A stretch of 64,000 nucleotides of DNA, taken from an uncultured delta proteobacterium (GTDB taxonomy: Bacteria > Myxococcota_A > Polyangia > Fen-1088). The stretch is from assembly GCA_963755125.1 (NCBI GenBank), contig CAVWIP010000014.1, positions 65,681 through 129,680 of the forward strand. Direction: 5' to 3'. This document shows, piece after piece, positions 1 through 64,000 of this stretch. The notes under the pieces were generated by a model that saw only the letters and a program-made list of their open reading frames with translations, had not been told where the DNA came from and did not search any database. Position numbers and translations under genes: made by a program. Every line of letters starts with the position of its first letter. The stretch's first letter is position 1.

Positions 1-954
1 ACGGTCGCCAATCCCTACGCGACGGCGCTGGGCCCGCCGGAACTGGGCGCGGCCCGCATCAACCTGGCGCAGAGTTGCAACGGTGTCGGCTGGATGCTCG
101 GTCCTCTGCTGGGCGGGCATTTTGTCCTCTCCTCCACCGCCGAGGTCAATCGCAGCAATGCGACGCTCTATATGCCGTATCTCGGCATTGCCTTGGTGGT
201 GACGGTCTTGCTGGTCATCTTCCTGCTGTCCAAGGTGCCGGAGGTGGCAGCGACGTCCGAGCAGAATTCGGAGGGCGGGGCGGCGGACCCGGGACGCTCG
301 ATCTGGCGGCGGCCGCACTTCGTGCTGGCAGTGGCGGCGCAGTTTCTCTACGTGGCCGCGCAAACCGGCGTGTTCAGCTTCTTCATCAACTATGTCGTGT
401 CCGACATGCCCAGGCTCAGTGCTTGGGCCGCCGGGCTGTTACCTAGCGAATGGACCTACCCGAAAGACGGAGCATTTCAGATCACCGAGCGCGCAGCGTC
501 CCGGCTGCTCGCTTTCGGCGGCTTCGGGCTGTTCCTGCTCGGTCGTTTTACGGGCAGCCTGGCGCTGGGCTGGTTCAAGGCAGAGAAGACCCTCGCGCTC
601 TTCGCGGCGGTGAACGTCGTGGTCATGGGTTTGGTGATGGCGCCGCTCGGCTGGATCTCGGTGGGCGCGCTGTTTGTCAGCTTCTTCTTCATGTCGATCA
701 TGTTCCCCACCATCTTCGCGCTCGGCATCCAGGGGCTGGGCCCGCAGACCAAGAAGGCCTCCGCGTTCATCGTGATGGCCATCGTCGGTGGTGCCATCAT
801 GCCCATGCTGATGGGTTGGTTTGCCGACGTCACCTCCATGCGCGTCGCCTTCGTGGTGCCTCTGTTTTGTTTCGCGGGGATCGCTGGCTACGGCGGGCTG
901 TGGCCGCGCCTGGCTGCAGGTGGCGCGGGCGGCGCATTGGCAGAGCGGCGATAG
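1..954 (+). CDS. MFS sugar permease of the L-fucose:H+ symporter (FucP/GluP) family; 5' end lies outside the window
   Basis: The frame is open from nt 1 ([31 protein letters not shown]...) and runs into listed ORF 94..954. The product is a hydrophobic multi-TM protein. The NP...LGP....R.NLAQ..N..G segment resembles E. coli FucP. The gene lies directly upstream of a GH95 fucosidase. Confidence 0.8.
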
Positions 955-1021
955 GCTACCGCGTGCGCCATTGTCGGAATGCGAATTGGGCCATGCAGGA
1001 CCTGCCGAGAAAGGGGTTGCC

Positions 1022-3424
1022 GTGAAACTGCACGCTTCGCTCATGACCGCCGCTATCGCGATCGAGGCAGGCTCACCTGCCAGCGCCGAGACCGCTTACA
1101 AGATTCCTGCATTCAGCGGCCAGCTTGTCGGCCAATCCTCGGCGCCCGCGGAGCCGCTGTCGCTCTGGTACCGGCGACCAGCCATCGAGTGGGAACAGGC
1201 ATTGCCAGTCGGCAACGGCCGATTGGGCGCCATGGTCTTCGGTGGCATCGTGCAGGAACACCTCACTTTGAACGAAGACACGCTGTGGAGCGGAGGGCCC
1301 TACGACCCAACCAATCGCGAGGCACTCTCGGCGCTGCCCCAGGTGCGCGCGTTGATTTTCGCAGGTAAGTACCGCGAGGCACACAAACTGGTGGAAGCAA
1401 AGATGATGGCTCGGCCACTCTGGCAGGCTGCCTACCAGCCTGTCGGAAGTCTGCTGCTGACCTTTCCCGAGGTCGCCGCGGTGGACAATTACCGGCGCGA
1501 TCTCGACCTGGACAGAGCCATCGCGCGCGTCAGCTACCAGGTCAATGGCGTCCATTTCGTGCGCGAGGTTTTCGCGAGCCCGGTCGATCAGGTGATCGTG
1601 GTGCGGCTGTCAGCGGACAAGCCGGGCCAGATCGGGTTTTCCGCGCGTCTCGCCACGCCGCAGACCGGGACGGTGACGACCACAACCGACGACACCCTGG
1701 TCTTGGCCGGGCGCAATGGCAAGAGCCCGGCAGGCCCCGGTCAACTGAAGTTTCAGGCGCGCGTGCGGGTGGCCGCGCTCGGTGGAAAGACAACAGTTGG
1801 CAAAGATGTGATCAGCGTCGCAGGCGCGGACTCGGCCACTTTGCTGGTGGCCATGGCCACCAGTTTCAAGAGCTACAAGGATGTCTCGGGCGATCCCGAG
1901 GCGCAGAGCACGCGCCAACTGGTGGCTGCCGCCGCGAAGTCCTACCAGGATCTGCGCGGGGCCCACATTGCCGAGCATCAGCGGTTGTTCCGCCGTGTGA
2001 CCCTCGATTTGGGGACCGGCCAGGCGGCGCGCTTGCCGACCGATGAACGATTGCTCGCTTTCGGAAAAGGGAACGATCCCCAATTCGCCGCGCTCTACTT
2101 TCAGTTTGGCCGCTACTTGCTCATCTCCAGTTCGCGGCCGGGCGGACAGCCCGCCAACCTGCAGGGACTGTGGAACCATCACATGGAGCCGCCTTGGGGC
2201 AGCAAGTACACCATCAACATCAACACCGAGATGAACTACTGGCCGGCCGAGACGACCAATCTGAGTGAGTGTAGTGAACCCCTGTTCCGCCTGATTGAAG
2301 AATTGTCCGAGACCGGAAGCCGCACCGCCAAGGTTCACTACGCCGCGCGCGGCTGGGTCGCGCATCACAACACCGATCTGTGGCGTGCATCGGCGCCCAT
2401 CGACGGCCCGACCTGGGGCATGTGGCCGATGGGCGGGGCGTGGCTGTCGCTGCACCTGTGGCAGCACTATCTCTTCAATCCTGACCCGAGTTTTCTGGCC
2501 AAGGTCTATCCGCTCATGCGCGGGGCTGCGCAATTCTTCCTGGACACGCTCATACCGGAGCCCAAGCACGGCTATCTGGTGAACAATCCGTCGCTGTCAC
2601 CCGAAAACGAGCACCCATACGGGGCCAGCGTGGTGGCGGGCCCGACCATGGACGCGCAGATCCTACGGGATCTGTTTGCCGCGTGTATTCGCGCTGCGGA
2701 GATCCTGGGCGTCGATGCAGAGCTGCGTGAGCAAATGGCCGCGACGCGCGGGCGTTTGCCGCCCAATCGGATCGGGGCGCAGGGGCAATTGCAAGAATGG
2801 CTCGAAGATTGGGACCAGGCCGCGCCCGAGATCCACCATCGGCATGTCTCGCATCTCTGGGGCCTTTTCCCTAGCACGCAGATTTCCCTGCGCGACACAC
2901 CGGCCTTGGCCGCGGCCGCGCGACGCTCGCTGGAAATGCGCGGCGACGACGCCACGGGGTGGGGTCTGGCGTGGCGGTCTGCCCTGTGGGCGCGCCTGCA
3001 CGACGGTGAGCACGCGTACAAGATCTTCACGGCTTTGCTGCAGCCCGAGCACACCTATCCCAATCTCTTCGATAGCTGTCCGCCCTTCCAGATCGACGGC
3101 AATTTCGGCGGGACCGCGGCTATCGCCGAGTTGCTGCTGCAGAGCCGCAACGGCGAGATCGAGTTGTTGCCCGCGCTGCCCGCCGCCTGGTCCGCCGGTG
3201 CGGTGAGAGGGCTGCGCGCGCAGGGTGGATTTGAAGTCGACATTCGCTGGAAACGCAAGCAACTGGAGAGCGCTACCCTGCGCAGCCACGTCGGCGGAAA
3301 GGCCGTGGTCCGCTACGATGATCGCCAGCAGACAGTCGAATTGGCGGCAGGCAAGAGCAAGACACTTTCGATGAAATCCTTTGCGACACGGCTTCCTGAT
3401 GGGACGAAGGGGAATCCACAATGA
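1022..3424 (+). CDS. Glycoside hydrolase family 95 alpha-L-fucosidase, secreted
   Basis: [44 protein letters not shown] is the canonical GH95 N-terminal signature, and the mature part is about 800 aa. I chose the GTG at 1022 ([22 protein letters not shown], signal-like) rather than 821, which overlaps the permease gene. The start is uncertain. Confidence 0.85.
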
Positions 3425-3738
3425 ACCGATCGAACCCACTGTGTGCGATGGGCATTGGCGCCGCGCTGGTCCTCGTCGCGAATCCGCCAGCGGCTTTCGC
3501 CACGGTCCGGGTCGCCACACTCATCGGAAGTCACATGATGGTCCAGCGGAACCGGCCGATCCGGCTGTGGGGGACAGCCGCCCCGGGCGAGTCGGTTCGG
3601 GCCACGCTGGCTGGCGGGAAGGCGGCGAAGCAGGCGGATATCGGCCCCCCGAACACCCTGAGAAACCAGGCCGACCTGCCGGCGGCGCCGTTTCGTAGCG
3701 ACGAGTGGCCAGCCCCCTCGTCCGACGCGGGACCGTGA
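3421..3738 (+). pseudogene. N-terminal stub of a sialate O-acetylesterase-like (SGNH/DUF303-type) gene
   Basis: ATGA start/stop overlap with the GH95 gene. A signal peptide is followed by ATLIGSHMMVQRNRPIRLWGTAAPGESVRATLAG, which resembles the conserved LFSDHMVLQR..PVPVWG.A.PGE.V.V start of these esterases. The ORF stops after 105 aa and no catalytic domain follows. Confidence 0.5.
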
Positions 3739-3798
3739 CGAAAGCCGGGATCACGGTCATACGGAATTCGACGTCACGATCCAAAGGGAAGCTTATCT

Positions 3799-5709
3799 TT
3801 GGGCCGAGCATGCGGCACGATGGCACGTGCAGGATTGAGCATGGCAACCCCACTTGATTCACGTCTGCAAAGGCGAGTTGACGACCAACTCCGTCTGGCG
3901 CAGCAGGCGCGGTTGCTGTCACCCGATACGGCGGCCCCGTATTTTTCGCACATGCGGCTGGAGACGGACGGCCGGGTTCGCGACGTGTTGCTGGGTCCGC
4001 AGACGCGAACTGGCGGCGGTTTGGTCATCATCGACTGGCGAGATGCACCGCTGGCCGAGGTCTTTTTTTCATGCGCCGAGGGCGACGACTACGAGATCGA
4101 GGTCGGCGAGCGCACCCTGACCGGCACGCTCACCGAGCGCAATCTGGTCGGTTTTTCGCACGGCGAGCTTGACGAAATCGAGTGCCCCGAAGGGCGACTC
4201 CGATCCCAAGACGGTGAGTGGCAGGTTGAGGCAGCGCGCAGCCTCGGGCTGGCGCTGCGGCCCGAGGCTGCACGCCTGCGCTCCAGCTCACCCGCGGACG
4301 TGGTGCTGGATGCAGCCCAGCGACGAATCGTCGAGCTGCCAGCCGGAAAGCCGGTGCTGCTCTTGGGCGAGGCGGGATTCGGCAAGACCACGGTGGCTCT
4401 GCATCGGCTGGCGCATCTGCGACAGCGGACCGAACCCGGGCTGCGCGCCGCCGTTATTGTGCCCACCGAGGGCTTGCGCCGTCTTTCGGCCGCGCTGCTC
4501 GAAAGACTGGGAGCGGGCGGCGTCGAGGTCTGGCTGTACGATCGCTGGGCAGGGGCCGAGGCCCGGCGCGCCTTTCACAAGCTGCCCGAGCGCGAAAGCC
4601 AGGACGCCAGCGCCGGGGTCATCCGCATCAAGCGCGATCCGGCGCTGCGGGGTGTGCTGGCGGAGTTGGCGGCGAAATCGGCCACCCGGCCGCGTGGCGG
4701 GCGACGGACGCGGCGGCGGGATCTGCTGCACCTCTTTGGGGACCGCGTGCTGATGCAGAAGCTGGCTGCAGCTTCCCAGCAGGGTATTGGCGCGGGTATG
4801 GTGGCCGAGATCCTGGAGCACACGCACGTGCAGTTCAGCAACACCGCCGAGGAGGAATTCGAGCACGTGGACGCTGAGCGTTTGCTGACCGTGGACGGTC
4901 GGCCCATCGACGACGGCACACCCATGGAGGATGCGGGCACCCTGGATACCGAGGACTACGCCGTGCTGTTCGAGATGGATCGGCTGCGAGCCGAGCGCGC
5001 GGGCGAGCGGCCAGCGCAGCCGCGCGCGTACGACTGCCTGGTGCTGGACGAGGCGCAGGAGTTTGCCCCGCTGGAACTGGCACTGATGGGCCGTGCGCTG
5101 GCGCCGGGTGGTAGTTTGATCGTCGCGGGGGATGCGGACCAGCAGGTGGATTCCACGGCGTGTTTTTCCGGCTGGGCCGGGAGCATGGCCGAGCTGGGGT
5201 GCGCTGCCTACGAGACCGCCGTGCTGGAGATCAGCTACCGCTGCCCGCCAGACGTGACTGAGCTGGCCCGGCGAATCCTCGACGGTGGCAATGTGTGTTG
5301 GCCGCCCGGGCCGGCGACGGTGTGCAGGGAATTCGCCAACCAGTGCCACCAGGCCGATTGGCTGACCCGCGAGCTGCGCACGCTGCAGACCAGCGATGCG
5401 CGAGCGTCGGCGGCCATCATCTGTCGCACGCGCGAGGCAGCTCGGCGCATGGCCCAGCACCTGCGGCGCGGGCTGGGCTTGCGACTGGCACTGGACGGCG
5501 ACTATCAATTCGTGGGCGGCATCAACGTCACCAGCGTGCAGGAAGCCAAGGGACTCGAGTTCGACTACGTGGTGATCCCTGATGCCTCGGCTGCGGTCTA
5601 TCCCGCCACGCCCGTCGGCCGTCGCGCCTTGTACGTGGCGGTCACGCGCGCCTCGCACCAGCTAGTCCTATCCACCGTCGGGCCGTGGACGCAGATGTTA
5701 GGCCACTAG
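3799..5709 (+). CDS. UvrD/HelD-like superfamily 1 DNA helicase
   Basis: Walker A is GEAGFGKTT and motif II is CLVLDEAQEF. C-terminal motifs are VQEAKGLEFDYVVI and ALYVAVTRASHQLVL. The N-terminal VIIDWRDAPLAEVFF resembles the HelD (helicase IV) N-terminal motif. The start could be 3799, 3820 or 3841. Confidence 0.75.
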   Translation: MGRACGTMARAGLSMATPLDSRLQRRVDDQLRLAQQARLLSPDTAAPYFSHMRLETDGRVRDVLLGPQTRTGGGLVIIDWRDAPLAEVFFSCAEGDDYEIEVGERTLTGTLTERNLVGFSHGELDEIECPEGRLRSQDGEWQVEAARSLGLALRPEAARLRSSSPADVVLDAAQRRIVELPAGKPVLLLGEAGFGKTTVALHRLAHLRQRTEPGLRAAVIVPTEGLRRLSAALLERLGAGGVEVWLYDRWAGAEARRAFHKLPERESQDASAGVIRIKRDPALRGVLAELAAKSATRPRGGRRTRRRDLLHLFGDRVLMQKLAAASQQGIGAGMVAEILEHTHVQFSNTAEEEFEHVDAERLLTVDGRPIDDGTPMEDAGTLDTEDYAVLFEMDRLRAERAGERPAQPRAYDCLVLDEAQEFAPLELALMGRALAPGGSLIVAGDADQQVDSTACFSGWAGSMAELGCAAYETAVLEISYRCPPDVTELARRILDGGNVCWPPGPATVCREFANQCHQADWLTRELRTLQTSDARASAAIICRTREAARRMAQHLRRGLGLRLALDGDYQFVGGINVTSVQEAKGLEFDYVVIPDASAAVYPATPVGRRALYVAVTRASHQLVLSTVGPWTQMLGH

Positions 5710-5785
5710 TGCCGGACTTGCGGTGCGGGACGTACCGGTCGGACCCTGCACCAAGAGGAAGGCGCGCGAACCTGCTGGCTATCGT

Positions 5786-7051
5786 CTACTGGGTGATCGC
5801 GGTCAGTCCTTCGATACAGAAGTCCCAGGGCACCGCTGTCGGAGGAGCAGCCGGGATCTGGAACTGAAGAAGGATGATCGTGGTGGGATCCCAGGTTTCC
5901 TTGGTCTCCCACGTTGCTTGTCCAAATGTCGGGTCCGTGAAGAGAACGGTGTGCTGCCCCATCGTGGTGACCGCCTCGAAATAGGCATTGTCGTTGTTGT
6001 TCTGTGTGGTGAACGCGACCCGGAGGCCGGTTGATGGGGGGATCTTTGTTCCCGTCAACTGGAAACAGAATCCTTTGACCCCGTGCGAGGTCGCATTGTA
6101 CGGTTGCTGCCCACCAGTGTCGTTCAACTCGAACCCGAGGCCGGCACCCCACGCGTTTGTGGCCGTTCCGGTCGATCCCGACGTACACATGTTGCCGCCG
6201 ACATTCGGGAAGCTTGTGGTCGTGGCAGGAGCGGTTACGGTCGAGCAGCCAACATTCTTTAGATCGACGCAGTCGCTATAATAGAACCAGTTGCCATTGA
6301 TCCCGGTGGTCCCAACGGAACCCAGGGCCACGTGGCCCGTGGCGTCTGGGATGATCGGGATACCCGGACAGCCGGTCCCGGTGCCTGTCGAGCCAGCGGC
6401 CGCAGTTGAGCCAGCGGCCGCAGTTGAGCCAGCGGCTGCAGTCGAGCCACCGGCCGCGGTTGAGCCAGCGGCCGCAGTTGAGCCCCCGGCCGGGGGGGAG
6501 CCCCCGTTTGCCGTCGAGCCACCGTTGGCAGTGGATCTCCCATTTGCCGTCGAGCCGCCGTTGGCAGTGGAGCCCCCGTTTGTCGTCGAGCCGCCGTTTG
6601 CGGTCGAACCACCGTTGGAAGTGGAGCCGCCGTTTGCCGTCGAGCCACCGTTGGAAGTGGAGCCGCCGTTTGCCGTCGAGCCACCGTTGGAAGTGGAGCC
6701 ACCGTTGGAAGTGGAGCCACCGTTAGAAGTGGAGCCACCGTTGGAAGTGGAGCCACCGTTGGAAGTCGAGCCGCCGTTGGAGGTGGCTCCACCATTTGCC
6801 GTCGAGCCACCATTCGCGGTCGAACCGCTGTTGGAAGTGGAGCCACCGTTTGCCGTCGAGCCACGGTTTGCGGTCGAGCCACCGTTGGAAGTGGAGCCGC
6901 CGACGCTAGCGTTGCCCCCTGCGCCACCATTCCCGCCATCTTCTTTGCCGCTAGCGCAACCCGCAAGCAGCAGGCCTGCCAGGCCGATGGTCGCCAAGGA
7001 ATACGTCAAGGCACCGCCTTGACCACGACTGGTGATGCACATTCTTAGCAT
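5786..7051 (-). CDS. Secreted lipoprotein with about 29 tandem GGST(S/A)N hexapeptides and a C-terminal beta-rich, possibly carbohydrate-binding domain
   Basis: Lipobox LLLAGC lies near the N-terminus. A long G-G-S-T-x-N repeat run ends in GSTAAA units. The roughly 195-aa C-terminal domain is rich in W/F/T/N (…WDFCIEGLTAITQ) and is visibly AT-richer than the rest of the gene. Confidence 0.7.
   Translation of the reverse strand: MLRMCITSRGQGGALTYSLATIGLAGLLLAGCASGKEDGGNGGAGGNASVGGSTSNGGSTANRGSTANGGSTSNSGSTANGGSTANGGATSNGGSTSNGGSTSNGGSTSNGGSTSNGGSTSNGGSTANGGSTSNGGSTANGGSTSNGGSTANGGSTTNGGSTANGGSTANGRSTANGGSTANGGSPPAGGSTAAAGSTAAGGSTAAAGSTAAAGSTAAAGSTGTGTGCPGIPIIPDATGHVALGSVGTTGINGNWFYYSDCVDLKNVGCSTVTAPATTTSFPNVGGNMCTSGSTGTATNAWGAGLGFELNDTGGQQPYNATSHGVKGFCFQLTGTKIPPSTGLRVAFTTQNNNDNAYFEAVTTMGQHTVLFTDPTFGQATWETKETWDPTTIILLQFQIPAAPPTAVPWDFCIEGLTAITQ
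6373..6901 (-). repeat. 18-bp in-frame coding tandem repeat array (GGSTxN units)
   Basis: The plus strand shows repeated ccaccgttggaagtggag / ccgccgtttgccgtcgag type 18-mers. Boundaries were estimated from the protein repeat positions (about aa 51-226). Confidence 0.8.
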
Positions 7052-7174
7052 GTCGTGCTTCTAACACCGCCGCGCGCGGAACGGAACGTCAAAACGATCG
7101 CAGCGGCAATGACGAACCACAGCTTGTGGCGTACACTGGCTTCTGCAGTGTCTTCGTGCAAGGAGCGAGAAAGC

Positions 7175-8287
7175 ATGGCGCGCAGGGAAGACCGTGCCCG
7201 TATCGAAATAGCGTTCTGTCTTATGCGACGTTGGTGGGCTCTGGCCGTGGGCCTGTTCCCGGGAATTGTCATTCTTGGTGTCGCTGGATGTTCCGGAGCC
7301 AACCGATGCGTTCCGGGCGCCAGCGTCGAGTGCTCGTGCCCAAACGGCCGGCGCAGCGCCCAGGTGTGTGCGCCTGAAGGGACGTTCCTGCCGTGTCAGT
7401 GCTTTGGACTTGCGGTCACGCCTCCAGCCAATCATGCGCCCGAACCGACCCCGCCGCCGCCACGCGACGCCTCCCCGCCTGGCCTGGAGTGCCCGGAGAA
7501 CCAGGTGCCCATCCCAGGCGGGACCTTTTGGATGGGGGACCAGGACTTGGACAAGTCGAAGCCGGTACACAAGGTGGCGCTTTCGCCCTACTGCATAGAT
7601 AAGACGGAGGTGACAGTCGCTGCCTATCGTGCCTGCGTGCAGGCAGGCATCTGCCCGCCCGCCAGTGCGACAGTCGACTGGAAGGGCGTGAAGCCCGAAG
7701 ACAAGACGAAATGGAGTCAGTTCTGCACCTGGGGCAAGCGCGGTTTTGATCGGCACCCCATTAATTGTGTGGATTGGACCCAGGCCAACGCGTATTGTGC
7801 CTCGACCGGTGGTCGCCTACCTACCGAGGCTGAATGGGAATATGCGGCTCGCGGCAGCGACGGTCGCAGCTATCCGTGGGGCAACAAGCCCCCGGATGCG
7901 ACCAGGCTGAATGCCTGTGGCAGCGAGTGCGCATCGATGGCGCAGCAACGGTTGGAGGCGACCTGGACGCCGATGTACACGGGCGATGACGGCTGGCCAG
8001 CCACGGCCCCGGTGGGCAGGTATCCCAAGGGTGCCAGCCCCTTCGGTGTGTTGGACATGGCGGGGAACGTCCAGGAATGGACCGCTGATGCCTTTGCCGA
8101 CTACAACTCGGATCCCGTCACCAACCCACGACGATCCAGCAGCGACGAGTCGCCCCGCGTGATCCGCGGCGGGAGCTGGATCAGCGAGGTCGCTGACAAG
8201 ATGCGCGCGACCTTCCGCTCTGGTTTCGTCCCTGGTTACCGCATCAACAGCCTCGGGTTTCGCTGCGCACGCGGGGAAAGAATCTAG
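7175..8287 (+). CDS. Formylglycine-generating-enzyme (SUMF1/FGE-sulfatase) domain lipoprotein with a Cys-rich N-terminal module
   Basis: FGE-domain motifs seen: IPGGTFWMGD, VTVAAYRACV, NCVDWTQANAYCASTGGRLPTEAEWEYAARG, GNVQEWTAD, RVIRGGSW and LGFRCAR. Lipobox ILGVAGC is present. The start is 7175 or 7223. Confidence 0.85.
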   Translation: MARREDRARIEIAFCLMRRWWALAVGLFPGIVILGVAGCSGANRCVPGASVECSCPNGRRSAQVCAPEGTFLPCQCFGLAVTPPANHAPEPTPPPPRDASPPGLECPENQVPIPGGTFWMGDQDLDKSKPVHKVALSPYCIDKTEVTVAAYRACVQAGICPPASATVDWKGVKPEDKTKWSQFCTWGKRGFDRHPINCVDWTQANAYCASTGGRLPTEAEWEYAARGSDGRSYPWGNKPPDATRLNACGSECASMAQQRLEATWTPMYTGDDGWPATAPVGRYPKGASPFGVLDMAGNVQEWTADAFADYNSDPVTNPRRSSSDESPRVIRGGSWISEVADKMRATFRSGFVPGYRINSLGFRCARGERI

Positions 8288-8345
8288 GCATCTGTCGTTG
8301 TCGGGTCACGGCCTTTACCGGACCCGACATGGCCACTCACGTGGA

Positions 8346-8939
8346 TCACGGGGGCGAAGACGCGCCTCTGAGGATTTCCGGGTCTTTCGGCAGGCCTCCC
8401 CTCCACGCCAGGACGGTGGCAGCCGTATCCACCAGGCCCATGGTCACGAACAGCGCCGTGAAGGAACAGTACGCCACGATGGCTCCACCGAGGAGGGCCG
8501 CGGCGCCTGCAATCAGGTGCGTGCCTCCGGACCAGATCGACCAATGCCTGGCCGAGGAATGCTCGATGGCGTCGGTGAATAGTGAGTCCCAGGCCGGCTC
8601 GATCAGTCCCGTCGCCAGCCCGGCGATGACCTGCGCAGCGAAAAGCTGCCACCGGTTTTGCACGAAGATGTACGAGATGTCGCAACACGCCGACCCAAGG
8701 AACCCAAGTACCAGGAACGTCCTGACGTGTTGCTGAAAGCACGGCCGCGTGCCTATCAGACTGACGAAGGCTCCGGTGGCCATGGAGAAGCAAGCAAAGG
8801 CGATGCCGGCATCGAGGATGCTGCCTCCGACGCTCTCGGTGAAGGCAGCATACATCGGCACCAGCATCGACTCGGCGAAGGTGGTGAGAAAACTGATGGT
8901 GACCAGCAGGCGCCGTTGTCGAGAGAGAGAACTCAGCAT
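8346..8939 (-). CDS. Half-size (about 6 TM, 197 aa) MFS-like membrane protein, possibly a truncated transporter
   Basis: Hydrophobic protein with about six TM segments (MLSSLSRQRRLLVTISFLTTFAESMLVPMYAAF...). It ends right after the sixth TM and is convergent with the FGE gene. There is no second six-TM half. Confidence 0.45.
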   Translation of the reverse strand: MLSSLSRQRRLLVTISFLTTFAESMLVPMYAAFTESVGGSILDAGIAFACFSMATGAFVSLIGTRPCFQQHVRTFLVLGFLGSACCDISYIFVQNRWQLFAAQVIAGLATGLIEPAWDSLFTDAIEHSSARHWSIWSGGTHLIAGAAALLGGAIVAYCSFTALFVTMGLVDTAATVLAWRGGLPKDPEILRGASSPP

Positions 8940-9072
8940 GAATGATCCGCAGCGGGGCGGCGGGCGGACCCTAACACTTGCGGGCCCATTACGCACCCTT
9001 TCGCTGGATGCCTACCCCTGGCGGTCTGGTGTAGAGTCCATCGTGCCCTTGCCGCCTGAAGCAAGAAAGGAA

Positions 9073-10398
9073 ATGACCGCGCTGCTGATTCCTGCGCCAA
9101 GCTACACCTCCGGATATCGTGCCCTTGCCAGGACCGCACTCGAGACGGCTCTGTCGACTGTGCCGGCCTACAGCAACTGGCGCCGCCATGATCCCGGCCC
9201 GTCCGCCGACATCTTCGAGCGGTACCAGGCGATGCCCGTGCTCAGCAAGGCTGATCTACGCGAACAGCAACCTGCGGGATTCGTCCCGGCAGGGCGTGAT
9301 CTCGCCTCGGCTCTCGCCAGCGGCGAAGTCGAACTGGTGGAGACTAGCGGGTCAACCTCCGACGCTGTCACCAATGTCTGGTGTCAGGACTGGTGGGACG
9401 CCTCCGAGGCCTCCTCGTGGAAGTTGCATGCAGCCACGGCGTCGGCGCGATTGGGCGACCACCGTGAGGCAATCCTTGCGAGCCCCCGGTGCGTCGGGTT
9501 CGCAAGCGAGGTCGGATACTTGAGCATGGAGCAACGCACGCTCTGGCACTATCTCTTCCTGACCGAAAAGGCCAATCCAGCCGAATGGAGCATCCCATTT
9601 TGCGACCGGATGATCGATGAGCTGGGCCGGTTCGAGCCAGCGGTGCTCGAAGCCAACCCTTCGTTCCTGAGCGTGCTCTGCCGCCACGCGATCAAGCACA
9701 ACCGTCAGGTACTTCAGCCCGCAGTCGTGATCTTGACCTATGAGAACCCGTCTCTCATTCATTTGCGCCATATTCGCAGGGTCTTTCGCTGCCCGGTGAT
9801 CAGTTCCTACGGCGCGACCGAGAGCGGGTATGTGTTCATGCAGTGCAAGGCCGGCCGACTCCATCAGAACGTCGAGCACTGTCACGTCGACTTTCAACCG
9901 CTCGCTCCCCGCCACGGTGGGCCCATGGTCGGACGGATCCTGGCCACCACGTTTCACAATCCCTGGCGGGCGCTGATTCGTTTTGACATGGGGGACTTGG
10001 TGCGGCTGGCGGCCGAGCCGTGTCCGTGCGGCCGTCGCGAGGGACTGACGCTCGATGGGATCGAGGGCAGAATGGCCAATGCAACGCTTTCTCCTGCGGG
10101 CAGGCTGGTGACCCAGAGCCAGGCCGATGCGGCGATCGCGCAAGTGGACGGCCTTGATCAGTACGAGCTGGTGCAACCCGACGCCACCACGGTTTCGGTG
10201 CGCTATGTGAGCGATACCCGAGAGCCGGCAGCGATCGAGCCCGAATTGTGCGCGTCGCTGCAACAATGCTACGGCTCTTCCATGAATATCATTCCCGATC
10301 ATGTTCAGGCACTTTCGCCTGTTCTGGGCGTCAAGTATCGGCTGGCCAGAGCCGACTTCCCCATCGATATCCATGATTTTCTTGCGGGGAGCCCATGA
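9073..10398 (+). CDS. Adenylate-forming enzyme of the PaaK / coenzyme F390 synthetase / CapK-like family
   Basis: Degenerate P-loop ETSGSTSDA, then SSYGATESGYVF, ILATTFHNPWRALIRFDMGDLVRL and CPCGR..LTLDGIEGR. Order and spacing match PaaK-like ligases of about 440 aa. I chose the ATG at 9073, which has an upstream AGAAAGGAA Shine-Dalgarno; the ORF is open from 8749. Confidence 0.7.
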   Translation: MTALLIPAPSYTSGYRALARTALETALSTVPAYSNWRRHDPGPSADIFERYQAMPVLSKADLREQQPAGFVPAGRDLASALASGEVELVETSGSTSDAVTNVWCQDWWDASEASSWKLHAATASARLGDHREAILASPRCVGFASEVGYLSMEQRTLWHYLFLTEKANPAEWSIPFCDRMIDELGRFEPAVLEANPSFLSVLCRHAIKHNRQVLQPAVVILTYENPSLIHLRHIRRVFRCPVISSYGATESGYVFMQCKAGRLHQNVEHCHVDFQPLAPRHGGPMVGRILATTFHNPWRALIRFDMGDLVRLAAEPCPCGRREGLTLDGIEGRMANATLSPAGRLVTQSQADAAIAQVDGLDQYELVQPDATTVSVRYVSDTREPAAIEPELCASLQQCYGSSMNIIPDHVQALSPVLGVKYRLARADFPIDIHDFLAGSP

Positions 10399-11075
10399 GC
10401 GGACGGAAACCGATTGTTTTGATTGCCGGCGATCCTGGCAGCAGGCGCACCGGACCCGATCCGTTTCTGCGAACGGTGTTTGACAATTGTGGAGTCTTTC
10501 CTCCTTCAATTGCGTACATCGGCGCCGCCAGCAACGACGATCGGGGTTTCTTTGCCTGGGTGAGCCGCATTTTCACCAAGTCTGGATCCGGAAAAGTGAC
10601 GCTGGCCGCGACGGTTCGGCGATTCGAGCGGCACTCATTCGAGAAGACTTGCGAGACGGCGGACGCGGTATTCATCAGTGGCGGTGACGTCGAAGAGGGA
10701 ATGAATGTCGTCGCCAGGCGAAGAATCGCTGCGTTTCTGAGCGACCTGTATCGCGGTGGAAAGTTCCTGTTCGGCCTTTCCGCCGGCAGCATCATGCTGG
10801 CCCGCGCCTGGGTGCGCTGGAAAGATGAGGACGACTCCGTCGGCAGCCTCTTCCCCTGCCTGGGAATTGCCGACATCTTGTGCGACACGCACGGGGAGGA
10901 AGAGGACTGGGCCGAGCTGGTCGCGTTGCTGAAGCTATCGCCGGACGCGAGCGTCGGCTACGGCATCCGGGCGGGGTCAGCAATTTTGGTCGATCCCGAC
11001 GGCACCGTCGCGCCGATGGGGAAGATTGATAGGTTCGTCAAGCAGGGGGATGTCGTGCGCAGAGCCAAGCCCTGA
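10395..11075 (+). CDS. Peptidase S51 (dipeptidase E / cyanophycinase-like, type 1 glutamine amidotransferase-like fold) family protein
   Basis: ATGA overlap with the ligase stop. ADAVFISGGDVEEGMNVV and the nucleophile-elbow-like GLSAGSIMLA match the S51 layout. Confidence 0.65.
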   Translation: MSGRKPIVLIAGDPGSRRTGPDPFLRTVFDNCGVFPPSIAYIGAASNDDRGFFAWVSRIFTKSGSGKVTLAATVRRFERHSFEKTCETADAVFISGGDVEEGMNVVARRRIAAFLSDLYRGGKFLFGLSAGSIMLARAWVRWKDEDDSVGSLFPCLGIADILCDTHGEEEDWAELVALLKLSPDASVGYGIRAGSAILVDPDGTVAPMGKIDRFVKQGDVVRRAKP

Positions 11076-11118
11076 TGATTCCGGCGGTCGAAGAAGAGCA
11101 GGGGGCACAGGGGCTGAC

Positions 11119-11310
11119 CTACCCACCCCCCGGTATGCATGACCCAGGTTCTTTGCTCGTCTGGGGATACACGAACAACCCCGCGAAGGTTTCGTTGCCC
11201 ATTTTGTACTCGACGGTCTTGCTCTTGACCACGACCGTTCCCGCCGATGCCAGGGATGTTGTCGCGAACAGGAACCCAGCTGTGAGCGTTGCCGCAATGA
11301 TGCTCATCAT
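11119..11310 (-). CDS. 63-aa secreted mini-ORF, possibly the N-terminal remnant of a dienelactone-hydrolase-like gene
   Basis: A strong SD (GGAAGGAGAG) lies just upstream of ATGATG. A signal peptide (MMSIIAATLTAGFLFATTSLASA) is followed by VEYKMGNETFAGLFVYP, resembling the DLH start V.Y..G...L.GYL..P. A stop comes immediately after, and the space downstream is occupied by the convergent S51 gene. Confidence 0.35.
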   Translation of the reverse strand: MMSIIAATLTAGFLFATTSLASAGTVVVKSKTVEYKMGNETFAGLFVYPQTSKEPGSCIPGGG

Positions 11311-11439
11311 CTCTCCTTCCTCGCGTGTCGTGGTAGATGCCAGAGGGGGGCTAGGTGACAAGATCGCACATGCCCGGTTGAGCGGATGGGTGATATTCTC
11401 GGAAGCCGTGAGGATTACGCTGGAAGAGTCGGCGGGGAT

Positions 11440-12483
11440 ATGATCATGCCCGAAGCAGAACCCACACCGCCAAGTCCAAAATCTCCCGCGTCGACGCGGT
11501 CCGAGGTGGCGGCCTGGATACTCGTGGGGCTCGGCCTGCTGGCCGTACTGTGGTTGCACCTCTTGCCCGCGCTTCTGGCCGGCCTGTTGGTGTACGAGCT
11601 GGTTCACCTCACCGCGCCGCTGTGGCAGCGGCATCTTTCCAACGAAAGGGCACGGGTGGTAGCGGTGTCGGCCCTGGCCGTGCTGGTGGTCGGGCTCGTG
11701 ACGGCCGCGGTGACTTGGCTGGTGGTGTATCTGCGCGGTGAGGGGCACCTGACCCGGCTACTGCAGAAGATGGCGCAGATCATTAACCAGGCCCGCGCCA
11801 CTCTGCCCGCGTCGGTGACGGAGAACCTGCCCGACAACGCAGACGAACTGAGGGAAACCGCGGTGCACTGGCTGGAGTCGCACGCTCGCAGCCTGCAGAC
11901 GGCGGGTGAAGACTTCGGCCGAGGGCTAGCGCACGTCCTCGTTGGCCTGGTGGTGGGCGGGATAGTTTCCCTCTCGGACGTGCGCCCGCACACCTTCGAC
12001 CGCCCACTGGCCCGCGCCCTGGCTGAACGGATTGCCCGCCTGGCCAATGCCTTCCGTCGCATTGTGTTCGCGCAAGTTCGCATCTCGGCGGTGAACACCA
12101 CGCTGACCGCGCTCTTCCTGCTGGTCGGCCTGCGCCTCTTCGGCGCGCACCTGCCACTCGTCAAGACCCTGATCGCCATCACATTCTTGGTCGGCCTCCT
12201 GCCGGTGGTGGGCAATCTGATCTCGAACACCATCATCGTGATCGTCGGGCTCAATCACTCCCTCGGGGTCGCGCTGGCGTGCCTGGGTTTTCTCATCGTC
12301 ATCCACAAGCTCGAGTACTTCCTCAATGCACGCATCGTGGGCAGTCAGATCAGGGCCCGCGCATGGGAACTGCTCATCGCCATGCTGATCATGGAGTCCG
12401 CCTTCGGTCTGCCCGGCATTGTGGCTGCGCCCATCTACTACGCCTACCTGAAGGACGAACTCGCTGCGCGGCAGTTGGTTTGA
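11440..12483 (+). CDS. AI-2E family (UPF0118/PerM-like) transporter
   Basis: Multi-TM protein of typical size and C-terminal pattern: ITFLVGLLPVVGNLISNTIIVIVGL, then LIVIHKLEYFLNARIVG and MLIMESAFGLPGIVAAPIYY. Confidence 0.85.
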   Translation: MIMPEAEPTPPSPKSPASTRSEVAAWILVGLGLLAVLWLHLLPALLAGLLVYELVHLTAPLWQRHLSNERARVVAVSALAVLVVGLVTAAVTWLVVYLRGEGHLTRLLQKMAQIINQARATLPASVTENLPDNADELRETAVHWLESHARSLQTAGEDFGRGLAHVLVGLVVGGIVSLSDVRPHTFDRPLARALAERIARLANAFRRIVFAQVRISAVNTTLTALFLLVGLRLFGAHLPLVKTLIAITFLVGLLPVVGNLISNTIIVIVGLNHSLGVALACLGFLIVIHKLEYFLNARIVGSQIRARAWELLIAMLIMESAFGLPGIVAAPIYYAYLKDELAARQLV

Positions 12484-12847
12484 CAGGAAGCATCGCCGCC
12501 GCAGGCGACGCTGGGCGTGCGAGCCGCCACGCACGAAGGTCATCCCGGTAGCGAACTGGACGGGACGATGCGTATCCGCGCCGCTGCAACCGCCGGCATA
12601 CCCATCCCCGGTGTACGGACGACCGTGGACGCGCGGCTCAAAGGGACTCAGTTTCCGTAGCTAACTCGCCGTGCGACTCACCTTTCCACACCAGATGGCT
12701 TTTTCTGCACGCCACAACCTGGCCCCAACCCGACTGCGCGTTTTCCCCTTATCTCGTGTATGATCAGCGCGTGTGCGAGGCAGGGCTTCGTGCCACGCGA
12801 GGCGGCTTTAGCCTGAATGTTGTCCAGAGATACAACGAGGAGGGGTC

Positions 12848-14687
12848 ATGACCATCGCTCGTCTTCGAATCAACTGGCATCGGTTGTTCTTCCTGTCCGC
12901 CGCCGTCGTGCTCGTGGCATGCTCAAGCTCGTCTACCACGAATGATGGTGCGCAGACCGGGGGCGGAAGCGGGGACACGGCTTCTACCAACTCTGGTGGA
13001 AGCACCGGTCGTACCAGCGCCAGCGGCGCGAGTACCGCGGGCTCTTCGGCCAGCGCGGGCGGCACGAGTGGAGCAGGCGGTGATTCGAGCAGCGCCGGTT
13101 CCACAGCCACTGGTGGCTCGATTGCTGCAGGCGGCTCGAAGGGAACGGGCGGCGCCACTCATTCTGGCGGCGCGGGTCCGGGTGGCGCAGGCTCGGGCAG
13201 AAGTGCGGGCTTCGGTGCAGGTGGCAGCAGCGGGCTGGGCGGCAGTGGCGGACGTGATGCCGGCGTGCCGGACGCTCCCGGTGTGCGGCCCGATGCCCCC
13301 ATCGCTGGTGGCGGTGGCGCGAGCGGTGGCTTTGGTGGCAGTCGTCAAAGCGCTGGTGGCACCAGCGGCGGCGCTGGGGGAACCCACAGCACGGCACCGA
13401 ACGCCGGGTCGGCGCTCACCTTCACCACGACCAGTTGCCCAGCGGCCACTCAGGGTCAGCCCTACAGTTGCACGCTCGCGGTTTCCGGCGGGACGGGCCC
13501 GTACACCTTCTCTGTCCCCATCTCTTCCTCCTATGCGCCACTCCCCGAGGGTATGGCGTTGGACGGTTCGAACGGGTGTCATCTCAAGCTCCCTCGTCGG
13601 CGGCCAGGGGACGTATGGCGTCCAGTTTCAAGTCGCCGACTCGGCCAACCATGTGGCTACCACCACCATTACCTTCTCTATCGCTGGAAACAACGCTTTC
13701 CTGGCTTCGATCTTCCCGTCGAACTCCATCTTCCACCATCGCGTGGACGCTGCCTCGACAGGCTTGCCGGTCGATACTTCGCCGGCTGCTCCCATATATA
13801 GCGGTTATCAGTCTTCGCACATCAAGGTGTTTTTCGGCAACGCCGACTACCTCAATATGCCGAACGGCATCCCCGCGATCCAGGTTCCATATAACCAGCC
13901 AGATGTGCCGGTGGCGACCACGCAGTACCAGTCGTACTACACCTCTGGGCCGATCCCTCCCTACGCCCCCGTGGAAGGCACGTCGGTTTCCGAGGCTGCT
14001 GGAGGGGACGGGCATGTCTTGGTCTATGTCGAAGGCGGTGGCGGGAACCCTCCCGCGCTGTATGAGATGTGGCAAGGTGTCTTCCTGGGCGCGAAAGGTT
14101 GGACGGACTCCTCGAATGCCATGTGGAGTGACGTAAGCTCCAACGCTCTGACTGCCCAGGGCAACGGCACCACGGACGAAGCGGGCTTGCCGGTAGCCCC
14201 ATTGCTCGTCAATGTCGATGAGGTCATCGGAACGGGGACTCCCAGTGCACCCAGCGGCGTCGTGCAACACCCCATCCGGTTCACGACGAATCATACCCTC
14301 AACTACTGGGTGTGGCCTGCGACGGAGACCGCCGGACAGGGGTCGTGTAGCGGCATCTCGACTGGCAACCTCCTCTCGCAGTCCACACCGCCAGCCTCAT
14401 GCACATTCTCTGGAGTGCCTGGAGAGATTTATCGGCTGAATGCCTCAGTCGCCACTCCGTCGTGCGCGTCCACGAGCCCTCAGGCGAATATCATCATCAC
14501 CGGCTTCCGGAACTACGGAATCATCCTGGCCGATAATGGCGACACGGGAGGATTGATCGGGACCCCGGACAGCCGCTGGAACGACGACGACCTCTCCTGT
14601 CTGACGAACATCACCTTGGCCGATTTCGAGCCGGTCAATGTCAGCTCTTTGATGGTCAGCGCGGACAGCGGGGAAACGGCGCACTGA
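12848..14687 (+). pseudogene. Secreted lipoprotein (Gly/Ser-rich linker, He_PIG-type Ig domain, large C-terminal domain) interrupted by a +1 frameshift at 13574-13577
   Basis: A GAGGAGGGG SD precedes ATG 12848, and the lipobox is LVACSS. Frame A reads ...YSCTLAVSGGTGPYTFSV...LPEGMALDGSNG, then nonsense. Frame B continues VISSSLVGGQGTYGVQFQVADSANH... to 14687. Removing one G from the GGG run restores AAC GGT GTC ATC (NGVI). Confidence 0.65.
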
Positions 14688-14848
14688 AGCATGGACAACT
14701 TGTCCGAAAAATCCCGCGTTGCGAACTGGCCGAGCGCGCACATCTGCGCGGCAGCACGCCACTCCCATTGAGAAACTCTTGCACGGCGCCTCGTGCCTGC
14801 GCTGCCGCCCGAGCACCAATCTCCGTTCTTGCTGACTTGCGTGGAACG

Positions 14849-16144
14849 TTACGGGCAGTACGCCACTTGGCATTGGCCAGCGACGCACGTGAAGTGCGCA
14901 CAGCCGGCGCTGCCATCTGCGCATAGCTGACAGAGCGCGGGCAGGGCGCCGGTGCAGTCGGTCGCAGTCATGCAGCTGGGCGTGGTCGGAGAAGTGTCAG
15001 GCACGCACTCGCACAGGGTCGTGTCGAAGCGATCGCCCTGGATGCACAAGACATTGTCTACGCATGTGGGCTGCGCGTCGACCGGCGCCACTGCTCCCGC
15101 ATCCTGATCTGGCACACATTTGCAGAGGGTCAGGTCAGGGTGATAGCCCGGAATACATGCGCCAGTCTGCACGCATTGACAGCGTCCCGACACCTGGGGG
15201 TCGCATCCCTGTCCACAAGTCAGCGACGATGCGCAGCCGAGGGCGGGATTGTGGCACGCGAACCCTGCTCCGCCGTCTGGCCCTTGGCAGCCATACAGTT
15301 CGAATCCAATCGGACAACAGGCAAGCCCCGCGTCCGGATTCGCCACGCCTGCATCGGAATTCGGCGCACAAATGGGACAACCGCAGGGCTCGGGATTCGG
15401 TAGGTAGCCACCTGCGCAAGTCACCATTGGGCACATCACATTACAGACCAGCGGCGCATCCGGCTTTCCAGCGTCGCTGGTTCCACCGTCCACCGACATG
15501 CAGCCGGTGCAGCCGCAGGCCGGAGAGTTCAGCTGGTACCCAGCGGGACAGGTCTTTAGGGGTGGGACGCAAGGGGGCACGGGCCCCGGACAGATCGGAC
15601 CGTCTGGGCTGCCAGCGTCCTTCGTCGCGCCAGCGTCAGGAGTTGAGGCGCAGATGGGACAGCCACAAGGCTCTGGATTCGGTAGGTACCCGCCCACGCA
15701 GGCTAACATGGGGCACGGGACCAGTGGACAGACCGGCGTGGTGTCGGTCCCGCCAGCATCTTTAGTCACGCCCGCATCGGGGTTCGGTCCACAGACGGGA
15801 CAGCCGCAGGGATCGGGATTCGGCTGGAACCCACCCACGCAAGTGAGCGCCGGGCACGCTACCGGAAGGCACGGGCCCTTTCCGCCCGGGCCGCCAGTTC
15901 CACTCATTCCGCCAGCCCCGACTCCATCCGAGCCGATGGTGCCGCCCGAACTGCCCGCCACGATACCACCGACGCCGGCTGCGCCAGCCGAGCCACCGAC
16001 CACGCCGCCGGTCTGCCCTCCCTTGGCCGCCCCCCCAGCACCACCCGGTTCCTCACCAGGATTCAGGCCGGCCTGGTTGGTACAGGCTACGCCCAGTGGG
16101 CCACCTACGAGAAGGACTGCAACGCCCGTTGACATCTTGAACAT
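14849..16144 (-). CDS. Secreted cysteine-rich repeat protein
   Basis: Signal peptide MFKMSTGVAVLLVGGPLGVAC with a GGAG SD. There are three near-identical modules, CP.L.C.GG(F/Y).PNP(D/E)PCGCP(V/I)C..(N/T)(P/S)DAG, plus a divergent fourth. The C-terminal half is also Cys-dense and ends AGQCQVAYCP. Confidence 0.7.
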   Translation of the reverse strand: MFKMSTGVAVLLVGGPLGVACTNQAGLNPGEEPGGAGGAAKGGQTGGVVGGSAGAAGVGGIVAGSSGGTIGSDGVGAGGMSGTGGPGGKGPCLPVACPALTCVGGFQPNPDPCGCPVCGPNPDAGVTKDAGGTDTTPVCPLVPCPMLACVGGYLPNPEPCGCPICASTPDAGATKDAGSPDGPICPGPVPPCVPPLKTCPAGYQLNSPACGCTGCMSVDGGTSDAGKPDAPLVCNVMCPMVTCAGGYLPNPEPCGCPICAPNSDAGVANPDAGLACCPIGFELYGCQGPDGGAGFACHNPALGCASSLTCGQGCDPQVSGRCQCVQTGACIPGYHPDLTLCKCVPDQDAGAVAPVDAQPTCVDNVLCIQGDRFDTTLCECVPDTSPTTPSCMTATDCTGALPALCQLCADGSAGCAHFTCVAGQCQVAYCP

Positions 16145-16583
16145 CGGATTCTCCGTGTGCTCAACAGCAGCAAGCTCCATGTCCAGTCTAGCACCGCCGC
16201 TGTAGAGTCAATTCTTCCGCGACGACGCGGAGGCAGATGTGGTGCAGGCTCCCTACAGAGAGGCGACGAAAGCGTTATCTGCAATTGCCCTTGCATTCCT
16301 CTCCAGCCATGCCGTCGTCAGGAGGGCTGTTACAACATTGCGGTAACTGCGCCACTCCCCATTGAACGGGAATCGCTCGGATGAATGCATCTGGCCATCA
16401 TCTGGCATCGGCAGCCGGGAGCATCGGTTCCATGGGCTGCTGCGCACTGAATTACGGGAAGTATTTCGGTGAAATCCTGCGTTGACCCAGTTGCATCCCA
16501 GGCGGGTGCTACCGGGAATGCCAATCTGGGCACCGTCCAAGCGTCTGGACACCTCAGATGGTAGTCTTCCGTGCGTCATCGTC

Positions 16584-17291
16584 ATGGCAAGCAGAAGCCC
16601 CGTCTCGGGAAGAGTCTATGCCCATCTTGCTCTGACCGCAGGACTGTTCTCTCTCTTGGTTTCCTCTCCGGCTTTTGCTCAAGACGACCAAGCAGAGCCA
16701 GGCTTTCCACCATCGAGGTCTCCACCTCCTGGCTCATACCAAGAACCACTCCCCGTCTACACGTCTCCGCATGGCCAGGGAATACTGGTCATGCCCTATG
16801 TTGGATTTGTTGCCCCGGTTGGAAGTGCGACTGACTATTACGGGACAGGCCTGCGGATCGGCACTCTTCTGGGTTGGCACCTCAGCCGATACCTCTCAAT
16901 CAACGTTGAGGCTACGCTTGATATTCTGAATCCGAAAGGCATCGCATCGAGTTTTGAGAACTATACATTTGATTATTCGCTGAGTCCGCTGCTCCACCTA
17001 CCCGTCGGCAAGCTGGCTCTTATAGTGGGTCCCAAAATAGGGCTCTTCGATGAAAACCTAATCTACACGATCGACGGGAATAGCTACAACGAGAGCTTCA
17101 GTGGTATATTGTTCGGAGTCAACGTTGGTCTTCTAGTTGACGTCGGCAGGTTTGAGATTGGCGGGCTGTTTAGTTACAGCGGGCGCTACTACTCAAGCCC
17201 GTGTCACGTAATCGACGAGGGCGGGAACCGTTGCACCTATGTGTCAGGAGCTTTCCACACGGTTTCGCTCAGTGGTGTGGTCGTCTTCTGA
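16584..17291 (+). CDS. Putative outer-membrane beta-barrel protein
   Basis: Signal peptide (LALTAGLFSLLVSSPAFAQ), alternating hydrophobic/Gly/aromatic beta-strand pattern, and terminal ...VSLSGVVVF. The gene is visibly AT-richer than its surroundings. Confidence 0.5.
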   Translation: MASRSPVSGRVYAHLALTAGLFSLLVSSPAFAQDDQAEPGFPPSRSPPPGSYQEPLPVYTSPHGQGILVMPYVGFVAPVGSATDYYGTGLRIGTLLGWHLSRYLSINVEATLDILNPKGIASSFENYTFDYSLSPLLHLPVGKLALIVGPKIGLFDENLIYTIDGNSYNESFSGILFGVNVGLLVDVGRFEIGGLFSYSGRYYSSPCHVIDEGGNRCTYVSGAFHTVSLSGVVVF

Positions 17292-17381
17292 CCGTCGAAC
17301 ACATCGGAGGTGCGACATGTGTGTCGCTCCCCCCCCGCACACTCGGCGTGATCCGCGAAAGCCTCATACGCACGGGGAATC

Positions 17382-18488
17382 GTGAGCATTCTGGGCCGCG
17401 GCCCCATGCACCTTCTCGTGTCCCTTCTGGTCTGGGTCCTCCGCGCGGTCCTCACGTCGCGTCGTTCTCTCGCCCTCGAGAACCTAGCTCTTCGGCAACA
17501 GCTCGTGGCTTACACCCGAACCCAGAAGCGACCCCGGCTCAAGTCCGGGGAGAGGGCGTTCTGGGTCGCGCTCTCGAAAGTCTGGCGGGACTGGCGCTCG
17601 CCCCTGGTTCTGGTCAAGCCGGCCACCGTGATTGCGTGGCACCGGCGTGGTCATCAGCGCTTCTGGACCTGGAAGTGCGGGAAGCCAGGCCGTCCCCGCA
17701 TCGCCGCCGAGCACATCGCTTTCATCCGGCGCATCAGCACCGACCACCCCGAGGGGGGTGAGGACCGGATCGCCGAGGAGCTGGCCTTGAAGCTGGGCGT
17801 GACCCACTCAACCAGCACCGTTCGCAGGTACATGGTCAAGTCGCGCGAGCCGAGAGGCGGCCAGACCTGGAGAACCTTCATCCGAAACCATGCAAGCCAG
17901 GTTTTCGCCGTCGACTTCCTGACCCAATACACGGCGCTCTTCACCACGGTGTACATCTTCGTGGTGATGCACGTCGCGTCCAGGCGCATCGTGCTGATCA
18001 ACGCCACCACTAGCCCAGGGCTCGCCTGGGTGAAGCAGCAAATCCGGCAGGTGACAGAATGGGCCAAGTGCCCTCGGTTCCTACTGCATGACAACGATGG
18101 GGTCTACGGTCAGTACCACCAGCGCCGAGCTCGAGAGGGACAGGAACGGCGCTACCGGTGCCACCTGGACCTGTGGCTCGCAGAGGTCATGGGCATTGAG
18201 GGACTCCCCATCCCCTACGGCGCTCCCAATGCCTCGCCGCACATCGGGCGGTTCAACCGCACGCTGCGCGAGGAAGCGCTCAACCACTTCATCTTCCTCG
18301 ACGCGAAGCACGTCCTGCGCGTGTGCCGGGAGTACGTGGAGTTCTACAATCGTGCGCGGCCATCACAGGCGTTGCATGCGATACCGGAGCCGTACCCGGA
18401 GCTGATCACACCGCCACGAAGGAGCGGCGATCTGATCGCGCTGCCCGTGCTTGGCGGAGTACAGCACGACTACCGCCTGGCGGCGTGA
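17382..18488 (+). mobile_element. Transposase gene with integrase-core (rve, DDE) domain; element ends not defined
   Basis: N-terminal ...SRRSLALENLALRQQLVAY..KRPRL.. and LVKPATVIAWHRRGHQRFW, followed by an rve-like core (VFAVDFLT..., LLHDNDGVYG, ...FYNRARPHQAL-like FYNRARPSQALH). I could not find terminal inverted repeats. Confidence 0.75.
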
Positions 18489-18684
18489 ACGACCCAGCTG
18501 GGCAGTGCCTGATGGGCGCGCCTGCTGGGCGGACAAGTCCGCGCGACGTGCCGAAGCGTCTTGATCCGTTCCGGCCAGAGCGCAACCGGGGTCATCGGCA
18601 CCGCCCTGGCCGGCGAGGTCACCATTGCTCGTCTGCCCGTTTCGGGCGCGGCATCGGGTTCTCGCGGAGTACGCCGCTCTCCTA

Positions 18685-18789
18685 TTAAATCGGGGTTGAA
18701 TCCGTGGTGCTACCCCATTCCACCTACTGCCGACCGGCTGGTTAATAGTTAATAGCCGCCAGAGAGTGGGCGCGCCCTGTAGAGATTCA
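18685..18789 (+). repeat. Copy A of a 105-bp direct repeat (99/105 identical to 27650..27754)
   Basis: Aligned by eye as ttaaatcggggttga(A/C)tccgtggtgctaccccattccacctactgccgaccggctggttaat(A/G)gttaatagcc(G/A)ccagaga(G/C)tgggcgcgccc(T/G)gt(A/G)gagattca. It contains AT-rich TTAAT motifs in a GC-rich genome. Confidence 0.9.
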
Positions 18790-19213
18790 TAACGTCCTGC
18801 ACGGCAACCGGATCGATCTGGTATCGATCAACCAAGAGCTTCCGTACCCGGTCTGCGATTTCTTGTTCCGTACCGTGGTACGGGCGCACGGTGATGCGGG
18901 CGAGGACATCTGGCAGGACCGCGTGCAGCGCGGCCATCCGTTGTCGGTAGCTTTCGATCCGGACCTGCGGGACACCCGCTGCAAGTGAGACGAATGCCGT
19001 CACGGCCTGGTCAACGTCCTGTTTGATGGCGCCACCCTGGGATGTGGGATTCCTACGCGAGCAGGAGGCGCCCCAGACCGATCCGTTGGCGCTGGAATCT
19101 CCGCCGCCAGCCGCGCTCGAACCGGAGCCTGCCCGGTGATCCTCGCGAGCGCGATTCGCGAGATCTCGGCTGGTCCAGAGCATTTGCCGTTCGTGCTGGA
19201 TTCGTTTCGCCAT
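18749..19213 (-). CDS. Hypothetical protein; its last 13 codons and stop lie inside repeat copy A
   Basis: ORF with a helical-looking C-terminal half (…VRIESYRQRMAALHAVLPDVLARITVRPYHGTEQEIADRVRKLLVDRYQIDP…). I recognise no motif. I chose ATG 19213. Confidence 0.4.
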   Translation of the reverse strand: MAKRIQHERQMLWTSRDLANRAREDHRAGSGSSAAGGGDSSANGSVWGASCSRRNPTSQGGAIKQDVDQAVTAFVSLAAGVPQVRIESYRQRMAALHAVLPDVLARITVRPYHGTEQEIADRVRKLLVDRYQIDPVAVQDVMNLYRARPLSGGY

Positions 19214-19460
19214 TGGCGTTGCTCCTAGTGACGTCGTAACTGGTACAATGCGGATTGCCACTATTGACAAAAAGCGGCCATTCCAAGAAAACCGACCTTC
19301 GAAATCCTGCGGATTTTCAGCGATTCACGGCCTTGGCCGCCACGGTGCGGAATTGCCGCTTTGCTAATGCGCGGGTAGGGCCGACCCGGGGGAAGCGTAC
19401 GCAGACTTCGTGGTTCGCCGCTTGGAACGAGCGTCTTGTGGCTGCCGCTCGCCGTCGGGG

Positions 19461-20633
19461 CTATTCGTCGTACAGCTCCGCACTCGCGAGATCTTCGCCG
19501 TTGAAGCCGCCAGCGACGAGCACCTTCCCGCTGCCCAACAACGTCGCCGTGTGCGAATCCCTTGCCACGGTCATGTTGCCAGTTGCGGTGAATGTTCCGG
19601 AGCTTGGGTCGTACAGCTCCGCGCTCGTGAGATCTTCACTGTTGAAGCCGCCAGCGACGAGCACCTTCCCGCTGCCCAACAACGTCGCTGTGTGATACGC
19701 CCTCGCCGTCGTCATCTTGCCGACAACCGTGAATGTCTTGGCGCTTGGGTCGTACAGCTCCGCGCTTGCGAGATACCCACTGTCGGCTTCGCCGCCGGTA
19801 ACGAGCACCTTCCCGTTGTTCAACAACGTCGCCGTATGTTCGTACTTCGCAGTGGTCATGCTGCCCGTGGCCGTGAAGGTCCCCGCGCTTGGGTCGAATA
19901 ATTCCGCTGTCGCGAGCAGCTCACCCTTGCTGTCTTGTCCGCCGGCGATAAACACCGTCCCATCTGGCAACAAGGTCGCCGTGGGGAATTCCCTCGACGT
20001 GGTCATGTTGCCGGTGGCCGTGAATGCTCCGGCCGTCGGGTCGTAAAGCTCCGCAGTGCCGGCTGCGTCCTCGCCGACGATGAGCACCAGCCCGTTTGGT
20101 AACAACGTTGCGGTGTGGCCCGCCCTTGCCACGGTCATGCTGCCTGTGGCCGTGAATGTTCCGGCCGCCGGGTCGTATAGTTCAGCGCTCGCTTGTCCAA
20201 TGCCTCCACCAGCGATGAGCACTTTCCCGCTTGAAAGCAACGTCGCCGTTTGATACGCCCGCGCCGTCGTCATCTTGCCTGTGGCCGTGAATGTTCCGGC
20301 CGTCGGGTCGTAAAGCTCCGCGCTTGCAACGGGAAGCGCGTTCGTGATGCCATTCTCCCCGCCGGCGATGAGCACCGCCCCGTTGGGCAACAACGTCGCC
20401 GTGTGGTGTTCCCTTGCCACGGTCATGCTGCCGGTCGGCGCGAAACTTCCTTGCAGCACCAGCCCATCCGGGCGCTCGTCGGCCGCAAGACTCGCGTCCG
20501 CGCCGCTGCAGCCGCAGAAAGATGCCACCGAGCAGGAGCCACAGGCGCTGGCACGCCAACTGTCATCGCCGCCGCAACCGCCAAAGCACGGGACCAGAAG
20601 GCACGAAAGCAGCATATACAGCCTGGCAGCCAT
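19461..20633 (-). CDS. Kelch-repeat beta-propeller lipoprotein (7 blades)
   Basis: Lipoprotein-type signal ([10 protein letters not shown]). Seven units of H(T)ATLL..G.VL(I/V)AGG.......AELYDP..GTFTATG.MT.AR. The last two blades are nearly identical. Confidence 0.85.
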
Positions 20634-20828
20634 GCCGCCTATTGTCGCGCCGTGTGGGCTTGACCGCAAAAGCTTACGGGGCCGCGTCGCTACCCCGTGG
20701 GGCTGGCGGCCTTTGAATGTGGCCTGGGCAGCCGGCGTGGGTTCTGCCATCCTGACGCGTGTGCTCTGCAGGGTTGGGCTCGAACGTGCCGCCGAACCAG
20801 GCGAATGGTCATACCCAGTGGAGACCCA

Positions 20829-23036
20829 TCACTGGCCATCGATGATATGAGCGAGCTGCGCCCGAGCGTTTTCCCAGTCATCCGGGTTGTTGCTCCAGCT
20901 CGGCGGGGCGTACGAGTACGAGCAGTCGCTTACCGGGTCGTGGCATTGGACCTCCCAGAGGACGCTCGGGACGACATGGCTGACGAGGGTCGAGACCGCG
21001 GTCGCGTCGGTGGCGGCGGCCAGCGTCAGGTAGTCGACGTCCTGGATGCCGCGCCGCCAGTGTTTGAGGCGCAGGCTGACGATGGGGCCATCGATGCCGT
21101 ACGAGCTAGCCGGGAACATCGTGTCCGTGCCCGGATAGAAGAACACCCCGTTGCCGTTGGCGCCGCCGGCCATGCCGTAGGCCGGATCGCTCTGGGTCGT
21201 GCCGAACGTGTCTGCGCTGTTGAACAGGTCGACGCTGCCGAGCCCCTGCTGATTGTCGTCGTAGTAAGTCGCCTCCCACCAGAACCATCGATCGATCTTC
21301 TTCTTGTACTGGCCCCAGGGCTGCTCGCGCAGCGCCACGCCGTCGTCCTCGGTCGCGCACGATCCGGCTCCCGGCCGCTGGCCATTGTATGAGAATAGGC
21401 GGCGATTGGGTTCGGCGGCGAGTACGGCGTCTGCGGCGGACTGGTCGGTCGAGCTCTGACCGTTTATCGAGGTGCCGCCGCTCGAGACGCCCTGGCTGAA
21501 CGGCCAGCTCGAAGTCGGATCGCTGAGCGTCGACGGCGCGTCGAGTAGCGGTTGCGTGGCCATCGTGTGCAGGCTGGAGCCCACGCCGGAGATGCCGGCC
21601 CACCACCCGAGCTGCGTGGCCAGCGTCGGGGTGCTCTGCTGGCAGTCGATCTCGTCGCATAGATAGACGAAGCGCTCGGTGTTGGGTGAGTTGGCCTCGA
21701 ACCAGCTCTCCCAGCCCGTGAATACCGCCGTGAACTGCGACTGCGTCGAGCCCTCGGTCAGCCCGCCGTAGGTGCCGATCGAGTAGACGTCTTGCCCCGT
21801 GCCCGCGCCGGGCCCCGCGTAGCCATGGGCTGACGTGAAGAAGCTGCCATCGAGGACGGACACGTAGTCGGTGCCCGGCTGAGTGCCCGACTGATGGGCG
21901 TCGTCGCCGATAAGCGAGATCTTGTGCCGATGCGCGACCAGGCGCTGGTTCTGAAGTGCCGTCTGCACGACCATGTCCTGGGCGGTGCCCGGGTTGGGGT
22001 ACGAGACGCCGACGTAGCGCGGCGAGATATCGCCATACGACGTGAAGAGCATCGTTTGGGCGCTCGGCGCGTCGGGTAGGGCGAAGTTGCGCACGCGCAG
22101 GCTGACGGGGACCTCATGCGTCGTGGTGCCGTCCTCCTGGATCGTGAGCACGCCGCCGTAGATGCCCGCCGCGGCCGTCTTGGGGATGTACACATCCACC
22201 CAGACGGACTGGTTGCTCGATGCCGCGACATTGAAGGTCGGCACGAGTTCGAGCGGCACGGCGATGTCGGGCACGAACTTGTTGGCGATCGGCCGCTCTG
22301 CCCAGGCGCACCCGCTGCCCGTGGGCTTGGAATCGGGCGTGGCCTGCGTCATCCCAGGGCACTGGGCGCTCTTGGGGAAGGTCGCCTCCTGCCAGCTTGC
22401 CAGCGTGCCGTACGCCTGCTGGCTGAGCCCCGTGATCTGCAGGTAGCGGACGTAGAAGAGATCGATCTCGGTCGTCGTCCAGTCGAAAAGCTTGTCTGTC
22501 GTGCGCGGTGCCGAGCGGATCACCGAGCCGCCTGGGCCTGTCAAATTGCTGAGCGTCACGCTCACCTTCGAGGCCGCCGACGTTGCCGCCTCGAGGATGA
22601 CGTCGAACGAAATGACCTCGTTCTTCGCTCCGAAGACCTGCACGCAGGTGCCGTTCCAGACGCTGTTTGCGACGGCGCTCGCGTGGCCGGTCGCGCGTAG
22701 CTCGTCCTGCGTGACCTTGTCGCCGCCCTCGTTGGCCCACACGGCGGTGAGGTTGGTCGACGACGATACGCCCGTCCGCGTGTTGATGGTGCACGGATCG
22801 CCAGCGTCGCTGTACAGCATGTCGCCGTGAAGCACGTCGCCACCCGAGGGTCCGTCGTCCGTCGGGAAGTTCCCGTCGCCTCCGGTGCTGCTGTCACCCC
22901 ATCTCCCACCATCCGAGGTCGAGGCTTTCGAGCCGCCGCCACCACCGCACGACGCGCTCGCCAGGGCAAGCGATGCGGAGGTCGAAAGCGCGAGCAACGC
23001 GACGAAAGTGGGCCGGCGGCGCAAGGTCGAGGGCAT
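20829..23036 (-). CDS. Secreted lipoprotein, DUF4091 / GH123-like glycoside hydrolase candidate
   Basis: Lipobox ALASASCGG. The block SNQSVWVDVYIPKTAAAGIYGGVLTIQEDG...VSLRVRNFALPD and the C-terminal LKHWRRGIQDVDYL resemble conserved DUF4091 blocks. This call is from memory, not HMM-verified. Confidence 0.55.
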   Translation of the reverse strand: MPSTLRRRPTFVALLALSTSASLALASASCGGGGGSKASTSDGGRWGDSSTGGDGNFPTDDGPSGGDVLHGDMLYSDAGDPCTINTRTGVSSSTNLTAVWANEGGDKVTQDELRATGHASAVANSVWNGTCVQVFGAKNEVISFDVILEAATSAASKVSVTLSNLTGPGGSVIRSAPRTTDKLFDWTTTEIDLFYVRYLQITGLSQQAYGTLASWQEATFPKSAQCPGMTQATPDSKPTGSGCAWAERPIANKFVPDIAVPLELVPTFNVAASSNQSVWVDVYIPKTAAAGIYGGVLTIQEDGTTTHEVPVSLRVRNFALPDAPSAQTMLFTSYGDISPRYVGVSYPNPGTAQDMVVQTALQNQRLVAHRHKISLIGDDAHQSGTQPGTDYVSVLDGSFFTSAHGYAGPGAGTGQDVYSIGTYGGLTEGSTQSQFTAVFTGWESWFEANSPNTERFVYLCDEIDCQQSTPTLATQLGWWAGISGVGSSLHTMATQPLLDAPSTLSDPTSSWPFSQGVSSGGTSINGQSSTDQSAADAVLAAEPNRRLFSYNGQRPGAGSCATEDDGVALREQPWGQYKKKIDRWFWWEATYYDDNQQGLGSVDLFNSADTFGTTQSDPAYGMAGGANGNGVFFYPGTDTMFPASSYGIDGPIVSLRLKHWRRGIQDVDYLTLAAATDATAVSTLVSHVVPSVLWEVQCHDPVSDCSYSYAPPSWSNNPDDWENARAQLAHIIDGQ

Positions 23037-23306
23037 GGAGCCAATCGCCCGATGCAGATGAACGCCAGCTCCCTCGATAGTTGCACGGCTCCTGACCACC
23101 TTGCGGATACGCCGGTTCTCAGCCATTGCGGTCCTCCCTTTCCGAATTCACGGGCCTCCGGGCCCGGGGAAGACGAAGTGTAGCAGCTTCGAGGTGAGAG
23201 GGCAGTCTCCGAGCCCGGAAGTGCGCCTGCCAGGAGAAGCCGGTTCGTGGGCAGCGGCAAACCCCGCGACCAAAGCCGACGCCAGGGCATCGAAGAGGCA
23301 CCGCTG

Positions 23307-23669
23307 ATGTCAGCCAGACCGAAGACCATCGACGAGTACCTTGCACCCTTGAGCAGCGAGAAGCGGGCTGCGCTCGGCAAGCTCCGCAAGAGGATTCGAT
23401 TGATCGTTCCCGAGGCCGAGGAGTGCATCAGCTACAGCATCCCGGCATTTCGCCTGGACGGCGTAGTGGTCGCGGGATTCTGCACGACGGCGAAGGGATG
23501 TTCGTACTTGCCGTTTAGTGGTTCGACGCTGGGCGCGCTGGCCGGTGATCTCCGGGCCTACGACCAGACCAAGTCCTCCCTCCATTTCCATCCCGACAAG
23601 CCGCTGCCGGTAGCCCTCGTCCGCAGGCTGATCAGGGCGCGCATCGCCGAAAGGAAAGGCCGCCAGTAG
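23307..23669 (+). CDS. DUF1801 (YdhG-like) domain protein
   Basis: TIDEYLAPLSSEKRAALGKLRKRIRLIVPEAEECISYSIPAFRLDGVVVAGF is the typical DUF1801 pattern. Length about 120 aa. Confidence 0.7.
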   Translation: MSARPKTIDEYLAPLSSEKRAALGKLRKRIRLIVPEAEECISYSIPAFRLDGVVVAGFCTTAKGCSYLPFSGSTLGALAGDLRAYDQTKSSLHFHPDKPLPVALVRRLIRARIAERKGRQ

Positions 23670-23877
23670 GCCGGCTGGCGACTTCGCCGCACCGACGAGT
23701 CACTGAACTGAAGAAGAGGCTCGTCGACAAGATCTAACGGAGTTTCGGCCCACAGGCGGTTTCCTGCGGCCTCCCTCCAAAACTCCAGAATGTCGGGGCA
23801 GACGTTGACGGGGCGCGCCGGGCCGGACCCATTGCGGCTTCTGGAGCAACCCTCAATCCCCCACCCCCCTCAAGGCT

Positions 23878-25977
23878 CTACGAGGTCGTGGTCACACGAG
23901 CCCCGTCGGCAAGACGCTGATCGCGGCCTGATCGCAACTGGTCCGCCCTGCGTTGATACTCTTCGACCAGCGTGACCAGCGCGGCGTGCGACCAGGCCAG
24001 CGGCGATACCGACAAGGCAGCGCCGGTCGCGGGATCGAGCTGCTCGGGCAGCACGCCCGACGGCAACTTGTGCGCATCCACCCAGCGCAAGACCTCGCGG
24101 GCCGACTCGAGTTCGGACGGGCTGCGTGCACAGGCCACCGCGTGCATGCCCAACCAGATGGTGCAGAGAAACCATGGGTTGCCTGGGACGCTGTCGATAT
24201 CGCGGGTCACTTGATGGTAGTAGTCACCGCGATAGCGCGCCACACCTCCCACCGGAGTCCGACAGGTGAGACCATCGCGCACCGCCTTCATGGTGGCCGC
24301 CACACGCGGATCGTCGGCGGCGAAGGCTCCGAACATGAAAATCCCGGCCAGCGACGCGTCCAGGGTCGCGTCCACGCTGACTTCTCCAGCGTCGCTCAAC
24401 GTGATCATTCGCGCGAACCGACCCAGTTCCGGCCGATAGAGATAACGGTCCATCGCCTGCCGGATCTCCAGAGCAGCGGCCGCATATTCGGCGGCCAGTG
24501 CTTCTTCACCAAAGGCTCGCGCGAACTCAGCCGCGGCATCCAGACCGCCCACCACAGCACCGCAGGTGAAGGTGCAAATGCCCCGCCGCTCCTCCCACAA
24601 ATCGTAGCTTGGTCCAGGCAGGTGCGTGACCGGATCACGGTAGCTGGCGAGGAAGCGCGCACTCTTCTTTACCAGGCGGCCGTACAGTCCCTTGATAGCT
24701 TCCACGTCACGCCAGCGCTGGAAGTGGTACCACAGCGCCCACAAGACAAGGGCGGTCTCGTCTTCCTGAATTGGCAGTTGCATCTCGTACCCGGCCGGCG
24801 CCTCGCCTGCGCCGGCCGAGCGGGCACTGGCGCCGTCGCAGCCTTTGCCCGCCGTGCGGGAACCCATCCAGGGGTGCCAGGACGAGCCGAGTTGTCCGTC
24901 GGCGGTGTACTTGTGCAGGAGGTAGCCCTCGGCGGTCAGTCGATCGGCGCAGAACTCGTAGAAACGCAAGGGCGCCTGCTGATAGCCAGCCAGGTCGAGC
25001 GCACGAGCCGCCAGGGCTCCGTCGCGGGGCCAGCAATAGGCGTAGGTGTCACGGGAAAAACTCAAGATGTCGCTGTCCACGGCCGCAATTACCGCCCCGC
25101 TTTGGTCGATGTGCGTGCGTAGGATGAGCAGCGATCGCCGGTAGAGATCAGCCACGCCGTCGGGCAATTCCCCGTCTTGCACGGAATTGCGCTTGCTCCA
25201 CAAGCGCCAGTAGTCGCGTGTGCGGGTCAGGAAACTCTGTGGCCCGCGCTGGACCACCTTGGCGTTCAACTCGTGAACGGCGTCCCAACTCCCCTTCCAG
25301 CGCGGCCCCACCGCTATCCAGTAGTCGACCTCTGCGCTCGCGTTCGGACCGACGTCGCAGCAGGCCGCCACCACCGAGTCGACCGCTCCCTGGGCCACCA
25401 GACCGTGGCCGAGTTCGCCGTCCTCGGCATCGCGAAACGTTCCTTCCTTGCCGGGCAGGTTCTTCTGTCCAATGGCCCAGTGCTCGACGCCGTCGCGCGC
25501 GCCCACGCGCAGGTTCACCAGAAAGAAGCGCGGCCCCTTGTAGTGCACGACCGCGCGACAAACCGGATCGTAGACTGCCGTGTCGCCCACGTCGCTCTCA
25601 CCGATGGCCAGGTTCTGATGGAAGAAAAGGCGGATTTGCCGCGCCTCGGGCCGCTGGTTGTGCACCACCACTCGGCGCAGAAAAAGGTCTTCGTGAAAGT
25701 CCACGCAGTCGGAACAGGACAGCCGCACGCCCAGGCCATCGTGCTGGCACTGCACATCGGTGACCAGTGTGTCGGGCTGGTAGCGCATCACCAGATTCCA
25801 TCCCCGCGCGCGTTCGATCCAGGTGAAGGTGCCGCCGACGAAGACCCCGAAACGGCAGACAGCCCCGTGTACGTGATTCTCTCGCCCCACGCGCGGATAG
25901 CTGAGTTCGCGCACCCGGTAGTCACTGTCAAAGGCCACCAGGACTTTGCCGTTCCCGATTGGTAGGTCGCGTGGCAT
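23878..25977 (-). CDS. Glycoside hydrolase family 15 (glucoamylase/trehalase-like) protein
   Basis: The N-terminus LPIGNGKVLVAFDSDYRVRELSYPRVGRENH and the (alpha/alpha)6-type C-terminal half (…YCWPRDGALAARAL…, …LWEERRG…, …LPEQLD…PLAWSHA) are characteristic of GH15. Confidence 0.85.
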   Translation of the reverse strand: MPRDLPIGNGKVLVAFDSDYRVRELSYPRVGRENHVHGAVCRFGVFVGGTFTWIERARGWNLVMRYQPDTLVTDVQCQHDGLGVRLSCSDCVDFHEDLFLRRVVVHNQRPEARQIRLFFHQNLAIGESDVGDTAVYDPVCRAVVHYKGPRFFLVNLRVGARDGVEHWAIGQKNLPGKEGTFRDAEDGELGHGLVAQGAVDSVVAACCDVGPNASAEVDYWIAVGPRWKGSWDAVHELNAKVVQRGPQSFLTRTRDYWRLWSKRNSVQDGELPDGVADLYRRSLLILRTHIDQSGAVIAAVDSDILSFSRDTYAYCWPRDGALAARALDLAGYQQAPLRFYEFCADRLTAEGYLLHKYTADGQLGSSWHPWMGSRTAGKGCDGASARSAGAGEAPAGYEMQLPIQEDETALVLWALWYHFQRWRDVEAIKGLYGRLVKKSARFLASYRDPVTHLPGPSYDLWEERRGICTFTCGAVVGGLDAAAEFARAFGEEALAAEYAAAALEIRQAMDRYLYRPELGRFARMITLSDAGEVSVDATLDASLAGIFMFGAFAADDPRVAATMKAVRDGLTCRTPVGGVARYRGDYYHQVTRDIDSVPGNPWFLCTIWLGMHAVACARSPSELESAREVLRWVDAHKLPSGVLPEQLDPATGAALSVSPLAWSHAALVTLVEEYQRRADQLRSGRDQRLADGARVTTTS

Positions 25978-26362
25978 CGGTCTTCCCCTTGCAAGGTTGG
26001 CACTACCGGAGGGTCACGCAAACAATAGAGTTCTCGACAGACAAAGCAAGGCGCCATGCGAAGGCGTCGCCAAGCTGCCGGCCGGCATCTACTACCCGCC
26101 CGCTTCAACCGCCGTGCTTCCAGATTACGCGGGTTGGTCTTTTTTCCGGCTGATGTATCGGGCCGTCTGCACTGTGCCGATCTCGTGCTGAGGACTCGTC
26201 GGATGCAGGATCTTTTCTGGCGCCGGACGGTGACCACAACCTGTGGGGGTTACTTGCGTGAAGTGGATCCCCCTTCAGAAGAAACCGACTCTGCTAGGCA
26301 GATTCCACCCGCCGTTGCCCAGCACAGCAGCGACGGCAGGCATTTTGCCCACGCGACGACGT

Positions 26363-27133
26363 TTACTGGGTCACGTAGGGGTGGGCCGGCCAGCCTGCGG
26401 CGGTCGAGTAGGTGTTGTACGCGTCGACCACCGCGGTGTCGTAGTCGAAGTTGTAGACCGTACAGCTTTGCGTGCTGCCGTAGGAGTTGAAATTGCCAAC
26501 GGCCATCATCGTGTACTGATCCTCGGTGCAGCCCGGGAAGTCCGCCTTCGCCTGCGCGCGGTTGCACGCGATGCCGGCGATGCCCAGCTCGATGTTGACC
26601 ACGGGGTTGAAGACCGAGTTGGCCCAGTTCTCGGTGTTGGGGTTCGTCTCCATGTCCACCTGCCCGCTCGGGAGCAAGCCGAGCCCGCTCGCCGTGCACC
26701 CAGCGGGCAGGTTCGAGGAGTTGCACCAAGGCCCGGTCTGCATCGCACCGAAGCAGGCACACTCGGGCGCGGTCCAGCCACGCGCCGGGCAGCACGGCCC
26801 ATTGCCGGTGCAACCGACCGCGTCGTACTGGAAGCGCGACTCGACGTAGATGATCGCCTTGAAGATCATGGCGTCGGGCTCGTCGTACTTGGCCGTGAAC
26901 TCGAGGATGGGGCAGTCGTCGATGTCCACCGAGAGACCGTTCCACAAAGGGGCGAGATTCGTGCGCAGCGGATCCGGATCGCACGAGCCCGAATCGGTGG
27001 AAACTGCGCCATCGGCGGCGGTGCGGTCAGTGTCCCCCTTGCACCCGCTCCAGACGAGCAGGCTCGCCCCGAGCGCTGCAGCCAGCATCGTGTAACCGAG
27101 CGTCGAAAGCGCGCGCGTGCCTCTGGAGAGCAT
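26363..27133 (-). CDS. Lytic transglycosylase (SLT-domain) lipoprotein
   Basis: Lipobox LLVWSGC. FKAIIYVESRFQYDAVG carries the catalytic E-S motif of SLT domains, followed by GAMQT. Confidence 0.6.
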   Translation of the reverse strand: MLSRGTRALSTLGYTMLAAALGASLLVWSGCKGDTDRTAADGAVSTDSGSCDPDPLRTNLAPLWNGLSVDIDDCPILEFTAKYDEPDAMIFKAIIYVESRFQYDAVGCTGNGPCCPARGWTAPECACFGAMQTGPWCNSSNLPAGCTASGLGLLPSGQVDMETNPNTENWANSVFNPVVNIELGIAGIACNRAQAKADFPGCTEDQYTMMAVGNFNSYGSTQSCTVYNFDYDTAVVDAYNTYSTAAGWPAHPYVTQ

Positions 27134-27649
27134 GGGCCTAGGATAGCCCGTTGCCACGACGAGCAGCTACCGACCTGCGCGTGCTCGGCCTGCGCTCTCC
27201 AGAGAGACGTGCAAGAAAATAATGGGGTAGCATTATTGGGCTCACTCGTGATCTCCAGCGATAACCTCAATATTCCCAAGTACTTGCGAGGCGGAGAAAG
27301 TTGACACTGGGGTCGCTGACGGTTCGTCTAGCCGATCTAATGGGGAGCCACTCGATCGCCCCCACCAACTTCGGTGGGCTGGCGATTTAACTGCGGCTCT
27401 GCAGCGCCCCATCGAGCCATCGCGCCTTTTTGGCCTGTATTCGCGGGCAGTTGCGTGAGTCGGCTGGGCCGGTACCCACGGTGGTGGCTTTCGCAGAGAT
27501 CACCATCTTGGGCGCCAGAGTGGCTGATCCAGGCTCCGGGCGCTCTCTGCGGGGTCCACCGGGGAGAGAGCAGCAGAGAGCGTTTAATAGCCAGAGAGCG
27601 CGTTTAATAGGTCAGGCCGCTTTTGGGCCGGTTTTGGGCCGCCTTTCCG

Positions 27650-27754
27650 TTAAATCGGGGTTGACTCCGTGGTGCTACCCCATTCCACCTACTGCCGACC
27701 GGCTGGTTAATGGTTAATAGCCACCAGAGACTGGGCGCGCCCGGTGGAGATTCA
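27650..27754 (+). repeat. Copy B of the 105-bp direct repeat
   Basis: See copy A: six mismatches, no indels. It ends 18 nt before the stop of the downstream hydrolase gene. Confidence 0.9.
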
Positions 27755-27771
27755 CAGCCTCGCTCGGGTCG

Positions 27772-28884
27772 TCACTGCTTCAGGGTTTCAGCGAAGAACT
27801 CGACCGCCATTCCTGCGACCCGCTCGTGGATCGCCGCTCGGTCAACGCCGGGCGGATCGACCGCGAGGTGCGGCAGCTCTTTCTTCGCCTTCGGCGTAGG
27901 AAGATCAAGGAACACGTAGTGGCCGACGCTGCCGGGAAGGATGTCCAGGCGTGCGCCCTTGATGCTGTCGGCGAAGTACGACGCGTTCCCCTCGGCGGGC
28001 GCGGCTTGGTCGCCGTGCCCCACCACGATCCGCACTGGGATCGCAATGGACGCCAGACTGGCCGGAGCAAACGAGTGGCCGAGCGCAGGAGCGATAGCAA
28101 AGATCGCGCGGACCCGCTCGTCGCGATACGAATCGCCGGCCCGCTGGAGCGAGGCGCGAAACTGCGCATCGGTACGCGCCTTGGCCTTCACCTGCTCGTT
28201 TAGGTTGGGGAACTCTGACGGTGGCGCGCACGCCTCCTTGTGATCCGCGCAGTAACGCAGGAACTCGGTCATGTCGGTGCGCCCGCCGGCGATCTCCATC
28301 ATGGTAAATCCGCCCAGGGAGAACCCCGCCGCCCCGATGCGCCTAGCATCGACGATCTTGCTCATCGTCTTGTCCGCCAGCATGCCGTCGATCACGGCAC
28401 GGAGATCGCGGGCTCGTTCCCAACGGAGGATGAACCCCTCCAGCGTGCTCACGTCCTCGACGCTGTTGCCTGGATGGTTCACGGCCGCCGTGACGAAACC
28501 TCGGCGAGCCAACGCTACGCCGAGCCAAGCGAGCTGAATCGCCGCACCGCCCGTTCCATGTGACATGACGACGAGCGGGAAACCGCGATCAGCTGCGGCC
28601 GGCGCCGCATCGACCGCGACTCGACCGGCATCCCACATCGGCGCGGCAGGAGGTACGGCCATGGCGACCTCGTTCGCGCCAGCTGCGGCCGGGTACCAAA
28701 TGGTGACGCGCAGCGTGTGCTCCTTGGATCCGCGCCAGTGAAAGTCGCCGGACGGCGTGAACTTTCGAAGCGTCATCCCGACCTTGTACGCGGCTCCGCC
28801 TGTGCCTTGCGCCGTCGCGGTGCCAGAGGCGGACAGGACAGTGAATACACCAGCAACGGCGCAGCCTGTCTTCGCTGTTGGCAT
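27772..28884 (-). CDS. Secreted alpha/beta hydrolase (dienelactone hydrolase / PAF-acetylhydrolase-like)
   Basis: Signal peptide, oxyanion-type VVMSHGTGG, nucleophile elbow GAAGFSLGG, and a late HG/His region (VGHGD, VGHYVF). Confidence 0.75.
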   Translation of the reverse strand: MPTAKTGCAVAGVFTVLSASGTATAQGTGGAAYKVGMTLRKFTPSGDFHWRGSKEHTLRVTIWYPAAAGANEVAMAVPPAAPMWDAGRVAVDAAPAAADRGFPLVVMSHGTGGAAIQLAWLGVALARRGFVTAAVNHPGNSVEDVSTLEGFILRWERARDLRAVIDGMLADKTMSKIVDARRIGAAGFSLGGFTMMEIAGGRTDMTEFLRYCADHKEACAPPSEFPNLNEQVKAKARTDAQFRASLQRAGDSYRDERVRAIFAIAPALGHSFAPASLASIAIPVRIVVGHGDQAAPAEGNASYFADSIKGARLDILPGSVGHYVFLDLPTPKAKKELPHLAVDPPGVDRAAIHERVAGMAVEFFAETLKQ

Positions 28885-29074
28885 GGGTTTTCCCTATATG
28901 CTCATCTTCGTAACCGCGCGCAAGCATTCCAGTGATGCCTTTCTTGACTGCCCGGTTCGAGGCTGCAGCCCCTTCCTTGCCTGAGAGTCCAACCACGCCC
29001 TGCGACTTTCTGGAGTGGTGCACCGGATGGGGGTGTATAATCGCGCCCGGTCATTCCAGCAGCCACGAGGATCG

Positions 29075-29461
29075 ATGCCCCGCAACGATCGGATAGTTCG
29101 TGTGGAAACGGTGAAGCGCGCCCTGCTGTCGTCACGGCAAGGCGTATTGCTCAAGGTTCTGGCCGATCGTCACGAATGGAAGCTGCGCAACCTGTACCGC
29201 GACATCGATGCGCTGGACGCCGCCGGGTACATCATCAGGCACGAGAACAACCGCTATTGGATCGAGGGCAGCCCTGAGCGCGCCGCCAGCGCCCCGGACG
29301 CCGACGAGCGCCTGGCCCTGTACTTGGCCCGGCAGAACGCGCGCGCCTGGAAAGAGACCTCGCTCGGCAAGGCCCTGGATCGTCTGTGGCATCGCGTGAG
29401 CGCAGACGCCGCTGCGCACCATGAAGAGCTTGCGATTTTCTTTTCTGCGCGTACCCCGTAA
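29075..29461 (+). CDS. Short HTH protein resembling only the N-terminal wHTH of YafY/DeoR-type (WYL) regulators
   Basis: R.VRV..V...L.....G....LA......RNLYRDIDALDAAGYII fits the YafY-type HTH_11 pattern. No WYL/WCX part follows. A GAGGA SD is present, and a perfect TATAAT lies at 29036-29041. Confidence 0.4.
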   Translation: MPRNDRIVRVETVKRALLSSRQGVLLKVLADRHEWKLRNLYRDIDALDAAGYIIRHENNRYWIEGSPERAASAPDADERLALYLARQNARAWKETSLGKALDRLWHRVSADAAAHHEELAIFFSARTP

Positions 29462-29597
29462 GGTACAATACTAACTGTTCCGACGTAGCTGTTCGCCCGC
29501 CATAGCGCCAGTTCCTCGAAACGGCAAACCCTGGGCGACCGGGGGACGCAAAGCCACGGGACTCTCCGAGTTAGCCGGGCTACCAAAAGGAGAACAC

Positions 29598-30587
29598 ATG
29601 AAACGAGCGATCGGTTTGGGATTTGACTTCGGCGTTCGGGGCGGGTTGGGTTCCTTCACCATCTGTGCATCCCTGGCAGTAATGGGTTGCAGAGGCTCGT
29701 CACCGGAAGGAGCCGGCTATTTGCCCGAGACCAGCCTCACCCCAGCGGGGTTGCCGATGGATCACATCATGCCGTCGGCCCGCGCGAAGATGATGCCGTC
29801 GAATTCGACCAAAATCGTCGCACCAATGTCCGGCCCCGCTGGTGCTGTGCTGATAAACAACGGAGCGAGCTTGACCTCGTCGACCCAGGTCGCGGTTGGC
29901 GTGGCACCGCAAACTGGCACCGCAACGCAGGTCTGCCTGAGCGACACCGGCACGTGCAGTAACTGGCTGCCCTATTCCCCCAGCAAAGACTGGACACTTC
30001 CGCCAGGTGACGGTCCAAAGCGTGTCTATGTCTGGTGGAAGGATGGCGCTGGACAGTCAAGGCCCACTCCAGCAATAGCAAGAATACGCCTTGACACCAC
30101 ACCCCCCGTCGGCGGACGCATCACCCCTGTTCAAAGGGGCCAGACTGTCACATGGAACTGGTCTGGTTTTGTCGATGTTGGCTCTGGCATAGCTAGCTAC
30201 ACGCTGGTGACGGCGCAGTCCAACACCCTGTCGGACTGCAATTTCGGCACCAAGGTCTACACGGGAACGAATAGGTCTTTCACACAAAGCGGCTTGGCTC
30301 CGGGAATCTATTACGCTCTCGTTTGCGCGACAGACGGCGTCGGGAACACCTCCGCTGGAGCTTCCGGGGTCGTGACAATCCCTTCTGTGCAAGGCCGGGC
30401 GTTGGCGTTTTCGAGTCCTCGTCCGAACGCTTACTCTTCGTTGCGGCCCGCAACCTCGCCCACCCTGCCAAGTGGGGCCACCAGCGTTTCCCCTGTCGGC
30501 GCCACTCAATCTTCGCAGCTTCGGTCTTCCGCCGTTTTCGTGCGTTCTCCTTACGTTCTCACGGGTAATACCTCCAGGCATTACTAG
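29598..30587 (+). CDS. Secreted lipoprotein with Ig/FN3-like beta-rich repeats
   Basis: Strong SD AAAGGAGAA, lipobox LAVMGC, and beta-rich sequence (…VYVWWKDGAGQ…, …YYALVCATDGVGNTS…). The 3' part is AT-richer. Confidence 0.55.
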   Translation: MKRAIGLGFDFGVRGGLGSFTICASLAVMGCRGSSPEGAGYLPETSLTPAGLPMDHIMPSARAKMMPSNSTKIVAPMSGPAGAVLINNGASLTSSTQVAVGVAPQTGTATQVCLSDTGTCSNWLPYSPSKDWTLPPGDGPKRVYVWWKDGAGQSRPTPAIARIRLDTTPPVGGRITPVQRGQTVTWNWSGFVDVGSGIASYTLVTAQSNTLSDCNFGTKVYTGTNRSFTQSGLAPGIYYALVCATDGVGNTSAGASGVVTIPSVQGRALAFSSPRPNAYSSLRPATSPTLPSGATSVSPVGATQSSQLRSSAVFVRSPYVLTGNTSRHY

Positions 30588-30648
30588 CCTGGATTTTTGC
30601 GGCGAAACAGCAGAGGTCCTACTTGAATAAACAGCGATGAGTGATCTC

Positions 30649-30816
30649 CTAAGATGACCGGGCCGTTTCCAGGCACGCGCGCAGATCGTTGCGCACCTCC
30701 AGCCCACGGCAACGTTTCAGATCGGGCACGAAACGGTGTTCGAGTTCCCGCTGCCAGCCCGTGCGTAGGACAGTGTGGCATCGTTCGCAGCTGTGAAGTT
30801 CTCGACGGATGGCCAT
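30649..30816 (-). pseudogene. 55-codon HNH-endonuclease-like remnant, too short for the supplied ORF track
   Basis: My translation is MAIRRELHSCERCHTVLRTGWQRELEHRFVPDLKRCRGLEVRNDLRACLETARSS. The pattern CxxC-(13)-EH..P-(13)-N-L..-C fits the first three quarters of an HNH motif. The final CxxC/His is missing. It sits in an AT-rich intergenic patch. Confidence 0.3.
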
Positions 30817-30917
30817 AGTAGCCGGCACGGCGGCCGAAATCCGGATTGACGTAAACTACATCCACCTACGCACCCAATCATCTCTCTACCCAGCTCCAGC
30901 TTCAGCCCGCGCAGGTA

Positions 30918-32003
30918 GTGGCCGAAGATAGGACCATGGACGAAATGCGCTCCTCATTCGATGATCGTTTTCGCCGGCCGGAACAATCCTCCATTTACTG
31001 GGTCCGACGGGACATTGGGATCTGGTGGCGACTGTGTTTACCGTGGTTGGTTTGTGTAGTGGTAACCGCGCTCGGGTTTGGCTGCAGCAACAACTCCAGC
31101 GGAATTGTGGTTGCGCGAGATGGGAATAGCGGTGATGCGCGTCTGGCCGGGGATGCCTCGCCGGATATTTTCACGGATGCGTCCAGCCAGGGTACGGATT
31201 CGGGGACCATCACGGGCGGCGATGTCGCGGCCGGCCGAGACGCGGGAGGCGGCGAGTTTCCGGATGCGTCCAGCCAGAGTACAGATTCGGGGACCATCAC
31301 GGGCGGCGATGTCGCGGCCGGCCGAGACGCGGGAGGCGGCGAGTTTCCGGATGCGTCCAGCCAGGGTACGGATTCGGGGACCATCACGGGCGGCGATGTC
31401 GCGGCCGGCCGAGACGTGGGAGGCGGCGAGTTTCCGGATGCGTCCAGCCAGGGTACGGATTCGGGGACCATCACGGGCGGCGATGTCGCGGCCGGCCGAG
31501 ACGCGGGAGGCGGCGAGGGCGACGGTGGACCAATCTCGGACACGGGCGAGACGTTCTTGGTCCCTATGTACGAGGAGAACACTTCGAGCGCAGGGATCCT
31601 CGAGTCGGGTGTCGCCTACATCATCTCGGTTGGGGGCACGTACAGCCTCTGGCCCTCCACGGACTGGACATTGGTGTGCGCGGGCACGCCCGAATCGGCG
31701 CCCGAGTTCTCGACATCGGAGTCGGGGCCCGTGAGCAACGACGCCGAGTGGCTCTTCGCGTGGCCCATGATCGCATCGTTCTGCGCGAGGGGCGCGGTGC
31801 CCCCGGTGGCGTTTCACGCTCTCCAGTTCGCCGTCGACGGGAGCACATATGTGCCGTTGCAGCCGAGCGAGAAGCTACTGACGGCCGACCATGTGTATCA
31901 CTACAGCGTGATTGGCGCCGGCAGCCCGCTCGGCATCTACGTAACCGACGGCGTGAACGCGTGGGACAACTACGGCGCGCTGCAGGTGACGATCACGCGC
32001 TAA
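30918..32003 (+). CDS. Lipoprotein with four near-perfect 29-aa tandem repeats and a C-terminal globular domain
   Basis: TM/lipobox VVVTALGFGC, then 4 x F(T/P)DASSQ(G/S)TDSGTITGGDVAAGRD(A/V)GGGE. The start is GTG 30918 or ATG 30936. Confidence 0.6.
   Translation: MAEDRTMDEMRSSFDDRFRRPEQSSIYWVRRDIGIWWRLCLPWLVCVVVTALGFGCSNNSSGIVVARDGNSGDARLAGDASPDIFTDASSQGTDSGTITGGDVAAGRDAGGGEFPDASSQSTDSGTITGGDVAAGRDAGGGEFPDASSQGTDSGTITGGDVAAGRDVGGGEFPDASSQGTDSGTITGGDVAAGRDAGGGEGDGGPISDTGETFLVPMYEENTSSAGILESGVAYIISVGGTYSLWPSTDWTLVCAGTPESAPEFSTSESGPVSNDAEWLFAWPMIASFCARGAVPPVAFHALQFAVDGSTYVPLQPSEKLLTADHVYHYSVIGAGSPLGIYVTDGVNAWDNYGALQVTITR
31170..31517 (+). repeat. 4 x 87-bp near-identical in-frame tandem repeat (VNTR-like)
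   Basis: Units start at 31170, 31257, 31344 and 31431. Only a few substitutions are seen between units (ggtacg/agtaca, gcg/gtg, acg/ccg). Confidence 0.95.
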
Positions 32004-32359
32004 GGAACTCCGGGTAGTGGGGACATCAGCCGTCGAGCGACGGGCCGGAGTAGACATCGTGCACGTGGGGACTCGGGTATCGCGTCGGTGGCTAACCCTG
32101 GGGGCAGATGACGAAGAGCGGCGGCGAAATGGTGGCGCGCAATCGTTGTGGCTGCGCGAAGTTAAGGGCCGCCGGGCCAGGGCGCCGAGTTCGAGGTCGT
32201 CCTGCCCACGGTACCCGTGGAGTCGGGGCGGCAGAGGCGTGTGGTGGAGAGAATGCTCAACGTGGGGCCGAGGGAACAGAAACGAAGGAATATCGTTCCG
32301 CAATCGTTCCGGAGCGACATTGGCGCCGCCTCGCGCCGCCGAAAACCCCGGTAATTTCG

Positions 32360-32432
32360 TGGAGCTGAACGGGATCGAACCGTCGGCCTCCTGAATGCCA
32401 TTCAGGCGCTCTCCCAGCTGAGCTACAGCCCC
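32360..32432 (-). tRNA. tRNA-Ala (anticodon GGC)
   Basis: The reverse complement GGGGCTGTAGCTCAGCTGGGAGAGCGCCTGAATGGCATTCAGGAGGCCGACGGTTCGATCCCGTTCAGCTCCA folds as a cloverleaf. The acceptor is GGGGCTG/CAGCTCC with the G3:U70 Ala identity pair, the anticodon loop is AU-GGC-AU, and the T-loop is TTCGATC. CCA is not encoded. Confidence 0.9.
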
Positions 32433-32594
32433 ATGTCCCCTTGCGGGGCGTAAAGGTAATTACCAGCCGGCGCGCCGTTGGTCAACACCCTCCGCGGCGC
32501 GCTTGCTTGACACGGGGGCATGGGGTGTCAGAGTCTGCCCTTCCCCGGGGACCCAATCCCTGAGTCTTCCAAGAGATTTTCTGCAGGAGAAGCC

Positions 32595-33695
32595 ATGGCA
32601 ACGATCGATTTCGGTGGAGTCAAAGAAGAAGTCGTCACCCGCGAAGAGTTCCCCATGAAGAAGGCGCTCGAGGTCTTGAAGAACGAGACGGTCGCGGTGA
32701 TCGGCTATGGCGTGCAGGGCCCGGCCCAGTCGCTTAACATGCGGGACAACGGCGTCAACGTCATCATCGGCCAGGCGTCCAAGTTCAAGCGCGACTGGGA
32801 CCGCGCCATCAACGACGGCTGGGTGCCGGGCAAGACCCTGTTCGAGATCGAGGAAGCCGCGGAGCGCGGCACCATCATCCAGATGCTGGTCTCGGACGCC
32901 GCGCAAAAGGCGATCTGGCCCGAGATCAAGAAGCACCTCAAGAAGGGCGACGCGGTCTACTTCTCGCACGGTTTCTCTATCGTCTACAAAGATCAGACGG
33001 GCGTGATTCCGCCGAAGGACGTGGACGTGATCATGGTCGCGCCCAAGGGCTCGGGCCTGAACGTGCGGCGCAATTTCCTGTCGGGCGCGGGCATCAACTC
33101 CAGCTTCGCGGTCGAGCAGGACGCCACCGGCCGCGCACGCGAGCGCGCCATCGCCATCGGCATCGCGGTGGGTTCGGGCTATCTGTTCCCCACCACCTTC
33201 CAGAAGGAAGTGTACAGCGATCTGACCGGCGAGCGCGGCGTGCTGATGGGCGCGCTGGCCGGGATCATGGACGCCCAGTACGAAGTGCTGCGCGCCAACG
33301 GCCACAGCCCGAGCGAGGCATTCAACGAGACGGTCGAGGAGCTGACCCAGAGCCTCATCCGTCTGGTCGACGAGAACGGCATGGACTGGATGTACTCGAA
33401 CTGCTCGGCCACCGCGCAGCGGGGCGCGCTCGACTGGCGCCCGCGCTTCAAGTCGGCGGTGCTGCCGGTTTTCCACTGGCTCTACGACCGCGTGGCCTCG
33501 GGCAAGGAAACCGCGCGCGTGCTCGAGTCCACCGGCGGCCCCAACTACCAGGAGCTGCTCGGCAAGGAACTGGCCGAGATGGGCAACAGCGAAATGTGGC
33601 GCGCCGGGAAAGCCACGCGCGCGTTGCGCCCCAAAGAGGCAGCGAAGGCCATCTCGGCGGATACTAAGGGCGTGGGCGGCCGCAGCGAGAATTAG
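32595..33695 (+). CDS. ilvC: Ketol-acid reductoisomerase
   Basis: AVIGYGVQGPAQSLNMRDNG Rossmann motif, plus downstream conserved blocks (…FSHGF…, …VAPKG.G..VR…, …GERGVLMGA…). A GGAGAA SD precedes ATG 32595. Confidence 0.9.
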   Translation: MATIDFGGVKEEVVTREEFPMKKALEVLKNETVAVIGYGVQGPAQSLNMRDNGVNVIIGQASKFKRDWDRAINDGWVPGKTLFEIEEAAERGTIIQMLVSDAAQKAIWPEIKKHLKKGDAVYFSHGFSIVYKDQTGVIPPKDVDVIMVAPKGSGLNVRRNFLSGAGINSSFAVEQDATGRARERAIAIGIAVGSGYLFPTTFQKEVYSDLTGERGVLMGALAGIMDAQYEVLRANGHSPSEAFNETVEELTQSLIRLVDENGMDWMYSNCSATAQRGALDWRPRFKSAVLPVFHWLYDRVASGKETARVLESTGGPNYQELLGKELAEMGNSEMWRAGKATRALRPKEAAKAISADTKGVGGRSEN

Positions 33696-33938
33696 AACGC
33701 TCAGAACAGGTCGGCGCCGATCCCCAGCACGGCGGCGGAGTCCTGTGCGGTCTGGGGTCCTGCCAACTCGACGGTGAAACCGCCGCGCACGTTCGGGCGT
33801 CTTGCGCCGAAAGTGAATCCGACGCGCCAATCGAAGCCGACGCCCTTGTACTCTGAAGGCGGGGGAGGGTCGCCCGAGAAACCGCAAGAGCGAGATCCAC
33901 CGTCTGCCGACGAACCCTCACCGGTGGCCAAGGGATTT

Positions 33939-34649
33939 CTAGATCCTCCGTCGCAACAGCAGTAGCCCCACGCCCACCACCACAAGCAGTTGCCACAGGC
34001 GTGGGCCATAGACCATCAGGCTGCCCAGCAGAAAGAGCGCCAACACCACGGCTGCAATGACCGGCAGGTTGCCGGTTGACCTGAGCTCAACCCGAAACTC
34101 ATCCGGCGGTGGCACGTTGCGACCCATGATGAAACGCCACAGCGCGATCTGCTCGCCGGCCCGGCGCGGATGGCGGCCCATCTCGCGCGCCGCCAGTGCC
34201 TCCAGTTCGGCTCGTAGGGCCGCCTGCTGGTCCGGCGAGAGCCCGCCAGCCTCCGGCGCGGGCCACTCGCGTGCGGGTTTCTGCGCCTCTGCTTCGGGCC
34301 GACTGGCCCGCCACAGTTTCTCGTTGTGGGCGCGTGCCGCGGCAGTGTCCAGCCGCGCTCCACAGTTGACGCAGGTCCGGTCAAAGAGATTGTTGGGTCT
34401 TTCGCAGTGGGGACAGTCGTTGCGAGGGACGGCCTTGAAGCCTTCCGCATCCACGGCGATCGAGGAGCCGTCCTCGGTGGACGGGCGGAACGCGCTGGAA
34501 AGGCGATTGGCCGGCGGCTTTTCCCCGGGCGCCAGCACCACGTCGAAGCGGTCGCTGGTGACGGTGTGGTTCGGCTCGCCGGCGGCTTCGCTGCGCGGCC
34601 CTTCGAGCTGGCGGAAACGGTCGCGGGTTTCGTCGTCCATGACTGGCAA
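33939..34649 (-). CDS. Zinc-ribbon protein with C-terminal double TM anchor
   Basis: CPHCERPNNLFDRTCVNCGARL (CxxC-x11-CxxC) and two C-terminal hydrophobic helices (LPVIAAVVLALFLLGSLMVYG, LWQLLVVVGVGLLLL). It starts 9 nt after the AAA+ gene stop. Confidence 0.55.
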   Translation of the reverse strand: MPVMDDETRDRFRQLEGPRSEAAGEPNHTVTSDRFDVVLAPGEKPPANRLSSAFRPSTEDGSSIAVDAEGFKAVPRNDCPHCERPNNLFDRTCVNCGARLDTAAARAHNEKLWRASRPEAEAQKPAREWPAPEAGGLSPDQQAALRAELEALAAREMGRHPRRAGEQIALWRFIMGRNVPPPDEFRVELRSTGNLPVIAAVVLALFLLGSLMVYGPRLWQLLVVVGVGLLLLRRRI

Positions 34650-34658
34650 AGCTCCGCG

Positions 34659-36215
34659 CTAGACGATCCCGATCTTACCTGGACGCTCGGGCGTGGAGGC
34701 TGGGCGGGTGCGCGTGCGTGCCCATTCGCGCAGACGCGCGATGTCCTCGCGCATGGTCACGGCCAAGGGCATGGTCTCGCTGAGCGCGGCAACCAGGTGT
34801 TGCTGTTGCAGTTCCACGCCCTCGGCAAAGGCCGCGTACAGCCCGCTCACCACCACCTGCTCGATCTCGGCGCCGCTGAAGTGCTCGGCCCGCCGGGCCA
34901 GCTCTTCGACATTGAAATTGTCAGGGTTGCGACCGAAACGCTGCAGGTGAATGGTGAAGATCTGGGCGCGCTCGCCGGCGGTGGGCAGATCGATGAAGAA
35001 GATCTCGTCGAAGCGGCCCTTGCGCAGCAGTTCCGCCGGCAGGCTGTCGATGCGGTTGGCGGTGGCCACCACGAACACCGGCGCGGTCTTCTCCTGCAAC
35101 CAGGTGAGAAAGGTGCCGAAGACGCGCGCGGTGACGCCGCTGTCGCTGGCCCCGGACGACCCGATTCCGGCCAGGCTCTTTTCCAGCTCGTCGACCCACA
35201 GCACGGCCGGGGCGATGCTCTCGGCGATGCGCATGGCCTTGCGCATGTTCTCCTCGGACGAGCCCACCAGGCCGCTGAAGATGCGCCCCATGTCCAGGCG
35301 GAGCAACGGCAGATGCCACTGCGACGCTACCGCCTTGGCGGTCAGGCTTTTGCCGCAGCCTTGCACCCCGAGCAGCAGCAGGCCCTTGGGCGCGGGCAAC
35401 CCGAACTGGCGCGCGCGCTCGGTGAAGGCGGCGGTGCGCTGATCCAGCCAGGCCTTCAGGTTCTGCAGGCCGCCGATGCTGGCGAAGCTCTCGGCGGTTG
35501 CGTAGTACTCCAGCAGGCCGCTCTTGCGGATGAGCTGGCGTTTTTCCGTGAGCACCAACTGGATGTCAGCCGCGTCCAGGCGCTGGTCCTTGGCGATGGC
35601 CTTGGCAAAGGCATTCTCGGCCTCGGACAGCGTCAGTCCCAAGGCAGCCTTGAGCAGGGGCTCGACTTCCTCGTTGCGCAGGTCGATGACGGCCTTCTTG
35701 CCCTCGCGTACCACAGCCACGATCTCGCGCAATAGCTTGAGCAGATCCTCGATGGCGGGCAGGGGCACGTCCAGCACCGAGATTTCCTTTTCCAGTTCGA
35801 TCGGGATGTTGAGCACCGGCGAGACCAGCACCATGGTCGTGAACGTGCTCTTCAGGCTGCGGGCCAGCTCGCGCGTGCGCCGGATCACCGCTGCATCGTT
35901 CAGGTAGGGATGGAAGTCCTTGAACACGACCAGCGCTGGCTCGGTCAACTTCTCCACGGCCGCGAGCGCGCCGCCCGGGTCCGTGGGCCCGTCGGCCTTG
36001 CTCGCGGTCCTGCCATTGTCCATGCGGCAGAGGCCTTGCGTGGCGGACCAGGTGAAAAGCGCCTTGCCGTGAGATTCGGCCAGGGTCGCGAGCACGACGT
36101 CAACGCGTTGCTCTTCCCAGGTCACCAGATAGATGAGTGGGTAGCGGGCGCGAATGAGGACGTCCAGCTCGTCGACGAAAGCGGACAGGGAAGGGCTGGT
36201 CGGCGAATCGGGCAT
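34659..36215 (-). CDS. Ycf46-like AAA+ ATPase (single C-terminal AAA module, about 250-aa N-terminal domain)
   Basis: Walker A is [13 protein letters not shown] and Walker B is [10 protein letters not shown]. The blocks [48 protein letters not shown] and FSGAEIEQ closely parallel cyanobacterial/plastid Ycf46. Confidence 0.8.
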
Positions 36216-36364
36216 GTCTCGCTATTATGCTCCGGTCTGGCGGCGCCAAGAAGAAGGCTCTGCCGCGGGAGGCCCGTCCGTCTTTCCCTGGCGCGCAGGG
36301 TCACACGATCCCATGACTCAAGCCGGGTGCCGGAACAGACGAGATTCCCCTTTGAAAGTCGAAG

Positions 36365-36393
36365 TCTGCGGGCGCGGATGCCGAGCCCGCAGA
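36365..36393. promoter_or_regulatory. 9-bp perfect inverted repeat (TCTGCGGGC-N11-GCCCGCAGA) in the divergent AAA+/cheY intergenic region
   Basis: Read directly from the sequence. It ends 67 nt upstream of the cheY GTG (36461, SD GGGAGG). It could be an operator or a 5'-UTR hairpin. Confidence 0.25.
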
Positions 36394-36460
36394 GAGTCCC
36401 CATGGCACGAGAAGGAAGCCCCAACGAAACAAGGGAGCCGAACTCCCAAGGGAGGAACGC

Positions 36461-36850
36461 GTGAACGCGGTCAAGAACAGAAAAGTTCTCGTTGTCGAGG
36501 ACTCCCGGCTCATCCACAAAATGTACGAAGTCATGCTACGGCCAACCACCTTGGTGTCCGCCTACGATGGGCGCGATGGGCTGGACAAGCTCAGCCAGAG
36601 CCCTGACGTGGATCTCATCATCCTGGATATCAACATGCCGAAGATGACCGGGCTGGAGTTTCTGGCGCAGGTGAAGTCCACCCCGGCCCTGGCCCAGATT
36701 CCCGTGATCATCGTCTCCACCGAGGGCAAGGAGGAGGATGTCGCGCGCGGCCTGCAGAACGGAGCCGCGGCTTATCTCAGGAAACCGTTTCAGCGCGAGG
36801 ATCTCCTCAAGTTGGTCAACCGGCTCGAGTCCAAGCAACCTGCGGCATGA
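36461..36850 (+). CDS. cheY: CheY-like single-domain response regulator
   Basis: VLVVEDS, phospho-acceptor context DLIILDINMPKMTG, IIVSTEG and YLRKPF. GTG start with a GGGAGG SD. Confidence 0.85.
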   Translation: MNAVKNRKVLVVEDSRLIHKMYEVMLRPTTLVSAYDGRDGLDKLSQSPDVDLIILDINMPKMTGLEFLAQVKSTPALAQIPVIIVSTEGKEEDVARGLQNGAAAYLRKPFQREDLLKLVNRLESKQPAA

Positions 36851-37632
36851 GCGACGGCAGCAACATGACTGACCCAATTCTTCCCGCAGATGTGCCCGCC
36901 GACGAGGGCGCTCTGGCCCAGGGAGGGCGAGATGCAATGGCCACCTTGCAGCGGGCGCAGCAACTCGTGCGCGATGCGCAGGCGGCCATCGAGGAGGCGA
37001 GCCGAGTGGTGGGCCTGGGCAACGGGGCAGGGCCGTCGGACGGGGTAGAGGCGCGCCTGGTCGCCGCGGAGAACGAGCGCGCGGAGCTGACCGGTCGCCT
37101 GGCCGATGTGGAGCACCAGGTGGGCCGCCTGATGACCCTGTACGTGGCCACCTATCAACTTCATGCCACGCTCGACCCGGTCGAGGTGCAGACGACCATC
37201 GCCGAGATCGCACTCAACCTGATCGGCGCCGAGCAGTTCGTGCTGCTGCTCATCGACGATGAGGATCAGAGCTACGAAATACGGCTCAGGCAAGGCGAGC
37301 CCACCACGCCCTGGGCGCAGGCCGAACGCTACGCAGGCGGCGATTTTCTGGTGGACGCGGCGCTGGCCGACGGCGGGCTGCGATTCGGTCCCACCGCGCA
37401 ATCGTCGGCCCTGGCGGTGGTGCCCTTGCGCGTGCAGGACGTGACCGTCGGGGCGCTGGTCATCTTCAAGCTGCTGGCGCACAAGCCGGCCTTCGTGAAG
37501 GAAGACCACGATCTGCTCGATCTGCTGGGGGCTCATGCCGCATCTGCGGTCTTCGCCTCCCGGGTTTACTCCAAGACGGCGCGCAAGCTGCGCACGCTCG
37601 AGAGCCTGATCCGCTTGGTCAACAAAGGATGA
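36847..37632 (+). CDS. Coiled-coil plus GAF-domain protein
   Basis: ATGA overlap with cheY. The N-terminal part is coiled-coil-like (…AENERAELTGRLADVEHQVGRLMTLY…). The GAF-like core is EIALNLIGAEQFVLLLIDDE…AVVPLRVQDVTVGALVIFKLL…DLLDLLGAHAA. Confidence 0.6.
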   Translation: MSDGSNMTDPILPADVPADEGALAQGGRDAMATLQRAQQLVRDAQAAIEEASRVVGLGNGAGPSDGVEARLVAAENERAELTGRLADVEHQVGRLMTLYVATYQLHATLDPVEVQTTIAEIALNLIGAEQFVLLLIDDEDQSYEIRLRQGEPTTPWAQAERYAGGDFLVDAALADGGLRFGPTAQSSALAVVPLRVQDVTVGALVIFKLLAHKPAFVKEDHDLLDLLGAHAASAVFASRVYSKTARKLRTLESLIRLVNKG

Positions 37633-37671
37633 CGTGATCGGGACGACCTGGCATAACCTGGGGCCGCGCGC

Positions 37672-39288
37672 ATGAGCTTCCAGGGTCGCATCGAGGATGT
37701 CGCCATCGCGGACGTGATGCAGCTCATCCGTCTGGGCGGGCATTCGGGCACTTTGTCGATTCACTCCGCCGAAGACGAGGCGCTCATCGGGTTCGAACGC
37801 GGTCGCCTGGTCAGCGCCTGGACCCCGCGCAGGTTGCGCCTGGGCGAGATGCTGGTTGCGGCCGGTGCCATCGGCGAGGCCACCTTGCAGCGGGCGCTGG
37901 AGACGCAAGAGGTGGAACGACCCCGGCGCACCATCGGGCAGATTCTGGTCCGCCAGGCTGCCACCACGCCCGAGGTCATCCGGCAGGTCGTCGGGCAAGA
38001 GATCGAGCGCGTGGTCAAGGAGGTGCTGGCCTGGCCCACCGGCACTTTCGAATTCGCGCTCGACGATCTGACGCCCATGGTGGAGGTGTCGCGCTTCTCC
38101 GGCGCGCCCAAGGTCGACCTAGACACGCAGCAGGTCCTGCTGGAGGTTCTGCAGGCGATGGAGGAGGAGTCGACCCGCGCTGCCTGCCAGCCGCCCGTTC
38201 CGATCGAGGTCTTGCCGGAAGGGTCGCAGCCGCTCGAGGAATTCGTGCAGGTGCTGACCAAGGGCAACCGCAAGCGGCCCGAGGGCGAAGTGACGTCGGT
38301 GCCCGAGCCCGCGGCCCCCGATAGCGGGATCACCACCAAAAGCGAAGTGCCCGATCGGCCGCGCTTTCAGCTGGTCTCTCCCGACGCAGACCTGCTGGCG
38401 CAGATCAATCACCTCCTGGCCGAGACCGGCGACCGCATGTCAGTGGTAGGTTTGCGCGATGCCGGGGCGTCGTTGCTGGGCGAGGCGCCGCCCATCGTGG
38501 TGGTGGACCTGCGCTACCAGTCACGGGCGGTAGAAACGCTCACCGCGCTCTGCCGGGCGCGACCCCGGGCCTCGGTGGTCGCGCTCTTCGTGGGGCGCGC
38601 CCCTTTGTGCGACATCTACCATGCGGGCGTGGTGTCCATCACCTCGGCCGGACCCGAAACCGTGGTCGCCTGTGTGCGCAGTGTGGCGCGCCAGCGCAAG
38701 TACCTGTCCAACGAAAACGCCATCGCCGAGGGTGTACGCTCCAGCTTCGCGCGCTTGCGACGGATCATCGCCGATCTGCGCTCCGGGCTTCTCGCCACCT
38801 CGGTGTCGCTCAATCTGCTCAACGTGGTGGCCGAGTCGCTCGACCGCGGCGTGCTGCTGGTGCCTGACGGCGAGAACTTGGTGGGCTTGGGCGCCTTCGG
38901 GCAAACCGCGCAAGGCGAGGAATTGGTGGCCAAGACGCAGAACCTGGCCTTTCCCGTGGGCGAGAGTGGCGTCTTCTGCGACTGTCTCAAGGACAGCCAG
39001 ACCCGCCGCCTCAACTACGACAGCGCAGTATTGCCGCAGGCTTTCCGCGACGTGGTCGACCGTCCTGCGTCGGGCGAGATCGCGGTCTTGCCTGTGCCCG
39101 GCAGCGAGCGCGTGATCGCCATCATCTACCTCGATAACGGTGCTCGCGATCGGCCGGTGGGCGACATCGAGATCTTCGAGTTGGCTGCGTTCCAACTCGG
39201 CTTGGCGCTGGAGAACGAGTTCTTGCGGCGCTCGGCCCCCGAGCGCAAGACGGGCGGACCCGTTATCAAGATGCGCAACATGGGATAG
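37672..39288 (+). CDS. Multidomain protein: DUF4388 (PATAN) N-terminus, tandem MshEN/T2SSE_N-like motif, pseudo-receiver-like segment, C-terminal GAF-like domain
   Basis: FQGRIEDVAIADVMQLIRLGGHSGTLSI fits DUF4388. RLGEMLVAAGAIGEATLQRALETQ plus TIGQILVRQAATTPEVIRQVVGQ fit the MshEN repeat motif. PPIVVVDLRY is receiver-like. The C-terminal …VIAIIYLDNGARDRPVGDIEIFELAAFQLGLALEN is GAF-like. Confidence 0.65.
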   Translation: MSFQGRIEDVAIADVMQLIRLGGHSGTLSIHSAEDEALIGFERGRLVSAWTPRRLRLGEMLVAAGAIGEATLQRALETQEVERPRRTIGQILVRQAATTPEVIRQVVGQEIERVVKEVLAWPTGTFEFALDDLTPMVEVSRFSGAPKVDLDTQQVLLEVLQAMEEESTRAACQPPVPIEVLPEGSQPLEEFVQVLTKGNRKRPEGEVTSVPEPAAPDSGITTKSEVPDRPRFQLVSPDADLLAQINHLLAETGDRMSVVGLRDAGASLLGEAPPIVVVDLRYQSRAVETLTALCRARPRASVVALFVGRAPLCDIYHAGVVSITSAGPETVVACVRSVARQRKYLSNENAIAEGVRSSFARLRRIIADLRSGLLATSVSLNLLNVVAESLDRGVLLVPDGENLVGLGAFGQTAQGEELVAKTQNLAFPVGESGVFCDCLKDSQTRRLNYDSAVLPQAFRDVVDRPASGEIAVLPVPGSERVIAIIYLDNGARDRPVGDIEIFELAAFQLGLALENEFLRRSAPERKTGGPVIKMRNMG

Positions 39289-39292
39289 CGCC

Positions 39293-41068
39293 GTGGAGGA
39301 GCTGTTCGCATCCCTCATCAAGGACTTCGTCGAGGAGACGGGGCCGCTGGCACGCGAGGTGGCGACCCTGGTTTTGCGACTAGAGGAAGCGCGCGCCAAC
39401 GGCGAGGAGGTGGAGGAGTTGCTGCGCGCAATGAAGAGCGCGCTGCACACCATCAAGGGCAATGCGGCCATGATGGGCCTGCCGGTCATCGCATCGGTGG
39501 CTCATGCGTTGGAGGACTATTGCTTGCTCGTCAGTCAGAAGGCCGAGAGTGAGCCATCAGGCCAGGCACAGATTTTGGTGGACGGGACCGATTTGCTCAT
39601 TCGCTCCATTCAGGGTTCTGTGCAGGGCGACGCCGAGCAAGCGTCGGTCGCGGCTTTCCTCGATCGCGTGGCTCGGGGAGTGGCGGCAGCGGGCGAGACG
39701 GTGCGTGCGCCGACACCGCTTGCGCGACCGCGCGTGCGGGCGCCGGCCGTGGCGGCCCAGGTGCCCGAGGCGGGCCCGCAAGCGGAGAAGTCGGCCGCGT
39801 CCGGCGCAGCCGTCGATCAGGATGGGGAAGGCAACGCGGTTCGCATCGCCGATCACGAAGTGGACGGGCTGCTCGACCTGACGGCCGAGGCCATCATCAG
39901 TCACGCCGAGCTGGTGCGCTTTGCCGGTCGGCTGGCGCGCGGGCACGTGCAGCGCAGCGACGCGGCCTTGCTCGAGCAAGTGCTGATCGCGCTGGGTCGG
40001 GCCACGGCCGAGATGCGCCACGACCTTCTGCGCGTGCGGCTGGCGCCCATCTCCTCTATGTTTCGGCGCTACGTTCGCTATGTGCGCGATCTGGCGCGCG
40101 AGCGCGGGCAGGCCATCCAGCTCGTCATCGAAGGTGGCGAGGTCGCCGTGGATCGCGCCATCATCAGCCGCCTGCACGAGCCCCTGGTGCACATGGTGCG
40201 CAACTCGGTGGCGCACGGGATCGAGAGCGCCGCGGAACGGGCTGCCGCGGGCAAGCCGGCGCGGGCCCAGATCCTGCTGGGTGCGCGGCTGGCCGAGGGA
40301 CGCGCGCGCATCGTGGTGGCCGACGACGGCCGGGGCCTCGACATGGCCGCGATCGCGGCCAAGGCCCGCGCCTTCGGGCTGGATCCCGAGCACATGCCGG
40401 AAAGCGAATTGCGGCGCCTGATCTTTCAGCCCGGCTTTTCCACCGCCACCGAGGTCTCTACCCTGGCCGGCCGGGGCGTGGGACTGGAAGTGGTGGCCAA
40501 CGTGGTGCAGAGCCTGGGCGGCAGCATCGACGTGCGCAGCGTGGCCGGGCAGGGGACGGTTTTTCTCATCGATTTGCCGGTGACCGCATCGCTGGTCAAG
40601 GCCTTGATCTTCGGAGTCGACAGCGAGACATTCGCCGTGCCGGCCAGCTTCGTGGTCGACAGCATCGAGGTGCGGGAGGCATCGATGCTCGAGATCAACC
40701 GCGTGCTGCTCTGTCCCTGGCGTGGCGATTTCTTGCGTGTTCTCGACGCTGGACGCCTGCTGGGCTGTGCCGGGTTGGTGCAGGACTGGACGCGCCCCTA
40801 TGGCATCGTGGTCGAGGCAGCCGCCAAACGCTGTGCCTTGATGGTCGACTGGCTGGTGGGTGTGCAAGAGATCGTGGTGAAGCCGCTGGACGAGACCCTG
40901 CGCACCTCGCGCGTGATCTCGGGCCTGACCATCCTGGGTCAGGGGCGCGTGGTGCCCATCCTGGATTGCAGCGAGGTGGTCAAGCGCGCGGCGGGTCCGG
41001 CCGCGGGCTTGCCCCCCAGAACTTCGTCGGGCGAGGATCCACACAGGAGCAGCAGCTATGGCATCTGA
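39293..41068 (+). CDS. cheA: Chemotaxis histidine kinase CheA (P1-P3-P4-P5; no obvious P2, no receiver)
   Basis: HPt is ALHTIKGNAAMMG. Kinase boxes are N box HMVRNSVAHGIE, G1 DDGRGLD, F box IFQPGFST and G2 GRGVGLEVV, with a C-terminal CheW-like domain. I chose GTG 39293, just after the upstream stop; ORF 39140 overlaps the previous gene. Confidence 0.9.
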   Translation: MEELFASLIKDFVEETGPLAREVATLVLRLEEARANGEEVEELLRAMKSALHTIKGNAAMMGLPVIASVAHALEDYCLLVSQKAESEPSGQAQILVDGTDLLIRSIQGSVQGDAEQASVAAFLDRVARGVAAAGETVRAPTPLARPRVRAPAVAAQVPEAGPQAEKSAASGAAVDQDGEGNAVRIADHEVDGLLDLTAEAIISHAELVRFAGRLARGHVQRSDAALLEQVLIALGRATAEMRHDLLRVRLAPISSMFRRYVRYVRDLARERGQAIQLVIEGGEVAVDRAIISRLHEPLVHMVRNSVAHGIESAAERAAAGKPARAQILLGARLAEGRARIVVADDGRGLDMAAIAAKARAFGLDPEHMPESELRRLIFQPGFSTATEVSTLAGRGVGLEVVANVVQSLGGSIDVRSVAGQGTVFLIDLPVTASLVKALIFGVDSETFAVPASFVVDSIEVREASMLEINRVLLCPWRGDFLRVLDAGRLLGCAGLVQDWTRPYGIVVEAAAKRCALMVDWLVGVQEIVVKPLDETLRTSRVISGLTILGQGRVVPILDCSEVVKRAAGPAAGLPPRTSSGEDPHRSSSYGI

Positions 41069-41654
41069 GCAACGCCCCGCCGCGCCCCCTGCATCGGCTG
41101 CCCCAACATCCGCGCCGGCCCGCGACAGTCTGCTGGCCTTTGCCGATTCGGTTTTGGCCCGCCCCGCCGCGCCAGCCGCTGCGGCCGAGGTGCAGCCCTA
41201 CGTGACCTTCTTCCTGCGCCGTGAGGAATTCGGCCTTCCCATCTTGCGCAGTCGCGAGATCGTGCGCGTGAGTGAGATCACGCGCATCCCCGAGGCGCCC
41301 CCGCACGTGTGCGGTGTGCTCAATCTGCGGGGCCGGGTGGTACCTATCGTCGAGATTCGAACGCGTCTGGGGCTGGACGCGGCGCCCCTGACACCGCAGT
41401 CACGCGTGATCATGGTCGAGGCGCATGATCGCCTCTTCGGGTTGCTGGTCGATCGCGTGTCCCGCATCGCCAAAATTCCCGTCGCCGCCATCAAGCCTGC
41501 GCCGGCCGAGGCACTCTCCGCCAACACGGACTACGTCACCGGCATCGCCCAGATGGGCGCGGAGCTGATCATCATCCTCGATGTCGACAAGGTTCTCCTG
41601 CTCAACCCGACTGCGCCTCCGCCGACCGGCGCAAATTCGGAGCCGCGCGGATGA
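41058..41654 (+). CDS. cheW: CheW coupling protein
   Basis: YVTFFLRREEFGLPILRSREIVRVSEITRIPEAPPHVCGVLNLRGRVVPIV is the classic CheW core. An AGGAG SD is present, and the gene overlaps the cheA 3' end by 11 nt. Confidence 0.85.
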   Translation: MASEQRPAAPPASAAPTSAPARDSLLAFADSVLARPAAPAAAAEVQPYVTFFLRREEFGLPILRSREIVRVSEITRIPEAPPHVCGVLNLRGRVVPIVEIRTRLGLDAAPLTPQSRVIMVEAHDRLFGLLVDRVSRIAKIPVAAIKPAPAEALSANTDYVTGIAQMGAELIIILDVDKVLLLNPTAPPPTGANSEPRG

Positions 41655-43627
41655 CGGTGGAGGCCCTGTCTGATGTTCAGGAACGCCTGGCGGCTTTGCA
41701 AGCGGCGGTGGCGGGTGCGGAGCGTGACCAGGCCATCGTGGCCGGCCTGAAGGATGCATCCCCGCTGGTGCGGCAGAACGCCGTCGCGCTGGCCGCGCGC
41801 TATCTGGCGCCCGAGCTGCTGGCCCGGTTTCTCGCCGACGACGAGGACGCGACTCTGCGCAACGGGGCTCAGGCGGCGCTGGAGCGGCAAGGACCGCACG
41901 CGATTCCGCACCTGCTCGCGCTCACCCGGGATGCCAACCACGAGTTGGCATTCTTTGCGGTGCAGATTCTGTCCACCATCAATGATGTTTCGGCCAAGCA
42001 GGCGTTGTTGCCGCTGCTCGATCACCCGGACCGCAACCTCGTCCAGGCGGCCGTGGAAGCGCTCGGCCACATGCGCGCAGTGGAAGCCGTCCCCGCCTTG
42101 ATTCGCCTGCTGGCCAGCGATTCCTGGTTGCAGTTCGCGGCGGCCTCTGCTTTGGGCAGAATTGGGGATGCACGCGCGGTCGGCCCGCTGCTAGAACGCC
42201 TTGACGATGAGCTGCTCGCCGAGATGGTGATCGAGGCGCTGGGCCGAATTGGCGATGCGGATGGGCTTGAGCCCTTGCTCGATCGGCTGGTGTCAAGCGA
42301 TCGCCTGCCGCTGCGCGATCAGCTCCTGCTGGCCGTGGCCGCCATTCTGGAAGACAACCCCGGCCTGCGGGGTGTCCGTGCGCGCGCGCGCCTGTGGCGG
42401 CCGGACGCTCGGGCTGGTTTGCGCGACTATCTGATTGGCTTGCTGGCCATGCACGATGCGATGCTGGCGCGGTCGGTGGGCGTGCTGGTGGTGCGCGCCG
42501 AGATGTGGGATCTGATGCCGGCGCTGTTGCAGCGCAATCCGGATCCCGGCGAGGAATCCTGGCTGGAAGGCATGCTTCGTCGCTGCCGGCGTCGTGCTCA
42601 GGCCGAGTTGCTGCCCTTGCTCCAGCATACCGACCCGCGGGTGCGGGCGGGCACGTTGTTGCAGGTGCCGTTCGACGCTGGGGCCACGTCCGCCGTGGCC
42701 GGCTGCTTGCAGGATCAGGATCCGGAGGTGCGTGCGGCGGCCTGCCTTGCGCTGGGGCGACTGCGCGAGCCGTCGGCTGCTGCGGCTTTGGCTCATGCCC
42801 TGCGATCGAGCGATGCGTGCGAGCACACGGCCGCGGCGCGCGCCCTGGCCCAACTGCCGGGCGAGAGCTTGGCCGTGCTGGCGCCCGAGCTGGAACCAGA
42901 AGCTGCCGATGAGCAACGGCAGCGTGCGCTCACGGTGCTGGAACAGGCGCGCAGCACGATGCACGAGGAGCGGGTGCGCGCGCTGGTGCACGACGGCCCG
43001 CCGGTGGTAAGGCAGGCGGCCCTGCGCGTGCTGGGGCGGTATCCCGGCCGCGCGACTGACGAATGGATCATGGCCGGTCTGCGCGACGACGAGTTGGCGG
43101 TGCGCATCGCCACGGTCGAGATCCTGGTGCGCCGGCGCTGTCGCAAGGCCATCCCGGCCCTGATCGAGCTCTTGCCAGGCGCCGATCCGCTGCGCTACCA
43201 TCTGGTGCGCGCCCTGGGACGGCTGCATGCCAAGGTGGCGGCATCCCGACTGCAGGCCCTGTATACCGGGGCGCCGCTGCACGAGCGCATCGAGATTGTG
43301 GTGGCTCTCAACCAGATTGCGCCGGCCGGGGTGCTGCCGTTCTTGCGTGGGGTTCTGGACGATCCCGATGTGGAACTGCGGCGGGTCGCCTCCGACGGGT
43401 TCGTGCGGGCGGCGGGCCCGCGCGAGCTGGAAGCAATGGTGGCACTGGCCCGGGACGCCGACTGGGTGGTACGCAATCACGCGGCCTGGGGCCTGGGCCG
43501 CCTGGGCTTGCCGGCCGCCCAGCCGCACCTGGCCGCCCTGGCCCGCGACGTGGAACCCCTGGTGGCGCGCACCGCACGTGCGGCGCTCGGCCAGCTGGCT
43601 GCCGACAACCCGGATGTGAAGGCATGA
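41651..43627 (+). CDS. 658-aa HEAT-repeat (PBS-lyase-type) protein
   Basis: ATGA overlap with cheW. About 31-aa periodic units of type D..VR..AA.ALG.. run along the whole length (DPEVRAAACLALGRL, DWVVRNHAAWGLGRLG, etc.). Confidence 0.75.
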   Translation: MTVEALSDVQERLAALQAAVAGAERDQAIVAGLKDASPLVRQNAVALAARYLAPELLARFLADDEDATLRNGAQAALERQGPHAIPHLLALTRDANHELAFFAVQILSTINDVSAKQALLPLLDHPDRNLVQAAVEALGHMRAVEAVPALIRLLASDSWLQFAAASALGRIGDARAVGPLLERLDDELLAEMVIEALGRIGDADGLEPLLDRLVSSDRLPLRDQLLLAVAAILEDNPGLRGVRARARLWRPDARAGLRDYLIGLLAMHDAMLARSVGVLVVRAEMWDLMPALLQRNPDPGEESWLEGMLRRCRRRAQAELLPLLQHTDPRVRAGTLLQVPFDAGATSAVAGCLQDQDPEVRAAACLALGRLREPSAAAALAHALRSSDACEHTAAARALAQLPGESLAVLAPELEPEAADEQRQRALTVLEQARSTMHEERVRALVHDGPPVVRQAALRVLGRYPGRATDEWIMAGLRDDELAVRIATVEILVRRRCRKAIPALIELLPGADPLRYHLVRALGRLHAKVAASRLQALYTGAPLHERIEIVVALNQIAPAGVLPFLRGVLDDPDVELRRVASDGFVRAAGPRELEAMVALARDADWVVRNHAAWGLGRLGLPAAQPHLAALARDVEPLVARTARAALGQLAADNPDVKA

Positions 43628-44463
43628 ACGGGCCCTTGGCAGAGGAAGAATGGAAGCTCCTGCTCGATCTGGTGAGCCGGGAGTTCGGCCTGGTGTTTCA
43701 AGAGTCGCGTCGCCGTCACCTGGAAGGCCGGCTGACGCCGCGGTTGCAGGCTCTCGGCCTGGAATCGTTTGGCGCCTATTATCGCTATCTGGCGCGCCAC
43801 CCGGATCGCGGCGCCGAGTTGCACGTGCTCGCGCGCATCCTGACCAACAACGAGACCTACTTCTTTCGCGAGGCCCATCATTTCGATCTGCTGGTGCAGC
43901 ACGTGGTTCCGCAATTGTCGCTGCCCGCGCGGCCGGGACCGCTGCGCGTGCTGTCGGCAGGTTGCTCGTCCGGAGACGAGGCCTACTCCATCGTGATCGC
44001 GCTGCAAGGGGCGCGCTTGGATCGTGAGGGCTTGTCCTGGCACATCGATGCCTGCGATCTGAACCCGGCGCGCATCGTGCAGGCGCGTGAAGGCATCTAC
44101 GAGGCCGAGTCGTTGCGGGCCTGCGACGAGTTGGGGCGCCACGCGCACTTCAGCGTGCAGGGCGACCGCTTTCGCCTGCGTCCCGAGCACCGCAAGGGAA
44201 CCAGTTTCTTCGAGGCCAACTTGGCCGTGGCGGGGCTCGATCTGCCGGGCGCGCCTTACCACGTGATCTTCTGCCGCAACGTCCTCATCTATTTTTCCGA
44301 GGAGGCGTTCCACCGCGCGATTTCCCACTTTCACCGCGCTCTGGCTGCGGGCGGGTATCTCTTCTTGGGTCACGCCGAATCGCTGATCGGGAGGCGCAGC
44401 GATTTCAAACCGGTGCGTCTGTGCGACTCGATCGTCTATCGCAAGCAGGACACGGGGACATGA
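43624..44463 (+). CDS. cheR: Chemotaxis methyltransferase CheR
   Basis: ATGA overlap with the HEAT gene. ETYFFRE, SAM-binding LRVLSAGCSSGDEAYS, IFCRNVLIYF. The in-frame upstream part of ORF 43063 is rejected because it overlaps the HEAT gene. Confidence 0.9.
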   Translation: MNGPLAEEEWKLLLDLVSREFGLVFQESRRRHLEGRLTPRLQALGLESFGAYYRYLARHPDRGAELHVLARILTNNETYFFREAHHFDLLVQHVVPQLSLPARPGPLRVLSAGCSSGDEAYSIVIALQGARLDREGLSWHIDACDLNPARIVQAREGIYEAESLRACDELGRHAHFSVQGDRFRLRPEHRKGTSFFEANLAVAGLDLPGAPYHVIFCRNVLIYFSEEAFHRAISHFHRALAAGGYLFLGHAESLIGRRSDFKPVRLCDSIVYRKQDTGT

Positions 44464-45506
44464 CCAGAGTTTTCGTTGTCGACGACTCGCCTTTCATCCG
44501 CAAAGCTGTGGCGCGTGTGTTCTCGGCGCGAGATGACATGCAGGTGGTGGGGACGGCCCAGAGCGGGGAAGAGGCCCTGGAGCGGCTTGCTGCGGCCCGG
44601 CCGAATGTGGTGACGTTGGACGTGGAGATGCCGGGCATGGGCGGCCTGGCGACCCTGCGGGAGATCCAGCGCCGCTACCCGGGCCTGCCCGTGATCATGC
44701 TGTCGGTGTACACGAAAGAGGGAGCGGAGACGACACTCGACGCCATCAACGCCGGAGCGGTGGACTTCATCGACAAGAGTCGCCTCAATGTCATGGACTT
44801 CGACCGCCTGTCGCGCGAATTGCTGGCCAAGATTGAAGTGTGGAAGCAGGCGCCCCATGGCCATTCCTGGGAGCGCGCGGTCTCGCCACTGCCGGCTCAT
44901 CCCGCGGCCCCGGGCGCCGTCCCGGTGGTGGACTGGTCGTCCTATGATTTGTGCGTGATCGGTGCTTCCACGGGTGGCCCGCCTGCCTTGCAACAGATCG
45001 TGAACCAGGTTCCCCAGGATTTCCCCCTGCCCATCGCCGTGGTCCAGCACATGCCGGTGGGGTTCACCCGTCCGTTCGCGGAGCGGCTGAACTGCCTGGG
45101 TCGGATCCGGGTGAAAGAAGCCGCGGATCACAACACCCTGCAGCCTGGTCAGATGTTGCTGGCGCGAGCCGGAGCGCACCTTTTCATTGAGTCCGACCTG
45201 ACCGCTCATCTGTCGCTTGACCCCATAGATGCGGTTCACATCCCCAGCATCGACGTACTGATGGAGTCGGCCAGCCGCGCCCGTCCCGGACGTGTGGTGG
45301 GAATCTTGTTGACTGGCATGGGCGACGACGGGGCCGAGGGGATGCTGGCCATCCGTCGTTCGGGCGGCCTCACCGTTGCCGAGGCCGAATCTTCGTGCGT
45401 GGTGTACGGCATGCCCCGTGCGGCCCACAAACGCGGCGGGGTTTCCCACATGCTTTCCCTTCCCGAGATCTGTCAGCTCTTCGCAGCAAGGAGCGATGAC
45501 CCATGA
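44460..45506 (+). CDS. cheB: Chemotaxis methylesterase CheB (receiver + esterase)
   Basis: ATGA overlap with cheR. Receiver motifs are VFVVDDS and [13 protein letters not shown]. Esterase Ser/His/Asp contexts are GASTGGP, VVQHMP and LTGMGDDG. Confidence 0.9.
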
Positions 45507-47863
45507 GCAGCCAGAAAGACGCGCCCCAATCTGAAGAGGCCCTAGCCAAAGTCGCCAAGCCGGTAACCCTGCTTCGCCGTTTCCAAACCGTCCCGTTGCT
45601 GCGACACATGCGCCTGTGGCAGAAACTGCTGTGCATCGTGGTGGTGTTGCTGATTCCCACTCTGTTTCTGCTCAGGGACTTCGTCAGTCGTGCCAGCCAG
45701 GACATCGTGCGCACCCGCACCGAACTGTGCCTGGATGAACACTCGCGTCTGTTGCGCGTGATCCTGGACAACCTGACCGCCCTGCGCCTGGGCCGGGCCG
45801 AGTCCGAGGCGGCCGCGGCCGGCCTGGCGGCGAACGCGAGTGCGCAGGTCGAGAGCGCCCTGGCGCAACTCGATCGCGCAGAAACCTCGGGCTGCGGCCG
45901 TGCCGATCCGGGCATCGCGGGGCGCATGCGTCCGGTCCTGGCGGGGCTGCGCGCCGGTTGGACCCAACCACCCGGCGATGGTGTGCGCGCTGAGGAGATC
46001 GACCGGCGCATGCGCGAACAACTGCGCTTGGGCTATCGGCAGATCGCCACGCGTAGCAGTCCCGGCTCGGCCGCTGACCTCGATTCGGAACTGGTCAACG
46101 AGGCGACCCGCAGCACGCTGCCCGAGGCGGCGTGGAGGCTGGCAGATTTGGTGGTGCTGGGTGCCCAGATTGCGTCGGCCAACGACACGGCCATCGAAGC
46201 GCGGGCACAGCTCATCAACGCGGTGGAGAGTCTGGAGGCCAGCGCGCTCGATCTGCAGCGCGGGTTGCGCGCGCTGTCCGTCAACGAGGGCGGGGTCACT
46301 GGGGCGGGGGATTCGCTGGACGCAAGCGTGGGCGCCGTTGTGAAACGGTATGTGCAATCCCTGCGCGAGACCACTGCGGCGGCACGCGAGTTGAGCGCGC
46401 AGGGAAAGACGGCGGGGACACACGACACGGCCGCGCTGCACACCGCCCTGGCTATGAAAAAGTCGGCCAAGTCGGCCCTCGAATCACTCTTCGCCACCTA
46501 CGACGCGGCCTTGGCGTGGCAGGGAAGCCAACTGGGCGAGCGGGTGGCGCGCCTGGAAGGGCAGCGCTCGCGCACCGTCGCCTTCGTGATAGTGGCGTTG
46601 CTGCTGGCGGGCTTTCTGGTGTCGGTCATCGTACGCAGCATCACCACCCCACTGTCGGCGGCGGTGGAGTGCTCCAACCGCCTGGCTGCCCAGGACTTCA
46701 CAATCGAGATTGCGCCCAGCGAATCCAGTGATGAGGCGGGCCAGTTGCAGGCCTCCATGCGCCAGATGGCCAGCAGCCTGCGAGCCACCATCCGATCCAT
46801 CCTCGCCTCGTCGCGAATCGTGGCGGCTGCGTCCGAGAAGATCTCTAGCTCGGGCAGTCAGTTGGCGCGCGGGGCAGAAACCCAGTCGGCTGCCACCGAG
46901 GAAACATCCTCAAGCATGGCGCAGATCGCGGCGCAGATTCAGCAACTGGCCAAGACCGCGATGTCGCTTTCGGCCAGCGTGGAGCAGACCACCACGGCCT
47001 TTCAAAAGATGCACGAAACCCTCGAGCGCACGGCCAATCACGGACAGACTTTGCTGACTTCGTCACAAGATGCGAGCGCGCATCTGGCCGAACTGACCAG
47101 CAGCATCACCCAGGTCACCAGCCAGTCCCGCTCGGCCAATGAAATGTCGCAGTCGGCCCTGGGAGCGGTGAAGCTGGGCGGGGAGAAGCTGCAGCAGTCC
47201 ATCGGCGGGATCGGCGAGCGTGCGCAGGAGGTCAGCAAGATCGTGCGGCTCATCGAGGAAATCGCCGATCAAACCAACCTGCTGGCGCTCAACGCGGCCA
47301 TCGAGGCCGCCCGCGCGGGTGAGGCCGGACGTGGTTTCGCGGTGGTGGCCGACGAGGTGCGCCGGCTCGCCGAGCGCAGCGCGCAGGCCACGCAGGACAT
47401 CAGCGCCATCATCGAGCGCGTGCAGAAGGATGTCGGCTCGGCGGTGGTCTTGACCGACGAGGTTCTGGTGGGGATGATGGCGTCCATCGACAAGACCTCG
47501 TCGATCATAGAAGAGAGCGCAGTGACCACCGAGAGGCAGACCGAGTCCGCACGTCGGACGCTGAAGATGGCCGAGAACATGGCAAGCTTGGCCCAGCAGA
47601 TCGCGGTGGCCTCGCGCGAGAACGCAGGCAGCGCCGCCGAGATTGTCAAGGCATCGCACAACATGAACGAGCTGACCAACATCATGCTGGACGCCACCAT
47701 CGAGCAGAAGCGCGGGGGCGAGACCGTGGTCAAGGCGACCGATTCGATCGCGGAAGTGGCGCGACAAAATCTGCAAGTGGTGGAAGGCATCAACCTGGCC
47801 GTGCGTGAGTTGGTCGCCGAGGCGGAGACCCTGCGCAAGCGCGTGGAGGCGTTCACCGTCTGA
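45503..47863 (+). CDS. Methyl-accepting chemotaxis protein with about 300-aa periplasmic helical sensor, HAMP and MA domains
   Basis: ATGA overlap with cheB. Two TM segments are present ([16 protein letters not shown] and [19 protein letters not shown]), followed by HAMP. The invariant hairpin is [42 protein letters not shown]. Confidence 0.9.
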
Positions 47864-49803
47864 TGCAATCCCAAGCGTCCCCGCAGTCTTTGGGGGAGGC
47901 CCTGCTGAGCGCCCTGGGCGATACCGACCGCTCCCGCCGCGAAGAAGCCATTGCCCAGGCGGCCGTCGCGGCTGACCCGGACAGTCTGGTGGAGCTTCTG
48001 GGCAAGCACGACGATGCGGCCAGCCGCAACGCCGCTCTGGAGGCGCTCGCCCGCGGCGGCAGCCGCAGCCTGCCCGCGCTGGTGCGCGCCTTGCGCAGCA
48101 GCGACGAGGAGGTCGTGATGTTCGCGGCCATGGCCTTGGCGCAAACCCGCGGCCCAGGCGGCATCCCGCATCTGCTTCGACTCTTGCACCATCCCGATCT
48201 CAACGTCGCGCAAGCCGCCATCGACGCGCTGGGCAAGCTGCGCGCGGTTTCGGCGACCGGTCCGATCGAAAAGATGCTGACGGCCGATCCCTGGCTGCGC
48301 TTCGCCGCTGCCAACGCCCTGGGCGAGATCGGGAGCCCGAGCAGCGTGCCCGCCTTGCTGCGCGTGCTCCACGATCCGTCGCTGTCGGACTTGGCCATCG
48401 AGGCACTGGGAAAGATCGGCTCGGGGAACGCCGCGGTGGCGCTTGCGGAGATTGCCATCGAGCGGGTTGAAACCGAGCAATTCACGGTGTGCGTGCTCGC
48501 GTTGGGGCGTGCCCTCGGCCAGCAACTCGACCGAACCGCACTCGCGGCGAACCCGGTGTGGACGCGCCTGGCATCGCCGGAAGCGGCAGCCGTGCACGAG
48601 CGTCTGCGGCGTATCCTGGGCACGGGCGATGCCGAAGCCGGCGGGAGCGAGTTGCAGGAGGTGAAGGAAGCGGCCATCGAGGTGATCCGGGGTGTGCCGC
48701 TCACATCACTTCTTTGTCTGCTGGTGGAAAGCGCGTGGGATGCAAGCTTGACCGAGGCACTGCTGGATGCGTTGGTTTTCGCGGGACCGGAGGTGCGGCC
48801 TTGCGTGCTGGCCGGGCTTGGTCACGGCGACACGCGGGTGCGCCGGCTGGCCTGTGTGGCAGCCGGGCACTTGAACATGACGGAGGCGGCGCCTGCCTTG
48901 TGCCGCCTGGCCGACGACGGGGCGCCAGAAGTGCGGGCCGACGCCTTGCGCGCGCTGGCGCGATTGCACGAGTACGATGCCTTGCCCATCATCCTCGGGC
49001 GCCTCTCCGATGTCAGCGGCGAGGTGCGCGCCGCAGCCCAGTGGGCGCTGGACTTCATGGACGCCGAGCAGGTGACGGCGGCCATCCTGGAAAACTCCGA
49101 GCTTGCCCGCCGCCACGCCGCCGAGATTCTGGCCGTGATGCAGGCCCATCCCGTGGCTGCGCAGCATGAGTTCATCGAGAATCGCCTGGCCGACCCGCGC
49201 GAGGAAGTTCGGCGAGCTGCGGTCGCGGCCTTGGCCGCAAGGGGCGGGGCCGAGGTCGTCGAGATACTGGAGCCGTTTCTGCGCGATCCCGCAGCAGCGG
49301 TTCGGCAGGAGGTGGTGCGGGGCTTGGGGCGCCAGCGATCGCAGCCTGCGCAGGCGTTGCTGTTGCAGCAGTACCAGCGCGATCCAGCAACGCGCAGGGA
49401 AGCCTTGCTGGCGCTCGGAAAGATTGGCGACTGTGTGGCGGCGCAAAGACTGACCGGGCTGCTGTCCGCGCAAACCTTGCCCGAGCGCCTGGCCATCATC
49501 GATACCTTGGGGACGCTGGCGGCCCCGTGCACGGAGCCCATCCTGATCGGGTTGCTGCGCGATCCCGAGTTCGAGGTTCGTTGTCGGGCGGCCGTCGCCC
49601 TGGGGCGATTCACAACCACAGGTGCAGCGACCCGTCTGGCGCTGGCCACGCGGGATGCGGACGCACGCGTGCGACTCGCGGCGCTTGAGGCGCTGGCTCC
49701 GGCGAAGAGCCATCCAGCAGTGGTGCAAGCCATCGAGCGTCTGTGCTTGGATCCCAGCCCCGCCATCGCCGCCTTGGCCCGGCAGTGGCTTGACAAGACG
49801 TAG
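47863..49803 (+). CDS. 646-aa HEAT-repeat (PBS-lyase-type) protein, second copy
   Basis: TGATG stop/start overlap with the MCP gene. It has the same D..VR..A..ALG.. periodicity (APEVRADALRALARL, SGEVRAAAQWAL, REEVRRAAVAALAARG, EFEVRCRAAVALGRF, DARVRLAALEALA). Confidence 0.75.
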   Translation: MQSQASPQSLGEALLSALGDTDRSRREEAIAQAAVAADPDSLVELLGKHDDAASRNAALEALARGGSRSLPALVRALRSSDEEVVMFAAMALAQTRGPGGIPHLLRLLHHPDLNVAQAAIDALGKLRAVSATGPIEKMLTADPWLRFAAANALGEIGSPSSVPALLRVLHDPSLSDLAIEALGKIGSGNAAVALAEIAIERVETEQFTVCVLALGRALGQQLDRTALAANPVWTRLASPEAAAVHERLRRILGTGDAEAGGSELQEVKEAAIEVIRGVPLTSLLCLLVESAWDASLTEALLDALVFAGPEVRPCVLAGLGHGDTRVRRLACVAAGHLNMTEAAPALCRLADDGAPEVRADALRALARLHEYDALPIILGRLSDVSGEVRAAAQWALDFMDAEQVTAAILENSELARRHAAEILAVMQAHPVAAQHEFIENRLADPREEVRRAAVAALAARGGAEVVEILEPFLRDPAAAVRQEVVRGLGRQRSQPAQALLLQQYQRDPATRREALLALGKIGDCVAAQRLTGLLSAQTLPERLAIIDTLGTLAAPCTEPILIGLLRDPEFEVRCRAAVALGRFTTTGAATRLALATRDADARVRLAALEALAPAKSHPAVVQAIERLCLDPSPAIAALARQWLDKT

Positions 49804-49923
49804 GGGGACTTGCCAGGTAAGTGCAGTTCTTCGCTTCGGTTGCTGTGCGCATTTTTTCATGACTGCGTCGTAACTCGGGTGCACAATCGGGCTCTGGGAT
49901 AGCGAGATTCGGGGGTCAAGCCC

Positions 49924-51003
49924 GTGCCGCAAGCGACATCACTTCCAAGTCAGGCGTTGCACAAGTCGAATGCCCCGCAAATCAGGCCAGAGGAGTTGAG
50001 CCAACTGGCCGGCCTCTTCGCGGCCAAGCTGAAGGCCGGCCTCTCGATCAGCCAGGCGCTGTATGCGCTGTCAGTCGATTCGAAGAAGCCGGTTCTGGTG
50101 GCGGCGTGCAAGGGCGTGAAGGCCAGCGTGGATGCCGGCCGGCCGCTGGGTGAAGCCATGCGCGCATACCCGGACGTGTTCGACGAGATCAGCGTGGCGG
50201 TGCTGGGCGCGGGCCAGAAGAGCAATCGCCTGCCGATCGAGCTGCAACGTTTGTCGGCTTATCTCGGCACCACAGCGAAGATTGCGCGCGGCCTGCGCAG
50301 CGCGACCACGCGGCCCATGCTCAGCCTTGGTGTCGGCCTGCTGGTCATCATGGCCGGCCTTGCGGGCGCGGCGCCTGCCCTCGAGCGATTCCTGGAGAGC
50401 CTGCCCGAGCGAGAATGGCCGGCCGCCAGCCATCTGGCCATCCACGTCTCGCATGCCTTGCGATGGATCCTGCCGGTGGTGCTGGCGGCGCTGGCTCTCG
50501 TGTATGGGGGTTTTCGCCTGCTTGTGCGCGGAGAAAAGCGTCTGCGTTGGCGGGATAGGATGCTCTTGGGGGCGCCGATTGTCGGGTCGTTGTGGCGGGC
50601 CAAGGCGGTGGCGCACTTTTGCCGCACCACCGGGCTGCTGGCCTCCGCCGGTATTCCGCTGCTGGAGGCGATGGAAAGCGCCGCGATGACCTCGGGCAAC
50701 TTGGCAGTGCGCGGGGCGGTGCTGCTAGTGGCTGACAAGCTGGGCAAGGGCCGCGACTTGCCCCCGTTGCTGGTCGAGGTTGGCCTGGTCCCGCGATCCG
50801 AGATGAACGCCATGCAAGCGGCCGAGCGGCGGGGAGCCCTGGGTGAAGTGCTCATGAAGCACGCTGAAGCCAGCGACGCCGATCTGTTGAGGAGGATCAA
50901 CCGGCTCAAGAACCTGGCGCAGTCGGCGACGGTCTTGCTGCTCGGTCTGCTGGTAGCCGCCGTGGTATTGGGGCTGGTCGGCGCCGCGCTGGCGGGCCGC
51001 TGA
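49924..51003 (+). CDS. Type II secretion / type IV pilus platform protein family (GspF/PilC-like), orphan
   Basis: Two T2SSF-type cytoplasmic repeats are present (…AGLSISQALYAL…VKASVDAGRPLGEAMRAYPDVFDEISVAVLGAGQKSNRLPIELQRLSAYL and …LASAGIPLLEAMESAA…VADKLGKGRDLPPLL…MQAAERRGALGEVL). Three TM segments have the GspF spacing. GTG start; 120-nt gap after the HEAT gene. Confidence 0.7.
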   Translation: MPQATSLPSQALHKSNAPQIRPEELSQLAGLFAAKLKAGLSISQALYALSVDSKKPVLVAACKGVKASVDAGRPLGEAMRAYPDVFDEISVAVLGAGQKSNRLPIELQRLSAYLGTTAKIARGLRSATTRPMLSLGVGLLVIMAGLAGAAPALERFLESLPEREWPAASHLAIHVSHALRWILPVVLAALALVYGGFRLLVRGEKRLRWRDRMLLGAPIVGSLWRAKAVAHFCRTTGLLASAGIPLLEAMESAAMTSGNLAVRGAVLLVADKLGKGRDLPPLLVEVGLVPRSEMNAMQAAERRGALGEVLMKHAEASDADLLRRINRLKNLAQSATVLLLGLLVAAVVLGLVGAALAGR

Positions 51004-51078
51004 GCACTGCCTGGACCTGGAGGCGTGCGGGATCAGCCCGCCTTGCACTGCTCGGGAACCTTTGCGTGCACGGCTCGG

Positions 51079-52692
<1,614 letters not shown>

Positions 52693-52878
52693 GATCCGTG
52701 GACCCCGGCGATCATGGTAGCACCGATGACGGCGCTGGGGGTAGCAGCGGACCGCCTTTCTTTCGGCCGACCCGTCGCCTGCTGGAGCGAGACGTGTCGT
52801 CTCACTGGCCTGTGCGACCAGTGCCCGGATTTGCGGCGACCGGCCCAGCCGTGAAAACCCAGGAACGCGGCAGAAGGG

Positions 52879-53370
52879 CTACGAAGACACCGTGGGAGGT
52901 CGGGCGCCGTCGAAGAGCTGGATGTCCTGACAAGTCTCGCGGGTTCCGCAGTCCGGAGCGTTGTTGGTCGCATAGGTGTAGGTCACACTGCCGCTGAGCG
53001 AATCTCCTTCGAGCTTGCCCACCAGGTGAGCGTTGCGTGTGAAAGCGCAGGTGCCGCTGGATCCGGCCACGGTTCCGATGATCGACAGATCGAGTGAATG
53101 GTCCGAGACCTTGCCGGTGAAGGTGTCGCTGCCCGCGATCAGGCTGAGACCCAGGCCGGCCGCACCCTGCACCTTGGCCGTCACGTTGGATCCGTCCTGG
53201 GTCACCACCACGGTTGCGCCCGTCGAAGTGGTCCCCGCATCATTGGTCAGGATGCCGCACTGGTTCTGCTCGACGGTCAGGGCGAGCGTGTAGGTGCCGG
53301 CGACGTTGGCGGGAGTATCGCTGCCGCAGGCTCCTGCCAGCAGGGCAAGAATGAAGGCTGTCTTCCGCAT
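52879..53370 (-). CDS. Small lipoprotein (beta-rich)
   Basis: MRKTAFILALLAGACGS lipobox. It starts 11 nt downstream of the preceding gene stop. No motif recognised. Confidence 0.55.
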   Translation of the reverse strand: MRKTAFILALLAGACGSDTPANVAGTYTLALTVEQNQCGILTNDAGTTSTGATVVVTQDGSNVTAKVQGAAGLGLSLIAGSDTFTGKVSDHSLDLSIIGTVAGSSGTCAFTRNAHLVGKLEGDSLSGSVTYTYATNNAPDCGTRETCQDIQLFDGARPPTVSS

Positions 53371-53381
53371 AATGGGCTCCC

Positions 53382-54428
53382 TTATCTGGAAAGTACGCTC
53401 GCGCTCTCCGACGCGTCGTCAGGCGAATGATTCTTGGCGCGCGGCCGAACCGGATGGGACCGCTTGCGCCACCACAGAGCGGCGCCTGCGACCAGCAGGA
53501 AAAGGCCAGGGACAGCCGCCGGCCGCCCGGTCATCGAGCAACCGGCTGCCACGAACGGGCCGGATGAATAGCACGCCGCCGGCAGACAAACATTCCCGGC
53601 ATCTGCGGCCGCATTGGCCGCTACGCCGCAGGTCTGGCTGGTGCAATCCCTCGCGCGCGCGCACACGGCCCCTTCTGACTCGGTCGCGGAACAGATACTG
53701 TTGGAATTACAGAAGAGCCCGTCCTGGCAACTGTTCTGCAACAAGACCTGTGCGCAGTTCTCGCCGCTCCCGGCCCTGGGCAGGCAGGTGCCGTCGGCAG
53801 TGGAGGTCGCGCCCGAACAGAAACCGGTGACGCATTCTACGGCACTCCGGCACGCGCCCCCGGACGGGACCTGGGGGGCTACGATGGCATCGCAGCCCGC
53901 GGGAAGGCCGCCCGCGGCGTTCATCGGCCAGGATGCGCAGCTAACCACCCCGATCCCATACAGACAAAGGCCCGCCTGATCCGGATAGTAGACCGTACGC
54001 CCGCGACCGATGCCGTCGGAGATCGCCTGGACTCCGGGTTGCGCCTCGCTGACGATGTTCGATATGCAGGTCGCCAGCGCCTTTCCCTTCAGGTCGGTCT
54101 GGGTGCAGCAGGCGAAGTTCTGGGTGCAGACGACCGTGGCGTAGGCATTCGCAAGCTGGTCGAGCGGCACGGGCGCGCTTCCGGTGTCGCCCGGGACGCT
54201 CGCATCCGGCTGCACGGCAGTGTCCACGGATCCCCTGCCTGGGGCGTCCAGGACCGACGCGTCGGGGTAGTGACCATTGTGCCAGCAGGTATTATCCGCC
54301 GCGCAGTAGTACTCCTTCGGGCACTGGCCGGAAGGCGCGCACTTGAGATCGCCGTCGTGATAGCTCGGCGAATAGCAGCCTGCCAGCAGCAGGCCTGCAA
54401 CCCAACCATGGCGAGACGACGTCAGCAT
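53382..54428 (-). CDS. Secreted Cys-rich protein with MYXO-CTERM-like sorting signal plus extra tail
   Basis: Signal/lipobox-like LLLAGC and many Cys pairs. The C-terminus AAGCSMTGRPAAVPGLFLLVAGAALWWRKR (G-C-S, TM helix, basic cluster) is followed by about 30 further residues. Confidence 0.6.
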   Translation of the reverse strand: MLTSSRHGWVAGLLLAGCYSPSYHDGDLKCAPSGQCPKEYYCAADNTCWHNGHYPDASVLDAPGRGSVDTAVQPDASVPGDTGSAPVPLDQLANAYATVVCTQNFACCTQTDLKGKALATCISNIVSEAQPGVQAISDGIGRGRTVYYPDQAGLCLYGIGVVSCASWPMNAAGGLPAGCDAIVAPQVPSGGACRSAVECVTGFCSGATSTADGTCLPRAGSGENCAQVLLQNSCQDGLFCNSNSICSATESEGAVCARARDCTSQTCGVAANAAADAGNVCLPAACYSSGPFVAAGCSMTGRPAAVPGLFLLVAGAALWWRKRSHPVRPRAKNHSPDDASESASVLSR

Positions 54429-55279
54429 CAGAACGCCATCCGCAAAGAGGCACCGGCCAAATGGGTAGCCACGGCCGGCGAGAGGGTGATTGCCTGGGGT
54501 GCGTTGTCGCGGCCAGCGCGCGCGCCCACAACGTAGAGAATGGCGCCGGTAACCACCGCCGCCGCGCCGACGCCGATGAAGACGCCCTCGAGTACCTGGT
54601 CCCGCCGGCCAGCGCTTTCCTTCGAAGGATCGAATACGCCCCTGCTCTGGTCGAGCTGCGTGAGCTGGTCGCCGGCTTGCTTCGCGAGCACGCCAAAGGC
54701 GATGCCCGCGCCCACCAGGGCGAGGCCACCAGCCGCCGTCACGATCCCGGCCAGCTTCTTGCCCCGCCCCAGCGACACTCGTTCAAGCGGAGCCTCCTCG
54801 ACCACAGCCGAGGCAGCCTGATTGCCGCCGACGCCGACGTCGGTCGGGACAGGCGCCACAGCCGGTGGCCCTGGTGCCACCGTCCCGCTGCTGGTCGGGT
54901 TGCTTGCGCCCGGAACGGCAGGAGGTTCTGCCTGCGCCTGCCTCTGCTTGTCGACCAAGTCCTTCAGCTCGCGGAGCTTCGACTCCACATCAGCGCGGTT
55001 GGCCGCCTCGGGCAGCTTTGACAGATAGGTCTTGTAGAAGCGCAACGCTTCGGCAGCGTGGCCAGCCAGACGGTGAGCCTGCCCGAGATTGAAGAGCAGG
55101 GCCGGATCATCTTTGCTCTTGTACGCCGCCATATACTCAGCGATCGCCTCGTCATACAGGCCAAGCTCGTAGGCCCGCGTGCCCTTGATGTAGTGGTCGC
55201 GGGCCGTGCCTTGGTCATCCCCACGTGCCACACCGGCAGAGAGGGTGAGTAACGCCGCCATTGCTACAACGTGGCGCAT
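54428..55279 (-). CDS. TPR-repeat protein with signal peptide and C-terminal TM helices
   Basis: Signal peptide MRHVVAMAALLTLSAGVARG. TPR units are YIKGTRAYELGLYDEAIAEYMAAYK…LLFNLGQAHRLAGHAAEALRFYKTYL. Two C-terminal hydrophobic helices are present. The ORF is open to GTG 55333, which would overlap the upstream stop. Confidence 0.7.
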   Translation of the reverse strand: MRHVVAMAALLTLSAGVARGDDQGTARDHYIKGTRAYELGLYDEAIAEYMAAYKSKDDPALLFNLGQAHRLAGHAAEALRFYKTYLSKLPEAANRADVESKLRELKDLVDKQRQAQAEPPAVPGASNPTSSGTVAPGPPAVAPVPTDVGVGGNQAASAVVEEAPLERVSLGRGKKLAGIVTAAGGLALVGAGIAFGVLAKQAGDQLTQLDQSRGVFDPSKESAGRRDQVLEGVFIGVGAAAVVTGAILYVVGARAGRDNAPQAITLSPAVATHLAGASLRMAF

Positions 55280-55329
55280 GGTCGCATTGTACCTCATCTG
55301 CGTCGTCACCAGAATCTCCGCCAGCGCCA

Positions 55330-57303
55330 TCACTGCCAGCCGATGCGGTACCCGACATCGACGATGAAGCCGCCACTGTTGCCCACGATGTCGTCGCCAC
55401 TGGACAGCTTACCCAGCGACATGGCCAGGTAGCGCAGGCCGAACACAACCTGGGACCGATGCAGGAGGAAGGCGGCCTCGGTCGAGCCTTCGCAGGCAAA
55501 GGCCGCGCTTCGGCCCGCGATCTCGCTGCTGAAGATGGGCAGGCGTGCCTGCGCCAGCACCAGCCCGGCGCCCGCGCCAACCGACAGGGCCAGACGGTTG
55601 ATGCGTCGGCGATAGCGGGCCTGGGCCAGCAGGGGAATCTGATCGAGGATGACGGTGCCTGCCCCGGCGTTGTTCCACGAGTAGAAGCGGCTGTGCAAGT
55701 AGCCGGCGCTCACTCCGAATGTAAAACCGGCGACGCTGGGATGGCGCGAGGCCATCGCCTCGATGAATAGGGCGCTGCCCGGCGGCTGGCGCAGGTTCCA
55801 CAGAAAGCCCAGGCGAGGCGTGAGTGTGTAGCGTGTGGCCAGCACGGGGTCGGGCGGCAGCCGACGCGTGAACAGGGCGAGCGGAATGTTCTCCGTGGCG
55901 TGTCCACTGTCCAGCACGGCCTCCACTTCCATGGTGTCACGTCCGGTCAGCACGGCGGGCGGCCGGAGAACCAGCATGGCACGGCCGTCCTCGGTGGCCT
56001 GGGACCGTGCAGGCTGCCCATCCACGAGCAGCGAGGCCTCGCCTGCGTCGGTGAGATTCCCAAACGCGTCTTGGGCACTGAGAAATACGCGCAGACTGCG
56101 CAGCGGGGCGCTTTCAGGTTGGGTCACCTCCGGCTGCAGCAGGACCTGGGCCGTCGGCGCCGAAACCAGCACCACGTCCGCCTCGGCGGTCACGTCTGGA
56201 TGTCCGCGCAGCGAAGCGACCAGGTGGAGAGTCGGGTCCTGCAGGGAGGCCGGCACGCGTATCAGGAAGCGGGCCTCGCCAGCGGCACGACTGCCCATGG
56301 GCTCGGGCCGCGGTCCTGAAGATGCCAGCAGGATCGTCGATGCGTCGACCAGTCGCCCGGTGGGCTCGACCGCCAGAACCGCGACCTCGGAAACCGTTCC
56401 TGCGGCCAACTTCTCCGGGGCGATGACCAAGGCGCGCTGGGCGGGTGGAATTTTGAGATCGAGAAGCTCCTGGCTGGATTTGCCATAGCGATTGACCGAT
56501 CGGGCCAGTGCGAAGTCGATGCCGGGAGACACGACCACCGGCACGTGGACGTTGCCGTCCGCGGGCGCGACCACCGGCCCGAACTGCTTGTCCCCGACTT
56601 TCACCGTGACCCTGGAACCCGGGTCGGTGTGAAAGGCCGGACTGGCAGCCGCACGCAGCCGCACGGCCAGGGAGCCGCGCAGAATCAGCGAATCGTGCGA
56701 GAAATCGGCGACCACGATCGCGACCTGGGGAAAACGGGCCGAGGGCAGGAGAAAGCGAGCCGAGAAACTGGTCGGTCCCTCGCGCAGCACATCCTCCACC
56801 CGGCCGGCGCTGCACAGGATGCGCGGAAAGGGCAGGGGCGACGGGAAGTCACCTGTGGCCACGATGCGCAGCTCGGTTTCATCTTCGATGCCAAGCACTG
56901 GCGAGGCTGTCGCCAGCGACAGGGTTACGCGTGCGGACGAGGCGTGCGGCTCGGCGCGCGGAGCAGGCACAACCGGCTTCTCTGGCAAGGCTTGCACCTG
57001 GCTGGGCGAGGGCTTGACCGCGGTGGGCGGGACACGATGTTCTGGCTTGGGGCTGGCCGCGGTGGCAACCGGCTCTGGCAGCGGCGTCGCACCTTGTGGT
57101 AGCGCTGCCGGGGCTTCCGCCTGCTGCGGCTTGCCAGCCTCGGATGCGCCGTCATCGTCGCGCTGGTTCGCATCGGCGGCGGTCGCGGCGTCCGGCGAAC
57201 TCTCGGCGGCCTCGACCCGTGCACCCATGAGCAGAAGCAGAGCCAGCCCGGCGGCAGCCTGGGCCGGTAGCCAGCAAACGCGTGCGACTGGCCAGGTCAT
57301 CAT
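55330..57303 (-). CDS. 657-aa envelope protein: signal peptide, Pro/Ala-rich spacer, Ig-like beta-rich middle region, C-terminal beta-barrel-like domain
   Basis: Signal is LALLLLMGARVEA. A low-complexity P/A/E spacer follows, then repeated beta-strand-rich segments. The last about 170 aa show an alternating hydrophobic/Gly/aromatic pattern ending FIVDVGYRIGWQ. The domain calls are inference only. Confidence 0.5.
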   Translation of the reverse strand: MMTWPVARVCWLPAQAAAGLALLLLMGARVEAAESSPDAATAADANQRDDDGASEAGKPQQAEAPAALPQGATPLPEPVATAASPKPEHRVPPTAVKPSPSQVQALPEKPVVPAPRAEPHASSARVTLSLATASPVLGIEDETELRIVATGDFPSPLPFPRILCSAGRVEDVLREGPTSFSARFLLPSARFPQVAIVVADFSHDSLILRGSLAVRLRAAASPAFHTDPGSRVTVKVGDKQFGPVVAPADGNVHVPVVVSPGIDFALARSVNRYGKSSQELLDLKIPPAQRALVIAPEKLAAGTVSEVAVLAVEPTGRLVDASTILLASSGPRPEPMGSRAAGEARFLIRVPASLQDPTLHLVASLRGHPDVTAEADVVLVSAPTAQVLLQPEVTQPESAPLRSLRVFLSAQDAFGNLTDAGEASLLVDGQPARSQATEDGRAMLVLRPPAVLTGRDTMEVEAVLDSGHATENIPLALFTRRLPPDPVLATRYTLTPRLGFLWNLRQPPGSALFIEAMASRHPSVAGFTFGVSAGYLHSRFYSWNNAGAGTVILDQIPLLAQARYRRRINRLALSVGAGAGLVLAQARLPIFSSEIAGRSAAFACEGSTEAAFLLHRSQVVFGLRYLAMSLGKLSSGDDIVGNSGGFIVDVGYRIGWQ

Positions 57304-58241
57304 TCGTTCCAGAGTCTTCCGCCCGAGGGTTGCAGCGACGGCGCGCGAGGGGGACGGCGTAGGATCTTGTCCACGGCTTTCTGTCGCCCGGAGATGTCCT
57401 CGGCCTCGATGTGGACGCGAGTTTGCGGCGCCGACACCTGCACGTGCGCGACGAAAGTGCCATCAGGCGCCACGGGGGTCTCTTCGCCGTTCACGCGGAC
57501 GCGCGACGACGGGCTGGCGTGACCTCGGATCTGGGATGCAGCCTCGGTCTTGTCGTCTTCTGGCCAGATGACCGAGAGCAAGAGTTGCTCGGGAATGGGC
57601 TCAGGATCGCTGGGCGCCGCCCCGGGGAAAGCCGTGCTCTCGTTCCCCTTGCGAACCAGGACTTGCTTGCCGTGCGCCTCGAAGCGGGCCGCGCCCTCGG
57701 AGGCCGCCACACTGACGTTTCCGCTGGGCGACACCGACACGGCAAAACGCGCGGCGCCCACGTTGGTGGTGTGTGTGTCGAGGGCATCGATCTCCAGTTT
57801 CTCGTCGTCCTTGCCCACGTTGGCGGAAACCCGACCACCGCGCAGCAGGCCCAGTTTGGCGGTGGTCTTCTCCAACTGGTCCACGCGCAGATCCATGTTG
57901 TCGCGCACCTCGATCTCGACGCTGCCCCGGCGCAGAAGGGCGCGTGCCCCGCCATGGGTGCGCACCACGTCCTTGGACGACAGCAGATGGCCGGCGCGCG
58001 CCACGTACCACTGACCATTTTGGAATGCTTCCACGTTGCCAGCCAGCGCGCTCAATCGAAACTGGGTGGGCCCGGCCGCCACCAAGCGCGACGAAGGTGG
58101 CGGCAAGCCAGCCGGCATCTCGAAACGCCGACGCTCGAAGAAGAAGCGCGACAACAGCGTGGCCGCCACCAGGATGACGACCACCAGGACGATGATCGCC
58201 GCCTGGAAACCGGACAGCGGCCGCCGCCTTAGCTGGCTCAT
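57300..58241 (-). CDS. FecR-domain protein with N-terminal TM anchor
   Basis: Single TM AAIIVLVVVILVAATLL after about 10 cytoplasmic residues. The FecR-like beta-sandwich is (…GQWYVARAGHLLSSKDVVRTHGGARALLRRGSVEIEVRDNMDLRV…). ATGA overlaps occur at both ends. Confidence 0.65.
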   Translation of the reverse strand: MSQLRRRPLSGFQAAIIVLVVVILVAATLLSRFFFERRRFEMPAGLPPPSSRLVAAGPTQFRLSALAGNVEAFQNGQWYVARAGHLLSSKDVVRTHGGARALLRRGSVEIEVRDNMDLRVDQLEKTTAKLGLLRGGRVSANVGKDDEKLEIDALDTHTTNVGAARFAVSVSPSGNVSVAASEGAARFEAHGKQVLVRKGNESTAFPGAAPSDPEPIPEQLLLSVIWPEDDKTEAASQIRGHASPSSRVRVNGEETPVAPDGTFVAHVQVSAPQTRVHIEAEDISGRQKAVDKILRRPPRAPSLQPSGGRLWNE

Positions 58242-60145
58242 GCGAGCAGACTGGCTCCTTCGGCGATGGGAAAAGTCAGCCAGAAGGTCGTGCCTTGGCC
58301 GACCTGGCTCTCAACCCGGATGGTGGCCCCGTGGTCCTCGATGATCTTGTGCACGATGGAAAGGCCAATGCCGGTGTCGGTTCGCTGCGCCTTGGTGGTG
58401 AAGAAGGGATCGAAGATGCGGGACAGTTGCTCGGGACTGATGCCCCGCCCGGTGTCACTCACCCGCAGCCGGAGCAACTTGTCCTCCGGCCGCGTGGTCT
58501 CCAGGGTCAGGGTGCCGCCCTTGTCCATGGACGCCCTGGCGTTCTGGATGAGTTGTATGATCGCGGCTTGCACCTGCAGGGCGCTGCCGCGGACCGGAGG
58601 GCTGGGGCTGGCGACGTGCTTGACCACGGTGATGCCCGCCTCGGCCAGGGTCTTGGGCCCGCACAGCTCGAGCGCGTCGTGAGCGACCGCGGAAAGATCG
58701 AAGGGCCGGAAGTGCTCGCCCGACTGCTTCTGCGAGAAGCGCAGCAGGTTGGCCACGATGCCCTGAATGCGCGCGGCCTGCTCCTCGATGTCCTGCACCA
58801 GCGGCCGGGCGGGATGGCCTTCGGGCAGATCGGCCAGCAGGATCTGCGCCAGACCCAGCACGCCGGTCAGCGGATTGTTGATCTCGTGCGCGACCCCGGC
58901 GCCGAGTGATCCGATGGCGGCCAGCGAGCGCGAGCGCAACAGGAGGTCCTGTGCGTCACGCAGTTCCTTGGTCTTCTCATCGACCCGCTTTTCCAAGGTG
59001 ACGTTCCAACCTCGGATCTCCTCGTTGCGCAGCAAAATCTCGCTACGCGCCGCCGAGAGCGAACTGGCCATGGAATTGAATGCCTTGGCCAGTTCACCCA
59101 GCTCGTCGTTGGATGCAACTTCAATTTCGGCGTCCAGCTTGCCCTGGGCGATGTGGCGCGCTCCCTGTACCAGGGTGCCGACCCGGCTGGCCAGCGAGCG
59201 CGCCAGCGCCGCACCCACCACCGCGGCGACGAAGGCGGCCACACCCACCCAGTAGAGGGTGGTCCAGGTGAGGCGACGCGCGGGCTGCAGGGCCGATTCG
59301 AGCCAGCGCTCGACGACCACGCCCATGCCAAAGGCGGGCGTCGGCACGTAGGCGCCGACCACCGCGTGGTCGTGGCTCGGGTACTCGGCCACGAACCAGG
59401 CGGACGGCAGCGAGCCGGGCTTGCCCTGCGGCAGGCGCTTGGGTTCGAGCGGGGTGGGTCCCACGGCCCGGCCGGAAGCCACCGTGCGGCTCTCGCGATC
59501 GAGCAGCAAGATGTCGCGGTCGTTCGACGAAAGCGAAGCCAGGTGATCGGCGATGCGGCGCAGGGATACAGCGGCCACGATGATGCGGGGATCCTCGTCG
59601 GCCAGACCCTGGTAGCGGACCGCCAGCACCACATGCGGCACCCGCGCGCTGCCGGCCACGAAGATCGATCCCACTGCGCTCCCCTCGCGCAACACCGCCT
59701 CGACGGGAACATGCGCGGGCAGAAGCGCCACGTCCTGGGCCGAGACGATCTCATGGGTTCCAAAGGAATCATTTCTGGGTGCGACCGACTGGAAGGCAGC
59801 CGGAACCAGTGGCTGTCCTTCGGTGTCGAGCAAGGCCACGGCACTGAAATCGTCGCTCTGGTGGTACACCAGCTGGAGAAACTTGCGCAGCGCCTCGGCG
59901 GTCGGCAGCGCGCCCCCAACCCGGGTGAGATCGAGAATTCGCGTCTCGACCGACATGGTGGCTTGCAGGTTGCTGAGGTGGCTGCTGACGTACTCCGAGA
60001 TCTGGCGGGCCAGCAGAACCTCGTGGTCCTCGATGGCCTCGCGCAAGGCGGCCTGGCTGACCCGGATCGACGAATACCCGGCAATGGCTAGCGGCACGGC
60101 CGCCACGCCGATGGAGAGCAGCGCGAATTTGGGCAGCAGCTTCAC
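58238..60145 (-). CDS. Sensor histidine kinase (periplasmic Cache-like sensor, HAMP, HisKA, HATPase_c)
   Basis: Two TM segments flank a sensor of about 280 aa, followed by HAMP. H-box is GAGVAHEINNPLTGV, N box is LIQNARASM, G1 is SDTGRGI and G2 is GIGLSIV. The GTG start overlaps the upstream stop (GTGA). Confidence 0.9.
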   Translation of the reverse strand: MKLLPKFALLSIGVAAVPLAIAGYSSIRVSQAALREAIEDHEVLLARQISEYVSSHLSNLQATMSVETRILDLTRVGGALPTAEALRKFLQLVYHQSDDFSAVALLDTEGQPLVPAAFQSVAPRNDSFGTHEIVSAQDVALLPAHVPVEAVLREGSAVGSIFVAGSARVPHVVLAVRYQGLADEDPRIIVAAVSLRRIADHLASLSSNDRDILLLDRESRTVASGRAVGPTPLEPKRLPQGKPGSLPSAWFVAEYPSHDHAVVGAYVPTPAFGMGVVVERWLESALQPARRLTWTTLYWVGVAAFVAAVVGAALARSLASRVGTLVQGARHIAQGKLDAEIEVASNDELGELAKAFNSMASSLSAARSEILLRNEEIRGWNVTLEKRVDEKTKELRDAQDLLLRSRSLAAIGSLGAGVAHEINNPLTGVLGLAQILLADLPEGHPARPLVQDIEEQAARIQGIVANLLRFSQKQSGEHFRPFDLSAVAHDALELCGPKTLAEAGITVVKHVASPSPPVRGSALQVQAAIIQLIQNARASMDKGGTLTLETTRPEDKLLRLRVSDTGRGISPEQLSRIFDPFFTTKAQRTDTGIGLSIVHKIIEDHGATIRVESQVGQGTTFWLTFPIAEGASLLA

Positions 60146-61428
60146 GGTGCGATCCAGAAAAAGCCGTCGGGCAGGCTGGTCCAGCCGTCGTTGGCGTCGA
60201 AGGCCCAGACCGTGGCCTGTCCGCTGGCGCCGGGCACGACGCCGATAATTTCAGTGTCGCTTAGACAGGACGCATTGGCCAAGGGAACCGCGGCGGCCAA
60301 GACCTGGCCAATGTAGATGATCGTGGACGTGGTGAAGTTGGCGCCAGAAACCTGTACGGGGGTGTCCTGCCCTTGCAGACCATAGGCAGGCGAGATCGAC
60401 GCGATCTGTGGTGGAGGCTGATACTCGAACGACGCGAACCAGGTGGCCAGGCCCAGCCGCGACTGCACGGTCACGGTGGCCGGGCCTGCGGCGTGAGCCG
60501 GGGTGTACCCGGTGATGGTCTGTTGGTCGGCGGACACGACGCCGCCATCGGGGATGATGGGGGTGTCGTCGAAGTAGACACGACTTCCGGCAACAAAGCC
60601 CGATCCTCGGATCACCACATTGGTTCCACCCGCCACGCCTCCTGCCTGCGGCGTGACCGAGGACACCGTAGGGGGCGCGCTCAGCCTGATGGGGAGGTCC
60701 ACGCTGGTCTGGTTGGGCGGCACGGCGTTGTCCGAGGCCACAATGTCCAGGTTCACCGTCATGCCGGGATCCAAGTTCGAACCGATGGTCACGTCGAAGG
60801 TGCAGTCGATCTCCTCTGCGCCCGGCCGGAACGGACAGGTGGCCGTCACCGGGTCACGTTGTGTCCCGTCGTCGGCCGGCGGCTCAGAATACCTCCAGGC
60901 CAGCGCCGTCATCTGGCCGGGTGGCTGGTCCACAGCGCTCACGTTCCCGTGAATGATGGTCCCCGGGGCGTAGAGATCTCCTGCGCTCGGGCTGGTGACC
61001 GTCACTATCGGCGCGAAGGTGTGCCGCCCCAGCGCAAGGAAACCAGCCGGCAGCACTGCCTTGCGGCCGCGCGGATCCGTGATCTCCACATCGCAAGGAC
61101 CCGCGCCCAGGTCGTCCGGATCCGGTAGGTCCAGGGTGGCCGAGATCTGCGTCGGGCCGACCCATCCGAAGTCGGTCAGGGGAAACCACGTCGGCGGGTT
61201 GCCCACACGGCCCGAGAAGCCGTCCATGGTCGCCACCCGTTGGCCCGAAACAGGGTCGAGGCGGAACGATGGGATGAAGTCCGCGCCCATCAGCGTGAGG
61301 CGGAGGTCGCCATCGGTGTAGGCCTGCGCGGGCTCAACCGCGTCGATGCGCGGCTGCGGCTCGTTTCCGGTGCAGCCGGCAAGGGCAGCGGCGAGAACAG
61401 CAAAACCTGTGCGGCGTCCGGGGGTCAC
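60142..61428 (-). CDS. Lipoprotein with IPT/TIG-type Ig domains
   Basis: Lipobox LAAALAGC. Repeated P.I..V.P..G...GG..V.I.G.GF segments are present (PTVSSVTPQAGGVAGGTNVVIRGSGFVAGS; PQIASISPAYGLQGQDTPVQVSGANF). GTG start. Confidence 0.7.
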   Translation of the reverse strand: MTPGRRTGFAVLAAALAGCTGNEPQPRIDAVEPAQAYTDGDLRLTLMGADFIPSFRLDPVSGQRVATMDGFSGRVGNPPTWFPLTDFGWVGPTQISATLDLPDPDDLGAGPCDVEITDPRGRKAVLPAGFLALGRHTFAPIVTVTSPSAGDLYAPGTIIHGNVSAVDQPPGQMTALAWRYSEPPADDGTQRDPVTATCPFRPGAEEIDCTFDVTIGSNLDPGMTVNLDIVASDNAVPPNQTSVDLPIRLSAPPTVSSVTPQAGGVAGGTNVVIRGSGFVAGSRVYFDDTPIIPDGGVVSADQQTITGYTPAHAAGPATVTVQSRLGLATWFASFEYQPPPQIASISPAYGLQGQDTPVQVSGANFTTSTIIYIGQVLAAAVPLANASCLSDTEIIGVVPGASGQATVWAFDANDGWTSLPDGFFWIAP

Positions 61429-61508
61429 GCCGCTATCTTACTACCGGCGGAGTGATTCGGGCGGGTTCCGCGCAATGGGGGGCGTCAGACGGGGCCGGGG
61501 CGCGGCCC

Positions 61509-62838
61509 GCTGACCGTTGATCTTTGGCGAAAAGTGCGGCATTGGTGCGGGAACTCCGCGAAATGCCTGTGGATAACGTCATTTGGACGCCTCCAGGAGA
61601 CGCAGAGGACGCATGGTGGGTGGTTCGAGAATCAGGGGCACGGAGAGGCGGTCGAAGCGCGCGGAGAATGTGCCGAGCGCCAAGGCTCTGATGCCGATGG
61701 TGACGAAGGACTGACGAGGCCCTTTGCGTTTGCAGCGCAGGCGCAAAGAGGGATCGATCAGCGCGGCGGTGATGCCCACCAGAGTCCAGATCAAGAGGGC
61801 TACGGCCAGAAGGCTAACGAAGCGGGCCAGGGCCACTGGGTCGCGGAACTGGGTCCAAAAGAGCTTGGCGCCGAAACGTCGGCCTTTCGTGTCTCGGAAT
61901 TGCTCCTCGACGGTCATGCGGCGGTCATAGAGCGCCAGCACCTGCTTGGCGGAACCGGGTTCGCTGGTGGCGACCCACCACGGTTCATGAGCACCAGGAG
62001 CCCAGTATCCGATGATGCGAACCGAGACAACACCGTCGGCACGCAGCGGAACCACGCCGAGATCGAGCACCTGCCCTGGTTGCAGGAGAATGGCCTCCAA
62101 TGGTCGACGTACACCAGGCTCAAGCTCGACGTAGACATCGGCCATCAAACGGACGACGAAGCCCAAGCGCAGCGTCTGCAACAACGCCAGCCAACTCGCG
62201 CGACGAAATCCGCGGTCGCACAGAATCGTCGCGGTGACACCCGCCCGACGGGTGACGTCGGCCAGGAAGCGCAGGAAGGTATTCTCCCGGGTATTCTGCG
62301 AGCGATCTCGGATCAACTTGCGCCAACCTTGAACGAAGACGGGGATGGCCCGCTTGCCGGTGACCATGGCAGCGACCAGGAGGCGCAAGTCATGGTGCCA
62401 TTCGGTCCAGTCCACAGCGAGCAGGACATGCCGATCCGGGCGACGGGCGAGCAAATCCAGCGACCGCGTGGCGAATTCAAGATAGTCGACGTGCTCATTG
62501 CGCAGCAGCCGGTAGAAGCGATTGACCGCACTGTCCAGCCTGGTCCGCAGCCAGCCGGCCAGAGTCGTGGCGATGGCGAACGAGCGAGCCTGACCAGTGG
62601 CGGCGATGGCGGCGATGATCAGACCCAGCGTTCTGCGGCGCGCCTTATGAAAAGGGTCGAGCAAGTCGCTGAGAAATGGGTAGGTTCGTTCTGGGCTCAC
62701 GGGGAAACCTCCTGCGTTTAGTTGGCAAAAACCAAACTTCGGAGGACCCGTGGGCCCTTTTCCACTTATTTTTCACGCTATTTCGTAAGTGATCGAAATG
62801 ATCCAGCTTTTTCGGGCTCGATCTGATAGGCGGTCAGC
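61509..62838 (-). mobile_element. IS4-like insertion sequence (1,330 bp) with 8-bp perfect terminal inverted repeats and a 7-bp target-site duplication
   Basis: GCTGACCG at 61509-61516 is mirrored by CGGTCAGC at 62831-62838. Inner GATC-N5-CGAAAAG motifs are mirrored at 61519-61534 and 62807-62823. GCGGCCC abuts both ends directly (61502-61508 and 62839-62845). Confidence 0.6.
61579..62700 (-). CDS. IS4-family DDE transposase
   Basis: 373 aa. The first-Asp context is LLAVDWTEWHHDL. Further DDE_Tnp_1-like blocks include ILCDRGF. GTG start. Confidence 0.75.
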   Translation of the reverse strand: MSPERTYPFLSDLLDPFHKARRRTLGLIIAAIAATGQARSFAIATTLAGWLRTRLDSAVNRFYRLLRNEHVDYLEFATRSLDLLARRPDRHVLLAVDWTEWHHDLRLLVAAMVTGKRAIPVFVQGWRKLIRDRSQNTRENTFLRFLADVTRRAGVTATILCDRGFRRASWLALLQTLRLGFVVRLMADVYVELEPGVRRPLEAILLQPGQVLDLGVVPLRADGVVSVRIIGYWAPGAHEPWWVATSEPGSAKQVLALYDRRMTVEEQFRDTKGRRFGAKLFWTQFRDPVALARFVSLLAVALLIWTLVGITAALIDPSLRLRCKRKGPRQSFVTIGIRALALGTFSARFDRLSVPLILEPPTMRPLRLLEASK

Positions 62839-62884
62839 GCGGCCCGGGGTTGACGAGGAGCGCTCAGCCTGGGAAATTCGCGCA

Positions 62885-63127
62885 ATGGCTGATCGTCAGA
62901 GTCTTCGGGAGATGCTGAGTCACCGGGTTACCTTCGCCTACGACACCGGAGCCCAGGTGGTGGGCACGGTTACGGCCTGCGCGCCCGCCACGGGGCCGGT
63001 CGAGTATGTGGTGCTGGCCAAAGTGGAGGTGAAAGGCGGGGACGGCCAGGTGCGGGCGCGTTTCGTCGAGTTGCCGCTCGTGCCCAACAACCTGGTGGGC
63101 ATCACCGTGACTGAAGGGCCGCTCTGA
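62885..63127 (+). CDS. Hypothetical 80-aa protein
   Basis: ORF MADRQSLREMLSHRVTFAYDTGAQVVGTV… I chose ATG 62885 because the listed GTG 62789 lies inside the IS. No motif recognised. Confidence 0.35.
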   Translation: MADRQSLREMLSHRVTFAYDTGAQVVGTVTACAPATGPVEYVVLAKVEVKGGDGQVRARFVELPLVPNNLVGITVTEGPL

Positions 63128-63134
63128 TCTCCCG

Positions 63135-63437
63135 ATGAGCGACGGCACGCCAGCGAAGCCCCGCCGCTTACGCGCCGTGGTGCTCGGGTCGGTCCAGGGC
63201 GTCGGCTTTCGTGCTACGACGCTCGACCAAGCCCGGCGTCTGGGCCTCGCGGGCTGGGTGCGCAACCGCGCGGACGGCACCGTCGAGGTACTGGCCGAGG
63301 GCGCCGAGCCGAAGCTGAACCTGTTTCTCGCCTACCTGCGCCGCGGACCGCTCGGGGCCCATGTGGCCGGCGTGGTCGAGGACTGGTCAGACGAGCAGGG
63401 CGCGCCGATCCCGTTCCAGGTCAAGCGCACGGAGTAG
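63135..63437 (+). CDS. acyP: Acylphosphatase
   Basis: VLGSVQGVGFRATT and GWVRNRADGTVEV are the two acylphosphatase signatures. Length about 100 aa. Confidence 0.85.
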   Translation: MSDGTPAKPRRLRAVVLGSVQGVGFRATTLDQARRLGLAGWVRNRADGTVEVLAEGAEPKLNLFLAYLRRGPLGAHVAGVVEDWSDEQGAPIPFQVKRTE

Positions 63438-63629
63438 CTACAGCCAGGCCACTTCGAGGGGTTTGCGCGGCGGAATGGCCACGTATTCGTGTTTCGCGTA
63501 TCCCAGCATGGTGGCTGTATCATTTCGTACGCCAGGGAAGACGGCACCTTCATCCACAGCCGGGGCAACGACGCAGGCTTTGCGCGCAAGCTTCCCGGAT
63601 CGGGTCTGGACGGGAGCGATCGGTCGTAG

Positions 63630-64000
63630 CTATTGCGGGGCAGTCTCGCTGGGCGCGACGCTGCGAACCATGGCCGTGGCCACCAGCTCTGACAGGTTCT
63701 TCACCTGCACGCGCTCGCCCGCGTCGCGGTCGTCCACTGCGTCCTTGATCATGATGGTGCAGTAGGGGCAGGCGGTGGCCACGGTGGTGGCGCCGGTGGA
63801 CAGGATCTCGTCGGTGCGGTCGTGGTTGACCCGAATCCCCGTTTTCTCGTCCATCCACATGCGGCCGCCGCCGGCTCCGCAACAGAAGGCGTGCTCGCGG
63901 GTGCGCCCTAGCTCCAGGCGCTCGCCGCCCAACCGATCCAGAACCGCACGCGGCGCCTCGTACTCGCCATTCCAGCGCCCGAGGTAGCAAGGATCGTGGA
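63630..64000 (-). CDS. (Fe-S)-binding oxidoreductase subunit with CCG domain (GlpC/HdrD-like), C-terminal part; 5' end outside the window
   Basis: The frame is open to the window edge (HDPCYLGRWNGEYEAPRAVL…FCCGAGGGRMWMDE…ATACPYCTIMIKD). CCG motifs are C..CCG and CP.C. Confidence 0.7.
   Translation of the reverse strand, partial: HDPCYLGRWNGEYEAPRAVLDRLGGERLELGRTREHAFCCGAGGGRMWMDEKTGIRVNHDRTDEILSTGATTVATACPYCTIMIKDAVDDRDAGERVQVKNLSELVATAMVRSVAPSETAPQ

Follow-up and report, generated by a model that had tools for sequence, protein, structure and literature searches.

An accessory chemosensory operon with GAF, PATAN and HEAT-repeat partners, and an adjoining GspF/PilC-like gene, in an uncultured Myxococcota lineage

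Myxobacterial chemosensory systems are many and, to our knowledge, their outputs are mostly unknown. In the Che7 system of Myxococcus xanthus, CheY7 acts on a HEAT-repeat protein, Cpc7, according to the account in PMC9040617 of Darnell et al. (2014, J Bacteriol 196:3160). In Synechocystis, PATAN domains interact with PilB1 and with the N-terminal domain of PilC (Han et al., bioRxiv 10.1101/2021.06.11.447907). The 64-kb stretch of DNA analysed here (the window) belongs to an uncultured peat/fen Myxococcota lineage and has, at positions 36461-49803, a chemosensory operon of accessory, non-flagellar type. One partner set, CheY, GAF, PATAN and HEAT, recurs in this locus and its relatives, and it joins two output types known separately: the HEAT protein of Che7 and the PATAN regulators through which cyanobacteria steer their type IV pili. 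No description of this set was found in a literature search. It is also present in Anaeromyxobacter paludicola, which is cultured and fully sequenced, and is thus genetically testable.

The operon consists of ten intact genes on the + strand, with overlaps of 1-11 nt or short gaps between neighbours, and is followed by a GspF/PilC-like gene:

36216..36460, no strand, divergent intergenic region between an AAA ATPase gene (34659-36215, -) and cheY, presumed promoter region of the che operon
36317-36346, within 36216..36460, CTCAAG...GACGA element, conserved in the upstream alignment
36461..36850, +, cheY, single-domain response regulator, 129 aa (Pfam Response_reg, E=7e-25)
36847..37632, +, coiled-coil and GAF protein, 261 aa (Pfam GAF_2/GAF_3); ATGA overlap with cheY
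37672..39288, +, PATAN (DUF4388), REC-like pseudo-receiver and GAF protein, 538 aa (Pfam DUF4388, E=3e-23); 39 nt after the GAF gene
37672-38187, 38365-38706 and 38800-39234, +, PATAN, REC-like and GAF domains of this protein (Pfam, AF2 model, Foldseek)
37837..38001, +, MshEN/GSPII-like four-helix insert (alpha-clip) inside the PATAN domain, aa 56-110 (MshEN motif I, PDB profile matches)
39293..41068, +, cheA, 591 aa, Hpt, dimerisation, HATPase and CheW-like domains, no receiver domain (Pfam; start inferred from relatives); GTG 4 nt past the PATAN stop
41058..41654, +, cheW, 198 aa (Pfam CheW, E=3e-36); 11-nt overlap with cheA
41651..43627, +, HEAT1, PBS-lyase-type HEAT-repeat protein, 658 aa (Pfam HEAT_2, eight stretches; NCBIfam NblB/CpcE-like); ATGA overlap with cheW
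43624..44463, +, cheR, 279 aa (Pfam CheR and CheR_N); ATGA overlap with HEAT1
44460..45506, +, cheB, 348 aa, receiver and methylesterase (Pfam); ATGA overlap with cheR
45503..47863, +, MCP, 786 aa (Pfam; hydropathy; alignment to Tsr and TM1143); ATGA overlap with cheB
47863..49803, +, HEAT2, HEAT-repeat protein, 646 aa (Pfam); TGATG, 1-nt overlap with the MCP gene
49855..49923, +, conserved element of about 70 nt upstream of the GspF-like gene (alignment of loci)
49924..51003, +, GspF/PilC-like (T2SSF family) inner-membrane protein, 359 aa (Pfam T2SSF, twice); 120 nt after the HEAT2 end at 49803

The preliminary description had listed the ten chained genes with their junctions, all of which are present where it placed them, and Pfam domains agree with every label it gave. 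All ten operon proteins align end to end to orthologues, and none of the genes is a pseudogene. Four-nucleotide start/stop overlaps are commonplace in high-GC operons; thus, the chaining is a sign of an operon and nothing unusual. The longest cheA ORF begins at 39140, and the start chosen by gene callers in relatives is the GTG at 39293.

Upstream of cheY, CTCAAG and GACGA are invariant in the 80%- and 60%-identity clades (upstream alignment, 15 loci). A consensus sigma-70 scan of 36216..36460 gave no match, and neither intergenic region (before cheY, and between HEAT2 and the GspF-like gene) showed one on the relevant strand when scanned for consensus promoters and terminators. An Rfam scan of 36000-51300 was likewise negative at E<=1. 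The segment TGGCACGAGAAGGAAGC upstream of cheY was considered as a sigma-54 site and rejected by eye, its GC element being 2 nt out of register.

The Che core comprises CheA, CheW, an MCP signalling domain, a CheY with its phospho-acceptor residues, CheR and CheB, and Pfam supports the earlier view of a complete chemosensory core accompanied by non-flagellar accessory proteins. A reading of the CheY sequence finds canonical phosphorylation residues (acidic pair E13/D14, D56, S86/T87 and K108); CheY is 72-91% identical in relatives and 57% identical to that of A. paludicola. The H-kinase_dim match of CheA is weak (E=0.0018, below Pfam's cut-off). The MCP has two transmembrane (TM) segments, a periplasmic helical domain of about 300 aa, a HAMP domain and a signalling domain with its hairpin tip at E607; both arms measure about 179 aa by alignment to Tsr and TM1143, and exceed those of the 44H receptor TM1143.

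In relatives, the coiled-coil GAF gene always lies between cheY and the PATAN gene. The AF2 model of the PATAN protein (mean pLDDT 68) has Foldseek matches to receiver and GAF structures. Pfam at E<=10 finds neither T2SSE_N nor Response_reg in this protein, and the hhalign comparison of its REC-like region with the CheY of the window is not significant (probability 0.07). In the REC-like domain D279 is invariant, F306 stands in place of the Thr and there is no Lys. Thus, though its fold is receiver-like, the loss of Thr and Lys suggests that this domain does not serve as a functional receiver.

MshEN domains are defined by two tandem 24-residue motifs, RLGxxhhxxGhhxxxxLxxxLxxQ, with a 5-residue spacer. 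The GspE/MshE-N-like motif noticed earlier in the DUF4388 protein is real and corresponds to the alpha-helical insert of the PATAN domain: residues 56-79, RLGEMLVAAGAIGEATLQRALETQ, match the 24-residue motif (motif I) exactly, and the PATAN family profile matches the N-domains of PilF, PilB and MshE in the PDB (best E = 6.9e-8). R56, G58, L61, L72, L76 and Q79 of the insert are invariant among 42 homologues, and the AF2 model places a four-helix insert at residues 57-119. The NCBIfam model of an MshE-related c-di-GMP motif, NF053729, has a cut-off of 38 bits and gives 37.9 bits here. Motif II is degenerate, failing even a relaxed motif (deviating positions 1, 12 and 24), and the spacer between the motifs is 7 residues, compared with 5 in MshEN. 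PilF GSPII-C, in which the spacing is the same and motif II likewise does not begin with Arg, does bind c-di-GMP. The insert may provide c-di-GMP input.

HEAT2 is a paralogue of HEAT1 (31% identity), and both are matched by the Pfam HEAT_2/HEAT_PBS and NCBIfam NblB/CpcE-like models. The HEAT1 family is broad (at least 716 matches), and HEAT1 is 49% identical to the HEAT protein encoded directly 3' of the PATAN fusion gene in A. paludicola. Orthologues of HEAT2 with 50-54% identity lie directly after the MCP gene in nine complete clusters. HEAT1 is precisely missing from locus L014 and HEAT2 from L017, L007 and L018, and the complete clusters L014, L015/L025 and L018 are without any HEAT gene. 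Overall, a HEAT protein of about 650 aa recurs as a partner.

About 70 related loci were compared. Apart from a small number of distant HEAT-protein loci, which lie in other phyla, all are from Myxococcota. Among the PATAN-seeded GTDB loci, those that include the 5' flank keep the order cheY-GAF-PATAN to identities as low as 45%, and cheA-cheW-MCP usually follows. The exceptions are two deletion variants (L019, L035), one locus with no cheY match (L032) and three lone PATAN paralogues of 36-41% identity. In A. paludicola, cheY is followed by a fused GAF+PATAN+GAF protein (766 aa), a HEAT protein and then the che core; the fusion links GAF to the PATAN protein, and the adjacency links HEAT to both. 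In another locus (L072), the genes cheY-GAF-PATAN-HEAT stand alone, without a che core in the 10 kb around them. A relative with 53% HEAT1 identity retains the order cheW-HEAT-cheR-cheB-MCP-HEAT, followed by STAS and GGDEF genes and no GspF gene, and HEAT-cheR-cheB(-MCP) blocks occur at other loci, including one in a Gemmatimonadales genome.

The cheR-cheB pair and both HEAT genes are gained or lost as whole-gene blocks. Deletion edges in relatives fall at whole-gene boundaries and the remaining reading frames stay coupled; a cheB C-terminal scar is left in L007-9 and L023. The cheA-MCP part is lost in about half of the close relatives, which casts doubt on the importance of kinase input. These comparisons support the GAF, PATAN and HEAT genes as conserved partners rather than passengers.

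The gene downstream of HEAT2 encodes, as had been noted before, a GspF/PilC-like protein with two T2SSF domains, 120 nt away on the same strand. It has three TM segments and is missing the first 50 or so residues of canonical GspF. NCBIfam scores of 158 bits for GspF (cut-off 424) and 136 bits for the Myxococcus-type PilC model (cut-off 700) place it, by sequence, below equivalog-level similarity to either. Foldseek matches its AF2 model to M. xanthus PilC and to EpsF, with a target-normalised TM-score of 0.85-0.90 and an rmsd of 1.3-1.4 A for the EpsF cytoplasmic domain. It forms part of a narrow T2SSF subfamily confined to one Myxococcota lineage. The gene had also been described as a platform gene lacking cognate partners, and this holds: Pfam scans of roughly 40 ORFs in the 64-kb window detected neither an ATPase of a T2SS or T4P nor a pilin or secretin, and none was found in the 10-kb flanks of those relatives for which Pfam families were listed gene by gene.

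The conserved upstream element comprises a -35-like ATGACT (49859-49864), a 17-nt spacer, a -10-like CACAAT (49882-49887) and a conserved leader. Of the locus records with a GspF-like gene, 20 have it as a single copy per locus, whatever gene precedes it (HEAT2, MCP, the PATAN gene, asd or a HAD hydrolase gene), and it is found once in the window, compared with 0 matches expected by chance; its conservation exceeds that of codon third positions. Rfam has no match, so it is not a known riboswitch or leader. A conserved ATG in TTTCATGAC was considered as an upstream start of the GspF-like gene and rejected, since it is out of frame and its mini-ORF is unconserved. The gap between HEAT2 and the GspF-like gene has no terminator-like fold (RNA fold no better than shuffled, z=0.75), and co-transcription with the che operon is therefore possible in this organism. 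The ancestral position of the gene was after asd, and it adjoins the che operon in one sublineage only, where a rearrangement appears to have placed it downstream of the operon. It lies outside the conserved chemosensory unit and has an upstream control element of its own; most likely it is transcribed independently, with possible read-through from the che operon.

The region is thus probably two separate things, a non-flagellar che operon with an inferred mechanism and a lineage-specific orphan T2SSF gene with its own control element. The preliminary description had instead suggested a membrane platform or a c-di-GMP-linked module as the output of the pathway. In the platform model, the GspF-like gene would be a co-transcribed eleventh member of a single operon, dedicated to the che pathway and controlled through the PATAN protein. 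This model is unlikely. Besides the short same-strand gap without a terminator-like structure, it can draw on an adjacency that persists through a sublineage diverged to 68-74% GspF identity, on L003, in which the che core is deleted and an intact PATAN gene directly precedes the GspF-like gene, and on the PATAN gene being present in 9/9 GTDB genomes with a GspF-like gene, which, with the binding of Synechocystis PATAN domains to the PilC N-terminal domain, makes a functional link possible. However, the promoter-like element accompanies the gene in every context, including after asd and the HAD gene; asd is the ancestral neighbour; che cluster and GspF-like gene are 29-37 kb apart on the same contig in fen_1123 and a JGI contig; complete clusters of the 60%-identity clade, A. 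paludicola and the two-HEAT relative have no adjoining GspF-like gene; and none was detected in at least 13 further genomes with the che cluster. The PATAN-GspF adjacency in L003/L004 was rejected as a conserved pair because of cheA and GAF scars and a frameshift in the PATAN gene retained by L004, and is better explained, on the alignments, by nested deletions of a window-like operon. Moreover, PATAN and GspF proteins served as the search queries for these loci, which biases the argument from retention. The proposed synteny check across Myxococcota upholds the linkage of GAF, PATAN and HEAT to the che core and fails for the GspF-like gene, whose linkage is restricted to one sublineage. Quite unlikely, too, is an undescribed four-protein output module of CheY, GAF, PATAN(MshEN-like)/pseudo-receiver/GAF and the HEAT protein of about 650 aa that would integrate CheY phosphorylation with c-di-GMP and act on the adjoining ATPase-less PilC-like platform in this lineage. 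The tempting reading of a che pathway that drives an orphan secretion or pilus platform is unsupported, and the GspF adjacency apparently reflects rearrangement rather than a functional link under conservation.

A pathway of Che7 type whose output runs purely through HEAT proteins and does not concern motility (for example stress or developmental control) is possible but doubtful; CheY~P would bind HEAT1/HEAT2, leaving GAF and PATAN as input or modulatory sensors. The operon and many other che operons encode PBS-lyase-type HEAT proteins, M. xanthus CheY7 is reported to target Cpc7, CheR and CheB match CheR7 and CheB7 in size, and CheA lacks a receiver domain like CheA7. Nevertheless, cheY-GAF-PATAN is conserved more widely and strongly than either HEAT gene, the several complete clusters named above are without a HEAT gene, and the MCP of the window appears longer than the M. 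xanthus 40H/44H receptors. It is very improbable that the locus is decaying and functionally dispensable, its gene order having no mechanistic meaning. Many independent deletions with scars and one frameshift (L003, L004, L007-9, L020, L021, L023) could be read in this way, but the ten genes of the window are intact and full length with their couplings preserved, core proteins are 57-92% identical across wide divergence, and losses remove whole modules and leave the remaining frames coupled.

The favoured reading, a che operon separate from the GspF-like gene, takes gene content, coupling, conservation and modular gain and loss of the operon as observed and suggests three modules. Module A (output) would consist of CheY, the coiled-coil GAF protein and the PATAN/pseudo-receiver/GAF protein, with the HEAT protein of about 650 aa as a frequent fourth member; module B (kinase) would be CheA and CheW; and module C (receptor and adaptation) would comprise HEAT1, CheR, CheB, the transmembrane MCP and HEAT2. 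A periplasmic signal would pass from the MCP through CheA to CheY phosphorylation. By analogy with CheY7 and Cpc7 of M. xanthus, CheY~P may target the HEAT protein(s), and/or the GAF/PATAN complex; how CheY~P would reach the PATAN protein is a guess, since the receiver-like domain of that protein lacks Thr and Lys and is missed by Pfam. By analogy with the PatA-type regulators of cyanobacteria, which bind PilB and the PilC N-domain, the PATAN domain could in turn act on a type IV pilus-type motor or polarity machinery, with c-di-GMP perhaps an added input through the MshEN-like insert. Adaptation by CheR and CheB would be confined to lineages that retain them.

Compared by gene content and size, Che7 and the operon of the window are both Myxococcota che operons of non-motility type. 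Each has a gene for a HEAT-repeat protein of the PBS-lyase type, a CheY that is a single domain and a CheA that lacks a receiver, and the sizes of CheR and CheB agree. The operon of the window differs in that it encodes two HEAT proteins of about 650 aa, adds GAF and PATAN proteins and lacks a desaturase gene. Its transmembrane MCP has longer arms; Mcp7 of Che7 is cytoplasmic and of the 40H class. The cyanobacterial Tax/Pix systems (PixG/PixH, PixE) resemble it in a PATAN regulator and a CheY that head a cheA-cheW-MCP operon, and in a PATAN domain with an alpha-helical insert related to GspE/PilB N-termini. In contrast to Tax/Pix, the receiver-like domain of the PATAN protein is degenerate (Asp kept, Thr and Lys lost, no Pfam match) and precedes a GAF domain, CheA does not end in a receiver, and additional GAF and HEAT proteins occur. 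The operon also belongs to a myxobacterium and lacks a photoreceptor MCP.

The A. paludicola cluster (AP025592.1, about 2.496-2.518 Mb, annotated with generic names only) shares cheY (57% identity), GAF (59%), PATAN-REC-like-GAF (41%) and a HEAT protein (49% to HEAT1). The genes for CheA, MCP, CheR, CheB and CheW come next, in a che core only 36-39% identical to that of the window. It differs in the fusion of GAF and PATAN, in the HEAT gene directly after PATAN, and in an extra CheY, GAF protein and CheD, and it has neither a second HEAT gene nor a GspF-like gene. The insert resembles the MshEN/GSPII domains of V. cholerae MshE and T. thermophilus PilF, which are c-di-GMP receptors (PMC5013675, PMC11731258), in its tandem 24-residue helical motifs, as predicted from sequence, but is embedded in a PATAN domain instead of forming the N-terminus of an ATPase. 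Finally, the GspF-like protein shares two T2SSF domains and three TM segments with GspF, PilC and EpsF, and its modelled fold matches those of M. xanthus PilC and of the cytoplasmic domains of EpsF/OutF. Its identity to canonical GspF/PilC members is 25-32%, and it differs from them by the missing N-terminal segment.

Eleven plus-strand ORFs lie between 36461 and 51003, and the Pfam domains read for all of them bear out the gene labels assigned in the preliminary description. The arrangement is as follows.

Features of the che operon region (Pfam assignments; the eleven genes from CheY to the GspF-like protein lie within 36461-51003)
34659-36215, minus strand: divergent AAA ATPase gene, upstream boundary of the operon
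Plus strand: CheY
Plus strand: GAF protein
Plus strand: DUF4388/PATAN protein, with a weak C-terminal GAF domain
Plus strand: CheA
Plus strand: CheW
Plus strand: HEAT1, a 658-aa HEAT-repeat protein
Plus strand: CheR
Plus strand: CheB
Plus strand: MCP, 786 aa
Plus strand: HEAT2, a 646-aa HEAT-repeat protein
Plus strand, last of the eleven: GspF-like protein, 359 aa, two T2SSF domains
51079-52692, minus strand: convergent Ser/Thr kinase gene, downstream boundary

The che core is complete, CheY is canonical, the accessory partners are conserved, and the MCP is a transmembrane protein with a periplasmic domain of ~300 aa. The chain of near-gapless junctions described earlier was found at every position. 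Such start/stop overlaps are normal in high-GC operons (G+C is 59-70% across the 2-kb windows of this stretch) and amount to co-translation-style packing, in themselves nothing unusual. The start of cheA is most likely the GTG at 39293, 4 nt past the PATAN stop, because gene callers place it there in relatives.

Upstream of cheY, a CTCAAG...GACGA element (36317-36346) is kept in both the 80%- and the 60%-identity clades of relatives. A hairpin, GGGAGCCGAACTCCC (36433-36455), lies immediately 5' of the cheY Shine-Dalgarno sequence AGGGAGG, with which its 3' arm could alternatively pair; its conservation in relatives is only partial. The divergent ATPase is CDC48/FtsH-like without a protease domain, and its identity within the 80%-identity clade (90-93%) exceeds that of the che genes (72-88%). 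The 60%-identity clade has no such gene, a FAD-binding protein gene occupying the upstream position instead. Elsewhere, the window holds glycoside hydrolase genes (GH95, GH123-like and GH15), a formylglycine-generating (FGE-sulfatase) enzyme gene and, in its lowest-GC 2-kb stretch (0.593), an rve_3 integrase/transposase gene (17382-18488); the stretches carrying these genes are 821-3424, 7055-8287, 17382-18488 and 20829-25977.

The PATAN protein is strongly conserved: its homologues form at least 235 clusters, the majority sharing 60% identity or more. Wherever the 5' flank is present in the 26 GTDB loci seeded on this protein, the order cheY-GAF-PATAN persists to identities as low as 45%, and cheA-cheW, usually with the MCP gene, lies downstream. 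The exceptions are two deletion variants (loci L019 and L035), one locus without a cheY match (L032) and three PATAN paralogues that stand alone (36-41% identity). HEAT2 orthologues (50-54% identity) directly follow the MCP gene in nine complete clusters, cheR-cheB occurs in the 80%-identity clade, and HEAT1 is found in the window and in the related locus L017. The HEAT1 family has at least 716 matches. A relative at 53% HEAT1 identity has the order cheW-HEAT-cheR-cheB-MCP-HEAT exactly as in the window, followed by STAS and PAS-GGDEF genes and not by a GspF-like gene. Locus L072 carries cheY-GAF-PATAN-HEAT with the che core absent within 10 kb, another contig has HEAT-cheR-cheB-MCP on its own, and a Gemmatimonadales genome encodes cheY-cheY-cheA-cheW-MCP-HEAT-cheR-cheB its reading frames either overlapping by 1-4 nt or spaced by 2 nt. 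This repeated proximity is an argument for grouping the HEAT protein with the GAF and PATAN proteins.

Relative to the window, gain and loss within the operon are modular. Locus L014 lacks exactly HEAT1 (41662-43638) and L017 exactly HEAT2; L007-9 and L018 are missing everything between the end of cheW and a point inside cheB, with a 54-codon cheB scar left in L007-9; and L003, L004, L020 and L021 lack everything from cheA onward, with short N-terminal cheA scars in the first three. Large deletions within 36458-49854 among close fen/peat MAGs occur in L003, L004/L035, L007-9, L018, L020, L021 and L023, the scars including 23-27 codons of cheA, 54 of cheB and the last 49 of the GAF gene; roughly one in two of the close relatives lacks cheA-MCP. 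In L004, moreover, the PATAN gene is frameshifted at codon 168 and the AAA ATPase gene has lost an internal segment. In a 3198-bp contig from the SPRUCE peatland (L060, JBEKKG010000955.1), assigned to a 'Planctomycetota bacterium' bin, the encoded proteins match CheA (residues 226-591), CheW and HEAT1 (residues 1-505) of the window at 100% identity. It is probably a mis-binned contig of the window's organism, for which it indicates a peat bog habitat.

The GspF-like protein had been proposed as the membrane platform through which the pathway acts. It represents a distinct, narrow subfamily: a word-indexed search returned ~53 clusters at 51-100% identity, after which identity dropped straight to canonical GspF at 25-28%, and HMMER, run exhaustively over 1.84 billion representatives, gave only some four clusters of at least 47% identity ahead of the canonical ~400-aa proteins at 25-32%. 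Its scores are far short of the NCBIfam thresholds for GspF (158 bits versus 424) and PilC (136 bits versus 700). The alignment covers only profile positions 53-389, and thus the usual N-terminal ~50 residues are absent. The fold is PilC/EpsF-like (AF2 model, mean pLDDT 75), with Foldseek matches to M. xanthus PilC (E=1e-8) and the EpsF cytoplasmic domain (rmsd 1.4 A). Pfam scans of ~40 ORFs of the window revealed no secretion/pilus ATPase, pilin or secretin, as already noted from the sequence.

In the relatives' loci, the surroundings of the GspF-like gene are variable upstream and constant downstream.

Neighbours of the GspF-like gene
Upstream in the window: HEAT2
Upstream in L001/L017, L007-9 and L018: MCP gene
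Upstream in L003 and L004: PATAN gene
Upstream in L002 (by collinearity with L012) and L010-L013: asd
Upstream in the 53%-identity outgroup: HAD hydrolase gene, with asd and a GGDEF gene farther upstream
55330-61428, minus strand: four-gene operon, the most constant neighbour in all relatives and convergent in each
Products of 55330-61428: 657-aa protein, 313-aa protein, HAMP-HisKA kinase (635 aa), TIG-domain protein (428 aa)

The 657-aa and 313-aa products have no Pfam or NCBIfam match. A stretch of ~4.3 kb (51004-55335) separates the GspF-like gene from this operon and contains the Ser/Thr kinase gene, which has a PEGA domain (51079-52692, minus strand), two ORFs and a TPR gene (54428-55333, minus strand). 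It is missing in L002, L003, L004, L007, L010 and L018 and partly present in L017, and is therefore an insertion specific to the lineage of the window.

Whatever the upstream gene, ~70 nt before the GspF-like start codon are conserved. The element consists of TTTCATGAC, ~15 nt, GGTGCACAAT and a conserved leader, in that order; its motif occurs exactly once in each of 20 locus records among those carrying the gene, and once in the window versus zero matches expected by chance. It is better conserved than codon third positions and, in the outgroup, also than first and second positions (74% versus 66% and 48%). Within it, a -35-like ATGACT (49859-49864) and a -10-like CACAAT (49882-49887) are separated by a 17-nt spacer, a pair too weak to be called by a consensus promoter scanner. 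DNA collinearity with every relative resumes here, at ~49841-49855 in most of them and at 49908 in L018, and thus the 120-nt gap is the gene's own control region. A terminator scan and RNA folding of the gap found no terminator between HEAT2 and the GspF-like gene, so that read-through is possible.

In a neighbour-joining tree, the asd-GspF genomes form one clade and the che-adjacent genomes stand apart. The 53%-identity outgroup has the asd-side arrangement; che adjacency is the derived state and is therefore consistent with one rearrangement. Two contigs, one from MAG fen_1123 and the other a 122-kb JGI sequence, each carry both the che cluster and the GspF-like gene, with 29-37 kb between them. 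Scans of the GTDB species representatives with short peptide patterns, which may miss divergent orthologues, detected the gene in 9 MAGs, and the PATAN/che cluster in all 9 and at least 13 more. By genomic context, the GspF-like gene is most likely a unit separate from the che operon. With its own upstream element, derived adjacency and separate loci in relatives, its role as pathway output is not supported.

The AF2 model of the PATAN protein (alignment of 42 sequences, mean pLDDT 68) comprises the following parts.

Residues 1-172: PATAN domain, with a four-helix insert at 57-119
Between the PATAN and receiver-like domains: disordered linker
Residues 232-345: receiver-like alpha/beta domain
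Residues 377-521: GAF domain

Foldseek matched the model to receiver domains (HupR, CheY and TadZ/CpaE N-domains) and GAF domains. The receiver-like domain, unrecognised by sequence profiles, retains an invariant Asp (D279) but neither the conserved Thr nor the Lys; 'pseudo-receiver' describes it best, and by its receiver domain the protein falls outside the PatA type. The insert matches MshEN/GSPII domains (PilF, E=6.9e-8; also PilB and MshE), and an NCBIfam MshE-related motif model gives it 37.9 bits, the cut-off being 38. The MshE-N-like motif reported earlier is real: motif I (residues 56-79) is exact, with key residues invariant across the family. Motif II is degenerate, deviating at positions 1, 12 and 24 after a 7-residue spacer. 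GSPII-C of PilF, whose motifs are spaced alike and whose motif II begins with Pro, still binds c-di-GMP, whereas GSPII-A, with one degenerate motif, does not (PMC11731258); the insert is therefore no more than a candidate for c-di-GMP binding. The kinship of the PATAN insert with GspE N-termini is already known, being credited to Makarova et al. 2006 in later work, and MshEN motifs are abundant in M. xanthus, where they co-occur with receiver domains (PMC5013675).

Genes for c-di-GMP signalling (GGDEF, EAL and PilZ) recur near relatives' loci, a link that is suggestive only. They include a GGDEF gene upstream of the outgroup GspF-like gene, a PAS-GGDEF gene following the che cluster that has two HEAT genes, an EAL gene preceding the stand-alone cheY-GAF-PATAN-HEAT set (L072), and PilZ genes near the A. 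paludicola cluster and the HEAT-cheR-cheB-MCP block of JGI 3300056388, the last match being faint. The loci concerned are L005/L006, L071, L072 and JGI contigs 3300075153, 3300041967 and 3300056388.

Myxococcota are not known to have flagella, so a non-flagellar output is expected anyway. In the proposed scheme, the MCP would govern CheA, which would phosphorylate CheY; CheY~P might then bind one or both HEAT proteins, on the model of CheY7-Cpc7 in M. xanthus, and/or the GAF/PATAN complex, after which the PATAN domain could contact a type IV pilus-type motor or polarity machinery. CheY7 reportedly acts on the HEAT protein Cpc7, work attributed to Darnell et al. in 2014. [quoted passage not shown]

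The arms of the window MCP extend ~179 aa on either side of the tip, longer than those of the 44H TM1143; as M. xanthus MCPs are all 40H or 44H (PMC3945109), the length is a hint that none of the eight M. xanthus systems is orthologous to this one. A literature search found no description of the CheY-GAF-PATAN-HEAT set. In the cultured A. paludicola, a cheY that is 57% identical heads the cluster, one 766-aa protein fuses the GAF (59% identical) and PATAN/REC-like/GAF (41% identical) parts, a HEAT protein (49% identical to HEAT1) follows directly, and the che core after it is only 36-39% identical to that of the window. A fused protein of this kind speaks for joint action of the GAF and PATAN proteins, and the conserved four-gene set, present in a cultured Anaeromyxobacter, is a useful, testable lead. 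The window system would work like a blend of Che7, in which a HEAT protein is the target, and the cyanobacterial Tax systems, which likewise place a PATAN regulator and CheY ahead of cheA.

Follow-up and report, generated by a model that had tools for sequence, protein, structure and literature searches.

A 55-residue segment of a 538-residue protein (residues 56-110, positions 37837-38001 of the window, by which we mean the whole stretch of 64,000 nucleotides analysed here) is almost certainly the alpha-clip, a four-helix insertion within a PATAN (PatA_N/DUF4388) domain, and a homologue of MshEN_N. The best explanation overall, to which we would give an even chance, is that this PATAN alpha-clip acts as a c-di-GMP-binding module with a weakened second half-site. 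The arrangement is already known, and the protein is a fresh example of a described alpha-clip: an insertion in PATAN made of two repeated antiparallel helix pairs, as described by Makarova, Koonin, Haselkorn & Galperin 2006. MshEN_N has also been catalogued in many proteins without an ATPase, in architectures with REC, CheA, CheX, GAF and HD-GYP-REC-DUF4388, and the PATAN protein MXAN_3211 is among them (Wang et al. 2016). The initial annotation of this DNA rightly recognised a tandem MshEN-type motif but missed the alpha-clip that had been described for PATAN. The main yield is a correction of the annotation, to a PatA-like PATAN/REC-like/GAF regulator with a known MshEN_N-type insert, and not a new kind of receptor.

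Identity of the segment

In an AF2 model of the N-terminal domain (residues 1-172, pLDDT 91.4), the segment forms a bundle of two helical hairpins, with helices 57-63 and 69-81 in the first and helices 88-94 and 100-119 in the second, set between beta-strands 45-50 and 125-130. The domain was modelled apart because Foldseek with the full-length model returned REC and GAF matches only. The N-terminal half of the PATAN domain is built from four strands and one helix (strands 2-6, 26-31, 36-42 and 45-50, helix 12-22). In the C-terminal half, helix 4 of the bundle runs on to residue 119 and is followed by strand 125-130 and helices 134-143 and 152-171, with a conserved W121..G124.F126.F128 signature. 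Pfam assigns DUF4388/PATAN (PF14332) to residues 4-166 with 82.5 bits, the cut-off being 25. The match covers profile positions 1-121 of 122, and the stretching of the whole 122-position profile over 163 residues implies an insertion. The coordinates of all features are collected in Table 1.

Table 1 Features of the 538-residue protein and its operon. Positions refer to the window; L001, L003 and L004 are the loci of three relatives.
Feature	Position	Strand	Basis
cheY-like receiver, first gene of conserved core	36461..36850	+	Pfam Response_reg
Stand-alone GAF protein	36847..37632	+	Pfam GAF_2, GAF_3
Gene of 538-aa PATAN(alpha-clip)/REC-like/GAF protein (P0001)	37672..39288	+	ORF and translation, Pfam
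PATAN N-terminal half (residues 1-55), including short linker 51-55 to clip	37672..37836	+	AF2, PF14332
Alpha-clip hairpin 1, canonical MshEN-type 24-residue motif (R56-Q79)	37837..37908	+	Relaxed Wang motif, AF2
Spacer EVERPRR, 7 residues (80-86)	37909..37929	+	Orthologue alignment
Alpha-clip hairpin 2, divergent MshEN-type motif (T87-E110)	37930..38001	+	Alignment, AF2
PATAN C-terminal half (residues 111-172)	38002..38187	+	AF2 model
Pro/Glu-rich linker, low confidence (residues 173-227)	38188..38352	+	pLDDT <50, full-length model
REC-like (flavodoxin-fold) domain, ~residues 230-343	38359..38700	+	Alternating beta/alpha, Foldseek
GAF-like C-terminal domain, ~residues 390-520	38839..39231	+	Pfam GAF_2, Foldseek
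cheA (Hpt, HATPase_c, CheW-like)	39293..41068	+	Pfam
cheW	41058..41654	+	Pfam CheW; conserved in L001, L003, L004
MCP (HAMP + MCPsignal)	45503..47863	+	Pfam
GspF/PilC-like platform protein	49924..51003	+	Pfam T2SSF

Homology to MshEN_N is significant in comparisons of profile and fold. The 53-position NCBIfam profile c-di-GMP_motif (NF053729) matches residues 56-108 with E 1.1e-9 and 37.9 bits, 0.1 bit below its cut-off of 38. A profile of the N-terminal domain searched against the PDB retrieved PilF (4.6e-13), Geobacter PilB (5e-5) and MshE (6.7e-5), whose N-termini were the only MshEN-type matches and all fell inside residues 52-112. The initial annotation had suggested superposing a predicted structure on MshEN complexed with c-di-GMP, and this complex proved to be the best Foldseek match of the predicted N-terminal model in the PDB (5HTL, MshE with c-di-GMP, 5htl_B; rmsd 1.4 Å over 57 columns, 30% identity, probability 1.0, E 0.03), with PilF GSPII-B (9gl5) in third place.

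HMM searches with DUF4388 and PF05157 (T2SSE_N) had been suggested as well. The first gave the strong match described above, and the second found nothing in the 538-residue protein at E <= 10. A missing T2SSE_N match, together with a lack of measurable c-di-GMP binding, had been named as grounds for giving up the proposed receptor role. The missing match carries no weight, because genuine MshEN_N segments taken as controls from PilB of M. xanthus and of Geobacter and from PilF GSPII-C also lack a PF05157 match; the same fragments do match DUF4388, at positions 49-76. We hence rejected PF05157 as an uninformative test of MshEN_N. The claim that the protein has no secretion ATPase domain holds, given that Pfam finds only DUF4388/PATAN and a weak GAF, with no T2SSE ATPase domain, and NCBIfam gives no ATPase-family match. 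An MshEN_C subdomain was not found after the bundle in the AF2 model, in which helix 4 goes back into the PATAN sheet.

A chance resemblance in an Ala/Leu-rich helical segment of a high-GC genome can safely be set aside. A, L, R and G do abound in the proteins of high-GC genomes, and the relaxed motif, which occurs once in the six frames of the window, is expected there 0.36 times. For the strict motif with Ala permitted, however, the expectation is 7e-5 per window, and none of 200,000 shuffles of the protein produced it. MshEN-type profile and HMM matches range from 1e-9 to 5e-13, the fold matches that of 5HTL, and 120 homologues as well as about 160 distant PATAN domains keep the feature.

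Hairpin motifs and their conservation

Hairpin 1 (residues 56-79) reads RLGEMLVAAGAIGEATLQRALETQ and hairpin 2 (residues 87-110) reads TIGQILVRQAATTPEVIRQVVGQE. The residues quoted for both copies in the initial annotation agree with the translation of the open reading frame at 37672-39288; the spacer between them, given there as about 8 residues, counts 7. A spacer of this length is present in 132 of 163 PATAN clips and is shared with PilF GSPII-C and Geobacter PilB, and its R83, P84 and R86 are invariant among orthologues.

Copy 1 fully satisfies the motif in its relaxed form (Wang et al. 2016), and its sole mismatch to the strict MshEN motif is Ala66, the single Ala that had been pointed out before. 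Motif 1 has six key positions (R/K/L, L, G, L, L, Q), and each is kept here, as R56, L57, G58, L72, L76 and Q79. In the aligned homologues R56, G58, L61, L72, L76 and Q79 are invariant (120 of 121 rows, the remaining one gapped), and slot 2 (L57) is occupied only by L, V or I.

Copy 2 breaks the relaxed motif at slots 1 (T87), 12 (T98) and 24 (E110), the last slot of the 24-residue frame being E110 and not Q109. Of its six key residues, two depart from the requirement, T87 from R, K or L and E110 from Q; the other four (I88, G89, I103 and V107) are acceptable, and both hydrophobic triads of the clip are retained. Thr98 lies in a core slot, and Ala96 takes the place of the turn Gly. The lack of a Gly in copy 2, noted in the initial annotation, is peculiar to this protein, given that the turn Gly is present in 113 of 120 homologues. 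G89, L92 and I103 are invariant among the aligned homologues, slot 1 is T, A, P, S or N, and at slot 24 all but one of 120 homologues have Glu, the exception having Asp.

Across 162 diverse PATAN clips, slot 24 is Gln in 137 for motif 1 and in 108 for motif 2, and Glu at slot 24 of motif 2 is rare (6/162). That Glu110 is fixed in orthologues yet rare in PATAN clips generally suggests a lineage-specific change of function. With the N-terminal domain as query, 3913 PATAN-type representatives were found at E <= 1e-3, and about 40% of those sampled meet the NCBIfam motif cut-off; at E <= 1e-9, NF053729 matches 14 of 38 orthologues and, among the distant PATAN relatives sampled, 37 of 96.

Host protein

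The 538-residue protein has 235 homologues, named as DUF4388 proteins, from Polyangia MAGs. Its domain order is PATAN, REC-like, GAF, and outside PATAN it folds as REC-like plus GAF according to Foldseek. The REC-like domain matches the REC-GAF structure 6oaq (E 2e-8) as well as HupR, CheY and TadZ/CpaE receivers; Pfam finds no Response_reg match in the protein. When the family profile was compared with the operon's own CheY by hhalign, D279 and D238 aligned weakly with the CheY acidic residues, D279 in the phospho-acceptor slot, in an alignment that is non-significant (E 0.7). Judged from the structural model, the Thr and Lys positions of receivers are occupied by Phe306 and Ser/Ile, and both appear lost. 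The domain is probably a degenerate receiver. The C-terminal domain scores 22.2 bits for GAF_2, under the gathering score of Pfam, and its Foldseek matches are the GAF structures 3e0y, 3o5y and 5w10.

The protein is similar to the PatA-type (PATAN-REC) regulators that belong to Tax operons in cyanobacteria. As in the alpha-clip PATAN proteins PixG, PixE and PilG of Synechocystis and PatA of Anabaena, a strong PF14332 match with a four-helix insert at the same site is followed by a REC-fold domain, and the gene lies in a chemotaxis-like operon by cheA and cheW. Unlike these, it has a receiver that is probably degenerate and an extra C-terminal GAF domain, and its host is a Polyangia myxobacterium.

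Possible ligand binding and alternative functions

Like the 53-residue MshEN_N of Vibrio cholerae MshE (5HTL) and Thermus thermophilus PilF GSPII-B and GSPII-C, the clip consists of two 24-residue hairpins in a four-helix bundle, in which motif 1 is canonical and both 'LG' Gly residues and the hydrophobic triads are kept. Unlike them, it has neither MshEN_C nor an ATPase, is inserted inside another domain, and carries in motif 2 a Thr where Arg, Lys or Leu is expected and a Glu at the Gln position. Binding of c-di-GMP is a reasonable hypothesis. In MshE the residues equivalent to R56 and Q79 are among those that touch the ligand, not those that form the fold, and G58 and G89, both invariant here, correspond to the MshE residues at which the mutations G11L and G40I abolish c-di-GMP binding. 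However, the changes in half-site 2 leave binding far from assured, because a lineage-invariant Glu stands in for the ligand-contacting Gln and slot 1 has no Arg, Lys or Leu; known binders carry R, K or L at slot 1, and the Gln of slot 24 contacts phosphate. Published PilF data show that GSPII-B binds without any Arg. Binding persists in its single Q-to-E mutants (~0.45-0.8 µM), with an affinity that is down ~75- to 130-fold at pH 7.5-8.5; these variants use a protonated Glu for c-di-GMP and bind ~20-fold better at low pH. We see the prospects of c-di-GMP binding by the clip as evenly poised.

If the clip does bind, a single c-di-GMP molecule would probably span both hairpins. Hairpin 1 would act as a complete half-site, with R56 stacking, G58 offering its backbone amides and Q79 reaching the ribose/phosphate; L57 would pair with the hairpin-2 residues I103 and V107, and I88 with L72 and L76. 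Hairpin 2 would be weakened by T87 in place of Arg and E110 in place of Gln, so that the affinity would probably be micromolar or worse, and protonation of E110 could matter. The ligand would then alter how PATAN engages its partners, which may be proteins of the Che array or a pilus/secretion platform. The conserved che genes around this one, and the binding of PilB1 and PilC by PATAN domains of cyanobacteria, speak in favour of this reading.

Two proteins inform this reading. Bd2402 of Bdellovibrio bacteriovorus, given as REC - MshEN_N - UNK by Wang et al. 2016, is like ours a response-regulator-type protein without an ATPase, and in that paper its reported tight c-di-GMP binding is credited to Rotem et al. 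2016. Its motif lies at the equivalent position inside a PATAN-like domain, an assignment that is marginal (DUF4388 E 1e-4, with a score below the Pfam gathering threshold; hhalign E 3.5e-5) and rests on alignments that cover the beta part and the clip. Bd2402 is also off consensus, but its order is REC, PATAN, TPR, both Arg and Gln are present in its motif 2, and its motif 1 ends in Lys. PilF GSPII-A, by contrast, is a non-binder even with the consensus restored, so the motif is insufficient and structural context matters. Like our protein, GSPII-A has a near-canonical motif I and departs in motif II at slot 1 (Ser39, here Thr87) and slot 24 (Arg62, here Glu110). Unlike our protein, which has G89 and Q79, it carries Ala at the key Gly position of motif II and ends motif I (slot 24) with His, and its failure to bind also hinges on an N-cap and subdomain contacts that are without counterpart here. 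The NF053729 score is 54.2 bits for the non-binder GSPII-A and 32.0 bits for the binder Bd2402, below the score of our protein, and since the non-binder outscores the binder, we rejected the use of this score to predict binding.

The clip may instead bind no nucleotide in this lineage, the ability having been lost or never present, and be a protein-interaction surface only, an alternative with the same identity of the segment that we hold to be quite possible but short of even. It could, for example, mimic the N-terminus of a PilB/GspE-type ATPase and thereby compete for or dock on a PilC/GspF-like platform or Che proteins, and cyanobacterial PATAN domains do bind PilB1 and PilC's N-terminal domain (Han et al.). 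The invariant Glu110, the lack of Arg at slot 1 of motif 2 and the behaviour of GSPII-A speak for it. The ERPRR of the spacer is invariant in orthologues whereas the MshE spacer is non-conserved, which fits an interaction surface, and strong conservation of the hydrophobic slots is demanded by the fold alone. Against it, R56 and Q79, whose MshE counterparts contact the ligand and do not form the fold, are both invariant here. Most of the diverse PATAN clips have Gln at slot 24 in each motif, and the PATAN-like embedded clip of Bd2402 scores worse yet is reported as a tight binder. A role as an interaction surface is also compatible with nucleotide binding.

An asymmetric site could also suit another ligand, either 3',3'-cGAMP, a product of myxobacteria, or c-di-GMP only with Glu110 protonated (pH-gated); we consider this very improbable. 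The altered half-site is strictly conserved in the lineage, the protonated Glu of the PilF GSPII-B variants offers a precedent, and 3',3'-cGAMP levels are regulated in M. xanthus (PMC8844925). MshEN_N does bind cGAMP detectably, but weakly (3.3e-4 M, an affinity ~600-fold below that for c-di-GMP), and the base-contacting elements of half-site 2 (the G89 backbone and the hydrophobic triad) are unchanged, with no adenine-specific sign. A wider proposal would be that PATAN alpha-clips in general function as cyclic-dinucleotide sensors for chemosensory and pilus-polarity pathways. In the present one, Glu110 would then lower the affinity, gate the sensor by protonation or adapt it to an asymmetric ligand such as 3',3'-cGAMP, and the sensor would steer engagement between the protein and the Che array. 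Taken together, we regard this as unlikely.

Scanning the window with regular expressions for signatures of GGDEF, EAL, HD-GYP and PilZ gave nothing convincing, and the literature searched contains no report of c-di-GMP binding by any protein described as PATAN. If binding by the clip were confirmed, it would place a c-di-GMP input directly within a myxobacterial chemosensory operon and strengthen the case for PATAN alpha-clips as a large, almost directly unassayed class of c-di-GMP receptors. Half-site 2, with its naturally occurring Gln-to-Glu change, would then offer a ready means of testing the recognition through protonated glutamate that engineered PilF variants show.

Operon context

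The cheY-GAF-PATAN-cheA-cheW-mcp operon core of Polyangia is conserved in the window and at the three loci L001, L003 and L004, with both the cheY-like gene upstream and the stand-alone GAF gene kept at all three. The GspF-like gene, by contrast, is not conserved there. It is present beside L004 and absent at L001 and L003, and its product scores well under the cut-offs for GspF and PilC in NCBIfam. It is a variable accessory of the operon, and the suggested coupling of the PATAN protein to the neighbouring GspF-like platform is correspondingly weak. The MCP gene lies directly 3' of cheW in L001 and L003, and a called 44-aa ORF intervenes in L004. The probable start of cheA is a GTG 4 nt past the stop of the PATAN gene, and the orthologous cheA genes at the three loci start 5-15 nt past it.

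Identity of the motif-bearing segment

We show that residues 56-110 of the 538-aa protein form the alpha-clip of a PATAN domain (PatA_N, Pfam PF14332, DUF4388), a homologue of the c-di-GMP-binding subdomain MshEN_N. The host protein is PatA-like, and its gene belongs to a conserved operon core of che genes. Translation and motif checks confirmed, with small corrections, the tandem MshEN-type motif proposed in the initial annotation, and a Pfam scan finds neither PF05157 (T2SSE_N) nor any secretion ATPase domain, the latter as that annotation had stated. Copy 1 satisfies every slot of the relaxed motif that Wang et al. 2016 used in their searches, [RKPN]hGxxhhxx[GAS]hhxxxxhxxxhxx[QNKRYWST], and departs from the strict form only at Ala66. 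Copy 2 is indeed more degenerate, with relaxed-motif mismatches at slots 1 (T87), 12 (T98) and 24 (E110), but its reported lack of glycine is no general trait, given that Gly fills the turn slot in 113 homologues and only three share the Ala96 of this protein. The spacer is short, as described, with 7 residues (EVERPRR) instead of about 8. A six-frame scan of the window finds the relaxed motif a single time, with 0.36 occurrences expected; the strict form, expected 7e-5 times per window and never produced by 200,000 shufflings of the protein sequence, rules out a chance origin.

Features in the window, with the Bd2402 orthologue in the Bdellovibrio bacteriovorus locus L005
Feature	Coordinates (nt)	Strand	Remarks
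cheY	36461-36850
GAF protein	36847-37632
PATAN/REC-like/GAF gene	37672-39288	+	538-aa product
Motif copy 1 (hairpin 1)	37837-37908	+	residues 56-79; RLGEMLVAAGAIGEATLQRALETQ
Spacer	37909-37929	+	residues 80-86; between both hairpins
Motif copy 2 (hairpin 2)	37930-38001	+	residues 87-110; TIGQILVRQAATTPEVIRQVVGQE
REC-fold domain	38359-38700	+	residues ~230-343; model and Foldseek
cheA	39293-41068		probable GTG start
cheW	41058-41654
HEAT protein	41651-43627
cheR	end 44463		CheR domains in C-terminal part of ORF 43063-44463
cheB	44421-45506		ORF
MCP	45503-47863
HEAT protein (second)	47863-49803
GspF/PilC-like gene	49924-51003
Bd2402 orthologue	2386-4314 (L005)		642 aa; published as 'REC - MshEN_N - UNK'

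The Pfam scan assigns residues 4-166 to DUF4388 at 82.5 bits, spanning the whole 122-position profile, and gives a GAF match below threshold. An AlphaFold2 model of residues 1-172 (16 family sequences as input; mean pLDDT 91.4) opens with a beta-meander (strands 2-6, 26-31, 36-42 and 45-50), continues with helices 57-63, 69-81, 88-94 and 100-119, and ends with a strand (125-130) and two further helices. Since the four helices lie between PATAN strands, the motif pair constitutes an insertion of four helices into the PATAN fold. The initial annotation had proposed comparing a predicted structure with MshEN in complex with c-di-GMP, and that complex (MshE, 5HTL) is the top Foldseek match in the PDB, with an rmsd of 1.4 Å over 57 columns, 30% identity and probability 1.0; the shortness of the match limits the E value to 0.03. 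Third in rank is GSPII-B, an MshEN-type domain of Thermus thermophilus PilF, bound to c-di-GMP. At the sequence level, the single N-terminal domain retrieves PilF (E 9e-6), and the 16-sequence profile retrieves PilF (4.6e-13), Geobacter PilB (5e-5) and MshE (6.7e-5), with all MshEN-type matches confined to residues 52-112. For the PATAN core outside the clip (residues 1-55 and 120-172), the PDB copy searched offers no confident match, the weak ones being actin-like ATPase folds (EutJ, PilM, MreB and acetate kinase; probability ≤0.25).

What the profile models detect

The absence of a PF05157 match, which the initial annotation would have counted, together with a lack of measurable binding, against its proposal, is uninformative, given that three fragments of established MshEN_N subdomains (M. 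xanthus PilB 1-74, PilF 299-355 from GSPII-C and Geobacter PilB ~16-66) also fail to match PF05157, even at E ≤ 10. All three do match positions 49-76 of the DUF4388 profile (E 0.005-0.01). Thus the hairpin motif is present once in the PATAN profile, and PF05157 is blind to an MshEN_N subdomain standing alone, so that the current Pfam release detects the c-di-GMP hairpin only through its PATAN model. NCBIfam has a model of its own for this module, NF053729 (53 positions; 'cyclic di-GMP-binding domain-containing protein, MshE-related'; curated cut-off 38 bits), which matches residues 56-108 with an E value of 1.1e-9 and 37.9 bits, 0.1 bit below the cut-off. Among the orthologues, 14 of 38 reach E ≤ 1e-9, and among distant relatives 37 of 96 do. 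This cut-off does not track binding: the non-binder PilF GSPII-A scores 54.2 bits and the reported binder Bd2402 32.0.

Precedents

The alpha-clip insertion was described by Makarova et al. 2006, as cited by Han et al. Wang et al. 2016 reported MshEN or MshEN_N fused to REC, GAF, CheA, CheX, HD-GYP-REC-DUF4388, cyclases and kinases, and their M. xanthus table places internal motifs from about residue 50-58 in MXAN_3211, MXAN_4739 and MXAN_1145; a different source names MXAN_3211 as a PATAN protein, and its fragment scores 46.5 bits on NF053729. According to Wang et al., Rotem et al. 2016 found tight c-di-GMP binding by the Bdellovibrio response regulator Bd2402. Its gene, taken from a B. bacteriovorus genome (100% identity over the published fragment), encodes a REC domain (8-122) and a DUF4388 match (164-287; E 1e-4, 22.7 bits, slightly below the gathering score), and hhalign places residues 7-105 of our family profile on its residues 160-259, beta part and clip included (E 3.5e-5, probability 72%). 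Its layout looks like REC, a PATAN-like domain with clip and weak C-terminal TPR-like repeats. Given this match and the binding as relayed by Wang et al., it is probable that experiments already back a clip embedded in a PATAN-like domain as a c-di-GMP site. Both the literature and NCBI annotation models already cover the alpha-clip, its kinship with the N-termini of ATPases and the occurrence of MshEN_N in proteins other than ATPases; specific to the 538-aa protein are the PATAN/REC-like/GAF architecture in a Polyangia che operon and an invariant Glu in half-site 2.

Half-site residues and predicted binding

According to Wang et al., in each motif the Arg stacks on a guanine, the Hoogsteen edge is read by backbone amides of Gly, the Leu after Arg builds a hydrophobic triad with two Leu of the opposite motif, and Gln bonds ribose and phosphate. 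Motif 1 keeps all six key residues (R56, L57, G58, L72, L76 and Q79), five of them invariant across homologues of 56-100% identity and L57 varying only among L, V and I. Motif 2 retains I88, G89, I103 and V107; its Arg slot holds T87 (orthologues have T, A, P, S or N), with an invariant Arg one residue upstream, and its Gln slot holds E110 (Glu in 119 of 120 homologues, Asp in one). For comparison, a full HMMER search (3913 matches, E ≤ 1e-3) supplied 162 PATAN domains sharing ≤50% identity. In these, motif 2 usually starts R-[S/P]-L-G and the spacer has 7 residues in 132 of 163 clips; 137 domains have Gln at slot 24 of motif 1 and 108 have it at slot 24 of motif 2, where only 6 have Glu. The upstream-shifted Arg is thus a PATAN-wide trait and Glu110 a lineage-specific departure.

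Published PilF measurements set bounds on what such departures may do. GSPII-B binds c-di-GMP at 6 nM with Lys and Leu replacing both Arg; its single variants Q190E or Q218E bind at ~0.45-0.8 µM at pH 8.5, a residual binding via protonated Glu, and changing both Gln abolishes binding at pH 7.5. GSPII-C, which like our clip has a 7-residue spacer, carries Pro at motif II slot 1 and binds at ~0.3-0.5 µM. GSPII-A, whose motif II has Ser and Arg at slots 1 and 24, does not bind, even with all six deviating positions restored to consensus. Together with the NF053729 scores, these measurements mean that sequence alone cannot decide whether the clip binds. We give specific c-di-GMP binding, at an affinity that would be useful under physiological conditions, about even odds. 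If bound, c-di-GMP would lie across both hairpins as in MshE, with a complete half-site 1 and a weakened, perhaps protonation-dependent, half-site 2. By analogy with cyanobacteria, where the PATAN domain is an output part with PilB1 and PilC as partners, occupancy may alter PATAN-mediated contacts. The main rival is that the clip in this Polyangia lineage is purely a protein-interaction surface. The spacer E-R-P-R-R hardly varies among orthologues (all 120 have R83, P84 and R86; the MshE spacer is described as non-conserved) and could be a partner-binding loop, or a stand-in for the absent Arg of motif 2.

Operon context and architecture

The gene lies within a tightly packed che operon. The most likely cheA start is GTG 39293, 4 nt past the TAG of the PATAN gene (window 39286-39295); the longest-ORF alternative, 39140, would overlap that gene by ~150 nt. 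On long contigs of three relatives, the order cheY-GAF-PATAN-cheA-cheW-mcp is kept in all three, with a called 44-aa ORF between cheW and mcp in the 81% relative (L004). HEAT occurs in only one, T2SSF only in L004, and cheR and cheB in none of the three. The six-gene core is constant and the accessory genes at 41651-51003 (two HEAT-repeat genes, cheR, cheB and the GspF/PilC-like gene) vary, so the tie of the PATAN gene to the Che core is well supported and that to the platform protein is confined to a clade. With 157.8 bits against 424, the GspF-like protein falls far short of the equivalog cut-offs for GspF and PilC in NCBIfam.

The full-length model (pLDDT 69) has a disordered linker (residues 173-227), a beta/alpha domain and a GAF-like domain (~390-520). 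Its top Foldseek match is 6oaq, a REC-GAF dual-sensor kinase fragment (324 columns, E 2e-8), followed by the receivers HupR, CheY and TadZ/CpaE and by GAF domains. The invariant D279 falls on the putative phospho-acceptor site, an alignment that comes from a non-significant hhalign only. The Pfam scan of the protein lacks Response_reg and, judging from the model, Phe306 and Ser/Ile seem to occupy the receiver Thr and Lys positions, so the receiver is probably degenerate. The PATAN/REC-like/GAF layout seems widespread: many PATAN representatives have 490-555 aa, and the full-length alignment has conserved blocks in all three parts. Among 96 representatives, Pfam finds DUF4388 in all 96, GAF_2 in 21 and Response_reg in 3. 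One carries a fused GGDEF diguanylate cyclase domain (E 2.6e-32), a weak guilt-by-association tie of this PATAN family to c-di-GMP.
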